In this document: positions 1 through 64,000 of the stretch, one piece after another
Layout: each line of letters opens with the position of its first letter
Position numbering within the stretch: position 1 is the stretch's first letter
IMG/VR virus record: IMGVR_UViG_3300025098_000012
Location: 162,699 to 226,698 of that record
Length of the DNA stretch: 64,000 nucleotides
Strand: one strand, 5' to 3'
The notes under the pieces: model-generated
What the model was told of the DNA's origin: nothing
The model's input: only the letters and a program-made list of their open reading frames with translations
The model's database searches: none
Position numbers and translations under genes: made by a program

Positions 1-80
1 TCTGGAACATAATTTGGAGTTGGGCAAGTATGGAGTCCCTGCGAGTCCGAAAATATCTGTTCCATTAACTTCTGATCCAT
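1..80 (-). CDS. Partial hypothetical protein running off the window (MDQKLMEQIFSDSQG...)
   Basis: ATG at 80-78, open to the window edge, with the late-type motif at 102-114 upstream; not in the ORF track. Confidence 0.45.
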   Translation of the reverse strand, partial: MDQKLMEQIFSDSQGLHTCPTPNYVP

Positions 81-84
81 TTTT

Positions 85-603
85 TTAAGCCCCTTCTACG
101 GATAAACAATCTATAGTGTGTATGATTTCTACACTCCTAAAAGACAGGTGGATAGCGTACATTCGTACATCGCCATCTCTCCAAGTCATCACTACCTCTC
201 CCTCAAAGCTCTTAAAAGGACCAGATTTTAATCGAACATAGTCTCCTTGTTTGAAAGAACCCCCTAGATTATCCACTTGCTTGACCATTCTCTTCAAATC
301 AGAGTCGGGGATCACTCCCATACTCATAAGGCCAGTGCGAGAATCTAGTTGAGAGATGATGTCTCTTACTAACCCACATTGCTTTAAACTATAATACTCA
401 ACAGCACCATACCCACTCTTGATGAAGATATACCCTTCCATTAACCAAATAGGTTCATGGTATCTCTGAACCATCAAAGGTATGTATACATCATCAACAT
501 TAAAAGCAGTGTTGGAAACAATTCTATCTTTGAGCGACCCTTTTAGGGCTTCTTCTTCGCCTTTAGTTGAAAGCTCAAGGACAACCCACGAAGTTTCTCT
601 CAT
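85..603 (-). CDS. nusG: NusG/RfaH-like transcription elongation/antitermination factor
   Basis: N-terminal W-VL...GYIFIK NGN-like segment; C-terminal KOW motif FKQGDYVRLKSGPFKSFEGEV. Confidence 0.8.
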   Translation of the reverse strand: MRETSWVVLELSTKGEEEALKGSLKDRIVSNTAFNVDDVYIPLMVQRYHEPIWLMEGYIFIKSGYGAVEYYSLKQCGLVRDIISQLDSRTGLMSMGVIPDSDLKRMVKQVDNLGGSFKQGDYVRLKSGPFKSFEGEVVMTWRDGDVRMYAIHLSFRSVEIIHTIDCLSVEGA

Positions 604-630
604 AGATAACTCACAGTAAAAAGAATGGTG

Positions 631-1824
631 TTAAATAGATACCATTCCTTTTACCATCTTGCTAAAATCCGATAGCGAAAGTTGTTTCTTAGGCGGTACT
701 TTATCCACCTGTGGTTCTGAAACAGCGATTTTTTCTTCAGAAATTGCTTGATGCACTTGTAGGGTTTGTACACCGCCGATCTTCCACTTCAACAAATCAC
801 ACTTGAACATACCACCTGTCGGTCTAATCGGACGACTCGCTAAACTGTCTGCAAGACTTAATAAAGGCATACCATACTTATCCCAAATCTCTTGCAAAAG
901 AGGTCTGTTCCAATATGGGGGTGGCACACCTGCCTTCATACCTAGAGAAATAGCAAACATACACGCAGATTGCAACCTGTCATAAGCAATACCCACAGGA
1001 GTCGATTGCAATAACTCATCGACCAAGCTCAAAGACTTAGAGTTGTCACTCAACAAGAGCTGACAGATAACATCATTACGATCTACATGGAGATATGCCC
1101 TCACACCTAGTAGACCCACCACACCCTCATTCGAGGAAGCTACACCCTCAATCGCTTTTAAAGCATCTCGAATATGACCCTCTGTGAAGTCAGCTATTAA
1201 AACCAACGCTTCACGCTCATACTCGAAGCCTTCCCACTCACACACCTTTTGTAAGCGATCTGCTATTTCTTCTGAGTCCACATGGCGAATGATGAACGCA
1301 GGAGCACACCTACTCAACACAGTCTGTCTCATCTTCTCTGGTTCGGTAGTGGCAAATATACAGACGAGCTTCTTATCGAAGCTACCCCGATCATTCTCCT
1401 CCATCGGCTTCAATAGAGCATCGAGTGCATCCTTAGATAACTGATGGGCCTCATCAAAGAGGTAGAGCTTCTTCTTCCCCGAAAATGAAGAATACCCTAG
1501 TTCCTCTAAGAGCTTCTTCACATCTGCTTTACCACTATTCGTAGCCGCATCTACCTCAATGAATGAGTCATGGCTACCTATTAACATCGCTTTACATGAA
1601 TGACATTCATCACAAGGCTCTCCATTAACAGGAGAGCCACACAATAAAGCACGAGCCATGATCCGACCTAGAGTGGTCTTGCCCGAACCATAAGGACCAG
1701 CGAATAGATAAGACTGTCTCCAACCTGCGTCTGACTTGACAAAGCCTTTGAGCGTTTGGATGGTAGCCTTTTGACCAAGCACATCGCTGTATGTTCTCGG
1801 TCTGTATTTGGTGTCTAAGGACAT
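631..1824 (-). CDS. dnaX: DNA polymerase III gamma/tau clamp-loader ATPase
   Basis: KYRPRTYSDVLGQ, Walker A GPYGSGKTT, Zn motif C...EPCDECHSC, EVDAATNSG, DEAHQLS, SRC motif. Confidence 0.93.
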   Translation of the reverse strand: MSLDTKYRPRTYSDVLGQKATIQTLKGFVKSDAGWRQSYLFAGPYGSGKTTLGRIMARALLCGSPVNGEPCDECHSCKAMLIGSHDSFIEVDAATNSGKADVKKLLEELGYSSFSGKKKLYLFDEAHQLSKDALDALLKPMEENDRGSFDKKLVCIFATTEPEKMRQTVLSRCAPAFIIRHVDSEEIADRLQKVCEWEGFEYEREALVLIADFTEGHIRDALKAIEGVASSNEGVVGLLGVRAYLHVDRNDVICQLLLSDNSKSLSLVDELLQSTPVGIAYDRLQSACMFAISLGMKAGVPPPYWNRPLLQEIWDKYGMPLLSLADSLASRPIRPTGGMFKCDLLKWKIGGVQTLQVHQAISEEKIAVSEPQVDKVPPKKQLSLSDFSKMVKGMVSI

Positions 1825-1899
1825 CTTCTCTCCTCTCGTATAGGTACATATACCTTTATACTATTTCGAGAAGATTTAAGACCCTTAGAAGGGATAAGA

Positions 1900-2379
1900 T
1901 TAAATAACCTCTATCATCCAACCACGACCTAGACCGCCACCAAAAGATCCACGAGATGTCTGTAAGTAATCTTTGATAGCATACGCTATATCAACATCAC
2001 CCTCAAAGCGATCTTCCAAGTCATGAATACCTGCGTTCATATATATATCATCCATCTCAACGGGATGGCTTGCTTCTACTGCTAATGCAAAGTCAAAAAG
2101 ACTCACATTGCAAGACCAATGGTTATCTGGACAGATAAAGTTGATCTTTGATCTTTCTCCATTAGGGATGATGTTTACAACACATCGACCTGTTGCTTGG
2201 CTTTTGACCATTGAAAGTAGCTCTTGGACTGTCATCCTCTCCACTTCGTTTCTTGGTGATCCTGTAGAGATTGACACCTTGATCTTCGAGCTTGCTGTAC
2301 GATTTGAAGCTGTTTTGGACTCAAGTCGAGCAATCCTTTGCTCAAGGTCTTTGATGATTTCACTAGCAGATCTTCTCAT
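1900..2379 (-). CDS. MRRSASE-leader cassette protein (putative virion-internal cargo)
   Basis: ATG at 2379 after GGAG RBS; leader MRRSASEIIKDLEQRIARLESKTASNRTAS; unrelated C-terminal payload. Confidence 0.8.
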   Translation of the reverse strand: MRRSASEIIKDLEQRIARLESKTASNRTASSKIKVSISTGSPRNEVERMTVQELLSMVKSQATGRCVVNIIPNGERSKINFICPDNHWSCNVSLFDFALAVEASHPVEMDDIYMNAGIHDLEDRFEGDVDIAYAIKDYLQTSRGSFGGGLGRGWMIEVI

Positions 2380-2439
2380 GGTTTTTCTCCATTGGTTTAA
2401 GGTTAAAGAGATCACTTATGAGAGGGTATAAATAAACTA
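2358..2439 (-). repeat. 82-bp promoter-UTR-leader cassette, exact inverted copy of 56387-56468
   Basis: Base-by-base identity between the two loci; diverged copies at 5077-5165, 25199-25241, 42979-43036, 50040-50140 and, coding part only, 52613-52669 and 22925-22979. Confidence 0.95.
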
Positions 2440-2440
2440 C
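2427..2440 (-). promoter_or_regulatory. Putative late-promoter motif (sense RTAGTTTATTTAT-like), representative copy
   Basis: Minus-sense copies at 102, 2427, 4620, 5151, 8214, 11852, 15233, 24196, 25228, 26141, 33528, 36237, 39801, 43024, 48806, 49611, 50127, 53623; plus-sense copies at 18111, 54438, 56385, 58476; nearly always oriented toward a downstream start. Confidence 0.75.
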
Positions 2441-2485
2441 AAATAAAGTACCATTAGCATGATGTTGTTTCCTCATCTGTCTCTA

Positions 2486-2758
2486 TTACCCGATCAGACT
2501 CTTGAAGATGCTTTTGTCGAGAGGCTTCATGGTGATCTCACCATTCTTCATAGTGGCTGATTGTGCATCAAGTACCCAAGCACCCTTCTCAGAAGGTACG
2601 ATTTGGATTTGATACTGCACCCCGTCCTCGTAGTTCATCTTCTCCTCAGAGAAAGAGGGAAGTGGAGTACAGAAGAGAGTCGGTGAGTTCCCATGTGGCA
2701 GAGCATTTACTGCCTCTTTTAGATCATTAAGAGTAGGGATGATAGTTGGTTGTAGCAT
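2486..2758 (-). CDS. Hypothetical protein
   Basis: AGGAG RBS; GTAACCCCTTAT motif upstream at 2815-2830. Confidence 0.7.
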   Translation of the reverse strand: MLQPTIIPTLNDLKEAVNALPHGNSPTLFCTPLPSFSEEKMNYEDGVQYQIQIVPSEKGAWVLDAQSATMKNGEITMKPLDKSIFKSLIG

Positions 2759-2814
2759 ATTTTCTCCTTATTGAGAGTGGAAGTTGGTGGGCTTCATTGC
2801 CCCGATACTATGAT

Positions 2815-2830
2815 ATAGATAAGGGGTTAC
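2815..2830 (-). promoter_or_regulatory. Putative early/middle promoter motif GTAACCCCTTATYYAT, representative copy
   Basis: Seven copies: 2815-2830(-), 15261-15276(+), 15608-15623(+), 39102-39117(-), 39822-39837(+), 58173-58188(-), 58456-58471(-), all intergenic and oriented toward a downstream unit. Confidence 0.75.
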
Positions 2831-2881
2831 ACACCACATTCTCGGTATCATTCATATAAAGGGAATGGGAGACAAGACACC

Positions 2882-4003
2882 ATGCAAGTTAAAATAGAAA
2901 ACTACCAATCAATCAAACACGCTGAGTTTGAGGTCAAAGGTCTGACTGTCATTACAGGACCGAATAACACAGGCAAGTCTGCTTGTGCGAGAGCCATTGC
3001 AGGTGCTTTCTCTAACGCTAGGGGTTATTCTCATGTTCGCAAAGGTGAAAAGTCATCAAAAGTCTCCATCGACTTTGATGATGGCAACTCGGTCATTTGG
3101 GAAAAGGGAAAAGGGGTCAACAAATATGAGATCAACGGACAAAAGCTAGATAAGGTTGGATCAAAGACTCCCGATGAACTTGATGACTTAAACATTATTT
3201 CAGTAGATGTAGATGGAAAAACTGTCTGGCCTCAGATAGCTAGACAGTTTGAACAAATCTTCTTGCTTGATATGCCCCCTAGTGTCCTCTCTAGTGCCTT
3301 GTCTGATGTCAAGACGATAGAAGCCTTAGAGAAAGCCTCAAGTTTCTCTAGGAGCGAAACTAAGAGCCTTAATCAACGCATTAAGATTAAGCATGAGGAC
3401 TTAGAGTATGAGCGTAAACGATTACCTAAGTTCAATGAACTGTCAGACGCAGAAAAAGCAATCAATCATATAAATGATCTTGAGGGGTCGATTAAGACCC
3501 TTGAAGAAAGAGTTAAAAAGCTAGAGGCAATCAAAGAAAAGAGAGAAAACCTTATGTTTCAAACACAGTTCGTATCTGCCTTGCAAAATGTACACTTTCC
3601 ACAGGTCAACCCACATGACTTCATGGGGATCAAAGACCTTGAGCGTATCCGTAGAGAAAAGAACCGACTAAGGATCATGGAAGGTATCGTAGGTGTCGGC
3701 TTAACATCATTCCCATCTTTGCCCGATGTGGAGGTCAAAGACCATAGACCACTTGAGCGAGTCTTGAATAAGCGTAAAGAGCTTGACCAAACAATCAAGT
3801 CAATCTCTATGCTAGAGGTCGAACTACCAAAAGTAGATACCACTATCGAGAATGACCTCAAAATCGCTTCGGAACGCTTTGAACTGTTCAGTCGCATCTC
3901 TCGCACCGAACGAGAGGTAGAAAAGCTCACAGAGGAGCTTGACGCTATCAAATGCGAGATTGGTGATACTTGTCCTTTATGTGAACAAGGTATCGACCAC
4001 TAA
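2882..4003 (+). CDS. SbcC/Rad50-like ATPase, N-terminal half ending at the zinc hook
   Basis: IENYQSIKH, Walker A GPNNTGKS, Q-loop region, coiled coil, terminal CPLC; no signature or Walker B motif. Confidence 0.8.
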   Translation: MQVKIENYQSIKHAEFEVKGLTVITGPNNTGKSACARAIAGAFSNARGYSHVRKGEKSSKVSIDFDDGNSVIWEKGKGVNKYEINGQKLDKVGSKTPDELDDLNIISVDVDGKTVWPQIARQFEQIFLLDMPPSVLSSALSDVKTIEALEKASSFSRSETKSLNQRIKIKHEDLEYERKRLPKFNELSDAEKAINHINDLEGSIKTLEERVKKLEAIKEKRENLMFQTQFVSALQNVHFPQVNPHDFMGIKDLERIRREKNRLRIMEGIVGVGLTSFPSLPDVEVKDHRPLERVLNKRKELDQTIKSISMLEVELPKVDTTIENDLKIASERFELFSRISRTEREVEKLTEELDAIKCEIGDTCPLCEQGIDH

Positions 4004-4057
4004 CTCACTTTGTCTCTTCTTTAATCACTTTGAGGACTGAGATTTCTAGCGAGTATA

Positions 4058-4588
4058 TTAAAATCTATACCCCATGCCATAGATCAAACCCCAAACCAAA
4101 TCACCATCTGGATTATATGGTGAGGTTGTCACCCCTGCATACATAGTGCTGTCTTCGTCTTTAACGAACTTCAAACGAAACGCACCCACAGGGAAGAACT
4201 GACCATTAAGAGTAATCGTGTGTCCGACTGAAGCACCAACATCAAGACCTAAAGATTTCTTGTCAGAGATCTCATATCCTAATAACTCATAACTCGCACC
4301 TAGCATAAGACTAGGTGGTGTCTGAGACTCTACAAGTAAACCTTCCTCTGTAAACCTTTTGTTAGAGGAGGTAGGTAGATTGAACACAACCCATAATGCA
4401 AAGTTCTCATACATCTTACGAGATAAGATGAATGTGGCAGAGTTCGTAGGTACAGGTATTGAACCCTCTTCGTACCCACCGATGAACATTTGCGTTGTGC
4501 CTAGACTCACTTCCCAGTTATTCTCTTCAGCGTGAGAAATCGTAGAGGTGAGCAAGAAAGATAAGAGTAAAGCGATAGTAAGTCTCAT
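4058..4588 (-). CDS. Secreted outer-membrane beta-barrel-like protein
   Basis: Signal peptide MRLTIALLLSFLLTSTISHA, amphipathic strands, C-terminal YGMGYRF. Confidence 0.6.
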   Translation of the reverse strand: MRLTIALLLSFLLTSTISHAEENNWEVSLGTTQMFIGGYEEGSIPVPTNSATFILSRKMYENFALWVVFNLPTSSNKRFTEEGLLVESQTPPSLMLGASYELLGYEISDKKSLGLDVGASVGHTITLNGQFFPVGAFRLKFVKDEDSTMYAGVTTSPYNPDGDLVWGLIYGMGYRF

Positions 4589-4636
4589 GGTGTCTCTCCT
4601 TTATGGATAAAAGACACCGATAAAGAGACTATTAAT

Positions 4637-4688
4637 CCCTAGATACGAAAAACCCCCCCCAAAATCTCAAAGGGAGATGAGGTTCTTT
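4637..4688 (-). terminator. Rho-independent terminator, variant copy of the capsid terminator
   Basis: AAAGAACCTCATCT...GAGAT...GGGGTTTTT.GTATCTAGGG, homologous to 6501-6547. Confidence 0.65.
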
Positions 4689-4695
4689 ATAGACC

Positions 4696-5103
4696 CTACA
4701 GGCTGTTTTTTGCTCTGCGAATAACAGCAGGAGATGAAAGTCGATCACCCTTATTAGCACCCTCAATGATAGCAACCCAAGCCTCAACTGGAGAACTCGC
4801 TCTCAACTTCTTCTGTAAAGCCTCTCCCCACACTTGAATGTCCTGTTTAGTCATTTTTTGTGACTTCCAAGAGATCTTCTCTGATCCACCTCTAGTGTAT
4901 TCTAGCGTCATGGTAAACATAGCAATACCATTATCATCTTCAACTGTAGCTGAGTATCCTTCATCACTTTCTACAACACGACCCATAACGAGCGTAGAAA
5001 ATGCCTCCTCAGACCAAGAAAAAGCAAAAGGATTTGCTTGCTTTTCAAGACGGGCGATTCTCATCTCAAGATTTCTGATTACTTCACTAGCTGATCTTCT
5101 CAT
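4696..5103 (-). CDS. MRRSASE-leader cassette protein
   Basis: Leader MRRSASEVIRNLEMRIARLEKQA; cassette UTR and late motif at 5104-5165. Confidence 0.8.
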   Translation of the reverse strand: MRRSASEVIRNLEMRIARLEKQANPFAFSWSEEAFSTLVMGRVVESDEGYSATVEDDNGIAMFTMTLEYTRGGSEKISWKSQKMTKQDIQVWGEALQKKLRASSPVEAWVAIIEGANKGDRLSSPAVIRRAKNSL

Positions 5104-5170
5104 GTTTTTTCTCCATTGGTTTTTGGTTAATGAGATCACCTATGTGAAGATATAAATAAACTATTGAAAT

Positions 5171-5196
5171 CCCTAGATACAAAAAAACCCCATCTC
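5171..5196. repeat. 26-bp direct repeat (half terminator) identical to 6501-6526
   Basis: CCCTAGATACAAAAAAACCCCATCTC at both sites, flanking the LAGLIDADG gene and a membrane gene. Confidence 0.9.
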
Positions 5197-6106
5197 ACTC
5201 CACACCAAACTTAACCATCCAACGACCAATCGTACTCGCACCCACATCAAGATACTTGGCAATCCTACGCTGACTCCAACCCTTACTCCTTAAGTCCTCT
5301 AAGATGCCTTTGTCCATCTTCTTCTTGATAGCATTGTTGCGACCTTGAAAACCAAAGTCCAACTTGTAAGACATACAATCGGGTACATGAGGCTTAATGA
5401 TCTCAATGAAACGATCAGCGTTATCACCCTTAAAGTGAAACTCTCCTGCCTCCCCTTTTTTATGTGTCCAGTTAGGAGCTAAACCAAACTTCTCAAAGAT
5501 TAAGTAAGCGTTAGCTCGACTCCCCTGTTTTGCTCCAAAACAAATCTGAGGCCAATGTCCTGCATTACCATCATCGAGATACCACATAGCCAAAGCTAAC
5601 TCATCTACTTGGTCTATAACATCAGACTTAACAACTTTCCAACCCTTATCCCTATCCTCATAGAACAAGTCTCGATACTCATTAAGCATTGGGTGAGCGT
5701 GGGTGCGAAAGATATATGAGGTAAAATCTCGGCTCTTCGCTGTGGTTAACTCACCACTTGACCATTTGCCCCACTTCTCTTGCTTCCACTCAAGATACTC
5801 TTTCTGATTCGGTGCGTGTCGTTCCTCATAGTGTGAAGCGTTCGTTCTAAAGGCAATACGACCGTCACCTAGCATAGAACCAATAAGGATTGATCTTAAC
5901 TCCCCCTCAATCTTTGGTAGCTCAAGACGATCATATTTAGCCACTGTCTCAATCTCATAGCGTAGTCTCCAACTACGGACACGCTTTATGCTTGAGTCAA
6001 CACCCTCAGAAATCAACAAATCGTTAATCTGCTCCTGTGTTAAGTATTGCTTAGTATAGAGGTCTTCAAAACGCTCTTTAGATATAGGGCATGGTATCGC
6101 TCTCAT
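5195..6106 (-). mobile_element. Free-standing LAGLIDADG homing endonuclease with C-terminal HTH
   Basis: Two motifs, ILIGSMLGDG and LAMWYLDDG; terminal WSQRRIAKYLDVGASTIGRW; ATG at 6106 overlaps the upstream stop (ATGA). Confidence 0.85.
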
Positions 6107-6420
6107 AACCAACCACCCCCTAGATCCTCTTTTCCTGTCAGCAACCAATATACTGTCGCAATCATAAAAAGAGTCATACAGATAAGAAAGTACACAAATC
6201 CTACGATAACAAGTACCCCAATAGAGTTCAAGTTGAGATCAGAAAAGACAAAACCCCAAAAACCTTCCCAACTGAAGTAGCCAAGTAGCCCCCCTATGAC
6301 GAATCCTGTTAAACAAGTCATAAAGACAGACAAGTACAGGCTACACAAAGTAAGGAGGAACTTCCCTACCTTATGTACTAGGAAGCATACCCTGTTGAAG
6401 ATGCGTTCAAAAGCGTTCAT
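6103..6420 (-). CDS. Small membrane protein
   Basis: Two to three hydrophobic segments; GAGG RBS; coupled to the endonuclease gene. Confidence 0.65.
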   Translation of the reverse strand: MNAFERIFNRVCFLVHKVGKFLLTLCSLYLSVFMTCLTGFVIGGLLGYFSWEGFWGFVFSDLNLNSIGVLVIVGFVYFLICMTLFMIATVYWLLTGKEDLGGGWL

Positions 6421-6500
6421 AATGACCTCTTTAGGTTCTTGTGTGGTTGGTTGTGTTCCATTTGTACCACTATGAACCTAAAGAGGTCAAGATTTATTTC

Positions 6501-6547
6501 CCCTAGATACAAAAAAACCCCATCTCCCGAAGAAGATGAGGTTCTTT
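6501..6547 (-). terminator. Rho-independent terminator downstream of the major capsid gene
   Basis: AACCTCATCT-loop-AGATGGGGTT followed by a T-run on the minus strand. Confidence 0.8.
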
Positions 6548-6605
6548 CTAAGTACCTCTTACACCTACTAAGTAGGCGAATGTACAAGCATTGTTATCTT
6601 AAAGA

Positions 6606-7484
6606 TTAACGCTGTACAGTAAGACGAGCAAGACCACGAGGGTTGTAAGCTCCGATACCCAAGTTTTCAAAGACACTGAAGCCGATTGTACGAGCTTTAG
6701 GATCGTCAGCAGAAAGGACGGTCAACTCGGTACGAACAGGGATACGACCAAACATCTCTGGCTCACAGCAGACATAAACAGTTCCAACAGGAACAAGTCG
6801 GCTAGTGATGATCTGAGCACCCCAAAGGGTAGCCTGTAGACCAGTCTTGAGAAGTGCCGCTTGGCTCTCGATGTCGAGAATGTCACGACCGAACTTACGG
6901 ATGTCAGCGTAATCACGAGCATTCATGAATACACGAGCAACACGAAGGTCATGACGCTCAATGAGGCTGTATGCGTCAGCAAGAACAGCACCATTAAGAG
7001 GAGCGATAACAGGAATGTCAGCGTTAGTCTGACCTGCAACGCTATCAAATCCGTTAGCCGCAACTGCATCAAGGATAGCGAATACACGCTCGTCCTCAGC
7101 CGCTTGGATTTGAGCACGAGCAAGATCCTGAGCACGCTCGATAAGGTCGAACCTACGCTCTTTGATCTGTGTGAGTGGGATCTCTGGGTTAGAAGCGATC
7201 TCAAACAATGGGAAGATAACCCTGCGTGGCTTGGTGATAGCAAGGATGTTCTCACCCTCTTCACCAACTACGAAAGCAGTCACATCGGGATCTTTGTCGT
7301 AGATAGGTAAAGCACCATCTGGAAGTTGCTCGACTAAGAAAGTCTTACGACCAACAGAGGTGTAATCTCTACGAAGGCGAAGTGGTTGAGTCATTGAAGC
7401 GGCGAGCTTCGCACGACCCTGTGGAGTCTTAATGTAGTCAGAAATGATCTTCTGTTTTACGGCATTATCAACTGTATTACTCAT
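6606..7484 (-). CDS. Major capsid protein (HK97 fold)
   Basis: 292 aa; HK97-like pattern (VVGEEGE, FEIASNPEI, MNARDYADI, LWGAQIITS, ENLGIGAYNP); lies after protease, scaffold and decoration genes. Confidence 0.85.
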   Translation of the reverse strand: MSNTVDNAVKQKIISDYIKTPQGRAKLAASMTQPLRLRRDYTSVGRKTFLVEQLPDGALPIYDKDPDVTAFVVGEEGENILAITKPRRVIFPLFEIASNPEIPLTQIKERRFDLIERAQDLARAQIQAAEDERVFAILDAVAANGFDSVAGQTNADIPVIAPLNGAVLADAYSLIERHDLRVARVFMNARDYADIRKFGRDILDIESQAALLKTGLQATLWGAQIITSRLVPVGTVYVCCEPEMFGRIPVRTELTVLSADDPKARTIGFSVFENLGIGAYNPRGLARLTVQR

Positions 7485-7506
7485 AATAAATCACTCTTCC
7501 TTTCTA

Positions 7507-8100
7507 TCAAATGCGTTGGTCGTATACCAACTCATCAGAAGTTGAGTCGGGAGCGATTTTAAGAATACCGATAGTAGTAGTATCAGTATGAGCGTTTGCG
7601 TTTCCTGTCTCAGTAGTCAAGAAACCATTACGAGAAGCAACAAGTGAAGCACCTGGAACATATGCTTGAGTCAAAGCTCCACCACCGTTGTCAATACGGA
7701 TTGTCTCATAAAGAAGGTTTGCGTAAGTACCTTGTGCAGAAACATAAGGTCCTCGGTTTGACGCAACACCTGGTTGGTTTTCAAAAGCATTGCCCGAAGC
7801 ATTGTTGATGAAAACACCAAGTACACGCTCAGTTGCAGGTGCAACAGCCTGTGAAGGCCCACCATGCTCATTAGCAGTACCACGAGTAAAAGCGATAGAA
7901 CCACTAAGTACACCGAGTACATTTGTTAAAAGTCCAGGAGCGGTGGTAGTATCACCGTTACCTGCAAAATCTACGGGGTTAGACTGAGTGAAAGCACTGC
8001 TGTGTAGTTGACCTACAGTGTTACGCACACCAACATGGAGGATACGCAACGCAGAGCTTGACTCTGTAAAACCACCACTAGCTTGTCCAAGTAGAGCCAT
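7507..8100 (-). CDS. Probable head decoration/cement protein
   Basis: Gly/Ala/Thr-rich 197 aa directly upstream of the capsid gene, with a late motif at 8214. Confidence 0.55.
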   Translation of the reverse strand: MALLGQASGGFTESSSALRILHVGVRNTVGQLHSSAFTQSNPVDFAGNGDTTTAPGLLTNVLGVLSGSIAFTRGTANEHGGPSQAVAPATERVLGVFINNASGNAFENQPGVASNRGPYVSAQGTYANLLYETIRIDNGGGALTQAYVPGASLVASRNGFLTTETGNANAHTDTTTIGILKIAPDSTSDELVYDQRI

Positions 8101-8245
8101 GAGATTTCTCCTATTTAGCTCGTACTCTCTGTTTTCAAGAGAGTAGTGTTGTGTTGAAATAGGGTGGTCTTACAACCAACCCCGAAAAGGTTTTCCAATA
8201 TAATAGCGTCAGATATAAATAAACTATTACAAGTTTATCTATATC

Positions 8246-9814
8246 TTATCCGAAGAACTTGCTTACATCGGGAGCAGACTCCCAAAGTTTAGAAAGCTCA
8301 TCAGAAGCACTTGAAGCCTCACGAGAGATGTTACCGAGAGTCTTAACAGCCGCTTTACGAGCAGAGGTGCGTGGGCGATAAGAAGCCTTCTTATCAGCCT
8401 TTTCCTCTTTAGCCTCTTCCTCAGTAGCTTCTTCTTCGGTAGCTTCTTCTTCGGTAGCTTCTTCCTCAGTAGCTTCTTCCTCAGTAGCTTCTTCGGTAGA
8501 CTCTTCCTCAGCGTCTTCATCAGCCGCTGTGAAGATTGAAGCGAGGCGAGGGTCCATAGCCATTGCATCTTCTGCGTCCATGTCAAGACCCATGACATCT
8601 TCACCCATGCTCATTGTAGTTTCGACTTCTTCAGCAGTATATCCATACTCTGGATCATTCTGCTCACGAGTGTCATCTGCTTCAAGCTCTGCAAGGAGAG
8701 TTGCCATCTCATTATCAGCAGTAGTGTCCATGTCAGACATATAAGTTGAAAGAGCTTCTGCAAGACGCTCAATCTTTGCTAAACGCTGAGTAGGCTGACC
8801 CTCTGAAGGCTCACTAGCAGGAGCAGTCTCAAGTGCTACAGTGTCGTTCTGACCTTGATAGCCTGTACCAACTTGTACTGCGTTATCAGCGAGTTTACGA
8901 ACCTTGCGAGCAAGACGAGCATTAGCGGCTTTAAGAGTAGCGATTTCTTCTGCGAGAGCTTCGGCTGATGAAGAGTGATCCTCAGCCATCATCATAGCCT
9001 CGTGATCTTCAGCCATCAACATTGCTTCGTGATCTTCAGCTTCAAGATCAGCCATGATTTGTGAAAGCTCATCTTCTGCTTCAAGTTCGTCTGCGAAAGA
9101 CTCACCAAGACCAAGAGCGATTTCATCACGAGAAAGGAAGCCATCCTCATTCATATCAAGATCGTCAAAGATCTCGTCAGAGCCACCCCATTCGTCCATA
9201 GAAATCATGCCATCGCCATCGGTGTCATAAGCGTCAAACATAGAGTGACCCATGTGATCGTCAGCTTCTAGTTCATCACTTGCATTTCCTGGTCCTGTGA
9301 ATTCAAGACCTTCATCATACTCAGTTCCAACTTGTACAGCATTGTCAGCAAGACGAGCAACACGAGCATTAACAGTACGACTAGGAAGATCCATCATGCG
9401 AAGTGCAAGATCCTCGATCTCACGCTGTGAAGCAGTACGACCAAGACGACTTTCAGCGATGCGAATGCACTTAGCCGCTTTACGCTCCATAGCTTTTTTA
9501 AGGTTCTCTTGGCGAAGGTCATCAGTAAGAGCATAATCTTCAACAAGCTCATCGCTTACAGCAGGATGCTCTGGCTCCCAACCATAAGATGCAGGAGCAG
9601 GACCAGAACGGTAAGGTCCTTTACGGACTCCTTCACCGAACTCTGAGTCGAAGCCATACTGATCTACAGAAGGCTGATCGGATGAAGCAGGGTGACCGAA
9701 GTGATCCCAACCAAGATTATCGTATCCTGGGAGGCCAGAGTTTGCTCTGCGATTTCTTCTACGAGCAAGCTCTGCCCTGCGAGACATATTCTTAGAACGA
9801 GAATACCTAGACAT
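8246..9814 (-). CDS. Probable capsid scaffolding protein with an EF-hand pair
   Basis: Very acidic, coiled-coil-like, between protease and capsid genes; DTDGDGMISMDE and DMNEDGFLSRDE loops. Confidence 0.65.
   Translation of the reverse strand: MSRYSRSKNMSRRAELARRRNRRANSGLPGYDNLGWDHFGHPASSDQPSVDQYGFDSEFGEGVRKGPYRSGPAPASYGWEPEHPAVSDELVEDYALTDDLRQENLKKAMERKAAKCIRIAESRLGRTASQREIEDLALRMMDLPSRTVNARVARLADNAVQVGTEYDEGLEFTGPGNASDELEADDHMGHSMFDAYDTDGDGMISMDEWGGSDEIFDDLDMNEDGFLSRDEIALGLGESFADELEAEDELSQIMADLEAEDHEAMLMAEDHEAMMMAEDHSSSAEALAEEIATLKAANARLARKVRKLADNAVQVGTGYQGQNDTVALETAPASEPSEGQPTQRLAKIERLAEALSTYMSDMDTTADNEMATLLAELEADDTREQNDPEYGYTAEEVETTMSMGEDVMGLDMDAEDAMAMDPRLASIFTAADEDAEEESTEEATEEEATEEEATEEEATEEEATEEEAKEEKADKKASYRPRTSARKAAVKTLGNISREASSASDELSKLWESAPDVSKFFG
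8410..8510 (-). repeat. In-frame 15-bp tandem repeat encoding (EEEAT)n
   Basis: Repeated tcagtagcttcttc/tcggtagcttcttc units. Confidence 0.9.
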
Positions 9815-9852
9815 AAGGCTATTCCTTTCTGTGGGGTGAAACAGGGCGAGAC

Positions 9853-11292
9853 TTATTTCTGCCCGTAAGTGTTAAGGGATAAGAGTTTAGCTAATCTTAC
9901 AAGACGAAGAGTGTCTTGCTTCGACAGATTTTTACCATTTAAGTAGCTTGCTTGCTCCAGATAATCAACTACATCATTATACTGACTGGTTGAGCCGAGC
10001 AAACTAGCTAACTTATAAACATGGGTAGGAATCTGAACATTACAGTGATTATTCACTAGAGTTATGTTCAGTACAGCTTCTTCAACAGACTTAGCTGTTC
10101 TAACAGAAGCATCTAAGAGGCTCATGTACTTGGAAGCAGACATACCCTCTTTGACAATCGTATCGTTTTGTTCAACGACAGACTTATCAATAGGTGGGTT
10201 CATTACTTCTTGAGCCTTCTCTGCTTTGAGTTCGTTTTCTAGCTTTTGGCGAAAACGATCTACAATAGCAGTCTCGTAAACATTTTCGAGCTGTTTCAAC
10301 AAAGACTCGGAAGGTGCGTCAGCTTTATCATCACCACCTTCATCCTCATCCATGTCAAAAGGTCCAGCTTTCTTGTTTAGCTGACCATGAGGGTCATACC
10401 AAGGAGAACTCTGTAAACTAGACGCTTTAGCAATCCACTTCTGTGGAACTTCATTAAGTTGATCATCAGAAGCTGATTTAGCCATGTCAGCTTTAGGGAT
10501 GTCTAATACATTGCGAGCGACAGCTCCTACAAATGCAGGGGTTGCAACCCAAGATGCTTCGATGAATGTAACACCTGCTGTACCACCGATTTCTTCATGA
10601 CCACAAAGCTCTGCTACTCTATGTTGATTTCCTTGTTCATCATAGAAAACATTGCCTTTCTCATATTTGATATGAGAACACATCTCGGTTTCATCAGCGG
10701 CCACATGACCACATTTGGTGCAAATGGTAAAGTCTACGCTACATCCCATAGACATTGAGTTCATTTGACCCGACTCAATCTGTTTAACCAAGTCTTTGTG
10801 TTTGCGATCAGTAGCGACAAGGATGTCTACATATAAAGAATCACCGATGTCTCTAAGAACAGCATCAATGATCCGACCCTTAGATAGTTCTTCAACTTGG
10901 ATATGCTCAACAAAGTTATGAGCACCAATGAAGGTCTGATAAGATTTCTTAATCACACCTCTTGACCATGAGTCGAGGTTGTTATTGATGAACTTATCAG
11001 TGCCAGAGCTGACACGATAGTCAGCGTATTTACGATTAATAGTTTGTCCACCCTCAGTGATCGAGCCTGTCTTTGTGTTTGGAGGTGTGATTGCATCGAC
11101 AGAGCAAACGATAGTGGAGTGGGTAAGTAGAAATCTATCGGGAGTGAAAGGTTCGCCTAAGATGTCCTCTGCTTGCTTTTTGAGCGAAGCATTGATGGTT
11201 TTAGCACCAGAAGCGATCCTTACCTTATCCCATTGTAGACCATGAATGGAGGGCTGAACTACATTAGCCCTAGCATATCTTAAAAATGCCAT
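9853..11292 (-). CDS. Prohead (capsid maturation) serine protease with Cys/His insertion
   Basis: TFIGAHNFVEH, KGRIIDA, SMSMGC followed by CTKC-x-CSH, FIEASWVATPAF; head-operon position. Confidence 0.7.
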   Translation of the reverse strand: MAFLRYARANVVQPSIHGLQWDKVRIASGAKTINASLKKQAEDILGEPFTPDRFLLTHSTIVCSVDAITPPNTKTGSITEGGQTINRKYADYRVSSGTDKFINNNLDSWSRGVIKKSYQTFIGAHNFVEHIQVEELSKGRIIDAVLRDIGDSLYVDILVATDRKHKDLVKQIESGQMNSMSMGCSVDFTICTKCGHVAADETEMCSHIKYEKGNVFYDEQGNQHRVAELCGHEEIGGTAGVTFIEASWVATPAFVGAVARNVLDIPKADMAKSASDDQLNEVPQKWIAKASSLQSSPWYDPHGQLNKKAGPFDMDEDEGGDDKADAPSESLLKQLENVYETAIVDRFRQKLENELKAEKAQEVMNPPIDKSVVEQNDTIVKEGMSASKYMSLLDASVRTAKSVEEAVLNITLVNNHCNVQIPTHVYKLASLLGSTSQYNDVVDYLEQASYLNGKNLSKQDTLRLVRLAKLLSLNTYGQK

Positions 11293-11295
11293 GCT

Positions 11296-14200
11296 TTACC
11301 CCTTAACGATGTCGGAAGGTTTGATGATAAAGAGGCAGGTATAACAAGCGAGCAGTTTCTCACTCTTACCTCCTCTTCTTTTGTAAACAGTATTGCCGAG
11401 TGGAGTTTTACACTTGGGACAACAAGGTTTTTCCTCATTCCGACATTGGCGATAAGTACGATCTTTCTTATACCAATAAATAGCTTGCTTCATGTATCTG
11501 GAGGCAACACGATTAGCTTGCTTTTTGACGGCACGAGAAGTTACAGGAACAGTACCAGCTCCACCTGGTATAGTATCTTGATCGTCAGTATAAATGTTCA
11601 AGTAATCACCCGAAGTATCTACAACAAGATCTTCTACAGGATAGCGTTGCGATCCATGAGGGAACTGCACATCGACCATACCAATTGCAGGGAAGATAGC
11701 TATAACGAGTCCAGACCTTGACGGATTACCACCAAGAAAGGGGTATACACGCATCCCTAGCTCGAACGCTTGGGATCTACGCTGATAGTCAACATATTGT
11801 GTAGATCGTTTTTGCATGATTACAGTGCCTCCACTCTTATAGTAGGTGTCAATAAATGATCTATTAAAATTATTTGCTTGTTTATTTGATGAGGTAGACT
11901 CAATTTCTTGTGTCGCTGTGTCATCAAATAGCTCAGTAAGCCTACTTCTTATGTCTTTGAGCCTCTGTCTCTTAGTCGCACCATCTAAACTTTTCACTTT
12001 TTCTAGTTCTTGCTGTATCTGCTCCCATCTAAACTTTTTCGTGTTATCACTGTAGAGCTGAATACCGTCAATGCTACTCCGAGTTTCTTCAATTCTCCAT
12101 CTTGTCCTAAATTCTTCTCCAGCGGCTTCTCTCTCTTCTTCGGTGTATTCTTTACCAGTTGATAGATCAACACCATCAACGAACACCTCGAAAAACTTAT
12201 CTTTGTTTTCTCTCCAAAAGAGCTTCATTTGCTCTTTGACTTTCTTAGAAGGACCAGAGCTATCACCTTTAGGTTTGTAGTAGCCATCCCCCTTAGACTC
12301 TTTTTCGACAGTATGGAGATTAACGAAACCTCCACTCATGTAATCCCTTAACAGTTTCTTCATGTCATCAGACAATGGGTTAGGACAGGGATCATCTGAG
12401 GGGAGGAGCTTCTTGTCTCCCACACCTGCGGCGTTATTTGTAGGCCCACCAGGACAGTAGTCGTCATCTAATAAATCCAACATATCTCCATAAGGTCCTT
12501 GCTCACCTCCAACTACAGCTTTAAAATCTTCTGTGTCGAGGTTTTCAGTGACCGACTCAATCAAATCTCGTGTCTTACTAGGGTTAGTGCCTTGTTGGGA
12601 GAGCATACTGATGCCTTCTTCCCAAGCCTCTGATCCTGTTTGTCTTGCGAGTTCAAGTAATCGGTCGGGTACTTCGGCATACCCATCAATGACACCCTCA
12701 CTATTTATCATGCGTATTGTATTGAGGGCTGTTTCAGATGCTTTTAAGTTTACGAGCTTACCCTGTAATGATTTCTTTTCTTCATCAGACAGACCTTCCC
12801 CATCATTTTCTAGGAGTGCTTTTGCTTCACCAATCTCCTCTGCGACCCTTCCAACCATAGCATTACGCTGTTCTTCATTCATCTTCTTAAAGCGTCTGCC
12901 TTGAACTCTGCGTACATTCTGTAGGTGCTTCTCTTTATCGTGATCATCCCCATCAGTAGGGAACTCAAGTAGCCCGAACTCTGGATCTTCCACAATACTC
13001 TTTTGTGCATGGGTTGTTGCTAAGTAGCTACCTAGATTTTGTGCGTACTCCTTTTGAACAGCCTCATAGTTTTCTAAGTCTGATTTTAAGGAACTGAGAG
13101 AATCTTCTGCATCTTTCAAAGAATTCTTAAGTTGCTTTAGAGTTTCCTCATCTGTGTCATCGTCAGCTTCCGATAACTTTTGTTGAGCTTTATTCACCTT
13201 GTCGGTGGTTTCCTTAATGTCCTTATTGAGTTGTTCTACTGTAGGAGGAGGTGTGGGGGGCTTTAAATCCTTTGCCTCTTCGTCAATGTAAGACTGTAGA
13301 CCATCGAGTCCTTGATTTCTCATCACTTCTTCGACTTTGAATGCACCGGATCCGTAAGCCTGCACCATTTGTTGAACTTGATCTTCGGTCAACTCATCAA
13401 GTGCATCTACAGTTTCACTTATCCTTTGAATAAATGTGCGAGTGCTCTTTCTAGTTGATGCAAGATCCTTCTTCTCAAGTCCTTTGATTTGTTCCTTGAG
13501 ATCACGCTTCTCTTTATCGCTTAAAGAAGGATCTTCGAGCTTTTTTTCGAGATTCTCTATCTTCTCACTCGTGCCTTTGCTTAACTTATCCCTAAAGGCT
13601 TTCTCAAGGCGATCCTTGATTTCTGCCTTTTGGACATAGCTCGGCTGTTCCAATAAAGGAGCACCTTCAACAAACGGAGGTTCTTCTTTCGGAGGTGTAT
13701 CATCCCCCTTTGCGTCATCCTTTCCCGATTCATTTCTAGGTTTTGGCTCACCCTTACCTTTGCTTTTACCCTTGCCTTTGGGTTCTTCTTCTCCTGTTTG
13801 CTTCTCACGCTCTTTAGCTCTCTCGTCCAAGACATCTTTGGTTTCTTTTACTTCTTCTTCAGTAATGTCGGATGCCTCTTGAACATCAACCTCGACAGCA
13901 TCAATCCCCTCTTCTTCAAGAGATGTGGTGAGCTTTTCAGCGACTCTCTTTTTATAAGGACCTCGCTTTTTGCCTTTATCGGATCTTGTTTTTCTTTTCT
14001 TCTTAGGTGGTGGTTCACCTACTTCTTCCCGAACCTCCTCATGGATGTCCATAAGAAGAGCCATAATGTCTCTCATGGTGCGTTCTTCAACAAGAGACAT
14101 ATCTCTCATATCACGACCATTGTTCATCCTTGAGAGCAGGTCATATTGTTCATCATTGAGAGTAGCGGCTACGGAATAGCTGACATCACTAGAGTCTCCC

Positions 14201-14541
14201 TTAGACCCTCTAGCTTTATCCATAGCTTTGTTAAAGTCTTGGACAGCTTTTGGGTGGGCACGATTATAAGCTGTATTAAACGACAACTCATCACCTGTCA
14301 GCCTACTCTTATACTTACGACTTTTGAGCTTGTCTTTGACCTTCTTAACGATCTTCTGCTCTTTTTTCTGTTTCCTTTTCTGCTCTGGCGTGAGCTTTTG
14401 CTTCTTTCGCTTTTTCTTTTTAGTTGGCTTACGAGATCCGTCCTCACGCTTTTGAGAAGCCGCAACTCGGTGTGCCTCTAAAAGAAGGCGATCTGTTTTC
14501 TCTAGCTCCGTTTGGAGTTCTAGTAGAAGGCGACTAATCAT
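11296..14541 (-). CDS. Large charged virion-associated protein; C-terminal 173 aa probably also a separate gene (11296-11817)
   Basis: 1081-aa ORF; internal late motif at 11852, GGAGG at 11828-11832, ATG at 11817; C-terminal SH3-like segment, RVASRY tag and CxxC zinc ribbon. Confidence 0.7.
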   Translation of the reverse strand: MISRLLLELQTELEKTDRLLLEAHRVAASQKREDGSRKPTKKKKRKKQKLTPEQKRKQKKEQKIVKKVKDKLKSRKYKSRLTGDELSFNTAYNRAHPKAVQDFNKAMDKARGSKGDSSDVSYSVAATLNDEQYDLLSRMNNGRDMRDMSLVEERTMRDIMALLMDIHEEVREEVGEPPPKKKRKTRSDKGKKRGPYKKRVAEKLTTSLEEEGIDAVEVDVQEASDITEEEVKETKDVLDERAKEREKQTGEEEPKGKGKSKGKGEPKPRNESGKDDAKGDDTPPKEEPPFVEGAPLLEQPSYVQKAEIKDRLEKAFRDKLSKGTSEKIENLEKKLEDPSLSDKEKRDLKEQIKGLEKKDLASTRKSTRTFIQRISETVDALDELTEDQVQQMVQAYGSGAFKVEEVMRNQGLDGLQSYIDEEAKDLKPPTPPPTVEQLNKDIKETTDKVNKAQQKLSEADDDTDEETLKQLKNSLKDAEDSLSSLKSDLENYEAVQKEYAQNLGSYLATTHAQKSIVEDPEFGLLEFPTDGDDHDKEKHLQNVRRVQGRRFKKMNEEQRNAMVGRVAEEIGEAKALLENDGEGLSDEEKKSLQGKLVNLKASETALNTIRMINSEGVIDGYAEVPDRLLELARQTGSEAWEEGISMLSQQGTNPSKTRDLIESVTENLDTEDFKAVVGGEQGPYGDMLDLLDDDYCPGGPTNNAAGVGDKKLLPSDDPCPNPLSDDMKKLLRDYMSGGFVNLHTVEKESKGDGYYKPKGDSSGPSKKVKEQMKLFWRENKDKFFEVFVDGVDLSTGKEYTEEEREAAGEEFRTRWRIEETRSSIDGIQLYSDNTKKFRWEQIQQELEKVKSLDGATKRQRLKDIRSRLTELFDDTATQEIESTSSNKQANNFNRSFIDTYYKSGGTVIMQKRSTQYVDYQRRSQAFELGMRVYPFLGGNPSRSGLVIAIFPAIGMVDVQFPHGSQRYPVEDLVVDTSGDYLNIYTDDQDTIPGGAGTVPVTSRAVKKQANRVASRYMKQAIYWYKKDRTYRQCRNEEKPCCPKCKTPLGNTVYKRRGGKSEKLLACYTCLFIIKPSDIVKG

Positions 14542-14547
14542 TGCAGA

Positions 14548-15189
14548 CTACCCTCTCAAGTTAAGGAACTTACGAGCAACACGCTGTGCCATCTTCTCAC
14601 TTCTACGAGAAAGATCGGGATCACCTTTGTCTCCACGACCAACACCTTGTAGATCGGGGTCATCGCTAATTTGTACTCTGTTCTTACGGAGGTCTTTGCG
14701 AGGAGGCTTATTCTTAGGAGATCTCCTAACGAGCTTTTCAACTGCTTCGTCCTCTTTTTCAGCTTGGGTCTTAGTCGCTACTCTCTTGTGAGGACAGATA
14801 TATGAACTTGCCTTACGCTCCATACTCGCCATCTTGCGAACATCAAAGCAATGTCCTGCAAAACTCTTTCTGAGAACTCTAAGTGCTTGAGCGAGGATGA
14901 GGTAAAACCTATGAGCGTGTTCGCTCTCTCTGGTGTCTAGCCAAACAGCTTGGAGCTTTCTAACTTCTTCAGCTTTACCGTCTAAAACATCTACATATTT
15001 AAGCTCTTTATCAAGAGAGACAGCTTCCTCAAAAAGTGCTTCTATGGTGAGGAAATGCTTACGGATGCAGTCTGGACATCTTTTACGAGGTTGGTTAAGA
15101 TGATCTTCGAGTAGGACAATCTGTTTACAGATCTCTCGTAAGTTATATAAGGGACTCATAATCGGCAATAAACCTTGATCGTTGCTCAT
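14548..15189 (-). CDS. Late protein with CPDC motif and RVA tags
   Basis: ATG at 15189 with GAGG RBS; late motif at 15233; RKMAS, RKAS, RVATK and terminal RVARKFL. Confidence 0.7.
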   Translation of the reverse strand: MSNDQGLLPIMSPLYNLREICKQIVLLEDHLNQPRKRCPDCIRKHFLTIEALFEEAVSLDKELKYVDVLDGKAEEVRKLQAVWLDTRESEHAHRFYLILAQALRVLRKSFAGHCFDVRKMASMERKASSYICPHKRVATKTQAEKEDEAVEKLVRRSPKNKPPRKDLRKNRVQISDDPDLQGVGRGDKGDPDLSRRSEKMAQRVARKFLNLRG

Positions 15190-15319
15190 AACTACACCTC
15201 TTTTTTTTGGGATACTAACTACAAGTAGGAAATATAAACAAACTATTAAACTAAGAGAGCGTAACCCCTTATTTATATCTCTATGTAAGAACCACCAAAC
15301 ACTCTTAAAGGAGAACAAC

Positions 15320-15583
15320 ATGGGCAAGAAAAGACCAGATCAAGTGAAGCGAGTCCACGAGGCTTTGAAGATGAACGCTAAAGAGGCCAAGTACGGTATG
15401 CCGTACTGTAAGTGGCGAAAAGAAGAATCTCGTTGGGAGATCTCAGACGCTTCGGGTCGAGATGCGTCAATGTTCTTCTATCCCGAAGGGGAGCGTTGGA
15501 CTTATCAAGCTCCTTACTACGATGAGGAGGACTCAACCTTTAGTCGTTCACTTGGGAACGCCTACTGTTGTTACACAGGTTAA
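15320..15583 (+). CDS. Hypothetical protein
   Basis: AAGGAG RBS, ATG at 15320, GTAACCCCTTAT motif upstream. Confidence 0.7.
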   Translation: MGKKRPDQVKRVHEALKMNAKEAKYGMPYCKWRKEESRWEISDASGRDASMFFYPEGERWTYQAPYYDEEDSTFSRSLGNAYCCYTG

Positions 15584-15664
15584 TCCTGTAGCCTTTGTCT
15601 TTGGTGCGTAACCCCTTATTCATATAACTACATAACGAAACCCACTCCCACTAGGAGAAAAAGT

Positions 15665-16162
15665 ATGACTGTTTCAACCCCCAACCCACGATATATCTTG
15701 GTTCAAGAGGAATACGGATACCGACATTGGGTCGGTGTCCTACCCTCCGAGATGAAACGAGATAACATCATCTCGTGGTGGAAGAATCTACCCTCTGTAA
15801 TGGGTATGTTCTTCAACCCAAGTGGGAGCTTCCCTCTTACTCTTATCGAGCTTGAAGATGTAGCACCCGATGGTGCTGACAAAGCCACATGGAAATGGAT
15901 AGACCCCGATGGTCAAGTGCATATCCTTGATCGCTCTAATGTGGTGCTGTTCGCCCATGTTCACATGGATGATGACAGCTACCTCAAAATCCCTCAAGGA
16001 GAGACTTTTCACCATGCAGGGTATGGAGAGATGCCCTTTGCAGATGAGGAGGACGAGGACGAGTGTGATGAGCCTACTGAAGAACAAATCAGAGAGTGGG
16101 CTTCCGAGAGCGAACTCAGTAGAAAGGTGTTCCAATCCTTGTATCCAGAGATGAAGCTATGA
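15665..16162 (+). CDS. Hypothetical protein
   Basis: AGGAG RBS; GTAACCCCTTAT motif at 15608. Confidence 0.75.
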   Translation: MTVSTPNPRYILVQEEYGYRHWVGVLPSEMKRDNIISWWKNLPSVMGMFFNPSGSFPLTLIELEDVAPDGADKATWKWIDPDGQVHILDRSNVVLFAHVHMDDDSYLKIPQGETFHHAGYGEMPFADEEDEDECDEPTEEQIREWASESELSRKVFQSLYPEMKL

Positions 16163-16326
16163 GTCCGACAGTAGTCGTGCCGAGTAGTTGGGTTTTAGCT
16201 TACCTCATCGGTCTTGTTTTTTGTTTTTACAAGGCACACAGGACTGACAAGGTAGAGCTGTTCTTTACCTTTGGTATGATCTATCTACTAGCCCTCACCA
16301 TTGGACTAAGACTCTACTATGCTTGA
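16159..16326 (+). CDS. Small membrane protein (55 aa)
   Basis: Hand translation MSPTVVVPSSWVLAYLIGLVFCF...; ATGA overlap with the upstream gene; not in the track. Confidence 0.6.
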   Translation: MSPTVVVPSSWVLAYLIGLVFCFYKAHRTDKVELFFTFGMIYLLALTIGLRLYYA

Positions 16327-16474
16327 CATCTATTATTCGGCACTCATCAGCCTACTTTTCATCTCATTTGGAATAGGTCTTTTTTACTCAACCACAAGAG
16401 CGAGATACTTCGCCTATGCAGGTGTCGGATCTTACATCATAGGACTATTTTTAGGAGTGTATTATGGCTACTAA
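16319..16474 (+). CDS. Small membrane protein (51 aa)
   Basis: Hand translation MLDIYYSALISLLFISFGIGLFY...GVYYGY; overlaps both neighbours. Confidence 0.6.
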   Translation: MLDIYYSALISLLFISFGIGLFYSTTRARYFAYAGVGSYIIGLFLGVYYGY

Positions 16475-16637
16475 CAAATATGCAAAAAACAAGAGATCAA
16501 TCTACTTATCAGACCCGATAATCCAAGAACTTGAAGCTGAGGCAAAGCGTCAAGATAGAACGGTGTCTTGGCTAATCAAGAGAGCTTGGCTTGAGTCTCG
16601 TGAGAAGATAAAGAAGTATCCCGATGTCGAGCAATGA
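16464..16637 (+). CDS. Ribbon-helix-helix regulator resembling the Myxococcus MXAN_4361/4362 small-protein family
   Basis: AGGAG RBS; KRSIYLSDPIIQELEAEAKRQDRTVSWLIKRAWLESREKIKKYP; not in the track. Confidence 0.7.
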   Translation: MATNKYAKNKRSIYLSDPIIQELEAEAKRQDRTVSWLIKRAWLESREKIKKYPDVEQ

Positions 16638-16998
16638 ATTCACCCACATCGTAGACGGACAAAGACAATGGAGTCAGAAGGGTCTTAGAACCATCCAAAG
16701 TACACTGTGTCTTGAGAATACTTTTTTACGATTTAATACCCTCAAAGTATTACTCACAGAGTCCTTTGAAGAGTGTGGTGGTAAGTTCAAGAAGATTCAA
16801 GAGTCAGATATGATCTGTAGGTGGATGTTGCAGACTCCCTGTTGGGATTGCAGTGTGGTACTGCACCACCAACCCACATACCGAGACTCTATTGTTCTTA
16901 GGGTAGGTGGGGGTGTCGAACCAATGAGGCCAGAGAAAGACCTTTTTCCCTTGTGGGGGATCATAAGGGATAAGTGGGAAAATGAAAACAGAGATTAG
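16624..16998 (+). CDS. Hypothetical protein, DGxRxW paralog 1
   Basis: DGQRQWSQKGL ... LWGIIRDKW. Confidence 0.7.
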   Translation: MSSNEFTHIVDGQRQWSQKGLRTIQSTLCLENTFLRFNTLKVLLTESFEECGGKFKKIQESDMICRWMLQTPCWDCSVVLHHQPTYRDSIVLRVGGGVEPMRPEKDLFPLWGIIRDKWENENRD

Positions 16999-17347
16999 AG
17001 ATGGTCAGAGGGTGTGGACTAAAGATTCCATAGAGATCATTTTAGAGGGGTATAAACCACATCAGTCAGATGATTACTGGTATAAGTTAGGGGCGGTTTT
17101 TCGAGGTGGACTCATAGAAGCAGGTTTTAGTGAACCTAAAACCTTATTAGAAAATAAGATCACCCTCCACCTAAACACTCAAAAATGGTTTTGCCCCATA
17201 CACCTTCTTCGATTAGATGACGGACAGATCGTCTTTCTTTTTGATCTTGAAATGCACCCTGCAAGAGACTTGATCTATCTGTGGGATTATATCAGAGAGG
17301 CTTGGTCAAAAAAGATCAAGGGTAGCGATTACCCCATATCACCCTAA
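16982..17347 (+). CDS. Hypothetical protein, DGxRxW paralog 2
   Basis: DGQRVWTKDSI ... LWDYIREAW. Confidence 0.7.
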   Translation: MKTEIRDGQRVWTKDSIEIILEGYKPHQSDDYWYKLGAVFRGGLIEAGFSEPKTLLENKITLHLNTQKWFCPIHLLRLDDGQIVFLFDLEMHPARDLIYLWDYIREAWSKKIKGSDYPISP

Positions 17348-17639
17348 TCCTCTCAAAAAGGGTTCTAGGGTCTTTGACCGTCTCCAAAATAACCTCATCG
17401 CCATCGCTCCCACAAGCGTCTTTCCCGATGAGTGTTCCTTGTCGGGTAGCTCTCACAAATAGGTGTTGAGAAATCCAAAACATACGAGAGTCATGTTTTG
17501 TTGATTTTAACCCACACTCAGAAAGAGCGTTGGTGATGACGATGAGGGTCATCATCTCATGTTCAGATTTTTGAATCTCGGTCAGTCCGTAAGCAGACCA
17601 CTCCCTTCGACCATTAACTTTCTCGGTGAGCGTATTCAT
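17316..17639 (-). CDS. Hypothetical protein, DGxRxW paralog 3
   Basis: NGRREWSAYGL ... LFERIRVIW. Confidence 0.65.
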   Translation of the reverse strand: MNTLTEKVNGRREWSAYGLTEIQKSEHEMMTLIVITNALSECGLKSTKHDSRMFWISQHLFVRATRQGTLIGKDACGSDGDEVILETVKDPRTLFERIRVIWGNRYP

Positions 17640-17823
17640 TCCTAATGTACCTCAACTTTGCTTCATACTCATCATTTGCAAACAATACATCAATCTCTAC
17701 TTGTGCTTGAGAGGGTGATGACTGCACGATTTTTTCTGCTTCAAGGTCAAGATGATCCAAAGGCTTTGCAGAACCAGTGATGCGAGCATAGGTGTAAGAT
17801 TGAATTAGTTGGTCGATGTTCAT
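17614..17823 (-). CDS. Hypothetical protein
   Basis: GGAGG RBS supports the MNIDQL start at 17823. Confidence 0.6.
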   Translation of the reverse strand: MNIDQLIQSYTYARITGSAKPLDHLDLEAEKIVQSSPSQAQVEIDVLFANDEYEAKLRYIRNEYAHRES

Positions 17824-17845
17824 TTCTTCCTCCATAAGTGGGTGG

Positions 17846-18097
17846 TTAAGACTCGTTATATGATTTAACATCTTCCATCCCATAAGTCCGTACACCTTCT
17901 TTAGCAAACTCACGAGCGATAAGATACTCAGCGAGCTGTCCATTCAGCGTTTCTATACGCTCATCTACATACTCATAAGGGTCATTTCTCTCTTTCCAAC
18001 CTTCGTACCAGTCAATCATCCTTTGGTGTGCTTCGATTTGTGCGTTGATATGATCTATTTTAGATATGTCTATTGTGTATCTTAGTAAAGGGTTCAA
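17846..18097 (-). CDS. Hypothetical protein
   Basis: TTG start with AAGGAGG RBS. Confidence 0.65.
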   Translation of the reverse strand: MNPLLRYTIDISKIDHINAQIEAHQRMIDWYEGWKERNDPYEYVDERIETLNGQLAEYLIAREFAKEGVRTYGMEDVKSYNES

Positions 18098-18145
18098 TAG
18101 ATACCTCCTTGTAGTTCATTTATAATACCACTAAAGAAAAGGAGA

Positions 18146-19579
18146 ATGAATATGCCTACACCACAAGAAGAAAGAAAAATCTCTGCGTTTCAACGCAAAG
18201 CCCTCACAGCTTTTAGGTCGCTTTTGAAAGACCTCAAAAGTTATGGTGCTCAAGCTAAGTCCGAGCATAAAGGTCGAGGACAAGCTGTTATCAATAAGAG
18301 AAAAAGACACATAGTTAAGTCGATTAAGACGCTCCCTCAAGTTCTCACCTTCATGGAGAAGTTTGTCGGATCAGACGAAGTGAGCGATAAAGCATACTCT
18401 TGGAGGAACACTACCCTTTATCTCATTCGTGATCACTTGGCAGGTCAAAAGACGCTAAAAGAGGTGAGCGAGACATTCAAAAAAAACAGCATCCGATCCT
18501 TCAAAGCACTAGAAATCCACAAGAGACAAGCACCTCTTAAGTCAATCATCCCTGTAGAGCTTAGAGCTTACTTACCCGACACAATCACTATTGATGTAGA
18601 CGATGAGGGATATATTAAGACGATCAACGATATGTTCGGCAATAAGACTTACACTTTAGCCGAGAAGATCAAGTCTCAAAAGAAGCTCATCAAAAAGTAC
18701 AACACAATCGTTAAGCTCATTAAAAGGGATCTCAAATCGAGAGATGAGATGACTAAGTTATCTGCAATCATCACTTCAATCATCATGGAAACAGGGATAA
18801 GACCAGGACAGATTGGAAATGGGATTGTAGAAACAGTAGACGACCAAGAAGTTCAAGTTGAAACCTTCGGAGCGATCACGCTGAACACATCTCATGTTAG
18901 CTTTGTGAGGAATAACTTTGCCGAGCTAAGTTTCAGAGGGAAGATGGGAACTGTAAACACAGCGTCCATCTCAAACTCAGCAATCGTCAAAGTGCTGAAA
19001 GATTATGTGGATAATGCTCTTTCATCTGGTTCAGATTACATTTTCATTACGAGTGAAGGTGAAAGGTTCACCTACCAAGACCTCATAAAATACTTTAGGA
19101 CTAACTTTAAGGGATTTAAGATCACTGATTTTAGGAAACTAAGGGCGACACAAGAAGTTTTTGACGGACTCCAAGAAGAAAGAGATTCAATGCTTCGGAG
19201 GATTAAAGAGGTCGCAGAGATGGAGACAGAGGATTTGACTCAGCGTGTTGTTGAGATCGTAGCCGAAACGATCAATAAAGCACACGAGAGGGCACAAGTG
19301 GCTTTGAGCCACGATAGTGGAACAACGACTAAGAAATCGTACATCAACCCCGAAGTTCTACTAAGGTTCTTGAGTACAGCTTCAATGCAAAGCACTCTCA
19401 AAGAGAGCATTACGACAGGTAAGACAAAGCTCCACTTTGACCCTATGATGTTCGTTCGAGAGGCGACTCGAACAGCAGGATTGCGTATGATTTCTGCATC
19501 GGGGAGGACGCTAGAGAGTATAGATACAATCATTGATATGTTAGAGCATATTTTTGATGGTGGTATAGTAGAAGGTTGA
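18146..19579 (+). CDS. DNA topoisomerase IB-like enzyme
   Basis: Catalytic pentad-like motifs GIRPG, FRGKMG, DFRKLRAT, LSH, KKSYINP; late motif at 18111; the start may be 18152. Confidence 0.8.
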   Translation: MNMPTPQEERKISAFQRKALTAFRSLLKDLKSYGAQAKSEHKGRGQAVINKRKRHIVKSIKTLPQVLTFMEKFVGSDEVSDKAYSWRNTTLYLIRDHLAGQKTLKEVSETFKKNSIRSFKALEIHKRQAPLKSIIPVELRAYLPDTITIDVDDEGYIKTINDMFGNKTYTLAEKIKSQKKLIKKYNTIVKLIKRDLKSRDEMTKLSAIITSIIMETGIRPGQIGNGIVETVDDQEVQVETFGAITLNTSHVSFVRNNFAELSFRGKMGTVNTASISNSAIVKVLKDYVDNALSSGSDYIFITSEGERFTYQDLIKYFRTNFKGFKITDFRKLRATQEVFDGLQEERDSMLRRIKEVAEMETEDLTQRVVEIVAETINKAHERAQVALSHDSGTTTKKSYINPEVLLRFLSTASMQSTLKESITTGKTKLHFDPMMFVREATRTAGLRMISASGRTLESIDTIIDMLEHIFDGGIVEG

Positions 19580-19601
19580 AACCCTAAAAAGAGGATGTGT
19601 T

Positions 19602-20225
19602 ATGACTAACATTAATGGCATCAAGACCGACCCGAATAAACAAAGAGGCAAGAACACATTTGGTGGAGGGAATGAAAATTCTCTTTACATTCCGATGTCG
19701 GACATCGAGCAAGAGTTCATCGCTCGTCTTGTTGAGCAGGGAGAAATCTTGGTCGAGTTTCATGGTTGGGGTACGGTTCAGCCTATCGTGACCTTTGGTG
19801 ATAAGGTCATCCATGCTCACATTAAAATCTTGTTCCATAATGCTCCCCCTCCCCCTGGCAAACCTGTTCCTTTCTTTGACATGGATCTTCGGACTCAATC
19901 GGGGATCAGTCTCTACAGACAAAAGATGCCGACATCTTATGGCAACACACCAATCACCATCTCTAACGAGGTTGAACTTGAAATGGTGTGGGATATAGCC
20001 CTCAAATATATTGATCCGAAGCTCATCAAGACGCTCATGCCCCAAGTGAGAGGGTTTACGACAAGGCTTGAAGATCGAGATACGCACGACATCACTGTAA
20101 CTGGTAATATGAGACTTAATAAAGAGCAGGTTAAGTCAGCTCATAGCCTTCATCAGAGCGAACAGAACATCAAAGTATATGATGAAAATAAGCTCGCTGA
20201 GTCGATCACTAAAATCTCAAAGTAA
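19602..20225 (+). CDS. Hypothetical protein
   Basis: GAGG RBS; 207-aa ORF. Confidence 0.7.
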   Translation: MTNINGIKTDPNKQRGKNTFGGGNENSLYIPMSDIEQEFIARLVEQGEILVEFHGWGTVQPIVTFGDKVIHAHIKILFHNAPPPPGKPVPFFDMDLRTQSGISLYRQKMPTSYGNTPITISNEVELEMVWDIALKYIDPKLIKTLMPQVRGFTTRLEDRDTHDITVTGNMRLNKEQVKSAHSLHQSEQNIKVYDENKLAESITKISK

Positions 20226-20561
20226 TAGTCTATAGGGGTGTTTATCCCACTTAACTTTAACTGCACCTTTAGGGAGAGTACATTCAGTTCTCTTGTCTTT
20301 ATCTAGGTAGTAGACCTTACGATTAGAAGATTTCTCGTAGTATTTACTCCCTAGCCGATAGAGAGTCCACTTTAGATTGTGCTTGGCTTTTAGTATGAGA
20401 TTGCTTGGGTATAGTTCTTCAAGAATGTAGCCCATTTCATCCTCATACTCTTTAAGAGACTTATATCGCTTCTCTCCATCTTGAGAGTTCACATAACAAG
20501 ACTCATTTTTATAGACTATAAATACATCGTCTTTCATGTTGTATGTAAGAACGGATTTCAT
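20217..20561 (-). CDS. Hypothetical protein
   Basis: ORF from MKSVLTYN; start uncertain. Confidence 0.5.
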   Translation of the reverse strand: MKSVLTYNMKDDVFIVYKNESCYVNSQDGEKRYKSLKEYEDEMGYILEELYPSNLILKAKHNLKWTLYRLGSKYYEKSSNRKVYYLDKDKRTECTLPKGAVKVKWDKHPYRLLL

Positions 20562-20575
20562 AAAGGTAGACTCCC

Positions 20576-21241
20576 ATGAAGATTTTGATTGTAAGCACAA
20601 CCACGCATAGGGATAAATCAACTAGCAAAATGGTGCTAAGTAAACTGTCAGATAAACTAAATGAAAAGCATGATATAGACTTCATTGATGCAAATGATCT
20701 TCACATCGTTCCTAATCTTAGTTGTTATTCTGATGGGAAAATGAACTGTGCTAATCCAGACGCAGGTAAATATAGATGTTGGGCACATAAACTTAGTCAT
20801 GACAACCCCGATGATTATCGGGGGAAAGATGAGATGAACATCATTTATGACGCTTTAGATTGGTGCGACTTGGTAATATGGGGAACGAGTGTTCGTTGGG
20901 GTAGTCATTCAGCCTTGATGCAGAAGATCATAGAGCGTATGAATACCCTTGAAAACCAACAAACAGTATATGGAGAGAAGAACCCTTTAGAGGGTAAGAA
21001 ATGTGGTGTTGTGGTAACTGGACAGCATTATAAGGCACAATCGGTATCTGAACACCTCATCACACAGTTCGGGTGGATTGGTTTTGATACAGACCCCTCT
21101 TATGTTTTGACTTGGCAGAAATCCCAAGACATACACCTAGAGCAAGAAGATGATAACAACGACCCTCTTGAAGCATATCTCAAATCTAAAGAGGGCAAGG
21201 CACAAGTAGATAACTTCCTTTCATTCATGGAGATCAAATGA
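20576..21241 (+). CDS. Flavodoxin-fold NAD(P)H-dependent FMN reductase / iron-sulfur flavoprotein
   Basis: IVSTTTHR...STS, CYSDG..NC...[39 protein letters not shown]. Confidence 0.75.
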
Positions 21242-22722
21242 GAATCGAAACAGACTTTAAACTCGACTTTAAAGATGTGTTGTTTAAGCCTAAGAGGTCT
21301 ACCCTCACATCACGCAAAGATGTGAAACTATCTAGGGAGATTAAACTCCCTCACAGTAAAAGAATATGGGAGGGTGTACCTATAGTAGCCGCTAATATGG
21401 ACACCGTAGCTACCTTTGAAGCAGGTAAAGTCCTCACCGACCTCCACATGATGGTCTGTCTCCATAAGCATTACACCGAAGAACGATACATGGAGATATA
21501 TGATTGGGTGTATTCCAATCAAGGATGTGGCTACGCTCCATATTGGGCTTACTCTATGGGTATCTCAGACGAAGAATTTGATAGACTTGTGCGTATTCAA
21601 GATAAGACCAATGGAATGATCCTCACGATCTGCATTGATGTGGCTAATGGGTATACAGAGCGTTTCATTGAGTTTGTCGCTAAGGTAAGGAAAAAGTATC
21701 CACTCTCCATCATCATCGCAGGGAATGTAGTCACAGCAGAAATCACTGAACAGTTGATCTTAGCAGGTGCTGACATCGTAAAGGTTGGGATTGGTTCGGG
21801 ATGCTTCGTTGCTGGTACACCTATCCTCACCAATAATGGACTCAAGGCGATTGAGGAAGTTGAGGTAGGAGATAAAGTAATGACTCACATGGGTCGTGAG
21901 CGTACTGTGTCGAACACCTTCACCCATACCGATAAGAATCTACTCGTTAATGTGAATGGTATCAAAGCGACACCAAACCATGAGTTCTATGTGGTACATA
22001 AGTCTGATGCAGATAAGGTGAATGACGAGAACATCCATGAGTACGCAAAGTGGGTTCGAGCTGATGAACTGACCTATTCACATTATCTTTTAGAAGCACC
22101 CTCATTTAGTCTCATAGAAATCAATACCCTAGAAACAGAACCTAACCCATCGGGGATCGCCTATGACCTTGAGGTCGAGGAAGATCACTCATATACGATT
22201 GGGGAGAATAGGACTGTAGTTCATAACTCAGCGTGTACGACCAGAATACAGGCAGGTGTAGGTTATCCACAGTTAAGTGCTGTTATTGAGTGTGCTGATG
22301 CCGCTCATGGTTTAGGTGGACGCATCATGTCAGATGGTGGTTGTACCTGTCCTGGTGATGTAGCTAAGGCATTTGGTGGTGGAGCTGACTATGTGATGCT
22401 TGGGGGTATGCTCGCAGGACACACCGAGAACCTTAGACTTGATGAAGATGGAAACGCACTCTTCTATGGTATGTCATCAGACACAGCCATGAACAAGTAT
22501 CATGGTGGTGTTAATGACTATCGTTCGTCAGAAGGACGCACAGTAGCCATTGAGCGTAAAGGTTCAATCAAAGATACCCTCCAAGACATACTTGGAGGCA
22601 TCCGATCAACCTGTACTTATATTGGTGCAAGCGAGCTAAGAGAACTGAGTAAATGCACGACATTCATTCGTGTTCGTCAGCAATATAACTCTGTGTTTGA
22701 GTCTAGGACGCTTAAGTCTTAG
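21238..22722 (+). CDS. guaC: GMP reductase (type 1) containing an intein
   Basis: [44 protein letters not shown]|[45 protein letters not shown]. Confidence 0.9.
21802..22227 (+). mobile_element. Mini-intein (142 aa, no endonuclease)
   Basis: Starts [10 protein letters not shown]; block B ATPNHEF; [11 protein letters not shown]; ends VVHN before Ser+1. Confidence 0.92.
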
Positions 22723-22985
22723 TAAGCACCTGCGATGTGCTTGATTTCTTCTTCAACCCTCATGGAGAGCGTATACCAACGCTCTGCTAAGTCAGCATAG
22801 TAGCGATCCTCCACATCTCCTCTGAATGAAGGCATCTTTTCAAGTTCACGCTCCATCTCTTGCATAGCCTTTAAGACTTTTTCTGCCGACTTACGAATCG
22901 GTGTTGAAGATTGCTTCTGTTCAAGTCTAGCAATCCTAGACTCAAGATTTCTTATCGTTTCTTCCGCTGTTCTTCTCATGTTCAT
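22719..22985 (-). CDS. MRRxA-leader protein
   Basis: [26 protein letters not shown]; ATGA-coupled to the SOD stop. Confidence 0.7.
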
Positions 22986-23593
22986 AATCCTTTCGAGGCA
23001 TAGCCCCAACTTAATAGATTGTCGATTACTTGCTCTAGGAACTCTTTACGACCATTCTCATAGTCGGGGTAATAAGCGTGTTCCCATAGGTCAATGGTTA
23101 AGATAGGTCGATGACCTCTCATCATTGGTGTGTTTTGATTTAGAGTCGAATAAACTCTAAGCTCGCCTGTCTTAGTCTCGGCTAACCAAACCCAACCAGA
23201 ACCGAAATGACTCGTTCCTTCAAGGATAAGTTCATCTCTAAGTTCTGAGTATCCACCAAAAGTCTTATTAACTTTACCTTGAAAAGATCTTGAGGTGTCC
23301 TCATATCTAATAGGTTTAGGGGAGAGACAGTTCCAATAAAAAGCATGGTTCCAGACACCACCACCAAAGTCGATTACAGACTGTTTGATTTCTTGTGGTA
23401 TCCACTTTGGGTTAGATATGAGTTGATAGAGGCTACCTACTCGTTCAAGCATTTCTGGATATTGCTCAAGAGTCGTATTGAGCTTATCTACATATCCTTT
23501 CTGGTGTGAAAGGTGATGTAGCCTCATAGCCTTTTCAGAGATAATAGGCTCAAGAGCGTCATACTTATATGGTAGTGGTTGTAGTTTAATCAT
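22982..23593 (-). CDS. sod: Fe/Mn superoxide dismutase (Mn-type residues)
   Basis: LHHLSHQKGYV, GGGVWNH, FGSGWVWL, NQN, DLWEHAYY. Confidence 0.93.
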   Translation of the reverse strand: MIKLQPLPYKYDALEPIISEKAMRLHHLSHQKGYVDKLNTTLEQYPEMLERVGSLYQLISNPKWIPQEIKQSVIDFGGGVWNHAFYWNCLSPKPIRYEDTSRSFQGKVNKTFGGYSELRDELILEGTSHFGSGWVWLAETKTGELRVYSTLNQNTPMMRGHRPILTIDLWEHAYYPDYENGRKEFLEQVIDNLLSWGYASKGL

Positions 23594-23607
23594 ATTAAGA
23601 TCCTACT

Positions 23608-24156
23608 TTATGGTCGTTTAAGTATAGCTAGGCATAATCCAGATGAAGGGTATTTACGACCTAGTGATGCCCATACTCGTTTAGCATCATTGCTAGTTGA
23701 ACCTGTTTCCATACAACCATCTGGAACAAATATAAAAGGCTGACCTACTTTATTCCAGTAAGTTCTAGCAAAAGTAAGGTACATATCAGTTCCTATTTTC
23801 TTACCTTTGTATTCATCTTTAATTGCAGTATTGTAAACTGAAAGGATAGGGGCATAAGGTCTATCCTTCCAATCATTCTGAACAAGGTGCGGGTATTTGT
23901 TCAAAAGTTTTTGAACATCATTAGAACATTTTAGGCTCTCAACCTGTGATATGTCTTGCCCCATGATAGGGTTTAGTTTTTTTTCATTTAACCCACCTTG
24001 TATTTGACCAATGCGTTTACGACCATGAAAAATGACAAGTTGATAAAAACTCCCAACATTACCCTTAACAGTGTACTTGATCTTTTCATCTCTCAATGGG
24101 TTAGCTATCTCTAATCTCTTTGCATATTTACTAGCTACTCTTTGATATGGTTTCAT
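23608..24156 (-). CDS. GNAT-like acetyltransferase with RVA tag
   Basis: MKPYQRVASKY start; IKDEYKGKKIGTDMY acetyl-CoA-motif-like segment; SNDAKRVWASL; late motif at 24196. Confidence 0.55.
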   Translation of the reverse strand: MKPYQRVASKYAKRLEIANPLRDEKIKYTVKGNVGSFYQLVIFHGRKRIGQIQGGLNEKKLNPIMGQDISQVESLKCSNDVQKLLNKYPHLVQNDWKDRPYAPILSVYNTAIKDEYKGKKIGTDMYLTFARTYWNKVGQPFIFVPDGCMETGSTSNDAKRVWASLGRKYPSSGLCLAILKRP

Positions 24157-24223
24157 CTGTTTATTCCTTATATGCCTAATCATATAAGTATAGTGATAAA
24201 TAAACTATTGAAAGGTTAAATCT

Positions 24224-25198
24224 ATGATAAAGCTACTATGGAGAACCGATGTCCACATGGGGGATAAAACACCACGCAGACGCACAGGGAACTGGACGGA
24301 TGATGTGGTCAACAAGCTCAAGTGGATTGGTGATCTCGCTAAAGATAAAGAGATTGATGCTGTTCTTGATGGAGGAGACTTCTTTGATGTCAAATCACCT
24401 ACCAAGAATAGCCATAGTTTAGTCCGTAAAGCGTGTGAAGCACATGAGCATTACCCTTGCCCTACTTATGGTCTAGTCGGCAACCACGATGTAAAATATG
24501 GGAACATAGACTACCTACCCGAACAGCCTCTAGGTGTCCTATTCTCATCGGGTGTGTTCAAGCAGTTTGGGGATGATGTAGAAATCAACTTTGAAAAAGA
24601 TGGTGTCAAAGTTCGTGTCGTGGGTGTGCCTTATCATGGTGTCATCTATGACTTTGATCGGCTCAAAAACATAAAGAAGAAAGATGAAGACTACCTGTTA
24701 GTAGCTTGCCACTTGTTAGCCCGACAAGGTAAGACAGGATCTATGTTTGAGAATGAGGATATAATCGGATATGACTTCCTCAACGAAAACACAGAGGTTG
24801 ACGGTTGGTTCTTTGGTCATTGGCACAAAGACCAAGGGATCTCCACGCTCTTAAATGGAGCGAGGGTAGTCAATGTAGGGTCATTAACTAGAGGCTCTTT
24901 GCACCTTGATGACTTAGACCGTAGACCTTGTGTGGTAGAGGTTCAAGCGACCAAAGAGTCGCTTAACTTCATCAGACACGATGTTCCTGTACGAGATGCC
25001 AATGAGGTATTCAAAATAGAGGAAACAGTGCGTGAGAAGGAAGATAAGCAACGCATGGAGGACATCGTAGACAAGATGAAAGCTGTAGCCACATCGGGTT
25101 GGTCTGAACTGACTCTTAAAGAGCGTGTAATGCAGACTATGGGTTCAAATGGAGCTAAGGAGATGGCTATCTCTTACCTTGAACGAGTCGAGGAATAA
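24224..25198 (+). CDS. SbcD/Mre11-like metallophosphoesterase nuclease
   Basis: DVH, GGDFFD, GNHD, HLLA, GHWH motifs. Confidence 0.82.
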   Translation: MIKLLWRTDVHMGDKTPRRRTGNWTDDVVNKLKWIGDLAKDKEIDAVLDGGDFFDVKSPTKNSHSLVRKACEAHEHYPCPTYGLVGNHDVKYGNIDYLPEQPLGVLFSSGVFKQFGDDVEINFEKDGVKVRVVGVPYHGVIYDFDRLKNIKKKDEDYLLVACHLLARQGKTGSMFENEDIIGYDFLNENTEVDGWFFGHWHKDQGISTLLNGARVVNVGSLTRGSLHLDDLDRRPCVVEVQATKESLNFIRHDVPVRDANEVFKIEETVREKEDKQRMEDIVDKMKAVATSGWSELTLKERVMQTMGSNGAKEMAISYLERVEE

Positions 25199-25239
25199 GA
25201 TTAAAGAGATCACTTATGAGGGGGGGTGTAAATAAACTA

Positions 25240-26097
25240 TTAATAGCGATCTTTATCAATAGCGTCTTGGTCAATCTCAACAAAGATACCGTACTCTACC
25301 TCAGCCAAAACATGAGCGATGATATGTCTATCGTCCTTAATCTCTAAACCTCTGACCATGTAGTCATGCTCAAGGATCTCAATGTGAGTGAGGTTGTGAT
25401 ACTCTGGTATATCGTATTCGACCTCATGCTGTACATCACCAAAAGCGAGATTAAGCTGATCGTCATCCATATTCCTAAGAATGTTGCCCTTGATGTTCTT
25501 GGTGATAGCATCACAAAGATTTCTTACTGAACTCGGATCATCATCGAGGTACATATCAGCAAGGTTCATATCAGCAAGGTTCTCAAGCTCGTCTAGCTCA
25601 ACCTCAATAGCCATCTTAACAAGAAGACCTGTAGTACCCTCAATAGAATCATTTTCGGGGTAATTTGGACTGCTTGGGTGAAGCGAAGAAGGAACTTCCA
25701 CCTCGATCTCGCCCTTAACTTTTTTGAGTTCCATTTTGAGTACATCACCATCTACTATTAAAGAAGAGAGAGCGTGTAAAAACTTGTTTGCTTCCTTTTT
25801 GCTTGTGCCTGGAAGCAATGTTTGAACTGCTTGTAGTCCTGTACCTGCGAGTTTATTTCGTGCAGTACGACTAGTAATCCTGTCTGCATCCCGATCAGAG
25901 AGATACATATCTGCATCCCGATCATAATACTTTCCCTCACTAGGGTCATAATAAAGGATCTCCCCTCCTTTAAACTGAAATGGACCTTCCATTCCCTTTA
26001 ATGGGGTGTAGCGATCTTGGTCAAGGCGAGGCATACGGAACTTTCCCATCATTTCTTCGTGGTGTCTTTTAGCTGACGCTTTTCTAATTGAAGCCAT
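25240..26097 (-). CDS. Two-module late protein
   Basis: EGPFQFKGGEILYYDPSEGKYYDRDADMYL module, then RTARNKLAG boundary and an acidic module; late motif at 26141. Confidence 0.7.
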   Translation of the reverse strand: MASIRKASAKRHHEEMMGKFRMPRLDQDRYTPLKGMEGPFQFKGGEILYYDPSEGKYYDRDADMYLSDRDADRITSRTARNKLAGTGLQAVQTLLPGTSKKEANKFLHALSSLIVDGDVLKMELKKVKGEIEVEVPSSLHPSSPNYPENDSIEGTTGLLVKMAIEVELDELENLADMNLADMYLDDDPSSVRNLCDAITKNIKGNILRNMDDDQLNLAFGDVQHEVEYDIPEYHNLTHIEILEHDYMVRGLEIKDDRHIIAHVLAEVEYGIFVEIDQDAIDKDRY

Positions 26098-26172
26098 AAT
26101 ACACTTCCTTTCTAATTTTCCTGTTCATAACTTGGTATCAATAAATAAACTATTAAAGAAAGGACTTTGAAA

Positions 26173-27366
26173 ATGACTCAAGTGATCGCAGTAATAGGTG
26201 GACAATGGGGCGATGAGGGTAAAGGAAAAATCGTTGATTTTTTGTCGCACAAAGCTGACTACTGTATACGCTTTCAAGGAGGAAGCAATGCAGGACACAC
26301 CATCATTTTTGGAGGTGAAACATACAAGCTCCGACTTCTACCTTCTGGTGTACTCAGAGGAGCTAAAGGTGTACTTGGTGCAGGTATGGCAATCAACCTC
26401 GATGTCTTACAAGGCGAGTTTGATATGCTATGTGGGATGGTTGGATATGAAGAAGCAAGTAAGAGGGTTCTGATTGATCATCGTGCTCATCTTATTCTCC
26501 CCATCCATATTCAAGTGGATACCGAACGAGAAGAGAAATCTTCCAATCGCATCGGAACAACACGAAACGGAATCGGTGTCTGTTATGAGGATAAAGCAAG
26601 ACGCATTGGGTTGAGAGTAGGAGATTTGCTTGACCCATCAACATGGAATGAGAAAGTCAAACTCATAGCTGAAGCTCATGGTGGGTATTCATCTTCTCTC
26701 GTAAAAGAAGAAATCTTATTGAAGTTAGAGAGGTGGAGGGAGAGCTGGATACCTTTTATTTATGACAACCTCTCTTTAAAGCTCCATGAAGCGATGAATG
26801 GTGGTGTTGATAAGGTTATTATTGAGGGTGCTCAAGGAACTTTCCTCGACATCTCACATGGAACATACCCATTCGTAACAAGTTCAACCACGATTGCAGG
26901 TGGCATCAGTGCAGGTATTGGATGTGCATTACCTCGTGATGCAGAAATCATTGGAGTAGTGAAAGCCTATTGCACACGAGTCGGTGCTGGTCCTTTCGGG
27001 TTAGAGGACACAGGTGAGCTTGGTGAGCGTTTGAGAAGCAAAGGTGGAGAGTTTGGTGTGGTCACAGGTCGAGCTAGACGCTGTGGTTGGAACTCACTAC
27101 CCATGCTTAAACACGCTCAAGTCTTAAATGGGTTCACCTCACTAGCCATCACCAAAGTAGATGTGCTTGATGGGTTTAGTGAGGTGAGGATCGGATTGGA
27201 GGGTGGCATGAAAGTCTTTGAAGGGTGGGATAACTCGGCAGGAGTTCAAGACTACTCCTTCCTCCATGCAAATCTCAAAGAGTATATTGATTACATCAAT
27301 GAGAATGTAGTCCCTGTGTCGATCATCTCAACAGGTGCTGATAGAGAAGATACGATCTTCGTTTAA
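26173..27366 (+). CDS. purA: Adenylosuccinate synthetase
   Basis: QWGDEGKGK, GGSNAGHT, GTTRNGIG, EGAQG, YPFVTSS, TGRARRCGW, TKVDVL. Confidence 0.93.
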   Translation: MTQVIAVIGGQWGDEGKGKIVDFLSHKADYCIRFQGGSNAGHTIIFGGETYKLRLLPSGVLRGAKGVLGAGMAINLDVLQGEFDMLCGMVGYEEASKRVLIDHRAHLILPIHIQVDTEREEKSSNRIGTTRNGIGVCYEDKARRIGLRVGDLLDPSTWNEKVKLIAEAHGGYSSSLVKEEILLKLERWRESWIPFIYDNLSLKLHEAMNGGVDKVIIEGAQGTFLDISHGTYPFVTSSTTIAGGISAGIGCALPRDAEIIGVVKAYCTRVGAGPFGLEDTGELGERLRSKGGEFGVVTGRARRCGWNSLPMLKHAQVLNGFTSLAITKVDVLDGFSEVRIGLEGGMKVFEGWDNSAGVQDYSFLHANLKEYIDYINENVVPVSIISTGADREDTIFV

Positions 27367-29459
27367 AAGCGATACCTCAACCTAGAGTATCTAAGACCAC
27401 TAGACGCATTACCAACGCAAATAGCCACAGCGTCTTTATCTCCTACCAAGACAGCCTTATCCTTAGCTCTAGTTACTGCTGTATAGAGCAAAGAGCGTTG
27501 TAAGAGGTTTGAGCTATGCTCGGTGGTCATCGGCATAATAATGGTGTCATATTCAAGACCTTGGCTCTTATGGACAGTTGTCGCATAAGCGAGTCTCAAG
27601 AGTTTCCTTACTTGGTCAGATGGGATGTCTACAATCTGATCCTTCACACCTTTGATAAGTACACTCACGCTTGTTTTATCAATCGACCTAATACGACCTA
27701 TATCCCCATTATAGACATTTAGATCATACTCATTCTTGGTAATCATCACCCGATCACCTACTCGGATAGAGTCTTTTCCTACTCGGATGAAAGCACCACC
27801 TATATCGGGGTTCAAAGCCGACCTTAGTTCTCGGTTAAGGTTGGTTACACCGACTTTCCCATGATGGGTGGGGCTGACTACATGGAAGTCTACTTGATCC
27901 ATGTGAAGCTCTTTACATCGGTTCACAATCTCATCAAGAATGTCTTGAGAGGTGTAGCGATCAATAAACTGATAATCCTTATTGTGTTGAGGTACTTCAC
28001 CTGCATGGATCTTATGAGCGGCAATCGTAACACCACTCCCCTCTCCTTGCCTAAAGATTTCCGTAAGGTGTTCTCTCGGTACAGCATTTGACTCTATAAG
28101 TTCTGACAACACAAAGCCTGCCCCGACAGGGGGGAGCTGTGCTATATCACCTACCATGATGACTCGGCACTTAGGCGATATACCTTTCATCACTCTCCAC
28201 ATGAGGTGTAAGTCAATCATAGAGGACTCATCTATAATGACAACCGACTCTGTTCGTGGGTTCTGTGGATTATGCCTCCAAATCTCTCGACTTGGATCAT
28301 TGCTGTTCCCAATACCCTTGACTCCACTTTCTTCGTCTTTCTTCACACCCTCATAGTCGGACTTGTCTGTCTTATCGTCCATAGGTAGACCTGCACCGAA
28401 CGCTCTATGAACAGTGAAAGCGTCCATATTGGTTAAGGCACTTGCTCGCTTTGCGGCAATACCTGTGGGGGCGATGAGCAAGATACTCTCTTTACGATCA
28501 AGCAAGATTTTACATAGTGTATTGAGAATGGTTGTTTTGCCTGTTCCTGGCAATCCTGTCACGATTGAGAATGGTTCTGTAAGACCTTGTTGGATTGCCT
28601 TAAGCTGTGTATTGGTTAATGGGTAGCGTGAATATGATTTGATGTCATCAATACTCATTGATTGAAGCATCGTATTCAATCTAAGAGGCGATTTAATCTC
28701 CTCTGCAACCTCTACCTCCATTTTGTAATAAGAAGGCAAATAAAGGGCAATAGAGGAGTCCTGTTGGATCTTATCGACCACAATGCGAGGGGGCTTTGCT
28801 TCTTTCATCGACTTGATGACTTGACCGATCTCTTTCGGGTTCGTCAAGCCTGTAAGGACAGCAGTATCTTTAAACACTGTATTAGTGTCTAGGTGGCAAT
28901 GGCCTTGATACACACCTTGAAGCATAGACCAAAAGATTGAAGCCTCTACTCGTCCCTCATTTTCGGGATCAAAGTCTTTCTTTAGGAGCGTCTTAGCTAT
29001 TTCATCTGCACCTTGAAAGGACACCCCCTTGTATACCAAAGCCCAAGGATTTGATGCGATGGATTCGGGAGACATTTGAACATCATTCCAAATGGAGTTG
29101 ATGATGTTCAAAGGCACTCCTGCTTCAGAGAGGCTTGATATGACCTCAATAGACTCTTGCATAAGAGGATCAGACCAATCCGTCCAACTGTATAGAGCCG
29201 ACCCTTTGAGGTACTTAGGGTTAATCGGATTACGGACTATATCAAGGTTTTTCTTACCATTACGCTTGTCGAGCGTTTCTTTACCTTGAAAGGTAAACAC
29301 TTGACCTCTTGAGACAGGGCCAGCGATCTTACCTTTGACCACGATAGGCTTCGTATCCGCCTCTGAAGCTACGATACACCGTAAAATATAATATGGGGGA
29401 TTGGCAAAAATCTGCCCCAACACTTTTGCAACATAAAACACAAAGAAAACCTTTCTCAA
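27363..29459 (-). CDS. recD2: RecD2-like SF1B helicase
   Basis: TGLPGTGKTT, APTGIAAKR, DESSMID, GDIAQLPPVG, YATTVHKSQGLEY, LYTAVTRAK. Confidence 0.9.
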   Translation of the reverse strand: MRKVFFVFYVAKVLGQIFANPPYYILRCIVASEADTKPIVVKGKIAGPVSRGQVFTFQGKETLDKRNGKKNLDIVRNPINPKYLKGSALYSWTDWSDPLMQESIEVISSLSEAGVPLNIINSIWNDVQMSPESIASNPWALVYKGVSFQGADEIAKTLLKKDFDPENEGRVEASIFWSMLQGVYQGHCHLDTNTVFKDTAVLTGLTNPKEIGQVIKSMKEAKPPRIVVDKIQQDSSIALYLPSYYKMEVEVAEEIKSPLRLNTMLQSMSIDDIKSYSRYPLTNTQLKAIQQGLTEPFSIVTGLPGTGKTTILNTLCKILLDRKESILLIAPTGIAAKRASALTNMDAFTVHRAFGAGLPMDDKTDKSDYEGVKKDEESGVKGIGNSNDPSREIWRHNPQNPRTESVVIIDESSMIDLHLMWRVMKGISPKCRVIMVGDIAQLPPVGAGFVLSELIESNAVPREHLTEIFRQGEGSGVTIAAHKIHAGEVPQHNKDYQFIDRYTSQDILDEIVNRCKELHMDQVDFHVVSPTHHGKVGVTNLNRELRSALNPDIGGAFIRVGKDSIRVGDRVMITKNEYDLNVYNGDIGRIRSIDKTSVSVLIKGVKDQIVDIPSDQVRKLLRLAYATTVHKSQGLEYDTIIMPMTTEHSSNLLQRSLLYTAVTRAKDKAVLVGDKDAVAICVGNASSGLRYSRLRYRF

Positions 29460-29556
29460 CTAGAGATCATTTTCTTCATGTTATATGATTTAACTCTTAT
29501 GAGAAACTAGCCGAGCGAGGGAAAGTCTCGCTTAACCCTTACTCGACTAAGATTTC

Positions 29557-32500
29557 TTAGCTATCGAGATAATGCTCCATAGCGTACATGAGGTCTAGGT
29601 CTTCCATGCTCGCACCCTTGAAGCTCGCATTGCGAAGGTTCAAAGACTCCTCAGATGGAATACAAGCCTCTGAGATGAACTGAGAAGGTCCACCTGTATG
29701 CTTGTTTCGTCCTGGTCCGTACATAACCTTAACACGATCTTGACCACGAGTAAGGGCAACATAGGCAAGCCTACGCTCAGACTCGATAGAAGATCGTTTA
29801 TCGGGGAACGCTCCACCAGTCATAGGCAAGTACATATCACGACACTCTAAGCCCTTCCAAGAGTGCATAGTACCCAAGAACACACAGTTCTTCTTACCTT
29901 GATTGCCTTGCATAGCTTTTGACTGCTCTTTAAGAGTCATGAAGAAATCAAGACCCTCTTCAAGAGTGCGATTTTGCATCACTCTACGAACAATGCTTGT
30001 ACCACTGTCAGCATATTCTTCCATATCTTCTTGAGAAACTTCGCCCGACTCGGTTTCTTCTGAAAGCTCATTGACCTCTGCTGGACTGAGGTTTTTACCA
30101 AGACGCTCCATCAAGTTTTTACCATCAGCTCCCCTTACCTCATAACACACAAACTCGATAAGCTCTTGTGTAGTACCATCAAAGTCAATGATAGACTGAA
30201 GCATATCAGCATACGCTTTAGCGTTTGCATTACTCCTACGAGCAGTTCGAGGATAAATCTGACTGTAGCCACCTCTCAGATACCAATCGAGTGGGTGCTG
30301 ATCTGCAATCATTGCCCCTCGTTCTACTTTCTCATTGAATGCTTTATCAATGAAGAAATTAAGGTGTCTGTGTGCAATAAATACAGTTTTAGCTCTCAAC
30401 ACAGGATTTGATGACTTGACTGCCATCAGATCAATCGGTGCAAGCATTGTCTTAGAGTCAAGTAGATCATTCTTAGAGTAATAAGGAATCCCTTGAATGA
30501 GTAGTTCAAAAGCATATCCTTTAAGCTCTTTATTAGTACGACAACCAATGCCAAACTTATGCTGTTCTCCACCCTCGTGATCCCAACCCTCAAGATCAAC
30601 AACTTGCTTCATCTCTTCGGCAATCTCCATAGCACCTGGAGACATTGGGTTTTCACCCGAACCATAGCCTTCAAAAGAGATACGACCTTCTTCTTTAGAA
30701 GCGTTTGGATTACAAGTCATAGGGATTTGACGACTATTATGTGCGATCAACTTATTAGCCGCTTGGACGATGTTTCGACCCGACCTAAAGTTAGTACGCA
30801 GGATAGAAGTCTTGAACTCCCCACCCTGTGAGTCAGAAATGTTGATGAACTCTTCTGGTTCTGCACCTCTAAATTCGTAGATCGCTTGCTTGTCATCCCC
30901 AATGAAACAGAAAGTATCGGCTGTCATTCGACCATCACCATAAGGCTTTAAAGTCTCTGGATTGATATGACCTGCGATTAAACCAAACAAGATGTGCTGA
31001 CTCTCGTTCAAATCTTGTGCTTCATCAACAAAGATGTACTTATAAGTGGCTTGAAGCCTCCTCAGAACCTGTGGGTTCTCTACGAGGGTCTTATTAGCGT
31101 TAAGGAGCATATCATCAAAGTCATACGATTTCCCAATAGCTTTAAGATACTCGTAAGCACCATAAACAGCTACTCTTTGCCTATCACCACCCTCAAACCA
31201 AAGCTCGGTTGGAGACTGCAACTTTGACTTCGCAATACCGATGAATTTTGCGTATTCCTTCTCATTTATATCTTTATTGACCATCTGTGTTGGGTCAATG
31301 CCGAGATTAAACCATTGGTTTAATGGAACTTCAAAATGTTTACGAGGGTTATCTTCCGAAGCGAACTTACCTGGAAAACCTGGGAATGGTTCAGCCTTCT
31401 GTAAAGAGTTCATTCCACGACTTGGAGATCCATCACGCTTCGCTTTGAGTTTATTGTTAATCATGGCTCGGAAGCGAGGGTTGTCCCATACAGGATCGTC
31501 TTCATTGGGGAGTACAGCTTCATTTCCCTGTCTACCTACAATGATGCTCCCCAAGTCATTGAGATCGTATCTAGCCCAACCATATCCTTTACTCTCACCC
31601 CAAAGTGCTTTGTCAGCAATCGCTTGAGTAGTACGGATTAAGAGTTGCTTCAAGTCATATTGAAAGGCATCTTCTTCACTCAAGGTTTCTTGGATAATAG
31701 GAGCTTGGTTGATTGCCTTACTTGTATCAATGAAAGGCATTGGTACAACTTCACCAACTGGAGCTGTTGGTCGAAGGGTGACTTGAGCAATAGCCGCTTT
31801 AAGTAGGTTTGCTTGGGCACTCTTTTTTAAGAGCCTCTTACCCCTAAACACCTTAGCGTCAAGGCAAACGCTATTTCCAATAGAGTGTGTTGTTTTTCCA
31901 ACAAACTTACCAACTGACGCTCCGTCAGAGTATTTTAACGCTCTCTTTTCAAGCTCTCCTGCGGCTTCATTGCTGAAAGTCGTTGCAATAATGTTGCTAG
32001 GGCTAACACCAAGCTCTTTAATGGTATATGCAATCTTGGATGCGAGAACACGAGTTTTACCCGAACCTGCACCTGCGGCGATGATTGACTTGCCTGTGAC
32101 CATCATCGCTTCTTCTTGCTCTGGTGTAAGACCTTGCTTCTCACCTGTGCGAGTTTGGAAAGCTGTGTTGGTGTTGATGATACGACTCGCCTCACTAAGA
32201 ACAGCTTGTCGGTTCGATGTGTTTCGGCTCATGTCCAAAAGAAGATCAAACTTAGTCTCACGCTCTTGAAGAAGATGAATACGCCCATCCTCAGAAAGAC
32301 TGCCTGCACGAATACGAGCATCAATACTCTTGATTTCTTCTGCAAGAAGGTTTGACTCTTGAAGGTCGGCAATACCAAGCTCTACTTCATTCGCTTGATC
32401 AAGCTCTTCACAAGCCATAACGATCCATTTACCGATTGTAGTTGCTCGGCTCGCTCTCGGTGCTTGAAGAAGGGCATTAAGGTCGATGAAATCCTCATGA

Positions 32501-32883
32501 CAAGCACTAGAAATCGCACATAATGCCTCTTTAGTTCTCTTGTCTGGATATCTCTCTTTTAACTGTACAAGTCGAGAGTTAAACCAACCCATAACCTCTT
32601 GGACCGCTGATGCTACACCAATCGCCTCTTCAGCATCTAAAGTTCCTTTACGAGCTTGAGAGAGCTTGGTATGAATAGGACCTGATGCGAGGCCAGGTAG
32701 TCCTTCTTCAAGAAGGGGTTCGATCATGGTATCAACCATAGCATCGAACTCGCCCTTGTAGCGTTTTAGGATAGTCTCAGCCTTCTTTAAGCCTTTGGGA
32801 TCTCCCCCAAGCTCTTCATAGGCTTTCATCGCTAGACTCAACTTCATCAAGTCAGCAAAAATTCGTGTATCTGGCGTTGTCAT
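29557..32883 (-). CDS. UvrD/PcrA-like SF1A helicase with N-terminal extension and insertions
   Basis: AGAGSGKT, VDEAQD, GDDKQAIYEFRGA, NFRS, TMHSWKGLE, ERRLAYVALTRG. Confidence 0.88.
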   Translation of the reverse strand: MTTPDTRIFADLMKLSLAMKAYEELGGDPKGLKKAETILKRYKGEFDAMVDTMIEPLLEEGLPGLASGPIHTKLSQARKGTLDAEEAIGVASAVQEVMGWFNSRLVQLKERYPDKRTKEALCAISSACHEDFIDLNALLQAPRASRATTIGKWIVMACEELDQANEVELGIADLQESNLLAEEIKSIDARIRAGSLSEDGRIHLLQERETKFDLLLDMSRNTSNRQAVLSEASRIINTNTAFQTRTGEKQGLTPEQEEAMMVTGKSIIAAGAGSGKTRVLASKIAYTIKELGVSPSNIIATTFSNEAAGELEKRALKYSDGASVGKFVGKTTHSIGNSVCLDAKVFRGKRLLKKSAQANLLKAAIAQVTLRPTAPVGEVVPMPFIDTSKAINQAPIIQETLSEEDAFQYDLKQLLIRTTQAIADKALWGESKGYGWARYDLNDLGSIIVGRQGNEAVLPNEDDPVWDNPRFRAMINNKLKAKRDGSPSRGMNSLQKAEPFPGFPGKFASEDNPRKHFEVPLNQWFNLGIDPTQMVNKDINEKEYAKFIGIAKSKLQSPTELWFEGGDRQRVAVYGAYEYLKAIGKSYDFDDMLLNANKTLVENPQVLRRLQATYKYIFVDEAQDLNESQHILFGLIAGHINPETLKPYGDGRMTADTFCFIGDDKQAIYEFRGAEPEEFINISDSQGGEFKTSILRTNFRSGRNIVQAANKLIAHNSRQIPMTCNPNASKEEGRISFEGYGSGENPMSPGAMEIAEEMKQVVDLEGWDHEGGEQHKFGIGCRTNKELKGYAFELLIQGIPYYSKNDLLDSKTMLAPIDLMAVKSSNPVLRAKTVFIAHRHLNFFIDKAFNEKVERGAMIADQHPLDWYLRGGYSQIYPRTARRSNANAKAYADMLQSIIDFDGTTQELIEFVCYEVRGADGKNLMERLGKNLSPAEVNELSEETESGEVSQEDMEEYADSGTSIVRRVMQNRTLEEGLDFFMTLKEQSKAMQGNQGKKNCVFLGTMHSWKGLECRDMYLPMTGGAFPDKRSSIESERRLAYVALTRGQDRVKVMYGPGRNKHTGGPSQFISEACIPSEESLNLRNASFKGASMEDLDLMYAMEHYLDS

Positions 32884-32893
32884 GATTAACTCC

Positions 32894-33487
32894 TTATTTT
32901 AGCAGGTCATACTCTTCTTTAGAGATATAAACAGGATATGGGTTAGGTTGAATTAGATGAGCGTTGAACTCAACTCCAAAGTGATCACACACTGTCTCAA
33001 TGGCATCGAGGTTCTTCTGAGTATCTTCCCAAACAGACACGCTCTGAATGTTAGGGTATTTCTTGAGGAGATCAAAGGTTAGTTTAGCCTTATAGCGAGA
33101 TGTAGACCCTGTGCCTGGTTTTAGGTGAACCTCATCAAAGTCCAACCCTTTACCCTTTAATAGCTCGGCTACACGATAACGCATAGCACCGTTGTCATTA
33201 AGGCGACCTGTACACATGATCGCAAGAGTGTCCATGTCAGAGATAGAGCGTTTAGCTTCACCAACAACACCATTAAACCAATAATCCCCACTAGGCTTTT
33301 GAGGGATAAAAGGTTCACTTAAACTAATGGCCTCGTTGAACCAATAACCCATTTTTTTGTTCGACCACCACTCTGGTGGTTCGGGGCTACGGAACAATGT
33401 ATTATCAAAGTCAAAGATATGAAGCTCAAGACTTTCTGAGCTTGTTTTCATATACTTTGTTGCCACTCTCGCAACAAGATTTCTCAT
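32894..33487 (-). CDS. HAD-family phosphatase ('Swiss Army Knife' RNA-repair type) with RVA tag
   Basis: MRNLVARVATKYMKTS, then IFDFDNTLF, CTGR, WED; GAGGAG RBS; late motif at 33528. Confidence 0.7.
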   Translation of the reverse strand: MRNLVARVATKYMKTSSESLELHIFDFDNTLFRSPEPPEWWSNKKMGYWFNEAISLSEPFIPQKPSGDYWFNGVVGEAKRSISDMDTLAIMCTGRLNDNGAMRYRVAELLKGKGLDFDEVHLKPGTGSTSRYKAKLTFDLLKKYPNIQSVSVWEDTQKNLDAIETVCDHFGVEFNAHLIQPNPYPVYISKEEYDLLK

Positions 33488-33542
33488 GTCTGTTCTCCTC
33501 AAAGGTAATATACAGAAGTATCTCATAATAAAGGATCTACAA

Positions 33543-34424
33543 ATGTTAATTATACTTTCCCCGACATCACAGTTAGCTACTGACACTCTTAGGCTGTCAA
33601 ATCCTCCTGCACTATCGGTAGAAGCAGAATATGGTGGGTTCGTCCTTGAGGGTACAAAATACACTGCCGCTCATCACCAACCACTCGGATCACCTTATGT
33701 CGGTCGCCATGTCACCCCCTTTGGTAGACCTGCACCTTGTAATGACTCCAATATACCAAAGCTCAATGATAATGAAGTAGCCATCATCTCACACCTCGAC
33801 ATCGACACTCTTGGTGGACTTATGAGAGCTACAGATCAGTTCGAGGATAACCCTGTCTTTTGGTTCTATGCTGAACATATCGACACCAATGGCATCCACA
33901 AGGCAAGACAAGACCACCCCTGTTGGGTTCTATATAATGGACTTAACGCATGGATCAATGAAAACTATCCAGAGATAGACACAAAGAGAAACAACGATGT
34001 GACCGATTTCTGCTACAAAGCATTCGACTTCATTAAAGAAATGCTTAATGACGGTCTGCTTGCTACTCGAATGGGTAATGCTCACATCTATCTCCAAGAA
34101 AAGCTCGATGAGTCCTCCTTTGTAGAGATGAAACCATGTGGTCTGATCGTTAGACGAACAAGAGGTGAAAAGGTAAATCATCTCTATCGTGGAGAAAATG
34201 CGATCATCACTTACGATGAAAAATATAAGAAGATTAGGATTTCTACTGCTGACCCCATTCCAAACCTATCTTGTAGACGACTCGTTCAAGAATGGTGGGG
34301 TGATAGAGCTGGTGGACACGATCAGATCGCAGGTTCTGCAAGAGGCCAAATCATGTCCGAAGATCAGTTTAGGGAGGCAATAGAAAGGTTTGAAACTGAA
34401 CTAACTAGAGCATTACAAAGGTAA
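33543..34424 (+). CDS. DHH-like phosphoesterase
   Basis: SHLDIDTLGG and C-terminal GGHDQIAGS; AAGGA RBS before ATG 33543. Confidence 0.5.
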   Translation: MLIILSPTSQLATDTLRLSNPPALSVEAEYGGFVLEGTKYTAAHHQPLGSPYVGRHVTPFGRPAPCNDSNIPKLNDNEVAIISHLDIDTLGGLMRATDQFEDNPVFWFYAEHIDTNGIHKARQDHPCWVLYNGLNAWINENYPEIDTKRNNDVTDFCYKAFDFIKEMLNDGLLATRMGNAHIYLQEKLDESSFVEMKPCGLIVRRTRGEKVNHLYRGENAIITYDEKYKKIRISTADPIPNLSCRRLVQEWWGDRAGGHDQIAGSARGQIMSEDQFREAIERFETELTRALQR

Positions 34425-34427
34425 TAA

Positions 34428-35468
34428 ATGGCTTTCACAGAAAAAGTAAACAACATTAGAAGGGCAAAAAGCCACATCGTTCAAACTTTCCATGAGATCT
34501 TTGAAGAGTTTGATGAACTTTGGGAAAAGAATCCTCACGAAACAGCCACAGGCATAATCAATGAGGTCTTAAAAGAAAGCGGATTTGATCAGTGGATCTG
34601 TGAACACATGAATAGGGATGTTTGGATCAGTGGAGCTGATCAATGCCTTATGGTGTGGGTAAAAACACGAAACTACAAGACCCATATTGATGTAACGATT
34701 GCCTGTCGTGGTTCAGCAAAGAACCTAAAACTAGACACACACAAGCCTCTATGGAAAATGATTGATTTGCTCCTAAGTACGATTAGAGGATCTTACTTCA
34801 AAACTAGAGAGGTCGGATTTGAACAGCTTTTAGAAATCTATTCATTAGAACGATTAGAGGGCATAAAAGAAGATCTAAAAGATCAAGTAGACAGGAAAGC
34901 AAGAGTCATCATCAATCAACAAAGCCAAGAGGTCAAAGATGAACTCAATGACTTGTTCACTGATGTTGAACTCGAAAAGAAGCTGAAGCACATCCAAAAT
35001 AACATCCCAACACTCACAACATATTACGATTGGGAGATGGGTCAAAATGGAGTTACAAAAAGATACTACTCAAAGCAACTCTCGGACTTAGGGAAGAGGC
35101 TTTATAAAGAGTGCTTAGAAGATCGCTTACTTATGATTAACTTCTTAGGGAGCGTTATTATGGAATGTGGGGCGAAGCGAGTTCGTTGCACTAGAAGAAC
35201 CAAACCAACGAGTCCAGATCGAAGCCCTACTTTTCTGTTTGAAAAAAATGGAAAGACCCTCTATGTGCGTTTCTTTCCTGTGTGCATCAATCTCAGCCCA
35301 AGAGAAAACTCTTTTGATGACGAAAATGAGATTGATCTGCCCGAAAATAACCCCGATAAATTCGATATACTCTCAAGCATCGAAAGTCATTGGGAACATC
35401 TATACGGAGAAAACAAAACTCCGTACCTCAACTGGACAATCGAAAACCCATATGGTTGGGTAGATTAA
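34428..35468 (+). CDS. Hypothetical protein
   Basis: 346-aa ORF in operon with the upstream gene. Confidence 0.7.
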   Translation: MAFTEKVNNIRRAKSHIVQTFHEIFEEFDELWEKNPHETATGIINEVLKESGFDQWICEHMNRDVWISGADQCLMVWVKTRNYKTHIDVTIACRGSAKNLKLDTHKPLWKMIDLLLSTIRGSYFKTREVGFEQLLEIYSLERLEGIKEDLKDQVDRKARVIINQQSQEVKDELNDLFTDVELEKKLKHIQNNIPTLTTYYDWEMGQNGVTKRYYSKQLSDLGKRLYKECLEDRLLMINFLGSVIMECGAKRVRCTRRTKPTSPDRSPTFLFEKNGKTLYVRFFPVCINLSPRENSFDDENEIDLPENNPDKFDILSSIESHWEHLYGENKTPYLNWTIENPYGWVD

Positions 35469-36190
35469 GAAGAAGCCATACCAAAGAAGTAATAACCCTC
35501 AACTTTACCTACCTTCTTTTGAATCCTCTTACCACTTACAGTGTAAGTAGCAAGTTTAGAAGATTCAGCATAAGACATACCACCTTGATCTTGTACTTTT
35601 AAAATACGAACAACTTGACCAGGATCAATGTTGTTTGGGCTTTCAAGTAACTCTTTCGTAGAGGCAACAGCCTCTTTCTTTGTAGAATACTTTTTATTAG
35701 TATTGCTACTCCTAATATAAAAAACTTCACCATTTGGTTTATCTGTCGTGATCTTCCTTTTTCCCGCAGGAGTAGTTAAAACTACACCTCCGTTCCAAGG
35801 GATTTCAACCTCAATGACTGCTCCTGCTCTCTTCTTCCCACCCATCATTTTCTCTTGAACCATCTTTTTTGCTTCTTCTTTATTTCGTGCCTTCACCTTT
35901 ACTTCAAATTCCTTTTCGGCAACAACCTTTTCTTCTCCGAAAGCAACACAACCAGCGTCATCCCACTTGCCATAGTCATCATAATGCTCGTCAGCATACT
36001 CTTGAGCTTTCTTCTTAGACATAACTTCACGAGTAGCCATAGTGAAACCGCCTTTTTCAGCAATGGTTCCAGTATAACCACCACTTCCATACTCGTATCG
36101 AGCTTCTTGTACGAGTTCAGCGAATACTCGGTTTGCGTTTGCACCATAGCCAGAATTGACAAAGCCATCTGCTCCTGCTTGTTTCTTCAT
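35465..36190 (-). CDS. Late hypothetical protein
   Basis: AAGGAG RBS before MKKQAGADG; ARYEYGSGGYTGTIAEK; late motif at 36237. Confidence 0.7.
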   Translation of the reverse strand: MKKQAGADGFVNSGYGANANRVFAELVQEARYEYGSGGYTGTIAEKGGFTMATREVMSKKKAQEYADEHYDDYGKWDDAGCVAFGEEKVVAEKEFEVKVKARNKEEAKKMVQEKMMGGKKRAGAVIEVEIPWNGGVVLTTPAGKRKITTDKPNGEVFYIRSSNTNKKYSTKKEAVASTKELLESPNNIDPGQVVRILKVQDQGGMSYAESSKLATYTVSGKRIQKKVGKVEGYYFFGMASS

Positions 36191-36257
36191 AACATTTCTC
36201 CTTGTGTGCCGTGTTAAATCAACACCCATGAGGAGTTATAAAGAAACTACAAAAGCA

Positions 36258-37355
36258 CTAGGCGATCTCTGACCAATCCAAATCCCTAGCCTTAATCGAA
36301 TCATATCCTCGCCTACTACCTAACTCCCAATCAACACTCGCTAACAATAACCTCTTAGCTGTACCCCTACCCAAAAATACGGTCTGCTTCTTAAGGTTGT
36401 TCCTCAAAGTGATGTTCACACTCTTAAAGAGATAACCCTCTTTGAGCTTGTTAATGTAGTCTTCACGACACACTTCCTCTACATCACCCTCTAAGTTGAT
36501 TAACTTCACAGGCTTACTAGACCAACTGCTCACTTGACCGTTAGCCTTAGCCTCCTTGACTCCAGATAACTTAGAGATCACATCATAGTTCACACGCTCT
36601 AAATCAAAGTGCGTTCCAAACTTGAACCCATGATCCAAAACAAGATGCTTCACCACATCATGTTGACCACAACTATATATCCCAATGTCTTCTCTATGAA
36701 TGTTCACAACTCCCTTAGAGCAAAGCGACCAACCCAACCTAAAGTAATCAGATAACTCACCTCTAGGGATCTCAACCTCTACACCTGTACGCACCATCGC
36801 TATCGTATCTGGTTTGTTCTTGCTATGTAGCTTTGCTCTTTTCTTCGGACAGTTTGCAGATGCTTTGATCCTAGCCCTCACCTCTGGATCTTTTAGAGCC
36901 TTTTTGTGCGAATCATGCCATCTTTGGCGAGGTTCACCCTCTCTTGAAGCTAAAACACGCTCCCGATAACTCTCATCTTCCCATAGTTCCTTACCTCTTT
37001 TACTCATCTCCATCTTCACGATAGGATTAGAGCAATAGTGTTTCAAAGCGTTAGAGGATGAACCCATGCCCCCACTGTTCATGTTCAAACAAAGTGGGTC
37101 ATGGTCAGAACCCCCGATATATTTCTCACCAACCAACTCGGCTTCATAAGCGTAAGCGTCATCCTCGTTCTCAAAGACCCTAATGATTTCTTTTTCAAAC
37201 TCATTAGGGTGAGCTTTCATTTTACGCAAGAGCAAGAGTCCAGAGCCTTGATACTTACTCCCATCGGGATCACGATCTGAGTAAGTTCCTTTACCCAAGT
37301 AATACTCGCCTGTCCTCTTGTTGAACTGACGATATACATAATAACCTTTTGCCAT
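36258..37355 (-). mobile_element. Free-standing GIY-YIG (Seg-like) homing endonuclease
   Basis: YYVYRQFNKRTGEYYLGK, YQGSG, FEKEII, EAEL, LNMNSGG; directly downstream of nrdB. Confidence 0.8.
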
Positions 37356-37439
37356 TTCAATGCCTTTCAAAGAAGTTATTGAAAAGCGTACCAAAACGAC
37401 AAATGTTAGTCAAGAACTAAAGGTCATAAATACCTATTT

Positions 37440-38414
37440 TTAGGCGATTTCTGACCAATCCCATTCACCTACAAGACCGTTGGCGGAGTAGTCTGACACA
37501 ACCCCCTCAAAGAAGTTCTTGAAAGAGTCACCACTTACGACCCAATCGAGCCATTGGAGTGGATTTTTCTTTTGTTTGAAGACGGGTTTAAGTCCGAGTT
37601 GTAGAAGTCTACGATCAGCGAGGTATCGGACATAGGTTTTGAGATCATCTGAAGTGAGATCATTGATAGCACCGTTATGATTATAAACGAGGTCAATGAG
37701 TTTATCTTCTAGTTCAACAGCCTTCTCATAGTTTGTGTAGATGTAGCTCTTAAGTTTATCGGTCACAACACGAGGGTGTTCTTCACAATAAGCATGAAAG
37801 AGCTTTGTCATACCCTCTACATGAGTAGATTCATCTCTAATGCTCCATTCCACGATCTCGCACATACCTTTCATCTTCCCGAACCGTTGGAAGTTGAGGA
37901 GCATAACGAAAGCAGAGAATAAGCTCATGCCCTCGTTACATACAGATCGGGCAAGCTCAAATGCGATGTTGGTGATACGACCTAAACCTTCTGGTGCTTG
38001 AGTCATAAACTCGATCTTCTCACGCATCTCATCAAACTCTAGGAACGCAGAGTATTCTTTAACTGCAAGTCCTAGAGTGTCATTTAATAGTGCGTATGCT
38101 CTTTGATGTGTTCCTTCACGATTAGCGAAGGATAAGAGCATATTTCTGATCTCGTTGTTCTTGAACTCTTTGATAAAGATGTCGCAGTAGTTCCCACCGA
38201 CAGCAACATCGGATTGAGTGAAGATCCGTAGGATTTGTGTGATGTGTTGTTTCTCCGAGTCAGAAATCTGACCACCTTTCCATTGGTTCACATCTTCCTG
38301 TAGCTTCGCCTCCCAAGTTCCCCAATGAATTTTCTCGTGTTCCTCTGCGATGTTCATCGCCCAAGGATACTGAAATGGCTTGTAAGTTGTACTGAACTCA
38401 AGTAGTCCTGCCAT
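37440..38414 (-). CDS. nrdB: Ribonucleotide reductase class Ia beta subunit
   Basis: FTQSD, REGTHQRAY, EGMSLFSAF, RDESTH di-iron ligands and radical Tyr. Confidence 0.93.
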   Translation of the reverse strand: MAGLLEFSTTYKPFQYPWAMNIAEEHEKIHWGTWEAKLQEDVNQWKGGQISDSEKQHITQILRIFTQSDVAVGGNYCDIFIKEFKNNEIRNMLLSFANREGTHQRAYALLNDTLGLAVKEYSAFLEFDEMREKIEFMTQAPEGLGRITNIAFELARSVCNEGMSLFSAFVMLLNFQRFGKMKGMCEIVEWSIRDESTHVEGMTKLFHAYCEEHPRVVTDKLKSYIYTNYEKAVELEDKLIDLVYNHNGAINDLTSDDLKTYVRYLADRRLLQLGLKPVFKQKKNPLQWLDWVVSGDSFKNFFEGVVSDYSANGLVGEWDWSEIA

Positions 38415-38480
38415 GTTCTTAACCTCTCGTTATAGAGTTGAATGTTATTGATACCACCCTACAATGAGAGAATATAAAAA

Positions 38481-39077
38481 CTACAAATCACCCATCTTCT
38501 CTTTGAGAACCTTCTTATACTCCGACCATGATCTCCTAAAGGTTCGCATGAAGCCCTCAAGATCATCGTAGAGGCTAGATGGATTGAGTACACCTGTGAG
38601 CTTCGGCAAGTTCCAACCCCCACTGAAGATGTTATCAAGAAACTCCTGTGCATCTTTATGCCCTGTATGCTCTCGCTCATCGTTGAAGTTGATCAAATAC
38701 TCGACTACATCTTCACCGTAGCTAAACTCTATGTCGATCTGTAAGCGATCTTCATCACAGAGCATCACCCCACAAAAGTCACACTCTTCCTCGACTGTTT
38801 CCTCGACTCTAAAGCCAAGCTCATGCAAGAGCTTAAGAAACGCTCCGATAGCGTAAAAGGTGTTTTGGTTTTCAAGCACCTCGTCTGAGACACCACGAAC
38901 ACCATTACGCTTCTCGGTCATCCGTTGCTCTATGAGATTTTGTCGAGCGTTTTCCTCGATAGCACACTCAAACATAAGTCCGTATGTGCGAAATGTGTCT
39001 TCAACACCTTTAAGTGCAGTGTCAGTTTCAAGAAAGTCTGCGAAGATGAACTTCTCGTCATCATGGATCTCATTCAT
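38481..39077 (-). CDS. Hypothetical protein
   Basis: AGGAGG RBS; GTAACCCCTTAT motif at 39102. Confidence 0.7.
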   Translation of the reverse strand: MNEIHDDEKFIFADFLETDTALKGVEDTFRTYGLMFECAIEENARQNLIEQRMTEKRNGVRGVSDEVLENQNTFYAIGAFLKLLHELGFRVEETVEEECDFCGVMLCDEDRLQIDIEFSYGEDVVEYLINFNDEREHTGHKDAQEFLDNIFSGGWNLPKLTGVLNPSSLYDDLEGFMRTFRRSWSEYKKVLKEKMGDL

Positions 39078-39198
39078 ATTGTCCTCCTGTTCTAAGGGGC
39101 GATAGATAAGGGGTTACATCTGCAACCTCTAAACTACTAACGCTTCCTAGAACACAAAACGGACAATTTTTCTTTTTCAAACTTAGAAAAAAGTTTTT

Positions 39199-39753
39199 TT
39201 ACTGACCAAAGTCCCAAGGAAGGTCGTACATATCTTGACCCGAACGAGCGTCTTTCCAACCAACTCGTGCTTGGATAGAACCACGAGCAGGAATGATTTC
39301 TCCCTTAGCTAGAAGCTCGTTACTGTATTTAGCTCCGACACCATTAGTAGCAATCGTGATATGTGGGTCATCATTCTTAACAAGTCGAGCTAAAGGACCT
39401 TGAGGCTCAACAAGAACAGCCATACCCTTATCGTCATGTGCGTAGCCCACGATGTTAAGAACAACATTCTTACCGATAAGATCAGCATAAGGCTCAAGGA
39501 TGTTAGACTCAGCACGACCCTCTCTCTTGAGAGCTTTCTTTTCCTTCTTATCAAAGAACTCAATGGTCATGTGGTGAGCGGCTACTTTCCAACCCATAGC
39601 TTCTGGATCAAGACCCGATTGATCTTGGAACCAGTTAAGCAAATCTCTCTTATCAATAACAGCTTCGGCAAACATGACGCTTGCAGGTTTATCTTGGGCG
39701 AGCTTCCTCATGTGTACAGAAGCGACTCTTCGGATCATGCGATTGTAGTTCAT
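39199..39753 (-). CDS. 2H phosphoesterase with RVA tag
   Basis: RRVASVHMRKLA leader; HMTI and HITI motifs; late motif at 39801. Confidence 0.75.
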   Translation of the reverse strand: MNYNRMIRRVASVHMRKLAQDKPASVMFAEAVIDKRDLLNWFQDQSGLDPEAMGWKVAAHHMTIEFFDKKEKKALKREGRAESNILEPYADLIGKNVVLNIVGYAHDDKGMAVLVEPQGPLARLVKNDDPHITIATNGVGAKYSNELLAKGEIIPARGSIQARVGWKDARSGQDMYDLPWDFGQ

Positions 39754-39898
39754 GTTAAACTCCTTTTAGAGATTGGTTAAACGCATATAAACTAGAGTCA
39801 TATAAACAATCTACAAATCCTGTAACCCCTTATCTATGAGATTGTGTGGGAGAGGTATGTAAGCCTTGCCCAAGCCTTACTCCAACAAGGAGATCCAA

Positions 39899-42025
39899 AT
39901 GAGAGTTTTCAAGAACAAGTTCGCCAAAAAGTGTAATGTCTGTAAGACCCCTGTAGCTGAGGGTGCAGGGTTCACATATCAGCCACAGGGTGGAGCGTAC
40001 ACCACCATCTGCAATAGCTCTGTATGTCTTGACGCAAGTCCTGCACAGGTCAAGGCTCTCCTTAACGCACCCTCTGTGCGTGAGATCAATGCACAAGGTG
40101 AGATCAAGATGCCTTATGAGGCAGACGCTTTACCTATCTTGCGTGGGATGCCTGGAGCAAGGTGGAATGGCGATCTCAAGTGTTGGACTGTAAGTCTTGC
40201 ACCGAAGGATCGTCAGCGTGTGATGGAGGGTGTGCGTAGGCTCAACCTCAGCTTCCCTATCGGCTTCGATGGAGTACAGCAAGATAGCTCTGTCTTAGAT
40301 GCTATCAGTCGAGCCAAAGACGGTGGTGCTTACACCTATCAACTTGATGGGGTCAAGTTCCTGTCAAGCCATGAGAACTGCTTGCTTGCAGATGACATGG
40401 GTCTTGGGAAGACCCTACAGGCACTCATGGCTATCGAGATGGGTGGTCGAGCTATCGTACTTTGCCCTGCAACTTTGAAGCTCAATTGGGCAAACGAGGT
40501 TCGCAAGTGGAGGTCTGACCTCTCTCCAGTGGTCTGTAAAGGTCGCAAGGGGTTCAAGCTCCCTCAAGCGAATGAGGTTGTCATCCTCAACTATGAGATC
40601 CTCCCTACAGAGATGACTCCTACTGACAAGTGGGGTGATGACTCTGAGAATGTACCTCAAGCATGGCGAGATGTGCTTGCTCAAACAACCCTTATCGCTG
40701 ACGAGGCTCACCTCTGTAAGAGCCACAAGGCGATCCGTAGCAAGCGTACTAAGGTTCTCTCCAACCTCTGTAAGAGGAGTTGGGCGATGACTGGAACTCC
40801 CCTCTTGAGCAAAGGTTTTGACCTATGGGGTGTAGTCAGCACCTTCGGAATGGGTCGCACCATCTTCGGTGGCTTCAAGGGGTTCATCCGAGACATGAAC
40901 GCTCATCAAAACTACTATGGTGGATGGGAGTTCGGCACACCTAACCCATGTGTACCAGAGAAGCTCCGTAGGGTCATGCTCCGTAGGACTAAGACTGAGG
41001 TCTTGACCAACCTCCCACCTAAGACCTACCAAGATGTACTTGTCGAGGTAGGCTCAAAGCGACTCCTCAAGATGAGTGAGAAGATGCTTGAGGCAATGAA
41101 GGAGAATGGCTCAAACGCTATCCCCGACTTTAGCGAGTTCAGTCGCATCCGAGCCGAGCTTGCCGAGTCTCGTATCTCTGCCCTTGAAGAGATGGTTGAG
41201 AGCTTCGAGGAGGCTAACGAGCCTGTGGTCGTGTTCTCTGCACACCGATCACCAATCGAGGCTATGGCAAAGCGTGATGGTTGGGCTGTAATCATGGGGG
41301 ATACCGACCAAGATGATCGTGAAGATGCTGTTATGGCTTTCCAAGCTGGAATGCTCAAAGGGATCGCCTGTACCATCAAAGCTGGTGGTGTCGGGATCAC
41401 CCTCACCAAAGCAAGCAAGATGATCTTCTGTGATCAAGAGTGGAATCCTGCTCTTAATCTCCAAGCTGAGGATCGTATCTGTCGTATCGGTCAGACTGCT
41501 TCTAACTTGCAGTACATCCGACTCGTATCGGACTGTGCGATGGATCTTCATGTCCTCAAACTCATAGACAAGAAAAAGGCTCTTATCGAGGCATCAATCG
41601 AGAAAGAGTGTGGAGCGTTGACCTCAACTGCTACCACTAAGGGTGTCGCTATCAAGCAAGAGACTCGTGAGGAGCGTGATGCTCGTATCGCTAAAGCTGT
41701 TCAGCGAGACGCTCAAAACGCTGTCTCTAACCAACTTACAGAGTGGACTAAGGCAATCCCATCAAAGATCCTCAATCGTTCTGTAGACGCTAACCTACAA
41801 GCTCAAATCATCACAGCAAGTGAGTCTCTTGACGGTGCTTGTGATGGGGCAACCGATAAGGACGGAATGGGGTTCAACAAACCCGACAGCTATGTGATGA
41901 AGAACATCAACTCAAGTGGTCTACTCCATGACCTCGATCAGCAAGACTTGCTCAAGTTCGCTTGGTCAAAACTCCTCAAGTATCGGGGTCAAGTAGGAAC
42001 TATCGCACCTAGCCTTTACCTATAA
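39899..42025 (+). CDS. SNF2/SMARCAL1-like SF2 helicase
   Basis: LADDMGLGKT, DEAH, TGTP, LRRTK, NLQAEDRICRIGQ; AAGGAG RBS before ATG 39899. Confidence 0.88.
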   Translation: MRVFKNKFAKKCNVCKTPVAEGAGFTYQPQGGAYTTICNSSVCLDASPAQVKALLNAPSVREINAQGEIKMPYEADALPILRGMPGARWNGDLKCWTVSLAPKDRQRVMEGVRRLNLSFPIGFDGVQQDSSVLDAISRAKDGGAYTYQLDGVKFLSSHENCLLADDMGLGKTLQALMAIEMGGRAIVLCPATLKLNWANEVRKWRSDLSPVVCKGRKGFKLPQANEVVILNYEILPTEMTPTDKWGDDSENVPQAWRDVLAQTTLIADEAHLCKSHKAIRSKRTKVLSNLCKRSWAMTGTPLLSKGFDLWGVVSTFGMGRTIFGGFKGFIRDMNAHQNYYGGWEFGTPNPCVPEKLRRVMLRRTKTEVLTNLPPKTYQDVLVEVGSKRLLKMSEKMLEAMKENGSNAIPDFSEFSRIRAELAESRISALEEMVESFEEANEPVVVFSAHRSPIEAMAKRDGWAVIMGDTDQDDREDAVMAFQAGMLKGIACTIKAGGVGITLTKASKMIFCDQEWNPALNLQAEDRICRIGQTASNLQYIRLVSDCAMDLHVLKLIDKKKALIEASIEKECGALTSTATTKGVAIKQETREERDARIAKAVQRDAQNAVSNQLTEWTKAIPSKILNRSVDANLQAQIITASESLDGACDGATDKDGMGFNKPDSYVMKNINSSGLLHDLDQQDLLKFAWSKLLKYRGQVGTIAPSLYL

Positions 42026-42037
42026 GGAAGAATAACA

Positions 42038-42559
42038 ATGACAAAAGTAATGTATATACATGGACTAGAGGGAGAACCTAATGGAGTGAAAGGGTCGTAC
42101 TGTCAGACCCATTACAACGCAGTCGCTCCACAGATACCAGCCACCTTAGAGTCTCTTATGAGGAGTCGTAAAGACTGTATCAAGACCTGCTATAAAATCG
42201 CTAAAAAAGCTGTCCTATCCCATAAGCCCGACATCATCATCGGGTCGAGCTTTGGAGGAGGGATCACTATGGCTCTTATGCAGAACAATGTCCATAAAGG
42301 TAAGGCAATCTTACTCGCACCTGCTGGTGTTAAATATGGACTTCCAACCCTAATCCCAAAAGGAAACCGAGTGGTTATCCTCCATGACCCCACAGACGAC
42401 ATCGTACCTTTTAAGGACAGCGTTCGTATCTATGGAGACAATATACTTGATGGGTGTGATGTTAAGCTCATCAAAACAGATGGAGGACACCGACTCATCA
42501 ACCTCACAACCGATGGTCTATTAGACCAAGTGGTTCTTAGTCTAAGCGAAGATCAATGA
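42038..42559 (+). CDS. Alpha/beta hydrolase (YqiA/esterase-like)
   Basis: YIHGLEG, GSSFGG nucleophile elbow, HDPTDDIVP, GGH. Confidence 0.8.
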   Translation: MTKVMYIHGLEGEPNGVKGSYCQTHYNAVAPQIPATLESLMRSRKDCIKTCYKIAKKAVLSHKPDIIIGSSFGGGITMALMQNNVHKGKAILLAPAGVKYGLPTLIPKGNRVVILHDPTDDIVPFKDSVRIYGDNILDGCDVKLIKTDGGHRLINLTTDGLLDQVVLSLSEDQ

Positions 42560-42878
42560 TGCCACTGTGTTGCCTCTTAACATAATTAAGACCATCACTA
42601 TAGAAAGAATCTTCTGAGTCAATCTCCACATCAAGGATCTCAACACTACTTCCATTTGCTTTGAAGGTAACAGCGGCCCAACCTTCCACACCTTCTCGTG
42701 GATTACCTTCACCATCGTACTGATAGTCATAACCCGCAAAGTCCTCTAACTCTGGCTCATCATCATCGTCTGACTCTTGCCACTCCTCATATGCCTCCTC
42801 ATACTCCTGCACAGCGTTTTGATGGTCATCCCATTCCTCTGCACTTGTTTCTGAGTAAAGAGTTAAGTCAAATCCCAT
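42537..42878 (-). CDS. Acidic hypothetical protein, possibly frameshifted at its 5' end
   Basis: The frame stays open 30 codons upstream to 42968; cassette UTR and ATG lie in the adjacent frame. Confidence 0.6.
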   Translation of the reverse strand: MGFDLTLYSETSAEEWDDHQNAVQEYEEAYEEWQESDDDDEPELEDFAGYDYQYDGEGNPREGVEGWAAVTFKANGSSVEILDVEIDSEDSFYSDGLNYVKRQHSGIIDLRLD

Positions 42879-43035
42879 GACAAAGTAATCTTCTCTTTGG
42901 CTGTAACCAAGATAACACTCTTGAGTCCAGTTTATCTCAAGATCGTTATTAAAATTGAGATCAGATTTTTAAAGAAATCATATCCATTTGGTTTAAGGTT
43001 AATGTGATCACTTATGTGGGTTCATAAAGAAACTA

Positions 43036-44799
43036 TCAGCCTTGACAGCTCATACATTCATCAAGATCATAATCTTTTAATGCCTTACGCTCAATCTTCT
43101 CACTCACTTTATCGGCTACAACACCAGCGTTGGTGCGAAGATAGTACAAGCCCTTGAGCTTCTTCTTCCATGCACTCAAATGAACAGCGTTGACATAGTT
43201 CTTATCTGAACCAGCAGGGAAGAATAAGTTGACCGACTGACCTTGGCAAACCCACTCTTGACGAACGGAAGCGTGTTCCACAATCCACATTTGGTCGATC
43301 TCAAAAGCAGTCTTGAATGTGTCCTTTTCAATCTGAGTTAAGAAATCTAAGTGCTGTACGCTCCCTTGATTGAGGATGATACTCTGACGCACTTCATCGA
43401 GATCAATGTCCTCTTTCTTCTCAAGCACAGCTTCAAGATACTTATTGAACTGCAAAAACGACCCTGCTCGTGTCCTATGCGTAAACGCATTTGACTTCCA
43501 AGGTTCGATACTTGGGCTTGTATCGAGAATGATAGCCGAGTTAGCGTTTGGGGCGATGGCGAGAAGATGGCTATTCCTCATGCCCGATCCGATACCGTCA
43601 AGGTACTCACCCTTGATTTCTGCTAAACGCTTAGAGGAAGCTACTGCTCGTTCTTTGATGGTTGAGTAAATCTTACGGTTAGCCGAGACAGCAAAGATCG
43701 ACTCAAAGGGCAGACCCTTTTTTTGAAGATAGGCATGAAAACCCATTGTACCTAAACCAAGAGAGCGTTCGGCTTCTGCACTCTTGATCGCCTTCTCAAG
43801 TTGAGGGGGAGCGTTTTCAATGAAATACTGTAGGACATCATCTAAGAACTCGATCAAGTCCTCAACGATGGGGGTATCTTTCCATTCATCGAACATTTCA
43901 ACATTGAGACTAGATAGACAACAGACTGCCGAGCGATTAGGACCTGTGGGAAGATGAATTTCATTACAGAGATTTGAGCCATGTATCTCCAACCCCTTAT
44001 CCTTGAGGGGCTGTGGGAGATGTCTATTGGCTTCATCAATAAAGTTGAGGTAAGGCTCTCCTGTACGGAAGCGTACTTCAAGGATGCGTTGCCATAGTTC
44101 ACGAGCATCTACGGTGTCTCTGACTGTATTATCGGCAGGGTCAATGAGATTCCAAGTTCCACCGCTCATCACAGCAGTCATAAACTCATCAGTAATGTTA
44201 AGGGCATTGTTAAGGTTGAAACACTTACGGTTAGTGTCTCCACCTGTAGGAAGTCGAAGGTTCATAAACTCAACGACATCGGGGTGGCTAATGTCGAGGT
44301 AAGCCGCATAACTACCTTTGCGTGTAGACCCTTGCCTATACGCAACCATATCCGAGTCTACGGTTTTGAGAAAAGGAATAGGTCCTGGTGCTTTTTTGCT
44401 AACTGAGCGAACATCATCCCAATGTCCACCGACACCCCCTCCCATAACGCTCATCCACCGAAGCTCCTCTGTGTGTTCGATCAGACCCTCAACTGTGTCG
44501 GGTACATAAGTGAGGAAGCAAGAAATCGGCATACCTGTACTCTCAGCGTTCGAGAGTATAGGTGAACTGAACATGAACCAACCTTTGGTTGCGTACTCTA
44601 ACACCCTCTCAGCAAGTTCTTTATTTGGGGTGTATGCGTAAGCGGCTCTCCTAAATGCTTCCTGTGGTGATCCGTCCGACTCTTTCATGTAATAAGAGTT
44701 CAATAGTGTCAATGCGTGGTCTGAAAAAGGGAATCCCATGCCTTTTCCTTTCATTTTTTCAATCGGTTTTTTCTCATAGTTGCACTTGAGTTCTCTCAA
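43036..44799 (-). CDS. nrdA: Ribonucleotide reductase class Ia alpha subunit
   Basis: PISCFL, GGGVG, GSNLCNEI, VCCLSSLN, APNANS, QGQSVN, LYYLR, C-terminal CMSCQG. Confidence 0.93.
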   Translation of the reverse strand: MRELKCNYEKKPIEKMKGKGMGFPFSDHALTLLNSYYMKESDGSPQEAFRRAAYAYTPNKELAERVLEYATKGWFMFSSPILSNAESTGMPISCFLTYVPDTVEGLIEHTEELRWMSVMGGGVGGHWDDVRSVSKKAPGPIPFLKTVDSDMVAYRQGSTRKGSYAAYLDISHPDVVEFMNLRLPTGGDTNRKCFNLNNALNITDEFMTAVMSGGTWNLIDPADNTVRDTVDARELWQRILEVRFRTGEPYLNFIDEANRHLPQPLKDKGLEIHGSNLCNEIHLPTGPNRSAVCCLSSLNVEMFDEWKDTPIVEDLIEFLDDVLQYFIENAPPQLEKAIKSAEAERSLGLGTMGFHAYLQKKGLPFESIFAVSANRKIYSTIKERAVASSKRLAEIKGEYLDGIGSGMRNSHLLAIAPNANSAIILDTSPSIEPWKSNAFTHRTRAGSFLQFNKYLEAVLEKKEDIDLDEVRQSIILNQGSVQHLDFLTQIEKDTFKTAFEIDQMWIVEHASVRQEWVCQGQSVNLFFPAGSDKNYVNAVHLSAWKKKLKGLYYLRTNAGVVADKVSEKIERKALKDYDLDECMSCQG

Positions 44800-44839
44800 A
44801 GAAGAACCAAGCGACTCTTATGCTTGTGGTATTTATTAT

Positions 44840-45772
44840 CTACAAAATACCAAGTACACCAACCTTAAACTTCAACCAACTGTCCCGACCACCAGAGACT
44901 ACATTGTTCTCACACTCATAAAGCACATTCAGCAACCTACGAAGGTTTTGCACACCTCCAAAGGAATAAATCTTGGGTGCGATAAAGTTTTTTATCGCAT
45001 ATGGATTTTTCCTCAGATCGCTTGCAATCTGCTCAAGGTTCATCTTGGCTTCTACTCGTAAACCTACTTCAAGTAGATTGATACAGTTCGACAATAAGAT
45101 CCCATTACAGACAGCCATCGTCTGATCTGTCTTAGATGAACGCTCAATCTTCTCACAGACCTTGATGAACGCTTTGTGGTTTCTCTCCATGATCGCATTG
45201 GACAAGTCAATGAAGCTCGCTTCGGTCAGATCAGAAATCAAGTTTACTACGATGTTTGGTGTGATCTGATCTTCATCTCCAACAGCATGGACATACTTCA
45301 CCACTTCCCATCGCAAAGCACCTAAATCAATCCCGACCCTGTTCACAACAGCACGACACAGAACAGGGTCGATCTTCTTTTCATATTTCTCTACATATTT
45401 ATGCACCCAATCGCTCGCCCATTCTTTCTTTTGATCCTCGTACTGTGGTTCATCAAGTTTTCTTGAAAGATAACCCTCTAAGGCTTTCGGTAGGCGATCA
45501 TTTGTGTGTACGACTAAGACCTCACTCGCTCCTCTTGCTTTGAGATGTTGATCGAGCTTCTTGTTCTTGGTCGGGTTAGTTAGCACAACAAAGATTGGGT
45601 CTGTATCAAATAATCCAGACTCGAAGGCTGTCATGAGATCATCGGTCTTAGCGTCTACCTCACGAACATCATATCCATTAGCCCGATACTCAAGTGTGAT
45701 GTCTCTTGCTGTTAGGTCAATCCACTGTTTTGATGATCCGTATAAGACCATTACATTTTCGTCATTACTCAT
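44840..45772 (-). CDS. holA: DNA polymerase III delta subunit-like
   Basis: VLYGSS, inactive AAA+-like architecture, DLGALRWEVVKY, NPYAIK; adjacent to a delta-prime-like gene. Confidence 0.65.
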   Translation of the reverse strand: MSNDENVMVLYGSSKQWIDLTARDITLEYRANGYDVREVDAKTDDLMTAFESGLFDTDPIFVVLTNPTKNKKLDQHLKARGASEVLVVHTNDRLPKALEGYLSRKLDEPQYEDQKKEWASDWVHKYVEKYEKKIDPVLCRAVVNRVGIDLGALRWEVVKYVHAVGDEDQITPNIVVNLISDLTEASFIDLSNAIMERNHKAFIKVCEKIERSSKTDQTMAVCNGILLSNCINLLEVGLRVEAKMNLEQIASDLRKNPYAIKNFIAPKIYSFGGVQNLRRLLNVLYECENNVVSGGRDSWLKFKVGVLGIL

Positions 45773-46352
45773 TTTTTAACCCTAAGAAATAGCCATATAC
45801 GCACACCTTGCGTACATGAGGTCTTTTAAGAACAGCCTTCAGATCATCGTCATAACGCTCTACTAATCCCTCATCAACTAACACATCCACATACGCTTCA
45901 AGAAAAGCTCTATGTTGCCCCTTCTCGATCTTTTTAAGGCAATCTGATACGAGGATAAGGTTTTCATCAGAAAGAGCCTTAGAGAGCGTTTTAGCGTCCT
46001 CATAAAGTGGGTGTTGAGGTTGGGGCTGATAATGAAACCTCTCCCCACACCTTGATCGGATCGTTTCGGGAACAGACCCATAGTCTCTAGCCCATAAGAT
46101 CAGTTCGGGGGCAGAGGGATAAGGTTCTTCAATCCTCTTAAGTAAGATGTCTAGCGTTTGAGGGTTCGCTTCATCAAGAGGACCTGCTACTAAGAGTGGG
46201 TTATCTTGAGGCCAAACTTGAGAGTACATCTCCACTAACTCTTTTACAGCGTCAGTCTTTAAGTCTCGGTAGGGGGGTTTAATGAGAGTCTTACCTTCCA
46301 TGAGATCAGCTAAGGCTCTCTCAACTCCCGACCCATGATGTATGAATAGCAT
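45765..46352 (-). CDS. holB: DNA polymerase III delta-prime-like subunit (short)
   Basis: LLVAGPLDEANPQTLDILLKRIEEP; PETIRSRC. Confidence 0.65.
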   Translation of the reverse strand: MLFIHHGSGVERALADLMEGKTLIKPPYRDLKTDAVKELVEMYSQVWPQDNPLLVAGPLDEANPQTLDILLKRIEEPYPSAPELILWARDYGSVPETIRSRCGERFHYQPQPQHPLYEDAKTLSKALSDENLILVSDCLKKIEKGQHRAFLEAYVDVLVDEGLVERYDDDLKAVLKRPHVRKVCVYGYFLGLKNE

Positions 46353-46429
46353 ATAATCTCCTTTCTTTTACCCTTATAGATTTTTACCCTTTACATCTCC
46401 TCGTAAGTCTCATATAAGGGTTCTTGTGT

Positions 46430-47110
46430 TTCCCCTTTGGGGATTGTCTCTAGTCCTCTTAAGTGAGATCAAGACAGGAGATGGTTAATGACCATTAGGT
46501 GGGATAGTCTAGCTTCTAGTACGCACCTAACGACACAAAATTAACTGTTCATACGCTGTGGCTTATATGTACCCTAACCTTTTAACCGAGATTGGGTATG
46601 CTCCTTGGGAGAAGAGCTGACTTAATACACTTGTTAAGTTTCATTCTAGGAATACCTCAACTAGATCAGCTTAGTCTCTTACTCGTAGCTTACATTAGAT
46701 ACTCTTTAGAGTAGATAAACTCTTAGAGGAGTATACTCTAAGAGTTAGTAAGATACGAAGTATCGCTAGAGTTAAAAAGAATACTAAGAAAAAAACTACA
46801 ACTACAACTTTAACTTCTACAAGTTCAAGTTCTACATCTACTACTACTAATAGTACACCTACAGGTACTAGTAGTTCTTCTTCAACTCATTCAGCTTCAG
46901 CTACTATATGTTCTACTCTATCTTAACCTACATCTTCTACATCATCTTATCTTATTATATCTTCCAGTATATCGTATTATCCATATATGCGATATGTGTA
47001 TATAGAAGATACCTTATCAGTAAGGATAAGGTATCAAAAGATAGTATTTCCTCTTAGTTAAATAGAGGAAATATGGTATAATCTCTCTAAGATACTAAGA
47101 GAGAGATTAA
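46430..47110. other. Long non-coding region with dense hairpins and skewed low-complexity tract; candidate replication origin and/or RNA
   Basis: No start-bearing long ORF; several 9-11 bp inverted repeats; G-poor (ACT)n tract; sits at a gene-orientation switch. Confidence 0.5.
47074..47082 (+). promoter_or_regulatory. Extended -10 sigma70-type promoter
   Basis: TGGTATAAT about 35 nt upstream of ATG 47116. Confidence 0.55.
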
Positions 47111-47115
47111 GAGAA

Positions 47116-47463
47116 ATGAAGTTAATAGAGATCAACCTATCTGGAACAAATGAAAAGGATGTAAAGAGCTTATGTGAAGCTCTAAGCAGAAGGTTCTTAG
47201 GTTGTACTCTCTACAGGACTATCGGTTATTGGAGTGAAGAAGGTTATCAGTTTAAGAAATCTTATGAGGGGACCAAAGAGGAACAGGGGTATGGGATTAA
47301 GGTCTTAATAGAAGATGATCTCGATCAAGTGGAAAAGATTATAAGAACCTACTTATCGGAAACAGATCTGAACTGGGTTCAAGTAGTATCTTATGGGGTA
47401 GATACCCATCATGTAAACTTGAGGGGGGAGTTTAAAAGGGTAAGTTCATATAAGGGTAGGTGA
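47116..47463 (+). CDS. Hypothetical protein
   Basis: 115-aa ORF after the extended -10 element. Confidence 0.6.
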   Translation: MKLIEINLSGTNEKDVKSLCEALSRRFLGCTLYRTIGYWSEEGYQFKKSYEGTKEEQGYGIKVLIEDDLDQVEKIIRTYLSETDLNWVQVVSYGVDTHHVNLRGEFKRVSSYKGR

Positions 47464-47493
47464 ACCAACCAACCTTAAAAGGAGACTCACCCT

Positions 47494-47838
47494 ATGAGTG
47501 AAGTAAAAGATTTAAAAGAGCAGATCGTTCGTATTCGGGAAAACACCAAGATCACTCAGATCATGGTTTCAAGGTGTGTGAAGATGCCTCGTGGTGGAGG
47601 AGATGTTTTCGTTTCCTTAACAGGAAACTACGGTGAGCCTAATGATGTGGAGGGAGGATTAAGCCTCGAAGATGCAAAAGTGGCGACCCATTTACTTGGG
47701 CTTGAAGCAAACATCATGGCTTTCCAACAAGCTAGATCATCGGGTATCTTATCGGCACAACAATGTGATAGTGCCATAAAGCACACAAAGAACAACTTTG
47801 GTCAGCTCCTTATGAGCCTAGATGGAGACAAAAAATAA
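47494..47838 (+). CDS. Hypothetical protein
   Basis: AAGGAG RBS. Confidence 0.7.
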   Translation: MSEVKDLKEQIVRIRENTKITQIMVSRCVKMPRGGGDVFVSLTGNYGEPNDVEGGLSLEDAKVATHLLGLEANIMAFQQARSSGILSAQQCDSAIKHTKNNFGQLLMSLDGDKK

Positions 47839-48677
47839 TGATTGAACAAGCGTATATTGATCGCATTTATGAGAGACTTACAGCTATGGATGTCCAACTT
47901 GATGCTGACCCTATTGAGTTTGGACCTAGTCGGCTTAACTACAAGACATCAGAGGTTCGAGGGCATCTTTCATCAACTGAAAAAATCTTCATGGAAGTCA
48001 GTCACAATCTTCAAAAGATCAAGCGTGATCTGTTGATCCGACAGACCGAATATAACATCGAACAGACTCAGCTCATTGCTAATGATCCCCATGTGCGTTC
48101 GGGTCGCTCCCAAAAAGAGCGTGAAGCACTAGCGGCCACTAGACTCGTTCATATCCAATCAAAGATCAATGACCTCACTTTGTCGGCTCATGATCTTGAG
48201 GACTTGATGACGGTTATTAAGGCAAAGCGTACAGACCTTAAAGACCTTCAAGGTCGATTACGAGATCAGTTGAAGTTATGCCAAGAGCAGATCGCTTTAG
48301 GTCAGCGTTGGGGGTCTAAGACCTTTACATCTAGGACTTTTGATGACCCTAATGTGATCTCCACCGAAGTCAATACAGCTAAACTTGTGGATCAGTTTAT
48401 CACTCAGCGTCAAAATGCTGAAGCGAAGGTTGATGAGCAAGCTGAACAAATGACTCAAGTCGAAGCAGAGACACCTAAGCGAGAAGTAATCTCTGTAGAG
48501 GACGAACTTAGTGTAGCTTTGTCTCAATCTCCTAAAGACAGTTCCCCCTTAAATGGAACAAACACTAAAGCGAATGAGGACGAGATTGAGGGCTTTGTAA
48601 AGACTCCGTTGGAGGAGATTGATACAAATGTTGATGCGATTGATCTTGATGATCTTTTTGCTGAGTTTGGTGGTTAG
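47838..48677 (+). CDS. Coiled-coil protein with acidic tail
   Basis: TAATG overlap; helical N-terminal half; C-terminal DLDDLFAEFGG. Confidence 0.7.
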   Translation: MIEQAYIDRIYERLTAMDVQLDADPIEFGPSRLNYKTSEVRGHLSSTEKIFMEVSHNLQKIKRDLLIRQTEYNIEQTQLIANDPHVRSGRSQKEREALAATRLVHIQSKINDLTLSAHDLEDLMTVIKAKRTDLKDLQGRLRDQLKLCQEQIALGQRWGSKTFTSRTFDDPNVISTEVNTAKLVDQFITQRQNAEAKVDEQAEQMTQVEAETPKREVISVEDELSVALSQSPKDSSPLNGTNTKANEDEIEGFVKTPLEEIDTNVDAIDLDDLFAEFGG

Positions 48678-48817
48678 GTAGACAAGGGGCTGAGTCTTTC
48701 TGCATAGGGCAGAAAATACGAACGATACCACCGCATTTATAACAGGAATGAGGAGACATACTAAGAGCCTTTGAGCGAGGGTTGAGAGGGTATTCTTTGA
48801 TACCCATAAAAATACTA

Positions 48818-48979
48818 TTAAACAACCCTTACCAAAGAGACTCGATAAAGAAGGTTAAAGAGATCTCCTTTGTGCCTCTTTCTTTTATTTGTCTCTTCGA
48901 TTTCTATTCGGACAGGTTTAGCCGAGTCCTCGCTACAGCAAAGAGTACAGCATATCACTAATATAAAGGTCAGTCTCAT
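48818..48979 (-). CDS. Small secreted/lipoprotein-like protein (53 aa)
   Basis: AGGAGG RBS; MRLTFILVICCTLCCSEDS...; not in the track. Confidence 0.55.
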   Translation of the reverse strand: MRLTFILVICCTLCCSEDSAKPVRIEIEETNKRKRHKGDLFNLLYRVSLVRVV

Positions 48980-49035
48980 CGAAAAAATACCTCCTATTTA
49001 ATCTTGGGAAACAGGGGGTATTTAATGACTATGAA

Positions 49036-49566
49036 TCAAAGTTTGAGAGGATCGCCATTATCGTCAAAAAGACGCTCAACATCGAATGTTCCGTCTTCGG
49101 ATACTTTCATACTCCATAGGTCTTGGGTAGCCTTATGTACTAGGGTAGACTCACCACCTGCTTGGCTCAAAAAGCTCGCTGAAAGGTTAGGTCCACTCAA
49201 CACGATGAAGTGATCCTCAATGCTCGCAACTTTCATGCTTGCTACACGCAAGAAGTTAGCAGGGATGCGATCAATCTTGTTGCGTCCGTCAAACTTTACA
49301 AACACCTCTCCGTCAAGAGAGGTAACGTCACCTGTTGCAGTCTTAACAGATACGACTGTTCCCTTTGTGCCAGCAGTCGGGAGCTGACCAGGTAAGATCA
49401 CACCGTTATTAGTGTGTGAGACTACACGCATACCATCTTCAAAGTTGAGTGCTTCTCTTTTATTCTTGCGACCCCGATCAGTTAAGTCAGAAATCTTAGT
49501 ATCAAGAACAGCGTCCATGCTAGAGGTCTTTTGAAACGAGCCAAATACAATGTCATTATCCCACAT
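49036..49566 (-). CDS. Late hypothetical protein
   Basis: AGGAG RBS, late motif at 49611; LRVASMKVAS boundary. Confidence 0.7.
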   Translation of the reverse strand: MWDNDIVFGSFQKTSSMDAVLDTKISDLTDRGRKNKREALNFEDGMRVVSHTNNGVILPGQLPTAGTKGTVVSVKTATGDVTSLDGEVFVKFDGRNKIDRIPANFLRVASMKVASIEDHFIVLSGPNLSASFLSQAGGESTLVHKATQDLWSMKVSEDGTFDVERLFDDNGDPLKL

Positions 49567-49657
49567 AATCAGTCTCCTAGTGTGAATAAAGTGTCTGATT
49601 ATGTGGGCGATATAAAGAAACTATTAAAGTAGATCTCTACCTGTGGATCATAAACGA

Positions 49658-50074
49658 TTACTTAGCAGGGATTGAGTTTGGCAGATTAGTGATTGTTTCA
49701 CTAATCCAATCATGACCACTATCTAACAAGTCTTCACCCCAAAAGCTAGGGTCAGAGATTTTCACTGTAATGCAAATGCAAGATTCACATTCCGATGTAG
49801 TTACAAAATCTTCAATCATCTGACTGTGGGGCCACTGATTGATAGAGGTTTTAAAATCTTCTACAGATCTTTTTAGGATCGCCCTGTTCATGTGCATGAA
49901 ACAAAGGTTAATTTTGTCTTCTTCATACTCACGATCATCTACCATGATGATAGCACGAGCATTACTTAATTTTGCTGTCTTTGCGGCAGACTTCGTTCTT
50001 CTTGAGGTGCTGTTTTCAAGTCGAGCAATACGATCTTCAAGATTTCTGATGGTTTCGTTTGCTGATCTTCTCAT
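49658..50074 (-). CDS. MRRSA-leader cassette protein
   Basis: MRRSANETIRNLEDRIARLENSTSRRTKSAAKTA; cassette UTR at 50075-50140. Confidence 0.8.
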   Translation of the reverse strand: MRRSANETIRNLEDRIARLENSTSRRTKSAAKTAKLSNARAIIMVDDREYEEDKINLCFMHMNRAILKRSVEDFKTSINQWPHSQMIEDFVTTSECESCICITVKISDPSFWGEDLLDSGHDWISETITNLPNSIPAK

Positions 50075-50107
50075 AATGGTTCTCCATTTGGTTTAAGATT
50101 AAAGGGA

Positions 50108-50788
50108 TCACTTATTGATAGGGGGGATAAATAAACTATTAACACGCTCGTACTTGATGACCTCATCAACCAAACCAAGCTCAAGACACTTCTTAGGGTT
50201 CATCCAAAGATCACGCTTTAGAAGATCTTTGAGTTGCTTCTTCTTCATGTTGGTGTTCTTGAGGTAAATGGACTCCAACATTTCCATGAGCGAGTCCATA
50301 GACTCTTTCTCATCAGTTAGGTTCTCGTATGTTCCCCATACACCTGTGCTGATTTGGTGGATGAGCATGAAACTATGCTCGGTGATGAAGCGTTTAGTTC
50401 CGACACAAGACATGATAGTCGCCGCTGACGCCGCCGACCCCTCGACATAAGTGAAAACAGGGATGTCCGAGTCTAAGATATGGCTCGCCCCTGCAAGACC
50501 ACTAAAGGCACATCCTCCACCACTATTGATATGAAGGTGGATCGCAGGAGCTTGAGAGAGTCCAAGATCAGTGACCATATTAATGATCTGTTGACCGATG
50601 GACTTGATCGCAATCCCCATCTCCATGACAGACTTCGGAGAGATGCCTTGATAGAGGTAGATGTGATTGTCGCTTACGGTAATCTCACCATAGAAATCTG
50701 CTTGTGCGTTTTTGCGTTGAACATGAGCTTCTTCGTCATCATAAATTCTACGCATAGTGGGTGGGTGGTTAAAGTATTTCATAATCAT
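50108..50788 (-). CDS. clpP: ClpP-like (S14) serine protease
   Basis: LHINSGGG, VEGSAASAATII, FMLIHQ, RDLWMNPKKCLELGLVDEV. Confidence 0.8.
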   Translation of the reverse strand: MIMKYFNHPPTMRRIYDDEEAHVQRKNAQADFYGEITVSDNHIYLYQGISPKSVMEMGIAIKSIGQQIINMVTDLGLSQAPAIHLHINSGGGCAFSGLAGASHILDSDIPVFTYVEGSAASAATIMSCVGTKRFITEHSFMLIHQISTGVWGTYENLTDEKESMDSLMEMLESIYLKNTNMKKKQLKDLLKRDLWMNPKKCLELGLVDEVIKYERVNSLFIPPINK

Positions 50789-51207
50789 GCCCTTTCTCGG
50801 ATTATGTGAAATCCTTCTAGCCAAGCTAGAACAAGAGGTCTAAGAGATTGAGTGGCGAGTGGGGAAAAACACTCTGGCATTTTCCGATGTCCTAAGATAC
50901 AGTGGTCTTTCTTATACGACAGACAATGGTCTTTTTCATCACAGTCTTTGGGTACATCAAGGAGCTTTAGACAGCCTCTAGGCTCTCTAAGGTTTTGATT
51001 CATCAGAGGGGTTGTGAACCCTCTCATTGCTTGGTCGAGTATGTCATGTGAGACTTCGGGGATTAAACGCTCTACAGGTGTTCCTACAAGGTCAGAGAAC
51101 GCACCCCAATTTGTACTCTCATAAGGAAGGATCTTAGCGATCTTAGGGTTATTCCAATGACGATCAGTAAGGGTCATAAAGATTAACCCATCTCTACGGT
51201 ACATCAT
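50785..51207 (-). CDS. Hypothetical Cys-containing protein
   Basis: 140-aa ORF coupled to neighbours. Confidence 0.6.
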   Translation of the reverse strand: MMYRRDGLIFMTLTDRHWNNPKIAKILPYESTNWGAFSDLVGTPVERLIPEVSHDILDQAMRGFTTPLMNQNLREPRGCLKLLDVPKDCDEKDHCLSYKKDHCILGHRKMPECFSPLATQSLRPLVLAWLEGFHIIRERA

Positions 51208-51527
51208 TAGTGGACGACCTCATCCTTCTTCATGAGTTCGATTTCTCTAAGGCATATATTAGCAAGATCTTCGGATATGATCTTTTCATCGGTGAGGTAA
51301 TCTACAACTAAAGGGTGTAATGTGCCGATAAGAAGGATCGGTTGGCGATCATCATTTTTATCGGGGGTTACTAACACTTGCATTTCGGGGAAGATACGCT
51401 CTATCCCCATCATTCGCCCAACATAGAACCACATTTTAATCAGTTCTTCTTTTGAGTCTGACTGAGCTACTATATTGTTGAGTATTGCCTGCAATACTTC
51501 AACAGGATCTATTGAGTCGTTGTCCAT
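51207..51527 (-). CDS. Hypothetical protein
   Basis: GGAG RBS; TAATG overlap. Confidence 0.65.
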   Translation of the reverse strand: MDNDSIDPVEVLQAILNNIVAQSDSKEELIKMWFYVGRMMGIERIFPEMQVLVTPDKNDDRQPILLIGTLHPLVVDYLTDEKIISEDLANICLREIELMKKDEVVH

Positions 51528-51575
51528 GATACATCTCTCCTTTTATATAGAGAGATGTATCTAAAGACTACAAAC

Positions 51576-51860
51576 TTAATGTTGTCTATGCAGACATCTC
51601 GCCCTAACCTCATTGAGCATAGATTCGATCTTATTAAACTTATCTAAAAATTCTTTATAGGGTCGAAGCACATCTTCATCACTGAGGTTATCGAGCATTT
51701 CAGCGGCATCATCAAAGATTCTTTTAAGATCACGATTTTCACTTAGAAAGTCATGGTTTTCATACTTTTTTCTAAGGTCTACGAGCCTACCTAGATTGTC
51801 ATCTAGGTTTTCTCTCACATCGTGAAACATCTTGGTTTTAGAGACTGCGTTTCTTACCAA
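51576..51860 (-). CDS. Hypothetical protein
   Basis: ORF overlapping the upstream stop; start uncertain. Confidence 0.55.
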   Translation of the reverse strand: MVRNAVSKTKMFHDVRENLDDNLGRLVDLRKKYENHDFLSENRDLKRIFDDAAEMLDNLSDEDVLRPYKEFLDKFNKIESMLNEVRARCLHRQH

Positions 51861-53584
51861 CTTTTTTTTTGATAAGAAGCTCTTCTACGACCACCACTCA
51901 TAGCACCCTCAAGTTTACGGATGAGTTTCTGTAGACCTGCAATGGCTTTACGAGTACGAACTTCAACAGGCTGACGACCTGCACGACCAGTTCCTTGAAT
52001 ACGATCAAGTGCGAGGCGAATGTCGTTCGCAGACTCTTGGGAAAGTTGATCTCGATTAGTGCCGAGTGAACGCTGTGTTGCCATGAGCTGTTGTACAGCT
52101 CGCTCATCAACGATACCGTTATCTTGGAATGAAGCAATCGCCGCACGAACAACAGAAACGGTATCTGTGATCATAGCTTGTGAGTAAGCAATGTCTTGGT
52201 TCTGCCACATTCCAGGATTTGAAGTAAGACCGATTGGATACGAGCCATAGAGAGGACCGCTCTTACGGTGTTCACCTCTCTGTGAATATGCAGAGACATA
52301 ACCCTTCTTGAGCTTAGACTTGAGCTGTTTAACAAAGAAAGCCTGTGCTTCATAAGAGTCCATAAATGATTTATCGGCTCTACGACCCGAAGAACCAAGA
52401 CGACCATAAAGGATTTCTACATCTGATCCGCTAACGACCATCTCGTAGAATTTGCTTTTGTTCTCGGACTCACCGATGAGATAAAGCATACAAGAGGTAG
52501 CCTCTGCCATTGAGCGACCCTCATGATAAGCTGTGCTTGAGCGAACACCTGCGAGTTGTGGCTCACCTGCGGCTTCACGATTCATGCTTGCAGTGCGATT
52601 GAGGTTTGCCTCAAGACGAGCGATCCTCATCTCAAGGTTACGGATTACTTCACTAGCTGATCTTCTCATTTGAGATCCTTTCTTTAGAAGCCTTCTGACT
52701 TCATCTTTAGAGTAAGAGTTGTCGAGCTTACGCTCATTACGATAGATGAGGTGACGCAAACGCTTACGCTCCTCATCATTGAGTGAATCAATGCCTCTAC
52801 GCTGACCTTTATTGATAAGCATAAAGTCATCACGCTCAAGATAGGCATTGGATTTAAGGTCTGCAAGTAGCTTAGATGCTGGAGATGACTGACTAGCAAT
52901 GATTTCTTCAACCACATTCATCTGTCTTTCAGAGAGCTGAATACGATCTTCAGCTTTAGACTTGAGTTGTGCCAAGAAACGATTACGAGGGTCGAGTTCA
53001 AGTGCCTTTTCAATACGGACAAGCTGATTACTTGTCTGATTACCAACCATTTGAGTTTGCATCAGTTTTTCGTCAAGCACTTCAATCTGTCTCTCGGAAA
53101 GCTCTCTACCACCCATAAACTGATCGTAGAGACTTCTGAAAAAACGATTAGTAGGTTGCATCGCAATCGCTTGGTTGAGCTTCGTTAAGATGTCTTGATC
53201 GGGATTCTCAATACGCTCTTCAGTTTCGATTAGGATTTCCTCAACCCTGTAGTGAAGGGGATCTCCTTGTTGAAGCTCATTTAAGATGTCTTTCCACCAA
53301 TCACTATTCGGATTAAGAGCAAGAACTGCTTGAACACGCTCAATGCTCTCTACATCTCTGAACTTACCTGGAAAGTCGATCTTGAGTTGGATGAGTCCAT
53401 CACTGATGGACATATCTCCAAGACTCCTTAACAGAGACACAAGAACATCTGGTCCTTTTTTGTTGAGTTTAACTTCAAAATCGTCAAAGTTAATCATGGC
53501 ATTGTCTCTACGAGACTCCATCTCAAGCATCTCTAGTGCTTCTTCTACTGTGGTATTGTAGAAATATATTTGATTGGCTTTCAT
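51854..53584 (-). CDS. Multidomain late protein: helical repeats + internal MRRSASE leader + WGR domain
   Basis: LSERQ repeats; MRRSASEVIRNLEMRIARLE; SKFYEMVVSGSDVEILYGRLGSSG...QLKSKLKKGY; late motif at 53623. Confidence 0.75.
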   Translation of the reverse strand: MKANQIYFYNTTVEEALEMLEMESRRDNAMINFDDFEVKLNKKGPDVLVSLLRSLGDMSISDGLIQLKIDFPGKFRDVESIERVQAVLALNPNSDWWKDILNELQQGDPLHYRVEEILIETEERIENPDQDILTKLNQAIAMQPTNRFFRSLYDQFMGGRELSERQIEVLDEKLMQTQMVGNQTSNQLVRIEKALELDPRNRFLAQLKSKAEDRIQLSERQMNVVEEIIASQSSPASKLLADLKSNAYLERDDFMLINKGQRRGIDSLNDEERKRLRHLIYRNERKLDNSYSKDEVRRLLKKGSQMRRSASEVIRNLEMRIARLEANLNRTASMNREAAGEPQLAGVRSSTAYHEGRSMAEATSCMLYLIGESENKSKFYEMVVSGSDVEILYGRLGSSGRRADKSFMDSYEAQAFFVKQLKSKLKKGYVSAYSQRGEHRKSGPLYGSYPIGLTSNPGMWQNQDIAYSQAMITDTVSVVRAAIASFQDNGIVDERAVQQLMATQRSLGTNRDQLSQESANDIRLALDRIQGTGRAGRQPVEVRTRKAIAGLQKLIRKLEGAMSGGRRRASYQKKSW

Positions 53585-53649
53585 CACATCTCCTTCGGTT
53601 TGTTTCACAGCAAAGGAGGAGGTATAAATAAACTATAAAAGGTAAAGAT

Positions 53650-54165
53650 ATGAACCCCATCTTAAAGATCTCTCCCGAAAACCAAGACCGATTAAACAAA
53701 GCACTAGAATCTATTCTGAACGAACACTTGATGCTCACACAGATGTACTCATTCGAGGGTTCGGATAAAGATTTGGTTCGAGTCGCAGAATTTTCGTCCA
53801 CTTGCCTCGAACACCTTAGCAATGTCCTTATTAGTGATACTGACATCACATGGGATTGGGAGGCATACCAAAAGGCTCGCAAAGAGTTCATGGACAAGCC
53901 CACTCCTCAAACTAAAGAAAAGCTGATCCTCCATATTCAGTTTAATCTTGGTGTGCATGAGTCGTCCCTTCACACAGGGGAGAAATGGGAACTAGTTGAA
54001 GATAAGAACGGATACTTGAAGTTCAAACCTGTTTACCCGAACAAGTTCCACATTCGTTTAGGTCAGTTAGAGGACTTAAAGAAATCTTACACCTTTGTTG
54101 ATGATGTGGTATACAACCAAGATGGGCTTTATGTTCAGTACAACGAGGTACAAAATGACACATGA
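53650..54165 (+). CDS. Hypothetical protein
   Basis: 171-aa ORF with AAGG RBS. Confidence 0.65.
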   Translation: MNPILKISPENQDRLNKALESILNEHLMLTQMYSFEGSDKDLVRVAEFSSTCLEHLSNVLISDTDITWDWEAYQKARKEFMDKPTPQTKEKLILHIQFNLGVHESSLHTGEKWELVEDKNGYLKFKPVYPNKFHIRLGQLEDLKKSYTFVDDVVYNQDGLYVQYNEVQNDT

Positions 54166-54442
54166 CGAGTTGATCGCTAAGTGGAAGTCATTATTCACAG
54201 ATGAATATGGGGATTCGACACTGACATATCTTGAAGTGCCTGATTCTTGGTATTTATTAGTCGATACACTATGTGATCAAATCCAAAGCCACCTAGTAAA
54301 AACACCCGAAGCTGGTTTCTTTTATGTAGTTCAGATTAAAGAGAAGTTTGGTGGTTTAAGGTTTTATACTAACAGTCATGACTCAACTATAGAGGGTCTG
54401 ATCCGAATGGCAGAAGCATATAGCTACCACATACCTCAATAG
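54155..54442 (+). CDS. Hypothetical phage protein (QIKEKFGGLRFY motif)
   Basis: GAGG RBS before MTHDEL; motif recurrent in phage proteins. Confidence 0.7.
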   Translation: MTHDELIAKWKSLFTDEYGDSTLTYLEVPDSWYLLVDTLCDQIQSHLVKTPEAGFFYVVQIKEKFGGLRFYTNSHDSTIEGLIRMAEAYSYHIPQ

Positions 54443-54483
54443 TTGTTTTATATCCTCAACTAACAACAAAGGGGGGTATAAAT

Positions 54484-54750
54484 ATGTCATTACCTAGAGA
54501 ACGAAAAAGAGCTGACTATCGAGTCATTGCTCGCATCTTGCAACTGAGTCATGGACAAGCAGATCCAAAAGACTCATTGCTTGAAAAGATTTCTAATGTA
54601 TTTAATCGTAATGGTGGCTCTTGGGTATTATTCTTTGAAGGACACCCAAAACACAGCAAGCTACTTAAAGTAGTGATAAAAGCTGTCGTAAAACATAAGA
54701 AGGATCAACATGAGCGAAGAACTAGAAGCCAAATCAGTTGGGAAGATTAA
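54484..54750 (+). CDS. Late hypothetical protein
   Basis: Late motif at 54438; GGGGG RBS. Confidence 0.6.
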   Translation: MSLPRERKRADYRVIARILQLSHGQADPKDSLLEKISNVFNRNGGSWVLFFEGHPKHSKLLKVVIKAVVKHKKDQHERRTRSQISWED

Positions 54751-56386
54751 ACCCCGATCAAAAGCGATCACTCGTAAGCTCAATCCTGCCGAGATGAAAT
54801 CGAGGGTCAAAGTGGCGATGACCACAGGAGGCTCTATGATGGGGTCGGGTGGGAACTTCTACTCACCAGAGTTATCTACTGACTTTCTTGAACTACCTCA
54901 AAGTCAAGACGAACAACGCAACTACTTTAGGTTCTTTTATCGCACTGACCCCTTCGTAGGACAGGCGATTGATCTACATACAGAGCTTCCCCTCTCTAAG
55001 ATCAGATTAGGGCTACCTAAAGCTCGCAACCGAGACATGGCTTATGAAGCACTTAGGTTCTGTGAAAAATGGGCGAAGCGAGTCGGACTACTTCACCGAC
55101 TCATAGAAATCTTACATGAGTTCAACCTGCTCGGTGAGGTTTTTGTTTTCTGTGAGGACAATAATCCAGATGTGCCTCAAGAGGTGACACATAGTGGTCG
55201 GAATGTTCTTAAAGAAGATGGCGAAGCGTTTACTGAGTGGACTGAGTATGAGGACTCCCATGAACGAGCTTACAAGTGGCTCAAGAGGAACTATAAAGGG
55301 TGGACAGGTGTTCGTATCCTCCCTCCCGAACAAGTTCACATGGAGAGTTTTCCTTTCACTAGTGAGAAGATCATTCAACTTATTCCCGATAGTAAAACTC
55401 GTGATGTAGTTGAACGAGCTTCGGTTAATGATCCCTCTGCTCTTCGTATTGTAGACTCAATGCCAGGAGATGTTGTAGAAGCTATTCGAGATGGTCGCAA
55501 CATTGACCTCAATACTGATCCCGATCAAGGATCATTCGTTTATTATATGGCTCGTAAGAAATCACAATATGAACCTCGTGGACACTCTATGCTTGAGCGT
55601 TGTCTTCGTATCCTCGTTTATCGAGATAAATTAAGACAAGCCCAAACTTCTATCGCTTCAAGACACATGACTCCTATCCGACTCGTATATGCAGAGGATA
55701 TGGATGCGTCTGATGTTGAAGAGTTGAGAGATCAAGTGGATCTTGCACTACAAGATCCAGACTATTCTATCATCGCTAACTTCCAAGTCTCTTGGGAAGA
55801 GATGGGTGCTGACTCTCGTTTGCTTGAACTATCGGGCGAATATGATATGACAGACCGACAGATGTATGCAGGTCTAGGTGTTACAGAATCTCTGTTATCT
55901 GGTGAGTCTAGTTATAGTGGCGATAGGATCAACTTAGAAGTCATCAACACACGCTATATGCTTATGCGTGAGGTTCTTCAAGAGATGGTTGAAGAGAACA
56001 TCTTGAAGCCAATGTGTAGACGAATGGGTTTCGTTGAAATAGATGAAGATGGTGATGAGGTTGTAGTACACCCAACCCTTAGCTTCACTCGACTTGGATT
56101 GCGTGATAATCAAGATACCTTTGACGCTCTCTTTAACCTGTATCAGAAGGGTTCATTGGACATTGATGTGATCCTAGAACTCCTCAATGTAGATCCTATG
56201 ACAACTAAGGCTAAACTTGAGCGTGATATGTGGACACTCAATGACTCTCAGTTTAACGAAGTTCTGAGAGGGGTCTATGGTGAAGCAGGTCGTATGTTAG
56301 CCGAGAACACAGAAGCGATTGAGATCATCGCTAAGAATCTTGGATTAAAGTACAACCCACCAGAAGATGACGGTGGTCGTTTCTAA
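54710..56386 (+). CDS. Portal protein
   Basis: 558 aa; FFYRTDPFVGQAIDLHTELPLS, EFNLLGEVF, GHSMLERC, QAQTSIA, GVTESLLSGE are typical of large-phage portals. Confidence 0.75.
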   Translation: MSEELEAKSVGKIKPRSKAITRKLNPAEMKSRVKVAMTTGGSMMGSGGNFYSPELSTDFLELPQSQDEQRNYFRFFYRTDPFVGQAIDLHTELPLSKIRLGLPKARNRDMAYEALRFCEKWAKRVGLLHRLIEILHEFNLLGEVFVFCEDNNPDVPQEVTHSGRNVLKEDGEAFTEWTEYEDSHERAYKWLKRNYKGWTGVRILPPEQVHMESFPFTSEKIIQLIPDSKTRDVVERASVNDPSALRIVDSMPGDVVEAIRDGRNIDLNTDPDQGSFVYYMARKKSQYEPRGHSMLERCLRILVYRDKLRQAQTSIASRHMTPIRLVYAEDMDASDVEELRDQVDLALQDPDYSIIANFQVSWEEMGADSRLLELSGEYDMTDRQMYAGLGVTESLLSGESSYSGDRINLEVINTRYMLMREVLQEMVEENILKPMCRRMGFVEIDEDGDEVVVHPTLSFTRLGLRDNQDTFDALFNLYQKGSLDIDVILELLNVDPMTTKAKLERDMWTLNDSQFNEVLRGVYGEAGRMLAENTEAIEIIAKNLGLKYNPPEDDGGRF

Positions 56387-56446
56387 TAGTTTATTTATAC
56401 CCTCTCATAAGTGATCTCTTTAACCTTAAACCAATGGAGAAAAACC

Positions 56447-56740
56447 ATGAGAAGATCTGCTAGTGAAACTATTAGAAATCTTGAAGATCGTATCGCTCGC
56501 CTTGAAGGTAAGACAGCGAAAATCAACCTCAAATCCCTTGCCAAGCACATAAGTAAAAAAAGAAGCGATGGTACTGGTACTGTTGGCTTTGTGGAATATG
56601 ACGCACGAAGCCAAACAGTAATTTTCCTCAATGGGGACTATGAAGATATAGTAGTACCTGTAGACAAGTTGTTAGCTCAACTTATCCGAGAGGAGATGGG
56701 TAATGACCTGTATGACTTAGAGGGCAACACTATCAGTTAA
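56447..56740 (+). CDS. MRRSASE-leader cassette protein (plus strand; track strand label is wrong)
   Basis: ATGAGAAGATCTGCTAGT at 56447 reads MRRSAS on the + strand, ending TAA at 56738-56740. Confidence 0.85.
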   Translation: MRRSASETIRNLEDRIARLEGKTAKINLKSLAKHISKKRSDGTGTVGFVEYDARSQTVIFLNGDYEDIVVPVDKLLAQLIREEMGNDLYDLEGNTIS

Positions 56741-57249
56741 GAGGATAAAGCCTTATATAGCTTCTCCCACTGACGCACCTTTGAGTCCTCTAGCGATGAG
56801 AGCATATTGAACACCTCCCAATAGCGTAAGGTGTCCTCATAATCCTCTCTCCTAGAGGTTTTCTCGTTTAATAGACCCTCTACCCTACGCATTATCATTT
56901 CTTTGCGTGTAGGGTCTTCGTAGGTGTCCTCAAAGATGTCTTTCTTTGGTTGGTACTTCCACACCTCAAGCCCATACTTGAGTTCTAGGGCTGTGCAAGC
57001 CCTACCAAAGTCAAGACCCTCTTTTTCCATTACCGTAGCGATGGAGTCTCGCACCTTACCACAGGCGAAACAGAACCAAGTGTTTGTCTCTGGATAAACA
57101 CGAGCTGAGGGTGCGTTATCCGATCCATCCCCATGTAAGTCGCACCTAAACTGTTGTTGGTTGGTGTGTCCATGCACATCATAGTTATAAGCACTTAATA
57201 CTGAGAGAATAGGTATCTTCTCTTTGATTCTTTCGGCTCTTTTGCTCAT
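56737..57249 (-). CDS. Stand-alone CHC2 primase zinc-binding-domain protein
   Basis: FRCDLHGDGSDNAPSARVYPETNTWFCFACG; no TOPRIM domain. Confidence 0.8.
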   Translation of the reverse strand: MSKRAERIKEKIPILSVLSAYNYDVHGHTNQQQFRCDLHGDGSDNAPSARVYPETNTWFCFACGKVRDSIATVMEKEGLDFGRACTALELKYGLEVWKYQPKKDIFEDTYEDPTRKEMIMRRVEGLLNEKTSRREDYEDTLRYWEVFNMLSSLEDSKVRQWEKLYKALSS

Positions 57250-57479
57250 TTACTGCCTCGCTTCATCACTTGTCGTAAGTGATGGTATCGTTCATTGACC
57301 ATCACTTCTTCATGGCATTCCCCAAACGATAACTCTTGAGGGGGAGCGTTCACGCTCACATAAGTTGATACTCCGTCTGACTCACAAAGATGGACGGACA
57401 CCTCTCTACTGCTGTCCATATAGATAAGCCCGAAGCATAGGGCAATAAAAGCGATCACAGCGATTCCGTCAGATGTCAT
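57246..57479 (-). CDS. Small membrane-anchored protein
   Basis: N-terminal hydrophobic helix; GGAG RBS. Confidence 0.6.
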   Translation of the reverse strand: MTSDGIAVIAFIALCFGLIYMDSSREVSVHLCESDGVSTYVSVNAPPQELSFGECHEEVMVNERYHHLRQVMKRGSK

Positions 57480-57837
57480 ATTTAACTCCTAGTGCCTTCC
57501 ATGAAGCGTAAGCGAACCAGTCCTCTTGAGAGAGTATCATCTCATAGTCATGGGCGAGACCGATGCGAACATAGTTCTCATTGAACTCAAGACTTGGGGT
57601 GTACTTAAAGTCTCTCTCTGCCTCTAGGAAAGCCTCAAACTCACCATAGTAGAGGTTATATTTCTCATACTCCTCATATTCCTCATAGTCTGGAGTATTG
57701 AGGTCTGTCCTCACCAGCAACTTGCGAGTGGTGAAAGGCATGACTCTTTGTTCGGTAAAGTCGATGTCGTATTCAAGCATTGCTGTTTTCCTCTCGGTAG
57801 TGAAGCTCATCTCCGATAGAGATGTATAGATCTTCAT
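57469..57837 (-). CDS. Hypothetical protein
   Basis: 122-aa ORF coupled to the downstream gene. Confidence 0.6.
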   Translation of the reverse strand: MKIYTSLSEMSFTTERKTAMLEYDIDFTEQRVMPFTTRKLLVRTDLNTPDYEEYEEYEKYNLYYGEFEAFLEAERDFKYTPSLEFNENYVRIGLAHDYEMILSQEDWFAYASWKALGVKYDI

Positions 57838-57991
57838 ACTCGTTGGTTGGGTGGGTGGCGAGTATGTGCTTTTGGATCGCCACTAGAGTCTCGTTAGGTA
57901 AAGCGAGTTGATCATAAGGTGGGATCTCATCACCGTTAATGGTGATGGTGTGGTCGCCTTCAAGGTTTGGTAGTGAGACTGTGATGTTCAT
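57773..57991 (-). CDS. Hypothetical protein
   Basis: AAGGAG RBS. Confidence 0.6.
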   Translation of the reverse strand: MNITVSLPNLEGDHTITINGDEIPPYDQLALPNETLVAIQKHILATHPTNEYEDLYISIGDELHYREENSNA

Positions 57992-58189
57992 AGAGTGTTC
58001 TCCTTTGGGAAGTTTTAGTATTGCTCCTCCACCACCGAGTCAGAGGACTCAACTCCCATCTAAAGGTGCGTGGTGGTGTTAGGGTTCTTATGGGTAAAGA
58101 GTTCGATGAGGGCTAGGGTTAGAAGAATGTGTTTCAAGTTTCTCCTTTGGGAGTGAGTGGTTATACAATGTTATAGATAAGGGGTTACA

Positions 58190-58442
58190 AACACCCCGAC
58201 TCTCCTAAGAGAAGCCGAGGTGTCGGGCAAGTGAGCTGACCTCGCCAAGCATATCTGAGTCTGCGTAAAGCCCGTTTCTATAGGAAAGACGCAACATCTC
58301 ACCTTATGTTGGCTCAAACCCCCCTTTTGAGATTGAACCTACGATGCGAGGTCAGAATCACCCACAACGACCACTACCCTTTCAATGGGTGGTTTACCTT
58401 TACAACAGCGTAAAGGCTTTGTTGGGCTAGTGGCATCCCCCA
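58190..58442 (-). ncRNA. Candidate structured non-coding RNA of unrecognised family, with its own terminator
   Basis: GTAACCCCTTAT motif + TATAAT upstream; 10-bp helix CTGACCTCGC/GCGAGGTCAG; multiple hairpins; terminal hairpin with G-U pairs only on the minus strand. Confidence 0.6.
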
Positions 58443-58519
58443 ACGACATTATACAATAAATAAGGGGTTACAGTTGTAGTTTCTTTATCGCTCTCAATAT
58501 AAAGAAAAAGGAGCTTACT

Positions 58520-60382
58520 ATGCAGAATATAACTAGTAGAATAAGACCACCAAGAGCAGTAGTCGAACAGATCGAAGAATACCTATTAAGCCAAGTCGGG
58601 GTATACGAAACCCTTAATCTAAATGTTAATGTTCCCCCACCTCCAAGAACTCGTGGTTATGTAGAGGACTTAGACTTGAGAGTGGAGATAATTCCTCCTC
58701 ATGCGTCTGAAAAATATAATAGAGTTGAAGCTAAATATGACTCTACGAACTCTGTTCTTTATGTGAACCTCCCCTACTTTGAAAAAAAATATGAGGGAAG
58801 GGAACTAGCAGAAGCTCTTTACAGAGTAGTCGCTCACGAGCTAGTTCATGTATATCAAATCCTTTATACTAGATCACGAGATGGCGATCCGAGATCTGAC
58901 TCTCCAACAGCAGGGCTTCCTGGACTTAGAGAGAGAACCCCACAATATAGACAGGAAACAGGTGAGATACTTGACCATCGTTTAGACGACAATGAGTTTT
59001 ACCCACGCTTAGAGGACACCATCAATGCAATCAACTTTGTAGCGAGAACAAGGCAAGATGAGATAGCGAGTATCATTTCTTATGTTGTAGGTGAGTCAAA
59101 ACGACCAGCGTACCGTTCTAAGCACTTAAGAGAGCCTATGGCATGGCTTGAAGACTTAGGGAAGTACGCACCTAAAAAGTTCCTCAAAGCTGTGAGAAAG
59201 ATCAAGAACGAGTTCCCCGAAACAGCAAAAATGCGTACTGCCGATTTCTTTAGGCAGGTTAGTCCTCCCGATGAGTTAAGTACCTTTAGTAATGGAACAC
59301 CCACAGGTAAAGGAACAGACCTTAAAGACAAAGGTGAAGGCTCTCAAATGCCAAATGGAGATGGAGCTAGGAATATAGGTCGCCCTAGCCCCGACTCCCC
59401 TAACCTTAAATCAAGAAATCTTGATCGCTCTGAGTCTTATGGTCGTAAGCCTGCTGAGGGATTTGATGGAGGTTATGTGCATGATAGTGGTAGCGGTAGT
59501 GCTAGGGTTATCCCTTATGATAGTGGTTTTGCGAACAACTCATCTCCTTTGAGAAAAGCGTCAAAGCGTGTTGCTCACAGATACTTAGATTCATTAAAAG
59601 CACCTTCGATGAAGACATCGGCAAGACCGATACGCATTGATAAAGCTAAGATCAAAGAGATGACTAAGGATGCGATCAAAACCCTTGAGGACATAGTTAA
59701 GAAAACTAAGGAGGAAACCTTATCCAAAGCTATCAAACGCAAGACGAGAGACGGAACTATATTTCTAGGTAGCTACCTAGATTCTGGTTCCTCTATTGAG
59801 ATTCAGATCATGGTCAAAGAAACGCACGAAAATGGGCAGTACATCTACAATCCACAAAGGGGTTTGCATGAGATCGAAATCTATCTTGCAGATAGAACCG
59901 TCAAAGAACTGACTCACCCTTATCTGTATAAAATGTCAATAAGACCAGCGATGGTTAAGCACATATACTCTATTCTCATACATGAGATTACTCATGCCGT
60001 TGAGCGAATCCGATACTTGCAGACTGACGAGGACTTGCTAGGCTTTGGTTTAAATCAAGGATCTAGGTTTGATAAGGCAAAGATCAAGACACGCAAAGAC
60101 AAAGATAAGGTATTAAAGGCGTATTACAATGACCCTAGCGAGGTTAAGGCTTACCTCCAACAGATTGCTGATGAAGTAGAGGAATACCTTAACCAAAAGC
60201 ATGGAGGGCTGTCTAAAGAATCCCTACAGTCTGGTTGGAGAGATTCTTTTGGTTATTACGGTTCTAAGACTTGGGATCAAGTTTCTAAATACCTCACCCC
60301 AAAGAACCAAAAGTATATCAAGAAAGCAGTGCTCTCACATCTCATAGAGACCATAGACTCAAAGGAATCAACCAATGGCTAA
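58520..60382 (+). CDS. Polyprotein-like late protein with two HExxH metallopeptidase-like modules
   Basis: AHELVHVYQ...DDNEFY and IHEITHAVE...DPSEVKAY; RTAD, RKAS, RVAHRYL, KTSA boundaries; late motif at 58476. Confidence 0.75.
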   Translation: MQNITSRIRPPRAVVEQIEEYLLSQVGVYETLNLNVNVPPPPRTRGYVEDLDLRVEIIPPHASEKYNRVEAKYDSTNSVLYVNLPYFEKKYEGRELAEALYRVVAHELVHVYQILYTRSRDGDPRSDSPTAGLPGLRERTPQYRQETGEILDHRLDDNEFYPRLEDTINAINFVARTRQDEIASIISYVVGESKRPAYRSKHLREPMAWLEDLGKYAPKKFLKAVRKIKNEFPETAKMRTADFFRQVSPPDELSTFSNGTPTGKGTDLKDKGEGSQMPNGDGARNIGRPSPDSPNLKSRNLDRSESYGRKPAEGFDGGYVHDSGSGSARVIPYDSGFANNSSPLRKASKRVAHRYLDSLKAPSMKTSARPIRIDKAKIKEMTKDAIKTLEDIVKKTKEETLSKAIKRKTRDGTIFLGSYLDSGSSIEIQIMVKETHENGQYIYNPQRGLHEIEIYLADRTVKELTHPYLYKMSIRPAMVKHIYSILIHEITHAVERIRYLQTDEDLLGFGLNQGSRFDKAKIKTRKDKDKVLKAYYNDPSEVKAYLQQIADEVEEYLNQKHGGLSKESLQSGWRDSFGYYGSKTWDQVSKYLTPKNQKYIKKAVLSHLIETIDSKESTNG

Positions 60383-62336
60383 AAATGTACCTACCGATGA
60401 GAAGTTATGGACTGAGATACAATCTCTAGCTAAAGGTGAGTCTAGTAAGCCTGTTTCTAGGGGTAAAGAGTCTGTCAATCCTGTGAATGATGGGAAAGGG
60501 TTTGAAACTTTCCCATCGGCTTATGCTAACGGTTGGGCTTTGGCTCAGTACAAGCGACTAGGTGGTAAGTGGAAAAAGGAATCTAAAAAAGCAGGTCTGA
60601 TAAGACCTCCAAAACATATTGTAGATAAAGTTTCAGAGATACTGACGGCAGGGTTTGCTTCTTATTGGGTTGGGAAGCAAAAGGAAATGGATAATAAACC
60701 GTATTTATCTATATCTCTTGAAAAGATCTCTAACTTTGAAAACCTTATCGAAGATTTAGATGAAGCGTATATGTCCGTAAGGATGAAACGAGCTACTTTT
60801 GATGAATTGGAAAGAGCTTTAAGAGCTTTGAGAGTATCGACTCAAGAGCTTATAGATATGTTTAAAGGGCGAATACCTCCTACCCTTGAAAAGATGAGTC
60901 ATATTTTAGAAAACATGAGTCCGATTAGTGTCTTTGAAGAACCTAAAAAATATAAAAAAGAATTTATGTTTTTAGGTAGGACATTCGGTTTAATTTCAGA
61001 GTTGAGATCTCTGAGACAAGATCCTGTTTCTTACATCTCAGAGAAATCAAGGGCATTATATGAGGGTGAAGCTAATAAAGTTAAAAGGTTTGATAAATTC
61101 TTAGATCGACCTTCTCAATCGACATGGATTTTTCAAACAGAAGATTTAGGCACACTTCGGTTACAAGTAAGAGAATCTAAGGGTGCTAAGGGTTTAGCGT
61201 ATTATCGTTATGATGAAATTGATGATCTACATACAATAACCGTTAGGGTGTTTCCTAACTCCAATGACTTGAGTGGGGAAGATCTAGGTAAGATTAAAGA
61301 TTATGTACGGCATGAGTTAGTTCATGCTATGCAAAAAAAAATGTCATTGGACTTCAATGTTGATCAAGCAGGTATTCCTTTCCAAAAGCGAGATATGACT
61401 TACTTGCAAGGACATAAATACAAAGAAAAAGACCTTAAAGCTCAATATGAAAGAGAGGGTCTTGACTCAGATTTGGTAAGTATCCATGCACTTGATGACA
61501 TCGAGTTTTATACGAGACTTTTAGATGAAGTGGTGGAATTTCAGAGACTTAATGTGAGTGGTTCAGACCTTAATCAAGAGGTGCATGAGTGGGTGTCCAA
61601 AAGAAAATTTTTTGTAAGTTTAAAAAGGTTTAAGAAAAAGAATTGGAACAAGGCTGTTGGTATTTTCTTTGAAGCAGTCAGTTCTAATCGAAAGTATGCT
61701 CGTAAGTGGGACAAAGATCATTGTGAGTCTAAGAGTTGCGATGAGATGGGCTTCTCTGAAAAGGCTTCATGTCGCCCCTATAAGAACTGCTACGAGAAGT
61801 CAGCGTCCTCCAAAGTTAAACCCATGTACTTAGGTTCAGAAAGTGGAGCGATGGCTTACGATTTCTACTTTATGCGTGTGGAAAAGGATTACTATTACCA
61901 CTACACATACAGAGATCGTGCCGAAGAAATAATAGAGGATGGTTATTTAAGACCCAATTTCTACAACGATCAACCAGGAGGACAAGGTGTTTTTGCCATC
62001 TCTGGATCTTATGGACAAGAGGTCACAGACCTTCAAGTCAGTGGTTCTAGGAAAAAACACATGGATAGGATAGTTGCCCTCAAGTTTAAGACTAAAACTG
62101 AGCCTAAGTATGGATACCCCGAAGAAATCATTTGGGATAAACCTGTGAAACTTATTCGACCAGAGATTGTTAGCTTTTCGGAAGCTGAGGCAGACATTAA
62201 GAGGAATGAGGACTTAGGAGAATACTTCAAGGTATTTTACGACTTTAAGAAGGCTGTCGAGATTAAAAAAGAATATGGAACAGTGATCTCTAGGGTTGCT
62301 CACAGATACTTAAGGAATCTAAAAAATGAAACATAA
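60375..62336 (+). CDS. Polyprotein-like protein: small basic module, HExxH module, Cys module, ART-like module
   Basis: FPSAYANGW; RHELVHAMQ...DDIEFY; WDKDHC...MGFSEKASC; YHYTY...IIEDGYLRP; terminal RVAHRYL. Confidence 0.75.
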   Translation: MAKNVPTDEKLWTEIQSLAKGESSKPVSRGKESVNPVNDGKGFETFPSAYANGWALAQYKRLGGKWKKESKKAGLIRPPKHIVDKVSEILTAGFASYWVGKQKEMDNKPYLSISLEKISNFENLIEDLDEAYMSVRMKRATFDELERALRALRVSTQELIDMFKGRIPPTLEKMSHILENMSPISVFEEPKKYKKEFMFLGRTFGLISELRSLRQDPVSYISEKSRALYEGEANKVKRFDKFLDRPSQSTWIFQTEDLGTLRLQVRESKGAKGLAYYRYDEIDDLHTITVRVFPNSNDLSGEDLGKIKDYVRHELVHAMQKKMSLDFNVDQAGIPFQKRDMTYLQGHKYKEKDLKAQYEREGLDSDLVSIHALDDIEFYTRLLDEVVEFQRLNVSGSDLNQEVHEWVSKRKFFVSLKRFKKKNWNKAVGIFFEAVSSNRKYARKWDKDHCESKSCDEMGFSEKASCRPYKNCYEKSASSKVKPMYLGSESGAMAYDFYFMRVEKDYYYHYTYRDRAEEIIEDGYLRPNFYNDQPGGQGVFAISGSYGQEVTDLQVSGSRKKHMDRIVALKFKTKTEPKYGYPEEIIWDKPVKLIRPEIVSFSEAEADIKRNEDLGEYFKVFYDFKKAVEIKKEYGTVISRVAHRYLRNLKNET

Positions 62337-64000
62337 GTCTTTAATCGAAAAGGTGGCCCAACGCTATTTAGAGTCTGTAAAGCGTGATGATCCTAAAAAA
62401 AAGAACACTGGTAAGGGTGGGTTAGGTACTTGGTTTGCAGGGCATGGTGGTGGAGATCCCGATGATCGTGCTACATGGGGCGATTGGATTGCTATAACAC
62501 CTGTAAAACACACTATCAAAAAAGAAGATGGAGAGGACAAGACCTATGAACCAGGAGACATTGTTGGCCCATGTGCCATATCTAGTGAAAAAGAGTGGTC
62601 AGATGTTACAAGTGGGGGAAAAAAACCCCTCAAGTGTATGCCACGAGAAAAAGCATGGAAAATGCCCAAGAAAGACCGAGCCGAGATTGCCAAAAAGAAA
62701 AGGCGGGAAGAAGCGAAGCATCGTGGGAAGAAGCCTGTTAATACTCCGACTTTCTCTGATGAAGCTAAAGAGATCACAGAGAAAAAGAAGAAGACTTCTG
62801 GCTTAATCAGACCTCCAAAACACATTGTAGATCAAGTAGCAGAAATAGGTAAAGGATTACTCGCCCAATACTGGATTAAAAGGGAAAAAGAGGATAGCTC
62901 CAAAGGTGGACTAGATCCAGAGTCTGTTGAGGGTCTTGAGTGGATACTTGAGGATCTTGATTATCTGCCACTTGGGGTCAAAAGAGGTGAACATGATGAG
63001 GAAGAAGTGATCTTCCAAGTCAGAAATGTACAGAGAGCTTTTTCCGAGATAGATGAACAGATGGAATCTGCAAACCTCAAATACTCAGACTTCCACAAAA
63101 TCAAGACAAAGATAGATCAGCTCGATGCACAGAGCATCTTTAATGACCCAAGAGGGAATAAGGCTCTCATCGGGTCTATCTCGGATAGGGCATCTGATTT
63201 ACTTCGTGAGTTTAAAAAATGGTCAACAGGGAGTAAACAATACATCCCCACCTTAATGCGTAATGACTACCTTGAAGCTGTCGAACGACTGTCAAAGTAC
63301 AAGGTCAAGGACAGTGGTAGATACTATGTTGAAGATGATGAGCTAGGCTTAGTGGCAGTACATCTTCAAGAGTCCTCACATGGTGCGGCTCAATACTATT
63401 GGGATGGTATTCACCACATCATATTTAATGTTCTCAAGAATATGACTGAACTCCCTCTCAAGTATTTAACAGATCGAGAAACGATAGCAGGACATGAGCT
63501 AGTTCATGCAATGCAACAACATTACGCTAATAAAGCGAACATAGAGGAAGCAGGATTACCAAGTCAGAAAAGAGATGAACAGTTTCGTTTTGACATGAAG
63601 GAGAAACAGAAAGAGCTGAGAGTCCAATATGCTAGAGAGGGGATGGATTTTGAGCTGATCTCTATCCATGCGTTAGATGACATAGAGTTTTACTCTCGCC
63701 TACTCGATGAGGTTACTGAGTTCAAAAGACGCAATAAGGGTCTTAATGATGAAATACATAAATGGGTAAAAAAACGACCTTTTTTTGTAAGTCTTAAGAG
63801 ATTTAAGCGTAGGAATTGGAAAAAAGCAGTAGGCATCTTTGTTGATGCTGTGCAACTTAAAGCTAAGTCAGCTAGTCGGGTAGCTCATCTCTATTTGCAA
63901 GCGGCTGCTCAACCTGCACAAGACCTAGCAGGTGTCAAAACATGGGTCGATAAAACCCGACAAGACCAAATCAATAACGATACCTCTACCCCAAATAAAT
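62326..64000 (+). CDS. Partial polyprotein-like protein with HExxH module (runs off the window)
   Basis: Hand translation MKHKSLIEKVAQRYL...KKTSGLIRPPKHIVD...GHELVHAMQ...HALDDIEFYSRLLDEV...KSASRVAHLYL; not in the track. Confidence 0.8.
   Translation, partial: MKHKSLIEKVAQRYLESVKRDDPKKKNTGKGGLGTWFAGHGGGDPDDRATWGDWIAITPVKHTIKKEDGEDKTYEPGDIVGPCAISSEKEWSDVTSGGKKPLKCMPREKAWKMPKKDRAEIAKKKRREEAKHRGKKPVNTPTFSDEAKEITEKKKKTSGLIRPPKHIVDQVAEIGKGLLAQYWIKREKEDSSKGGLDPESVEGLEWILEDLDYLPLGVKRGEHDEEEVIFQVRNVQRAFSEIDEQMESANLKYSDFHKIKTKIDQLDAQSIFNDPRGNKALIGSISDRASDLLREFKKWSTGSKQYIPTLMRNDYLEAVERLSKYKVKDSGRYYVEDDELGLVAVHLQESSHGAAQYYWDGIHHIIFNVLKNMTELPLKYLTDRETIAGHELVHAMQQHYANKANIEEAGLPSQKRDEQFRFDMKEKQKELRVQYAREGMDFELISIHALDDIEFYSRLLDEVTEFKRRNKGLNDEIHKWVKKRPFFVSLKRFKRRNWKKAVGIFVDAVQLKAKSASRVAHLYLQAAAQPAQDLAGVKTWVDKTRQDQINNDTSTPNK

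What the first reader, a model, noticed from the sequence alone, without database searches (positions are those of the whole stretch)
61800..62290. ADP-ribosyltransferase-like module released after a KSAS site
Seen: YYHYTYRDRAEEIIEDGYLRP...GQGVFAIS...YPEEIIW. Established: ART folds show a YHxT...I...G-L/F-xP strand, a G-G-V-Y/F strand and a catalytic Glu, and T4 injects the ART Alt. Inference: an injected ART acting on host protein or nucleic acid.
Basis: inference. Interest (0 to 1): 0.6.

Follow-up and report, generated by a model that had tools for sequence, protein, structure and literature searches.

The report
Uncatalogued ART-fold module, huge-phage polyvalent protein
The C-terminal part of a 653-residue multi-domain protein, encoded just downstream of the portal gene of a roughly 345-kb uncultured phage, folds like an ADP-ribosyltransferase and belongs to a sizeable family absent from the standard domain libraries; this fits the known idea that big phages carry host-modifying enzymes in multi-domain virion proteins, but its activity, target and delivery are untested.

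Summary
The quoted motifs lie in frame in ORF 60375-62336 (+), 653 aa, at residues 507-527, 536-543 and 581-587, just after a KSAS linker (475-478).

A whole-library HMMER search found 229 cluster representatives of this about 130-residue domain. They occur alone (130-200 aa) or inside proteins of up to about 2000 aa that also carry Topo IB, ART-PolyVal, cREC, 2H and other domains. Pfam, PHROGs and NCBIfam have no model for the family.

With a 136-sequence alignment, AlphaFold2 gives pLDDT 92.4. All 50 rows shown of an exhaustive structural search are ART-superfamily proteins (TreTu Z 6.1, CC0527 5.3, Tpt1 about 5), though the Z values are modest. His509, Ser543 and Glu584 are 99-100% conserved and sit on the strands expected to form an ART NAD+ pocket.

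The gene belongs to a portal-adjacent cluster of HExxH-containing multi-domain proteins. In relatives whose portals are 88-98% identical, the modules of this cluster are reshuffled.

Release at KSAS and injection into the host remain unproven inferences. KSAS is not enriched. A different motif, (S/K)R-VAHRYL, marks the module and gene junctions.

Verdict: a new family-level member of a known kind, the ART domains of phage polyvalent proteins.

The parts
60375..62336 (+). Whole gene for P0001, 653 aa. It is a multi-domain protein in this order: DUF5872-like N-terminus, HExxH domain, Cys-rich mini-module, ART-fold module, SRVAHRYL tail.
   Evidence: An identical protein is found on a 345-kb contig.
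60375..60584 (+). N-terminal module (residues 1-70) with the FPSAYANGWALAQYKRLGG motif. It is weakly DUF5872-like and shuffles independently in relatives.
   Evidence: Pfam DUF5872 E 0.016, below its cut-off. The module is fused directly to the ART module in P0005, P0006 and P0008.
60588..61700 (+). Central HExxH domain (residues 72-442). HELVH lies at 61311-61325 and H-x-L-D-D-x-E-F-Y at 61485-61511. It is a candidate zincin-like metallopeptidase by motif only. Paralogous copies occur in both neighbouring genes.
   Evidence: Invariant H286, H313, E314, H317 and H371-LDD-EFY across 30 diverse homologues. No Pfam or PDB sequence match. Only weak Atlas leads to LPD23 and M78/M3 peptidases.
61701..61796 (+). 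Cys-rich mini-module (residues 443-474, K-W-D-K-D-H-C-E-S-K-S-C...C-R-P-Y-K-N-C-Y). It has four Cys and one His and may bind metal. It is a mobile module.
   Evidence: Found before the ART module in P0001 and P0007, after it in P0008 and at the N-terminus in P0012. No Pfam match.
61797..61808 (+). KSAS linker (residues 475-478) at the N-terminal boundary of the ART-fold module.
   Evidence: It is a boundary in all close relatives (K[AS][AS]S followed by K-V/G-K/R-P). It is not enriched genome-wide.
61830..62249 (+). Core of the ART-fold domain (residues 486-625). Candidate NAD+-pocket residues: His509 (61899-61901), Ser543 (62001-62003), Tyr546-Gly547, Glu583-Glu584 (62121-62126) and Trp587.
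   Evidence: HMMER family. Conservation. AF2 pLDDT 92.4. ART-only structural matches.
62289..62312 (+). SRVAHRYL junction motif (residues 639-646) at the C-terminus of P0001. Further copies are at 59570-59587 (P0002), 62353-62370 and 63880-63897 (P0003).
   Evidence: The motif occurs in the genome only in these three proteins. In relatives, genes are split or fused exactly at it.
58520..60382 (+). Upstream neighbour P0002 (620 aa). It has two HExxH modules separated by a VAHRYL motif and belongs to the same cluster.
   Evidence: Weak SprT, M91 and BSP peptidase signals at the HExxH.
62326..63999 (+). Downstream neighbour P0003. It starts with a VAQRYL motif and contains an HExxH domain paralogous to that of P0001. 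It is cut by the end of the contig; the full length is 775 aa.
   Evidence: 100% identical over 558 aa to the 775-aa P0184.
54710..56386 (+). Portal protein gene, 2.1 kb upstream of the cluster. Given as context for the virion association.
   Evidence: phrog_16240 portal, E 8e-32. tblastn matches annotated portals of Tunturiibacter phage Tunturi_5 and Bacillus phage G.
9853..11292 (-). Candidate head-maturation protease. Given as context; it is a possible alternative processing enzyme.
   Evidence: phrog_18299 head maturation protease, E 1.8e-15.

Best explanation
Residues about 486-625 of the 653-aa protein P0001 form a divergent domain of the ADP-ribosyltransferase (ART) superfamily. The domain belongs to a family of at least 229 sequence clusters that Pfam, PHROGs and NCBIfam do not model.

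[quoted passage not shown] The candidate pocket residues are:
- the invariant His509 on the first core strand;
- the invariant Ser543 at the end of the next core strand, followed by Tyr/Trp546-Gly547;
- Glu583-Glu584 at the start of the later strand.

A nucleic-acid or translation-related target is slightly favoured over a protein target, but the target is unknown.

The module is one cassette of a cluster of three or more multi-domain 'polyvalent-type' proteins encoded downstream of the portal gene of a huge phage of about 345 kb. These proteins also carry HExxH (zincin-like) domains. The most likely scenario is packaging in the head and delivery with the DNA, as for T4 Alt and as proposed for polyvalent proteins. 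The modules would then act either as parts of the whole protein or after processing at the inter-module linkers.

Shown: the gene, the family, its conservation pattern, the ART-like predicted fold, the module shuffling and the portal-adjacent position.

Inferred: NAD+ use, transferase activity, the target, packaging, injection and any proteolytic release.
For: Fold:
- AF2 on a 136-sequence alignment gives pLDDT 92.4 and pTM 0.87.
- In an exhaustive VIA-align search of 48,161 chains, all 50 rows shown are ART-superfamily folds: TreTu Z 5.5, KptA/Tpt1 4.8, CC0527 4.7, then diphtheria toxin, DarT, Tne2, PltA, PARP13, pertussis toxin, Arr, RES toxins and others.
- The second look gives TreTu Z 6.1 (rmsd 2.9, 84 aligned), CC0527 5.3 and Tpt1 about 5.0 at 16-19% identity.
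- Foldseek's weak list is also dominated by ARTs.
- The ESM Atlas shape search finds a Tox-ART-HYD1 cluster.

Sequence:
- The only ART-type Pfam signal is Tox-ART-HYD1, aligned from the YHYT strand (E 0.14; another member E 0.0045).
- The language-model neighbours that carry a family name are DarT/PARP, HYD1 and Arr.

Conservation and topology:
- His509 and Ser543 are 100% conserved, Glu584 99% and Glu583 89%, in a family with 23% mean column identity.
- They sit on strand 22-27, which is followed by a helix, at the end of strand 54-58, and just before strand 100-102 of the model. This is the beta1/beta2/beta5 layout described for ART triads (PMC9825190).

Context:
- Among 47 longer homologues the domain shares polypeptides with Topo IB (9), ART-PolyVal (6), cREC (4), 2H (3), DUF3990 (3), PolyA_pol and HAD_SAK_1, in variable order.
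- A stand-alone member lies next to an ART-PolyVal-like gene and a NUDIX gene.
- A 1975-aa member lies in a block with a weak Phage_capsid_4 match about 5 kb downstream.
- In this phage the cluster follows the portal gene.
- The cluster is reshuffled between relatives whose portals are 88-98% identical, as expected for fast-evolving conflict effectors.

Literature: ARTs are among the commonest enzymatic domains of virion-embedded polyvalent proteins, which typically carry a zincin-like peptidase (PMC5512222; PMC9503650).
Against: - Structural Z-scores are modest (at most 6.1). The tool warns that Z under 8 may reflect only a common arrangement.
- No sequence-profile match to any ART reaches significance. 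The Pfam hit is below its cut-off, the PDB profile search found nothing, and hhalign against two ART-PolyVal sequences gave nothing.
- No residue-level superposition was available, so placing His509, Ser543 and Glu584 in an NAD+ pocket rests on secondary-structure order.
- The His-Ser-Glu combination fits none of the canonical H-Y-[EDQ], R-[ST]-E or H-H-h triads.
- No Macro, NADAR, Tpt1 or ART-PolyVal partner was found in the 227-kb fragment, which is 73% complete.
- There are no proteomic or expression data for packaging or cleavage.
- The HExxH domain has no detectable peptidase homology beyond its motif.
Confidence: 0.55

Rival explanations
1. The domain is a Tpt1/KptA-like NAD+-dependent enzyme that acts on nucleic-acid ends, by 2'-phosphate removal or ADP-ribose capping of 5'-phosphates. 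Its role would be RNA repair or countering host RNA-damaging defences, not toxin-like modification of a host protein.
For: - Tpt1/KptA C-terminal domains are among the best structural matches and have the highest identity (Z 4.4-5.1, 16-19%).
- The domain co-occurs in polyvalent proteins with 2H phosphoesterase, cREC (cyclic-phosphate processing), a PolyA_pol head domain and HAD_SAK_1 RNA-repair domains.
- PMC9503650 links phage 2H domains with KptA in tRNA repair.
Against: - The Tpt1 Pfam model (PF01885) finds nothing in this genome, although it is found in control genomes.
- The module lacks the N-terminal lobe of Tpt1.
- The family has Ser and Glu where the Tpt1/CC0527 clade has His and a hydrophobic residue (triads as summarised in PMC9825190).
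- Topo IB and ART-PolyVal are more frequent partners than RNA-repair domains.
Confidence: 0.15
2. The domain is an NAD+-consuming hydrolase or phosphorylase (like Tne2, RES, MbcT or TNT), or a mere NAD+/ADP-ribose binder, and does not transfer ADP-ribose to a macromolecule.
For: Tne2 (Z 4.0), the RES-type toxins VPA0770 and Xre-RES, and MbcT appear in the same structural list. Small ART-fold domains of 110-160 aa are often NADases.
Against: - These matches score lower than TreTu, Tpt1 and CC0527.
- Draining NAD+ early in infection would hurt a phage with a long replication programme. This is an inference.
- A conserved Glu-Glu at the beta5 position is typical of transferases.
Confidence: 0.1
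3. The ART-like fold is catalytically inert here, like TASOR pseudo-PARP or protein 6b. It would serve as a structural or binding module of an internal head or ejection protein.
For: - Pseudo-ARTs appear in the hit list (TASOR, PARP13, 6b).
- The triad is non-canonical.
- The module is embedded in proteins that may be mainly structural.
Against: - His, Ser, Gly, Phe, Glu, Trp and Tyr positions are invariant in a family with 23% mean identity.
- The domain also occurs as a stand-alone 130-170-aa protein.

Both features are typical of an enzyme.
Confidence: 0.1
4. The ART-fold enzyme is real but is not packaged or injected. It would be made and act inside the infected cell, as T4 ModA and ModB do. 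The portal-adjacent position would be incidental.
For: - There is no direct evidence of packaging.
- Between the portal gene and the cluster lie opposite-strand genes, including a DnaG-type zinc-ribbon protein, so the cluster is not in one operon with the portal.
- The gene after the portal in the cultured relative Tunturi_5 is unrelated.
Against: - The multi-domain architecture with HExxH modules matches published virion-delivered polyvalent proteins (PMC5512222).
- The position after the portal gene is conserved in all long relatives.
- A distant polyvalent homologue lies in a block with a weak capsid-family match downstream.
Confidence: 0.3

Closest known systems
ART domains of phage and plasmid polyvalent proteins (ART-PolyVal, PF18760; Iyer et al. 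2017, PMC5512222)
   Same: An ART-fold module embedded in multi-domain proteins of phages, together with an HExxH domain, next to virion genes. It shuffles freely with other effector domains.
   Different: The Pfam ART-PolyVal model does not match this domain. In 6 of 47 long homologues ART-PolyVal is present as a separate second domain in the same protein. hhalign against two ART-PolyVal segments found nothing. This is therefore a distinct family.
Tox-ART-HYD1 (PF15633; for example Photorhabdus Tre23, which ADP-ribosylates 23S rRNA according to PMC9825190)
   Same: It is the only Pfam family with any signal. The alignment starts at the His-bearing first strand and its following helix. It is also the Atlas structural neighbour and a language-model neighbour.
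   Different: The score is 13.3 bits against a cut-off of 25. The Tyr position is variable and the acidic residue is Glu-Glu, so the H-Y-D signature is not met.
Salmonella Rhs toxin TreTu (PDB 7ZHM/7ZHL)
   Same: It is the best structural match (Z 6.1, rmsd 2.9 over 84 residues). It is a minimal ART fold of about 113 aa with an unorthodox, hybrid catalytic set (PMC9825190).
   Different: Sequence identity is 2-5%. TreTu uses Arg on beta1 and His/Trp later, whereas this family has His, Ser and Glu. TreTu is a T6SS-delivered bacterial toxin with an immunity protein.
tRNA 2'-phosphotransferase Tpt1/KptA and CC0527 (DUF952)
   Same: The structural similarity is comparable (Z 4.4-5.3), with the highest identity (16-19%) over the NAD+-binding lobe. 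There is a His on beta1.
   Different: There is no Tpt1 N-terminal lobe and no Pfam match. The family has Ser and Glu at the positions where the H-H-h clade has His and a hydrophobic residue.
Phage T4 Alt (head-packaged, injected ART)
   Different: By general knowledge Alt belongs to the Arg-Ser-Glu type; this was not compared here. The present domain has His on the first strand. Packaging is not shown here, and no Alt-like sequence match was seen.

Membership tests
ART superfamily (fold level) | Split beta-sheet ART core that matches solved ART structures | tested here: met
   The AF2 model has pLDDT 92.4. All 50 rows shown of an exhaustive search are ART-superfamily folds, with best Z 5.5-6.1. 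The Z values are modest, so this is fold-level support and not proof of homology.
ART superfamily (fold level) | Conserved NAD+-contacting residue (His or Arg) on strand beta1 | tested here: met
   His509 is conserved in 136/136 sequences. It lies on model strand 22-27, which is followed by a helix. The sub-threshold Tox-ART-HYD1 alignment begins on this strand. Its position in a pocket is inferred, because no residue-level superposition was available.
ART superfamily (fold level) | Catalytic acidic residue at the start of strand beta5 | tested here: inconclusive
   Glu584 (135/136) and Glu583 (121/136) immediately precede model strand 100-102. This is consistent with the feature, but equivalence to the catalytic Glu was not verified in 3D.
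ART superfamily (fold level) | NAD+-dependent ADP-ribosyl transfer or NAD+ turnover | not testable with these tools
   This needs biochemistry.
Tox-ART-HYD1 (PF15633) | Score above the Pfam gathering threshold (25 bits) | tested here: not met
   13.3 bits, E 0.14, covering only profile positions 2-35 of 97. Only 1 of 136 relatives reaches E 0.0045.
Tox-ART-HYD1 (PF15633) | His-Tyr-Asp signature | tested here: not met
   His is present. The expected Tyr column is variable (F45, Y23, Q15, N14 of 136). The acidic position is Glu.
ART-PolyVal (PF18760) | Match to the family model | tested here: not met
   There is no hit for P0001/P0004, for 136 relatives or in the genome. Note that the control genomes for one search also did not ring. 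ART-PolyVal occurs as a separate domain in some homologues.
Tpt1/KptA (PF01885) | Match to the family model and two-lobed architecture | tested here: not met
   There is no match in the genome, while 4 control genomes ring. Structural similarity is limited to the C-terminal lobe.
Polyvalent proteins (Iyer et al. 2017) | Several unrelated, freely recombining domains in one polypeptide of a phage or mobile element | tested here: met
   P0001 has at least four modules. The same modules are recombined in different orders and genes in relatives. Distant homologues of up to 1975 aa combine the domain with Topo IB, ART-PolyVal, cREC and 2H.
Polyvalent proteins (Iyer et al. 2017) | Zincin-like metallopeptidase (MPTase) hub domain | tested here: inconclusive
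   HExxH plus a downstream H-x-L-D-D-x-E-F-Y is invariant in 30 homologues. No Pfam or PDB profile match was found. There are only weak Atlas leads to LPD23 and M78/M3 peptidases.
Polyvalent proteins (Iyer et al. 2017) | Packaged in the virion and delivered into the host | not testable with these tools
   Only context is available: the cluster lies 2.1 kb downstream of the portal gene in this phage and in all long relatives.

The most novel reading that the evidence does not exclude
The family is a previously undescribed clade of the ART superfamily with a hybrid His-Ser-Glu active site: the His of the H-Y-E/H-H-h clades combined with the Ser and Glu of the R-S-E clade. On this reading it modifies host nucleic acid or the translation apparatus on entry.

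The lineage-specific (S/K)R-VAHRYL junction peptide would be the recognition element by which the embedded HExxH domains, or the head protease, cut the polyvalent proteins into separate effectors. That would make this cluster a self-processing, cassette-swapping effector array.
Probability: 0.15. Interest if true: 0.65.

Novelty: new member of a known kind. Interest (0 to 1): 0.42.

Why it matters
ART domains carried in phage polyvalent proteins are predicted to be a main way for large phages to reprogramme or disarm the host in the first moments of infection, yet very few have been characterised.

This work defines a sizeable ART-fold family: at least 229 clusters at 50% identity, occurring alone and inside proteins of up to about 2000 aa. 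Pfam, PHROGs and NCBIfam lack this family, so it is invisible to routine annotation. The report provides a confident model and three candidate catalytic residues to mutate.

The portal-adjacent cluster also gives a clear natural example of cassette shuffling at a defined junction motif between nearly identical phages. This could be used to study how such effector arrays evolve and are processed.

If the odd His-Ser-Glu set is catalytic, it would add to the growing list of unorthodox ART active sites such as TreTu.

Tried and rejected
- **Shallow AF2 model.** AF2 with only 5 close homologues gave an unusable model (pLDDT 45.9). It was replaced by the model built on 136 sequences.
- **PDB sequence-profile searches.** The ART module gave only chance hits: Grb14 SH2 at E 0.9 and a lectin at E 0.4. 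The SH2 resemblance of the YYHY...RDRAEE segment was considered and rejected, because no SH2 appears in any fold search.
- **hhalign against ART-PolyVal.** Comparing the family profile with the ART-PolyVal segments of P0085 and P0064 gave no meaningful alignment. Single-sequence templates are weak, and I could not obtain alignments of HYD1, DarT or Tpt1 for a proper profile-profile test.
- **Deposited phage genomes.** blastn and tblastn against 50,697 deposited phage genomes gave no match for the region or for two family members.
- **Word-index search.** The search with the family profile returned only 7 proteins and no names. Cluster look-ups gave only 'hypothetical protein'.
- **The search for related loci.** The close alignment worked.
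- **Circular join.** I joined the contig ends to complete the last ORF. This is invalid, because the record is a linear fragment that is 73% complete. The true product is 775 aa.
- **KSAS as a cleavage motif.** There are 4 exact copies in 64,127 residues of long ORFs and 17 copies of the relaxed pattern, with no significant enrichment.
- **Tunturi_5 gp8.** This 'minor tail protein', encoded after that phage's portal gene, shows no similarity to P0001-P0003.
- **HExxH domain.** No Pfam or PDB homology was found. The PDB hits were only coiled-coil noise.
- **NAD/ADP-ribose partners.** No Macro, NADAR, Tpt1 or ART-PolyVal was found in the fragment.
Full report
**1. The observation**

The window is the last 64 kb of a 226,698-bp IMG/VR virus record. 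The record is linear, so it is probably a fragment, and CheckV rates it 73% complete. The same phage is assembled elsewhere on a 345,452-bp contig.

The genome encodes ribonucleotide reductase, several helicases, a head-maturation-protease candidate and a portal protein at window 54710-56386. The portal's nearest deposited relatives are an uncultured 485-kb phage (71% identity), Tunturiibacter phage Tunturi_5 (37%) and Bacillus phage G (26%). This is a huge phage with no known host. Some relatives of the protein's central domain come from Tara Oceans samples.

The finding lies in ORF 60375-62336 (+), which encodes the 653-aa protein P0001. All quoted motifs are present in frame:
- KSAS at residues 475-478.
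- YYHYTYRDRAEEIIEDGYLRP at residues 507-527.
- GQGVFAIS at residues 536-543.
- YPEEIIW at residues 581-587.

**2. The family**

Pfam gave only a sub-threshold hit of the module to Tox-ART-HYD1 (E 0.14, 13.3 bits). That alignment runs from the YHYT strand onward. PHROGs and NCBIfam gave nothing.

The word-index search found four close metagenomic homologues. Because the family scans left the protein open, I used the whole-library HMMER search. It found 229 cluster representatives at E<=1e-3 and 156 at E<=1e-10. The common core corresponds to residues about 496-625.

About half of the listed members are stand-alone proteins of 130-220 aa. The rest are embedded in proteins of up to 1975 aa, plus one of 7300 aa. 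Of 136 members scanned individually, none matched a PHROG. Essentially none matched Pfam; one weak HYD1 hit was the only ART-type signal. tblastn of two members against 50,697 deposited phage genomes found nothing. The family is therefore real and sizeable, but not catalogued in these libraries.

**3. The fold**

A 5-sequence alignment gave a useless model (pLDDT 45.9). The 136-sequence alignment A3 gave pLDDT 92.4 and pTM 0.87.

Foldseek against the PDB found nothing below E 0.15, but its list is dominated by CC0527, DarT, Tpt1, cholera and LT toxins, Tne2, tankyrase and pertussis toxin.

The exhaustive VIA-align search of 48,161 chains found 71 chains at Z>=2. Every one of the 50 rows shown is an ART-superfamily fold:
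- TreTu, Z 5.5
- KptA, Z 4.8
- CC0527, Z 4.7
- yeast and mouse Tpt1
- diphtheria toxin, DarT, Tne2, TreX, protein 6b, PltA, PARP13, CopC, pertussis S1, Scabin, RES toxins, pierisin, Arr, MbcT, ParT and others

The second look raised TreTu to Z 6.1 (rmsd 2.9, 84 residues). It gave CC0527 Z 5.3 and Tpt1 Z about 5.0 at 16-19% identity.

The tool warns that Z below 8 can reflect a common arrangement. What carries weight is that the list is exclusively ART and that independent leads agree:
- The language-model neighbours that carry a family name are DarT/PARP, HYD1 and Arr.
- The ESM Atlas shape search finds a Tox-ART-HYD1 cluster.
- The Pfam HYD1 signal points the same way.

I conclude that the module has an ART-superfamily fold, with confidence about 0.85.

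**4. Candidate active site**

The family has 23% mean column identity. Within it, the invariant or nearly invariant positions are:
- Asp505
- His509 (136/136)
- Thr511
- Ser543 (136/136)
- Tyr/Trp546 and Gly547 (136/136)
- Phe571 (136/136)
- Thr573, Pro577 and Gly580
- Glu583 (121/136) and Glu584 (135/136)
- Trp587
- Tyr622

In the model:
- His509 lies on strand 22-27, which is followed by a helix.
- Ser543 ends strand 54-58.
- The Glu-Glu pair immediately precedes strand 100-102.

ART triads are located on beta1, beta2 and beta5 (summarised in PMC9825190), and this order fits that layout.

The combination His / Ser / Glu fits none of the H-Y-[EDQ], R-[ST]-E or H-H-h clades. I could not obtain a residue-level superposition, so the pocket assignment is an inference.

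**5. Architecture and context**

P0001 consists of these parts, in order:
- a DUF5872-like N-terminal module (residues 1-70; Pfam E 0.016);
- an HExxH domain (residues 72-442);
- a Cys-rich mini-module (residues 443-474);
- the KSAS linker;
- the ART-fold module;
- a C-terminal SRVAHRYL motif.

The neighbours P0002 (58520-60382) and P0003 (62326 to the end of the contig; 775 aa in full) carry paralogous HExxH domains and the same VAHRYL motif.

Across 30 diverse homologues the HExxH domain keeps HExxH and a downstream H-x-L-D-D-x-E-F-Y invariant. No peptidase homology could be shown. There are only weak Atlas leads to LPD23 and to M78/M3 peptidases.

Twelve IMG/VR loci and one ENA contig carry the same locus downstream of a portal that is 88-98% identical. 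In them the ART module sits in different fusions:
- with only the N-terminal module (254 aa);
- inside the P0002-like protein (784 aa);
- fused to the P0003 N-terminus (514 aa);
- and in other arrangements.

Genes are split or fused exactly at the (S/K)R-VAHRYL motif. That motif occurs in the genome only in these three proteins.

Distant homologues combine the domain, in variable order, with these partners:
- Topo IB (9 of 47)
- ART-PolyVal (6)
- cREC (4)
- 2H (3)
- DUF3990 (3)
- PolyA_pol
- HAD_SAK_1

A stand-alone member is translationally coupled to an ART-PolyVal-like gene next to a NUDIX gene. A 1975-aa member lies in a block with a weak Phage_capsid_4 match about 5 kb downstream.

This is the published picture of 'polyvalent proteins': virion-associated multi-domain effectors in which ART and a zincin-like peptidase are hub domains (PMC5512222; PMC9503650).

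**6. Mechanism and its limits**

The most likely reading is an NAD+-dependent ADP-ribosyltransferase cassette in a portal-adjacent polyvalent protein, probably delivered at infection. The target is unknown. Two observations tilt slightly towards a nucleic-acid or translation-related target:
- The nearest families (HYD1/Tre23, DarT, Tpt1) act on nucleic acids.
- The co-occurring domains are nucleic-acid enzymes.

'Released after KSAS' cannot be evaluated. KSAS marks a true module boundary, but it is not enriched and there is no cleavage evidence. The module may equally act within the intact protein. Where the gene is split in relatives, it is made as a separate protein anyway.

Packaging and injection are inferences from context. 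No Macro, NADAR, Tpt1 or ART-PolyVal partner was found in the fragment.

**7. Comparison, novelty and score**

The module works like the ART domains of polyvalent proteins and is functionally analogous to T4 Alt. It fails the membership tests for ART-PolyVal, Tox-ART-HYD1 and Tpt1. It is best filed as a new family within the ART superfamily, that is, a new member of a known kind.

ARTs occur in over 40% of jumbo phages (PMC9503650), so finding one here is not surprising. The added value is threefold:
- the uncatalogued family;
- the unusual conserved residue set;
- the clean example of cassette shuffling at a junction motif.

Interest: 0.42.

No reads tools were used.

Noticed in passing
window 59570-59587, 62295-62312, 62353-62370, 63880-63897: A short peptide motif, (S/K)R-V-A-H/Q-R/L-Y-L, marks module junctions in P0002, P0001 and P0003 and occurs nowhere else in the 227-kb record. 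In relatives, neighbouring genes are split or fused exactly at this motif. For example, P0001 ends with it and P0003 starts with it, while P0011 has the two parts fused through a single copy. Two copies share 18 identical bases; the others differ at synonymous sites. It may be a processing or docking signal, or a recombination joint.
   Followed up: partly
window 58520-63999, compared with L001 and L005-L016: Relatives whose portals are 88-98% identical carry the same set of modules (DUF5872-like, HExxH, Cys-rich, ART-fold, basic N-terminal region) in different gene arrangements. This indicates rapid cassette shuffling in the portal-adjacent cluster.
   Followed up: partly
window 51854-53608 (-): A 584-aa protein carries a WGR domain (Pfam E 7e-13), the domain known from PARP enzymes. 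No recognisable catalytic domain was found. It is conserved (80-83% identity) upstream of the portal gene in all long relatives.
   Followed up: no
window 1900-2415 (-), window 51854-53608 (-), and genome 152943-153707 (outside the window): Three ORFs share a near-identical peptide, M-R-R-S-A-S-E-I/V-I-R/K-N/D-L-E. The small ORF at 56411-56740 also shares a segment with the WGR protein. This looks like a repeated short module of unknown role.
   Followed up: no
window 61701-61796: A Cys-rich mini-module of about 32 residues, with four Cys and one His, moves independently among relatives: before or after the ART module, or at a protein's N-terminus. It has no Pfam match and may be a small metal-binding knuckle.
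   Followed up: partly
window 8246-9814 (-): A 522-aa protein with EF-hand calcium-binding motifs (Pfam E 1.7e-9) is encoded next to the head-maturation-protease candidate (9853-11292). EF-hands are unusual in a phage head-gene neighbourhood.
   Followed up: no
window 40001-42000: There is a local G+C peak (50.6% against about 42% for the window) within the helicase gene 39866-42025 (phrog_62). It may be a recently acquired segment or a compositionally distinct domain.
   Followed up: no
window 62326-63999 and L023:12321-22328: The last ORF is cut by the contig end. On the 345-kb assembly it is 775 aa long. It is followed by a DUF5856/ferritin-like protein, several small ORFs and a protein of over 2300 aa. 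The central HExxH domain family is also found fused to DUF5856 in many metagenomic proteins.
   Followed up: partly
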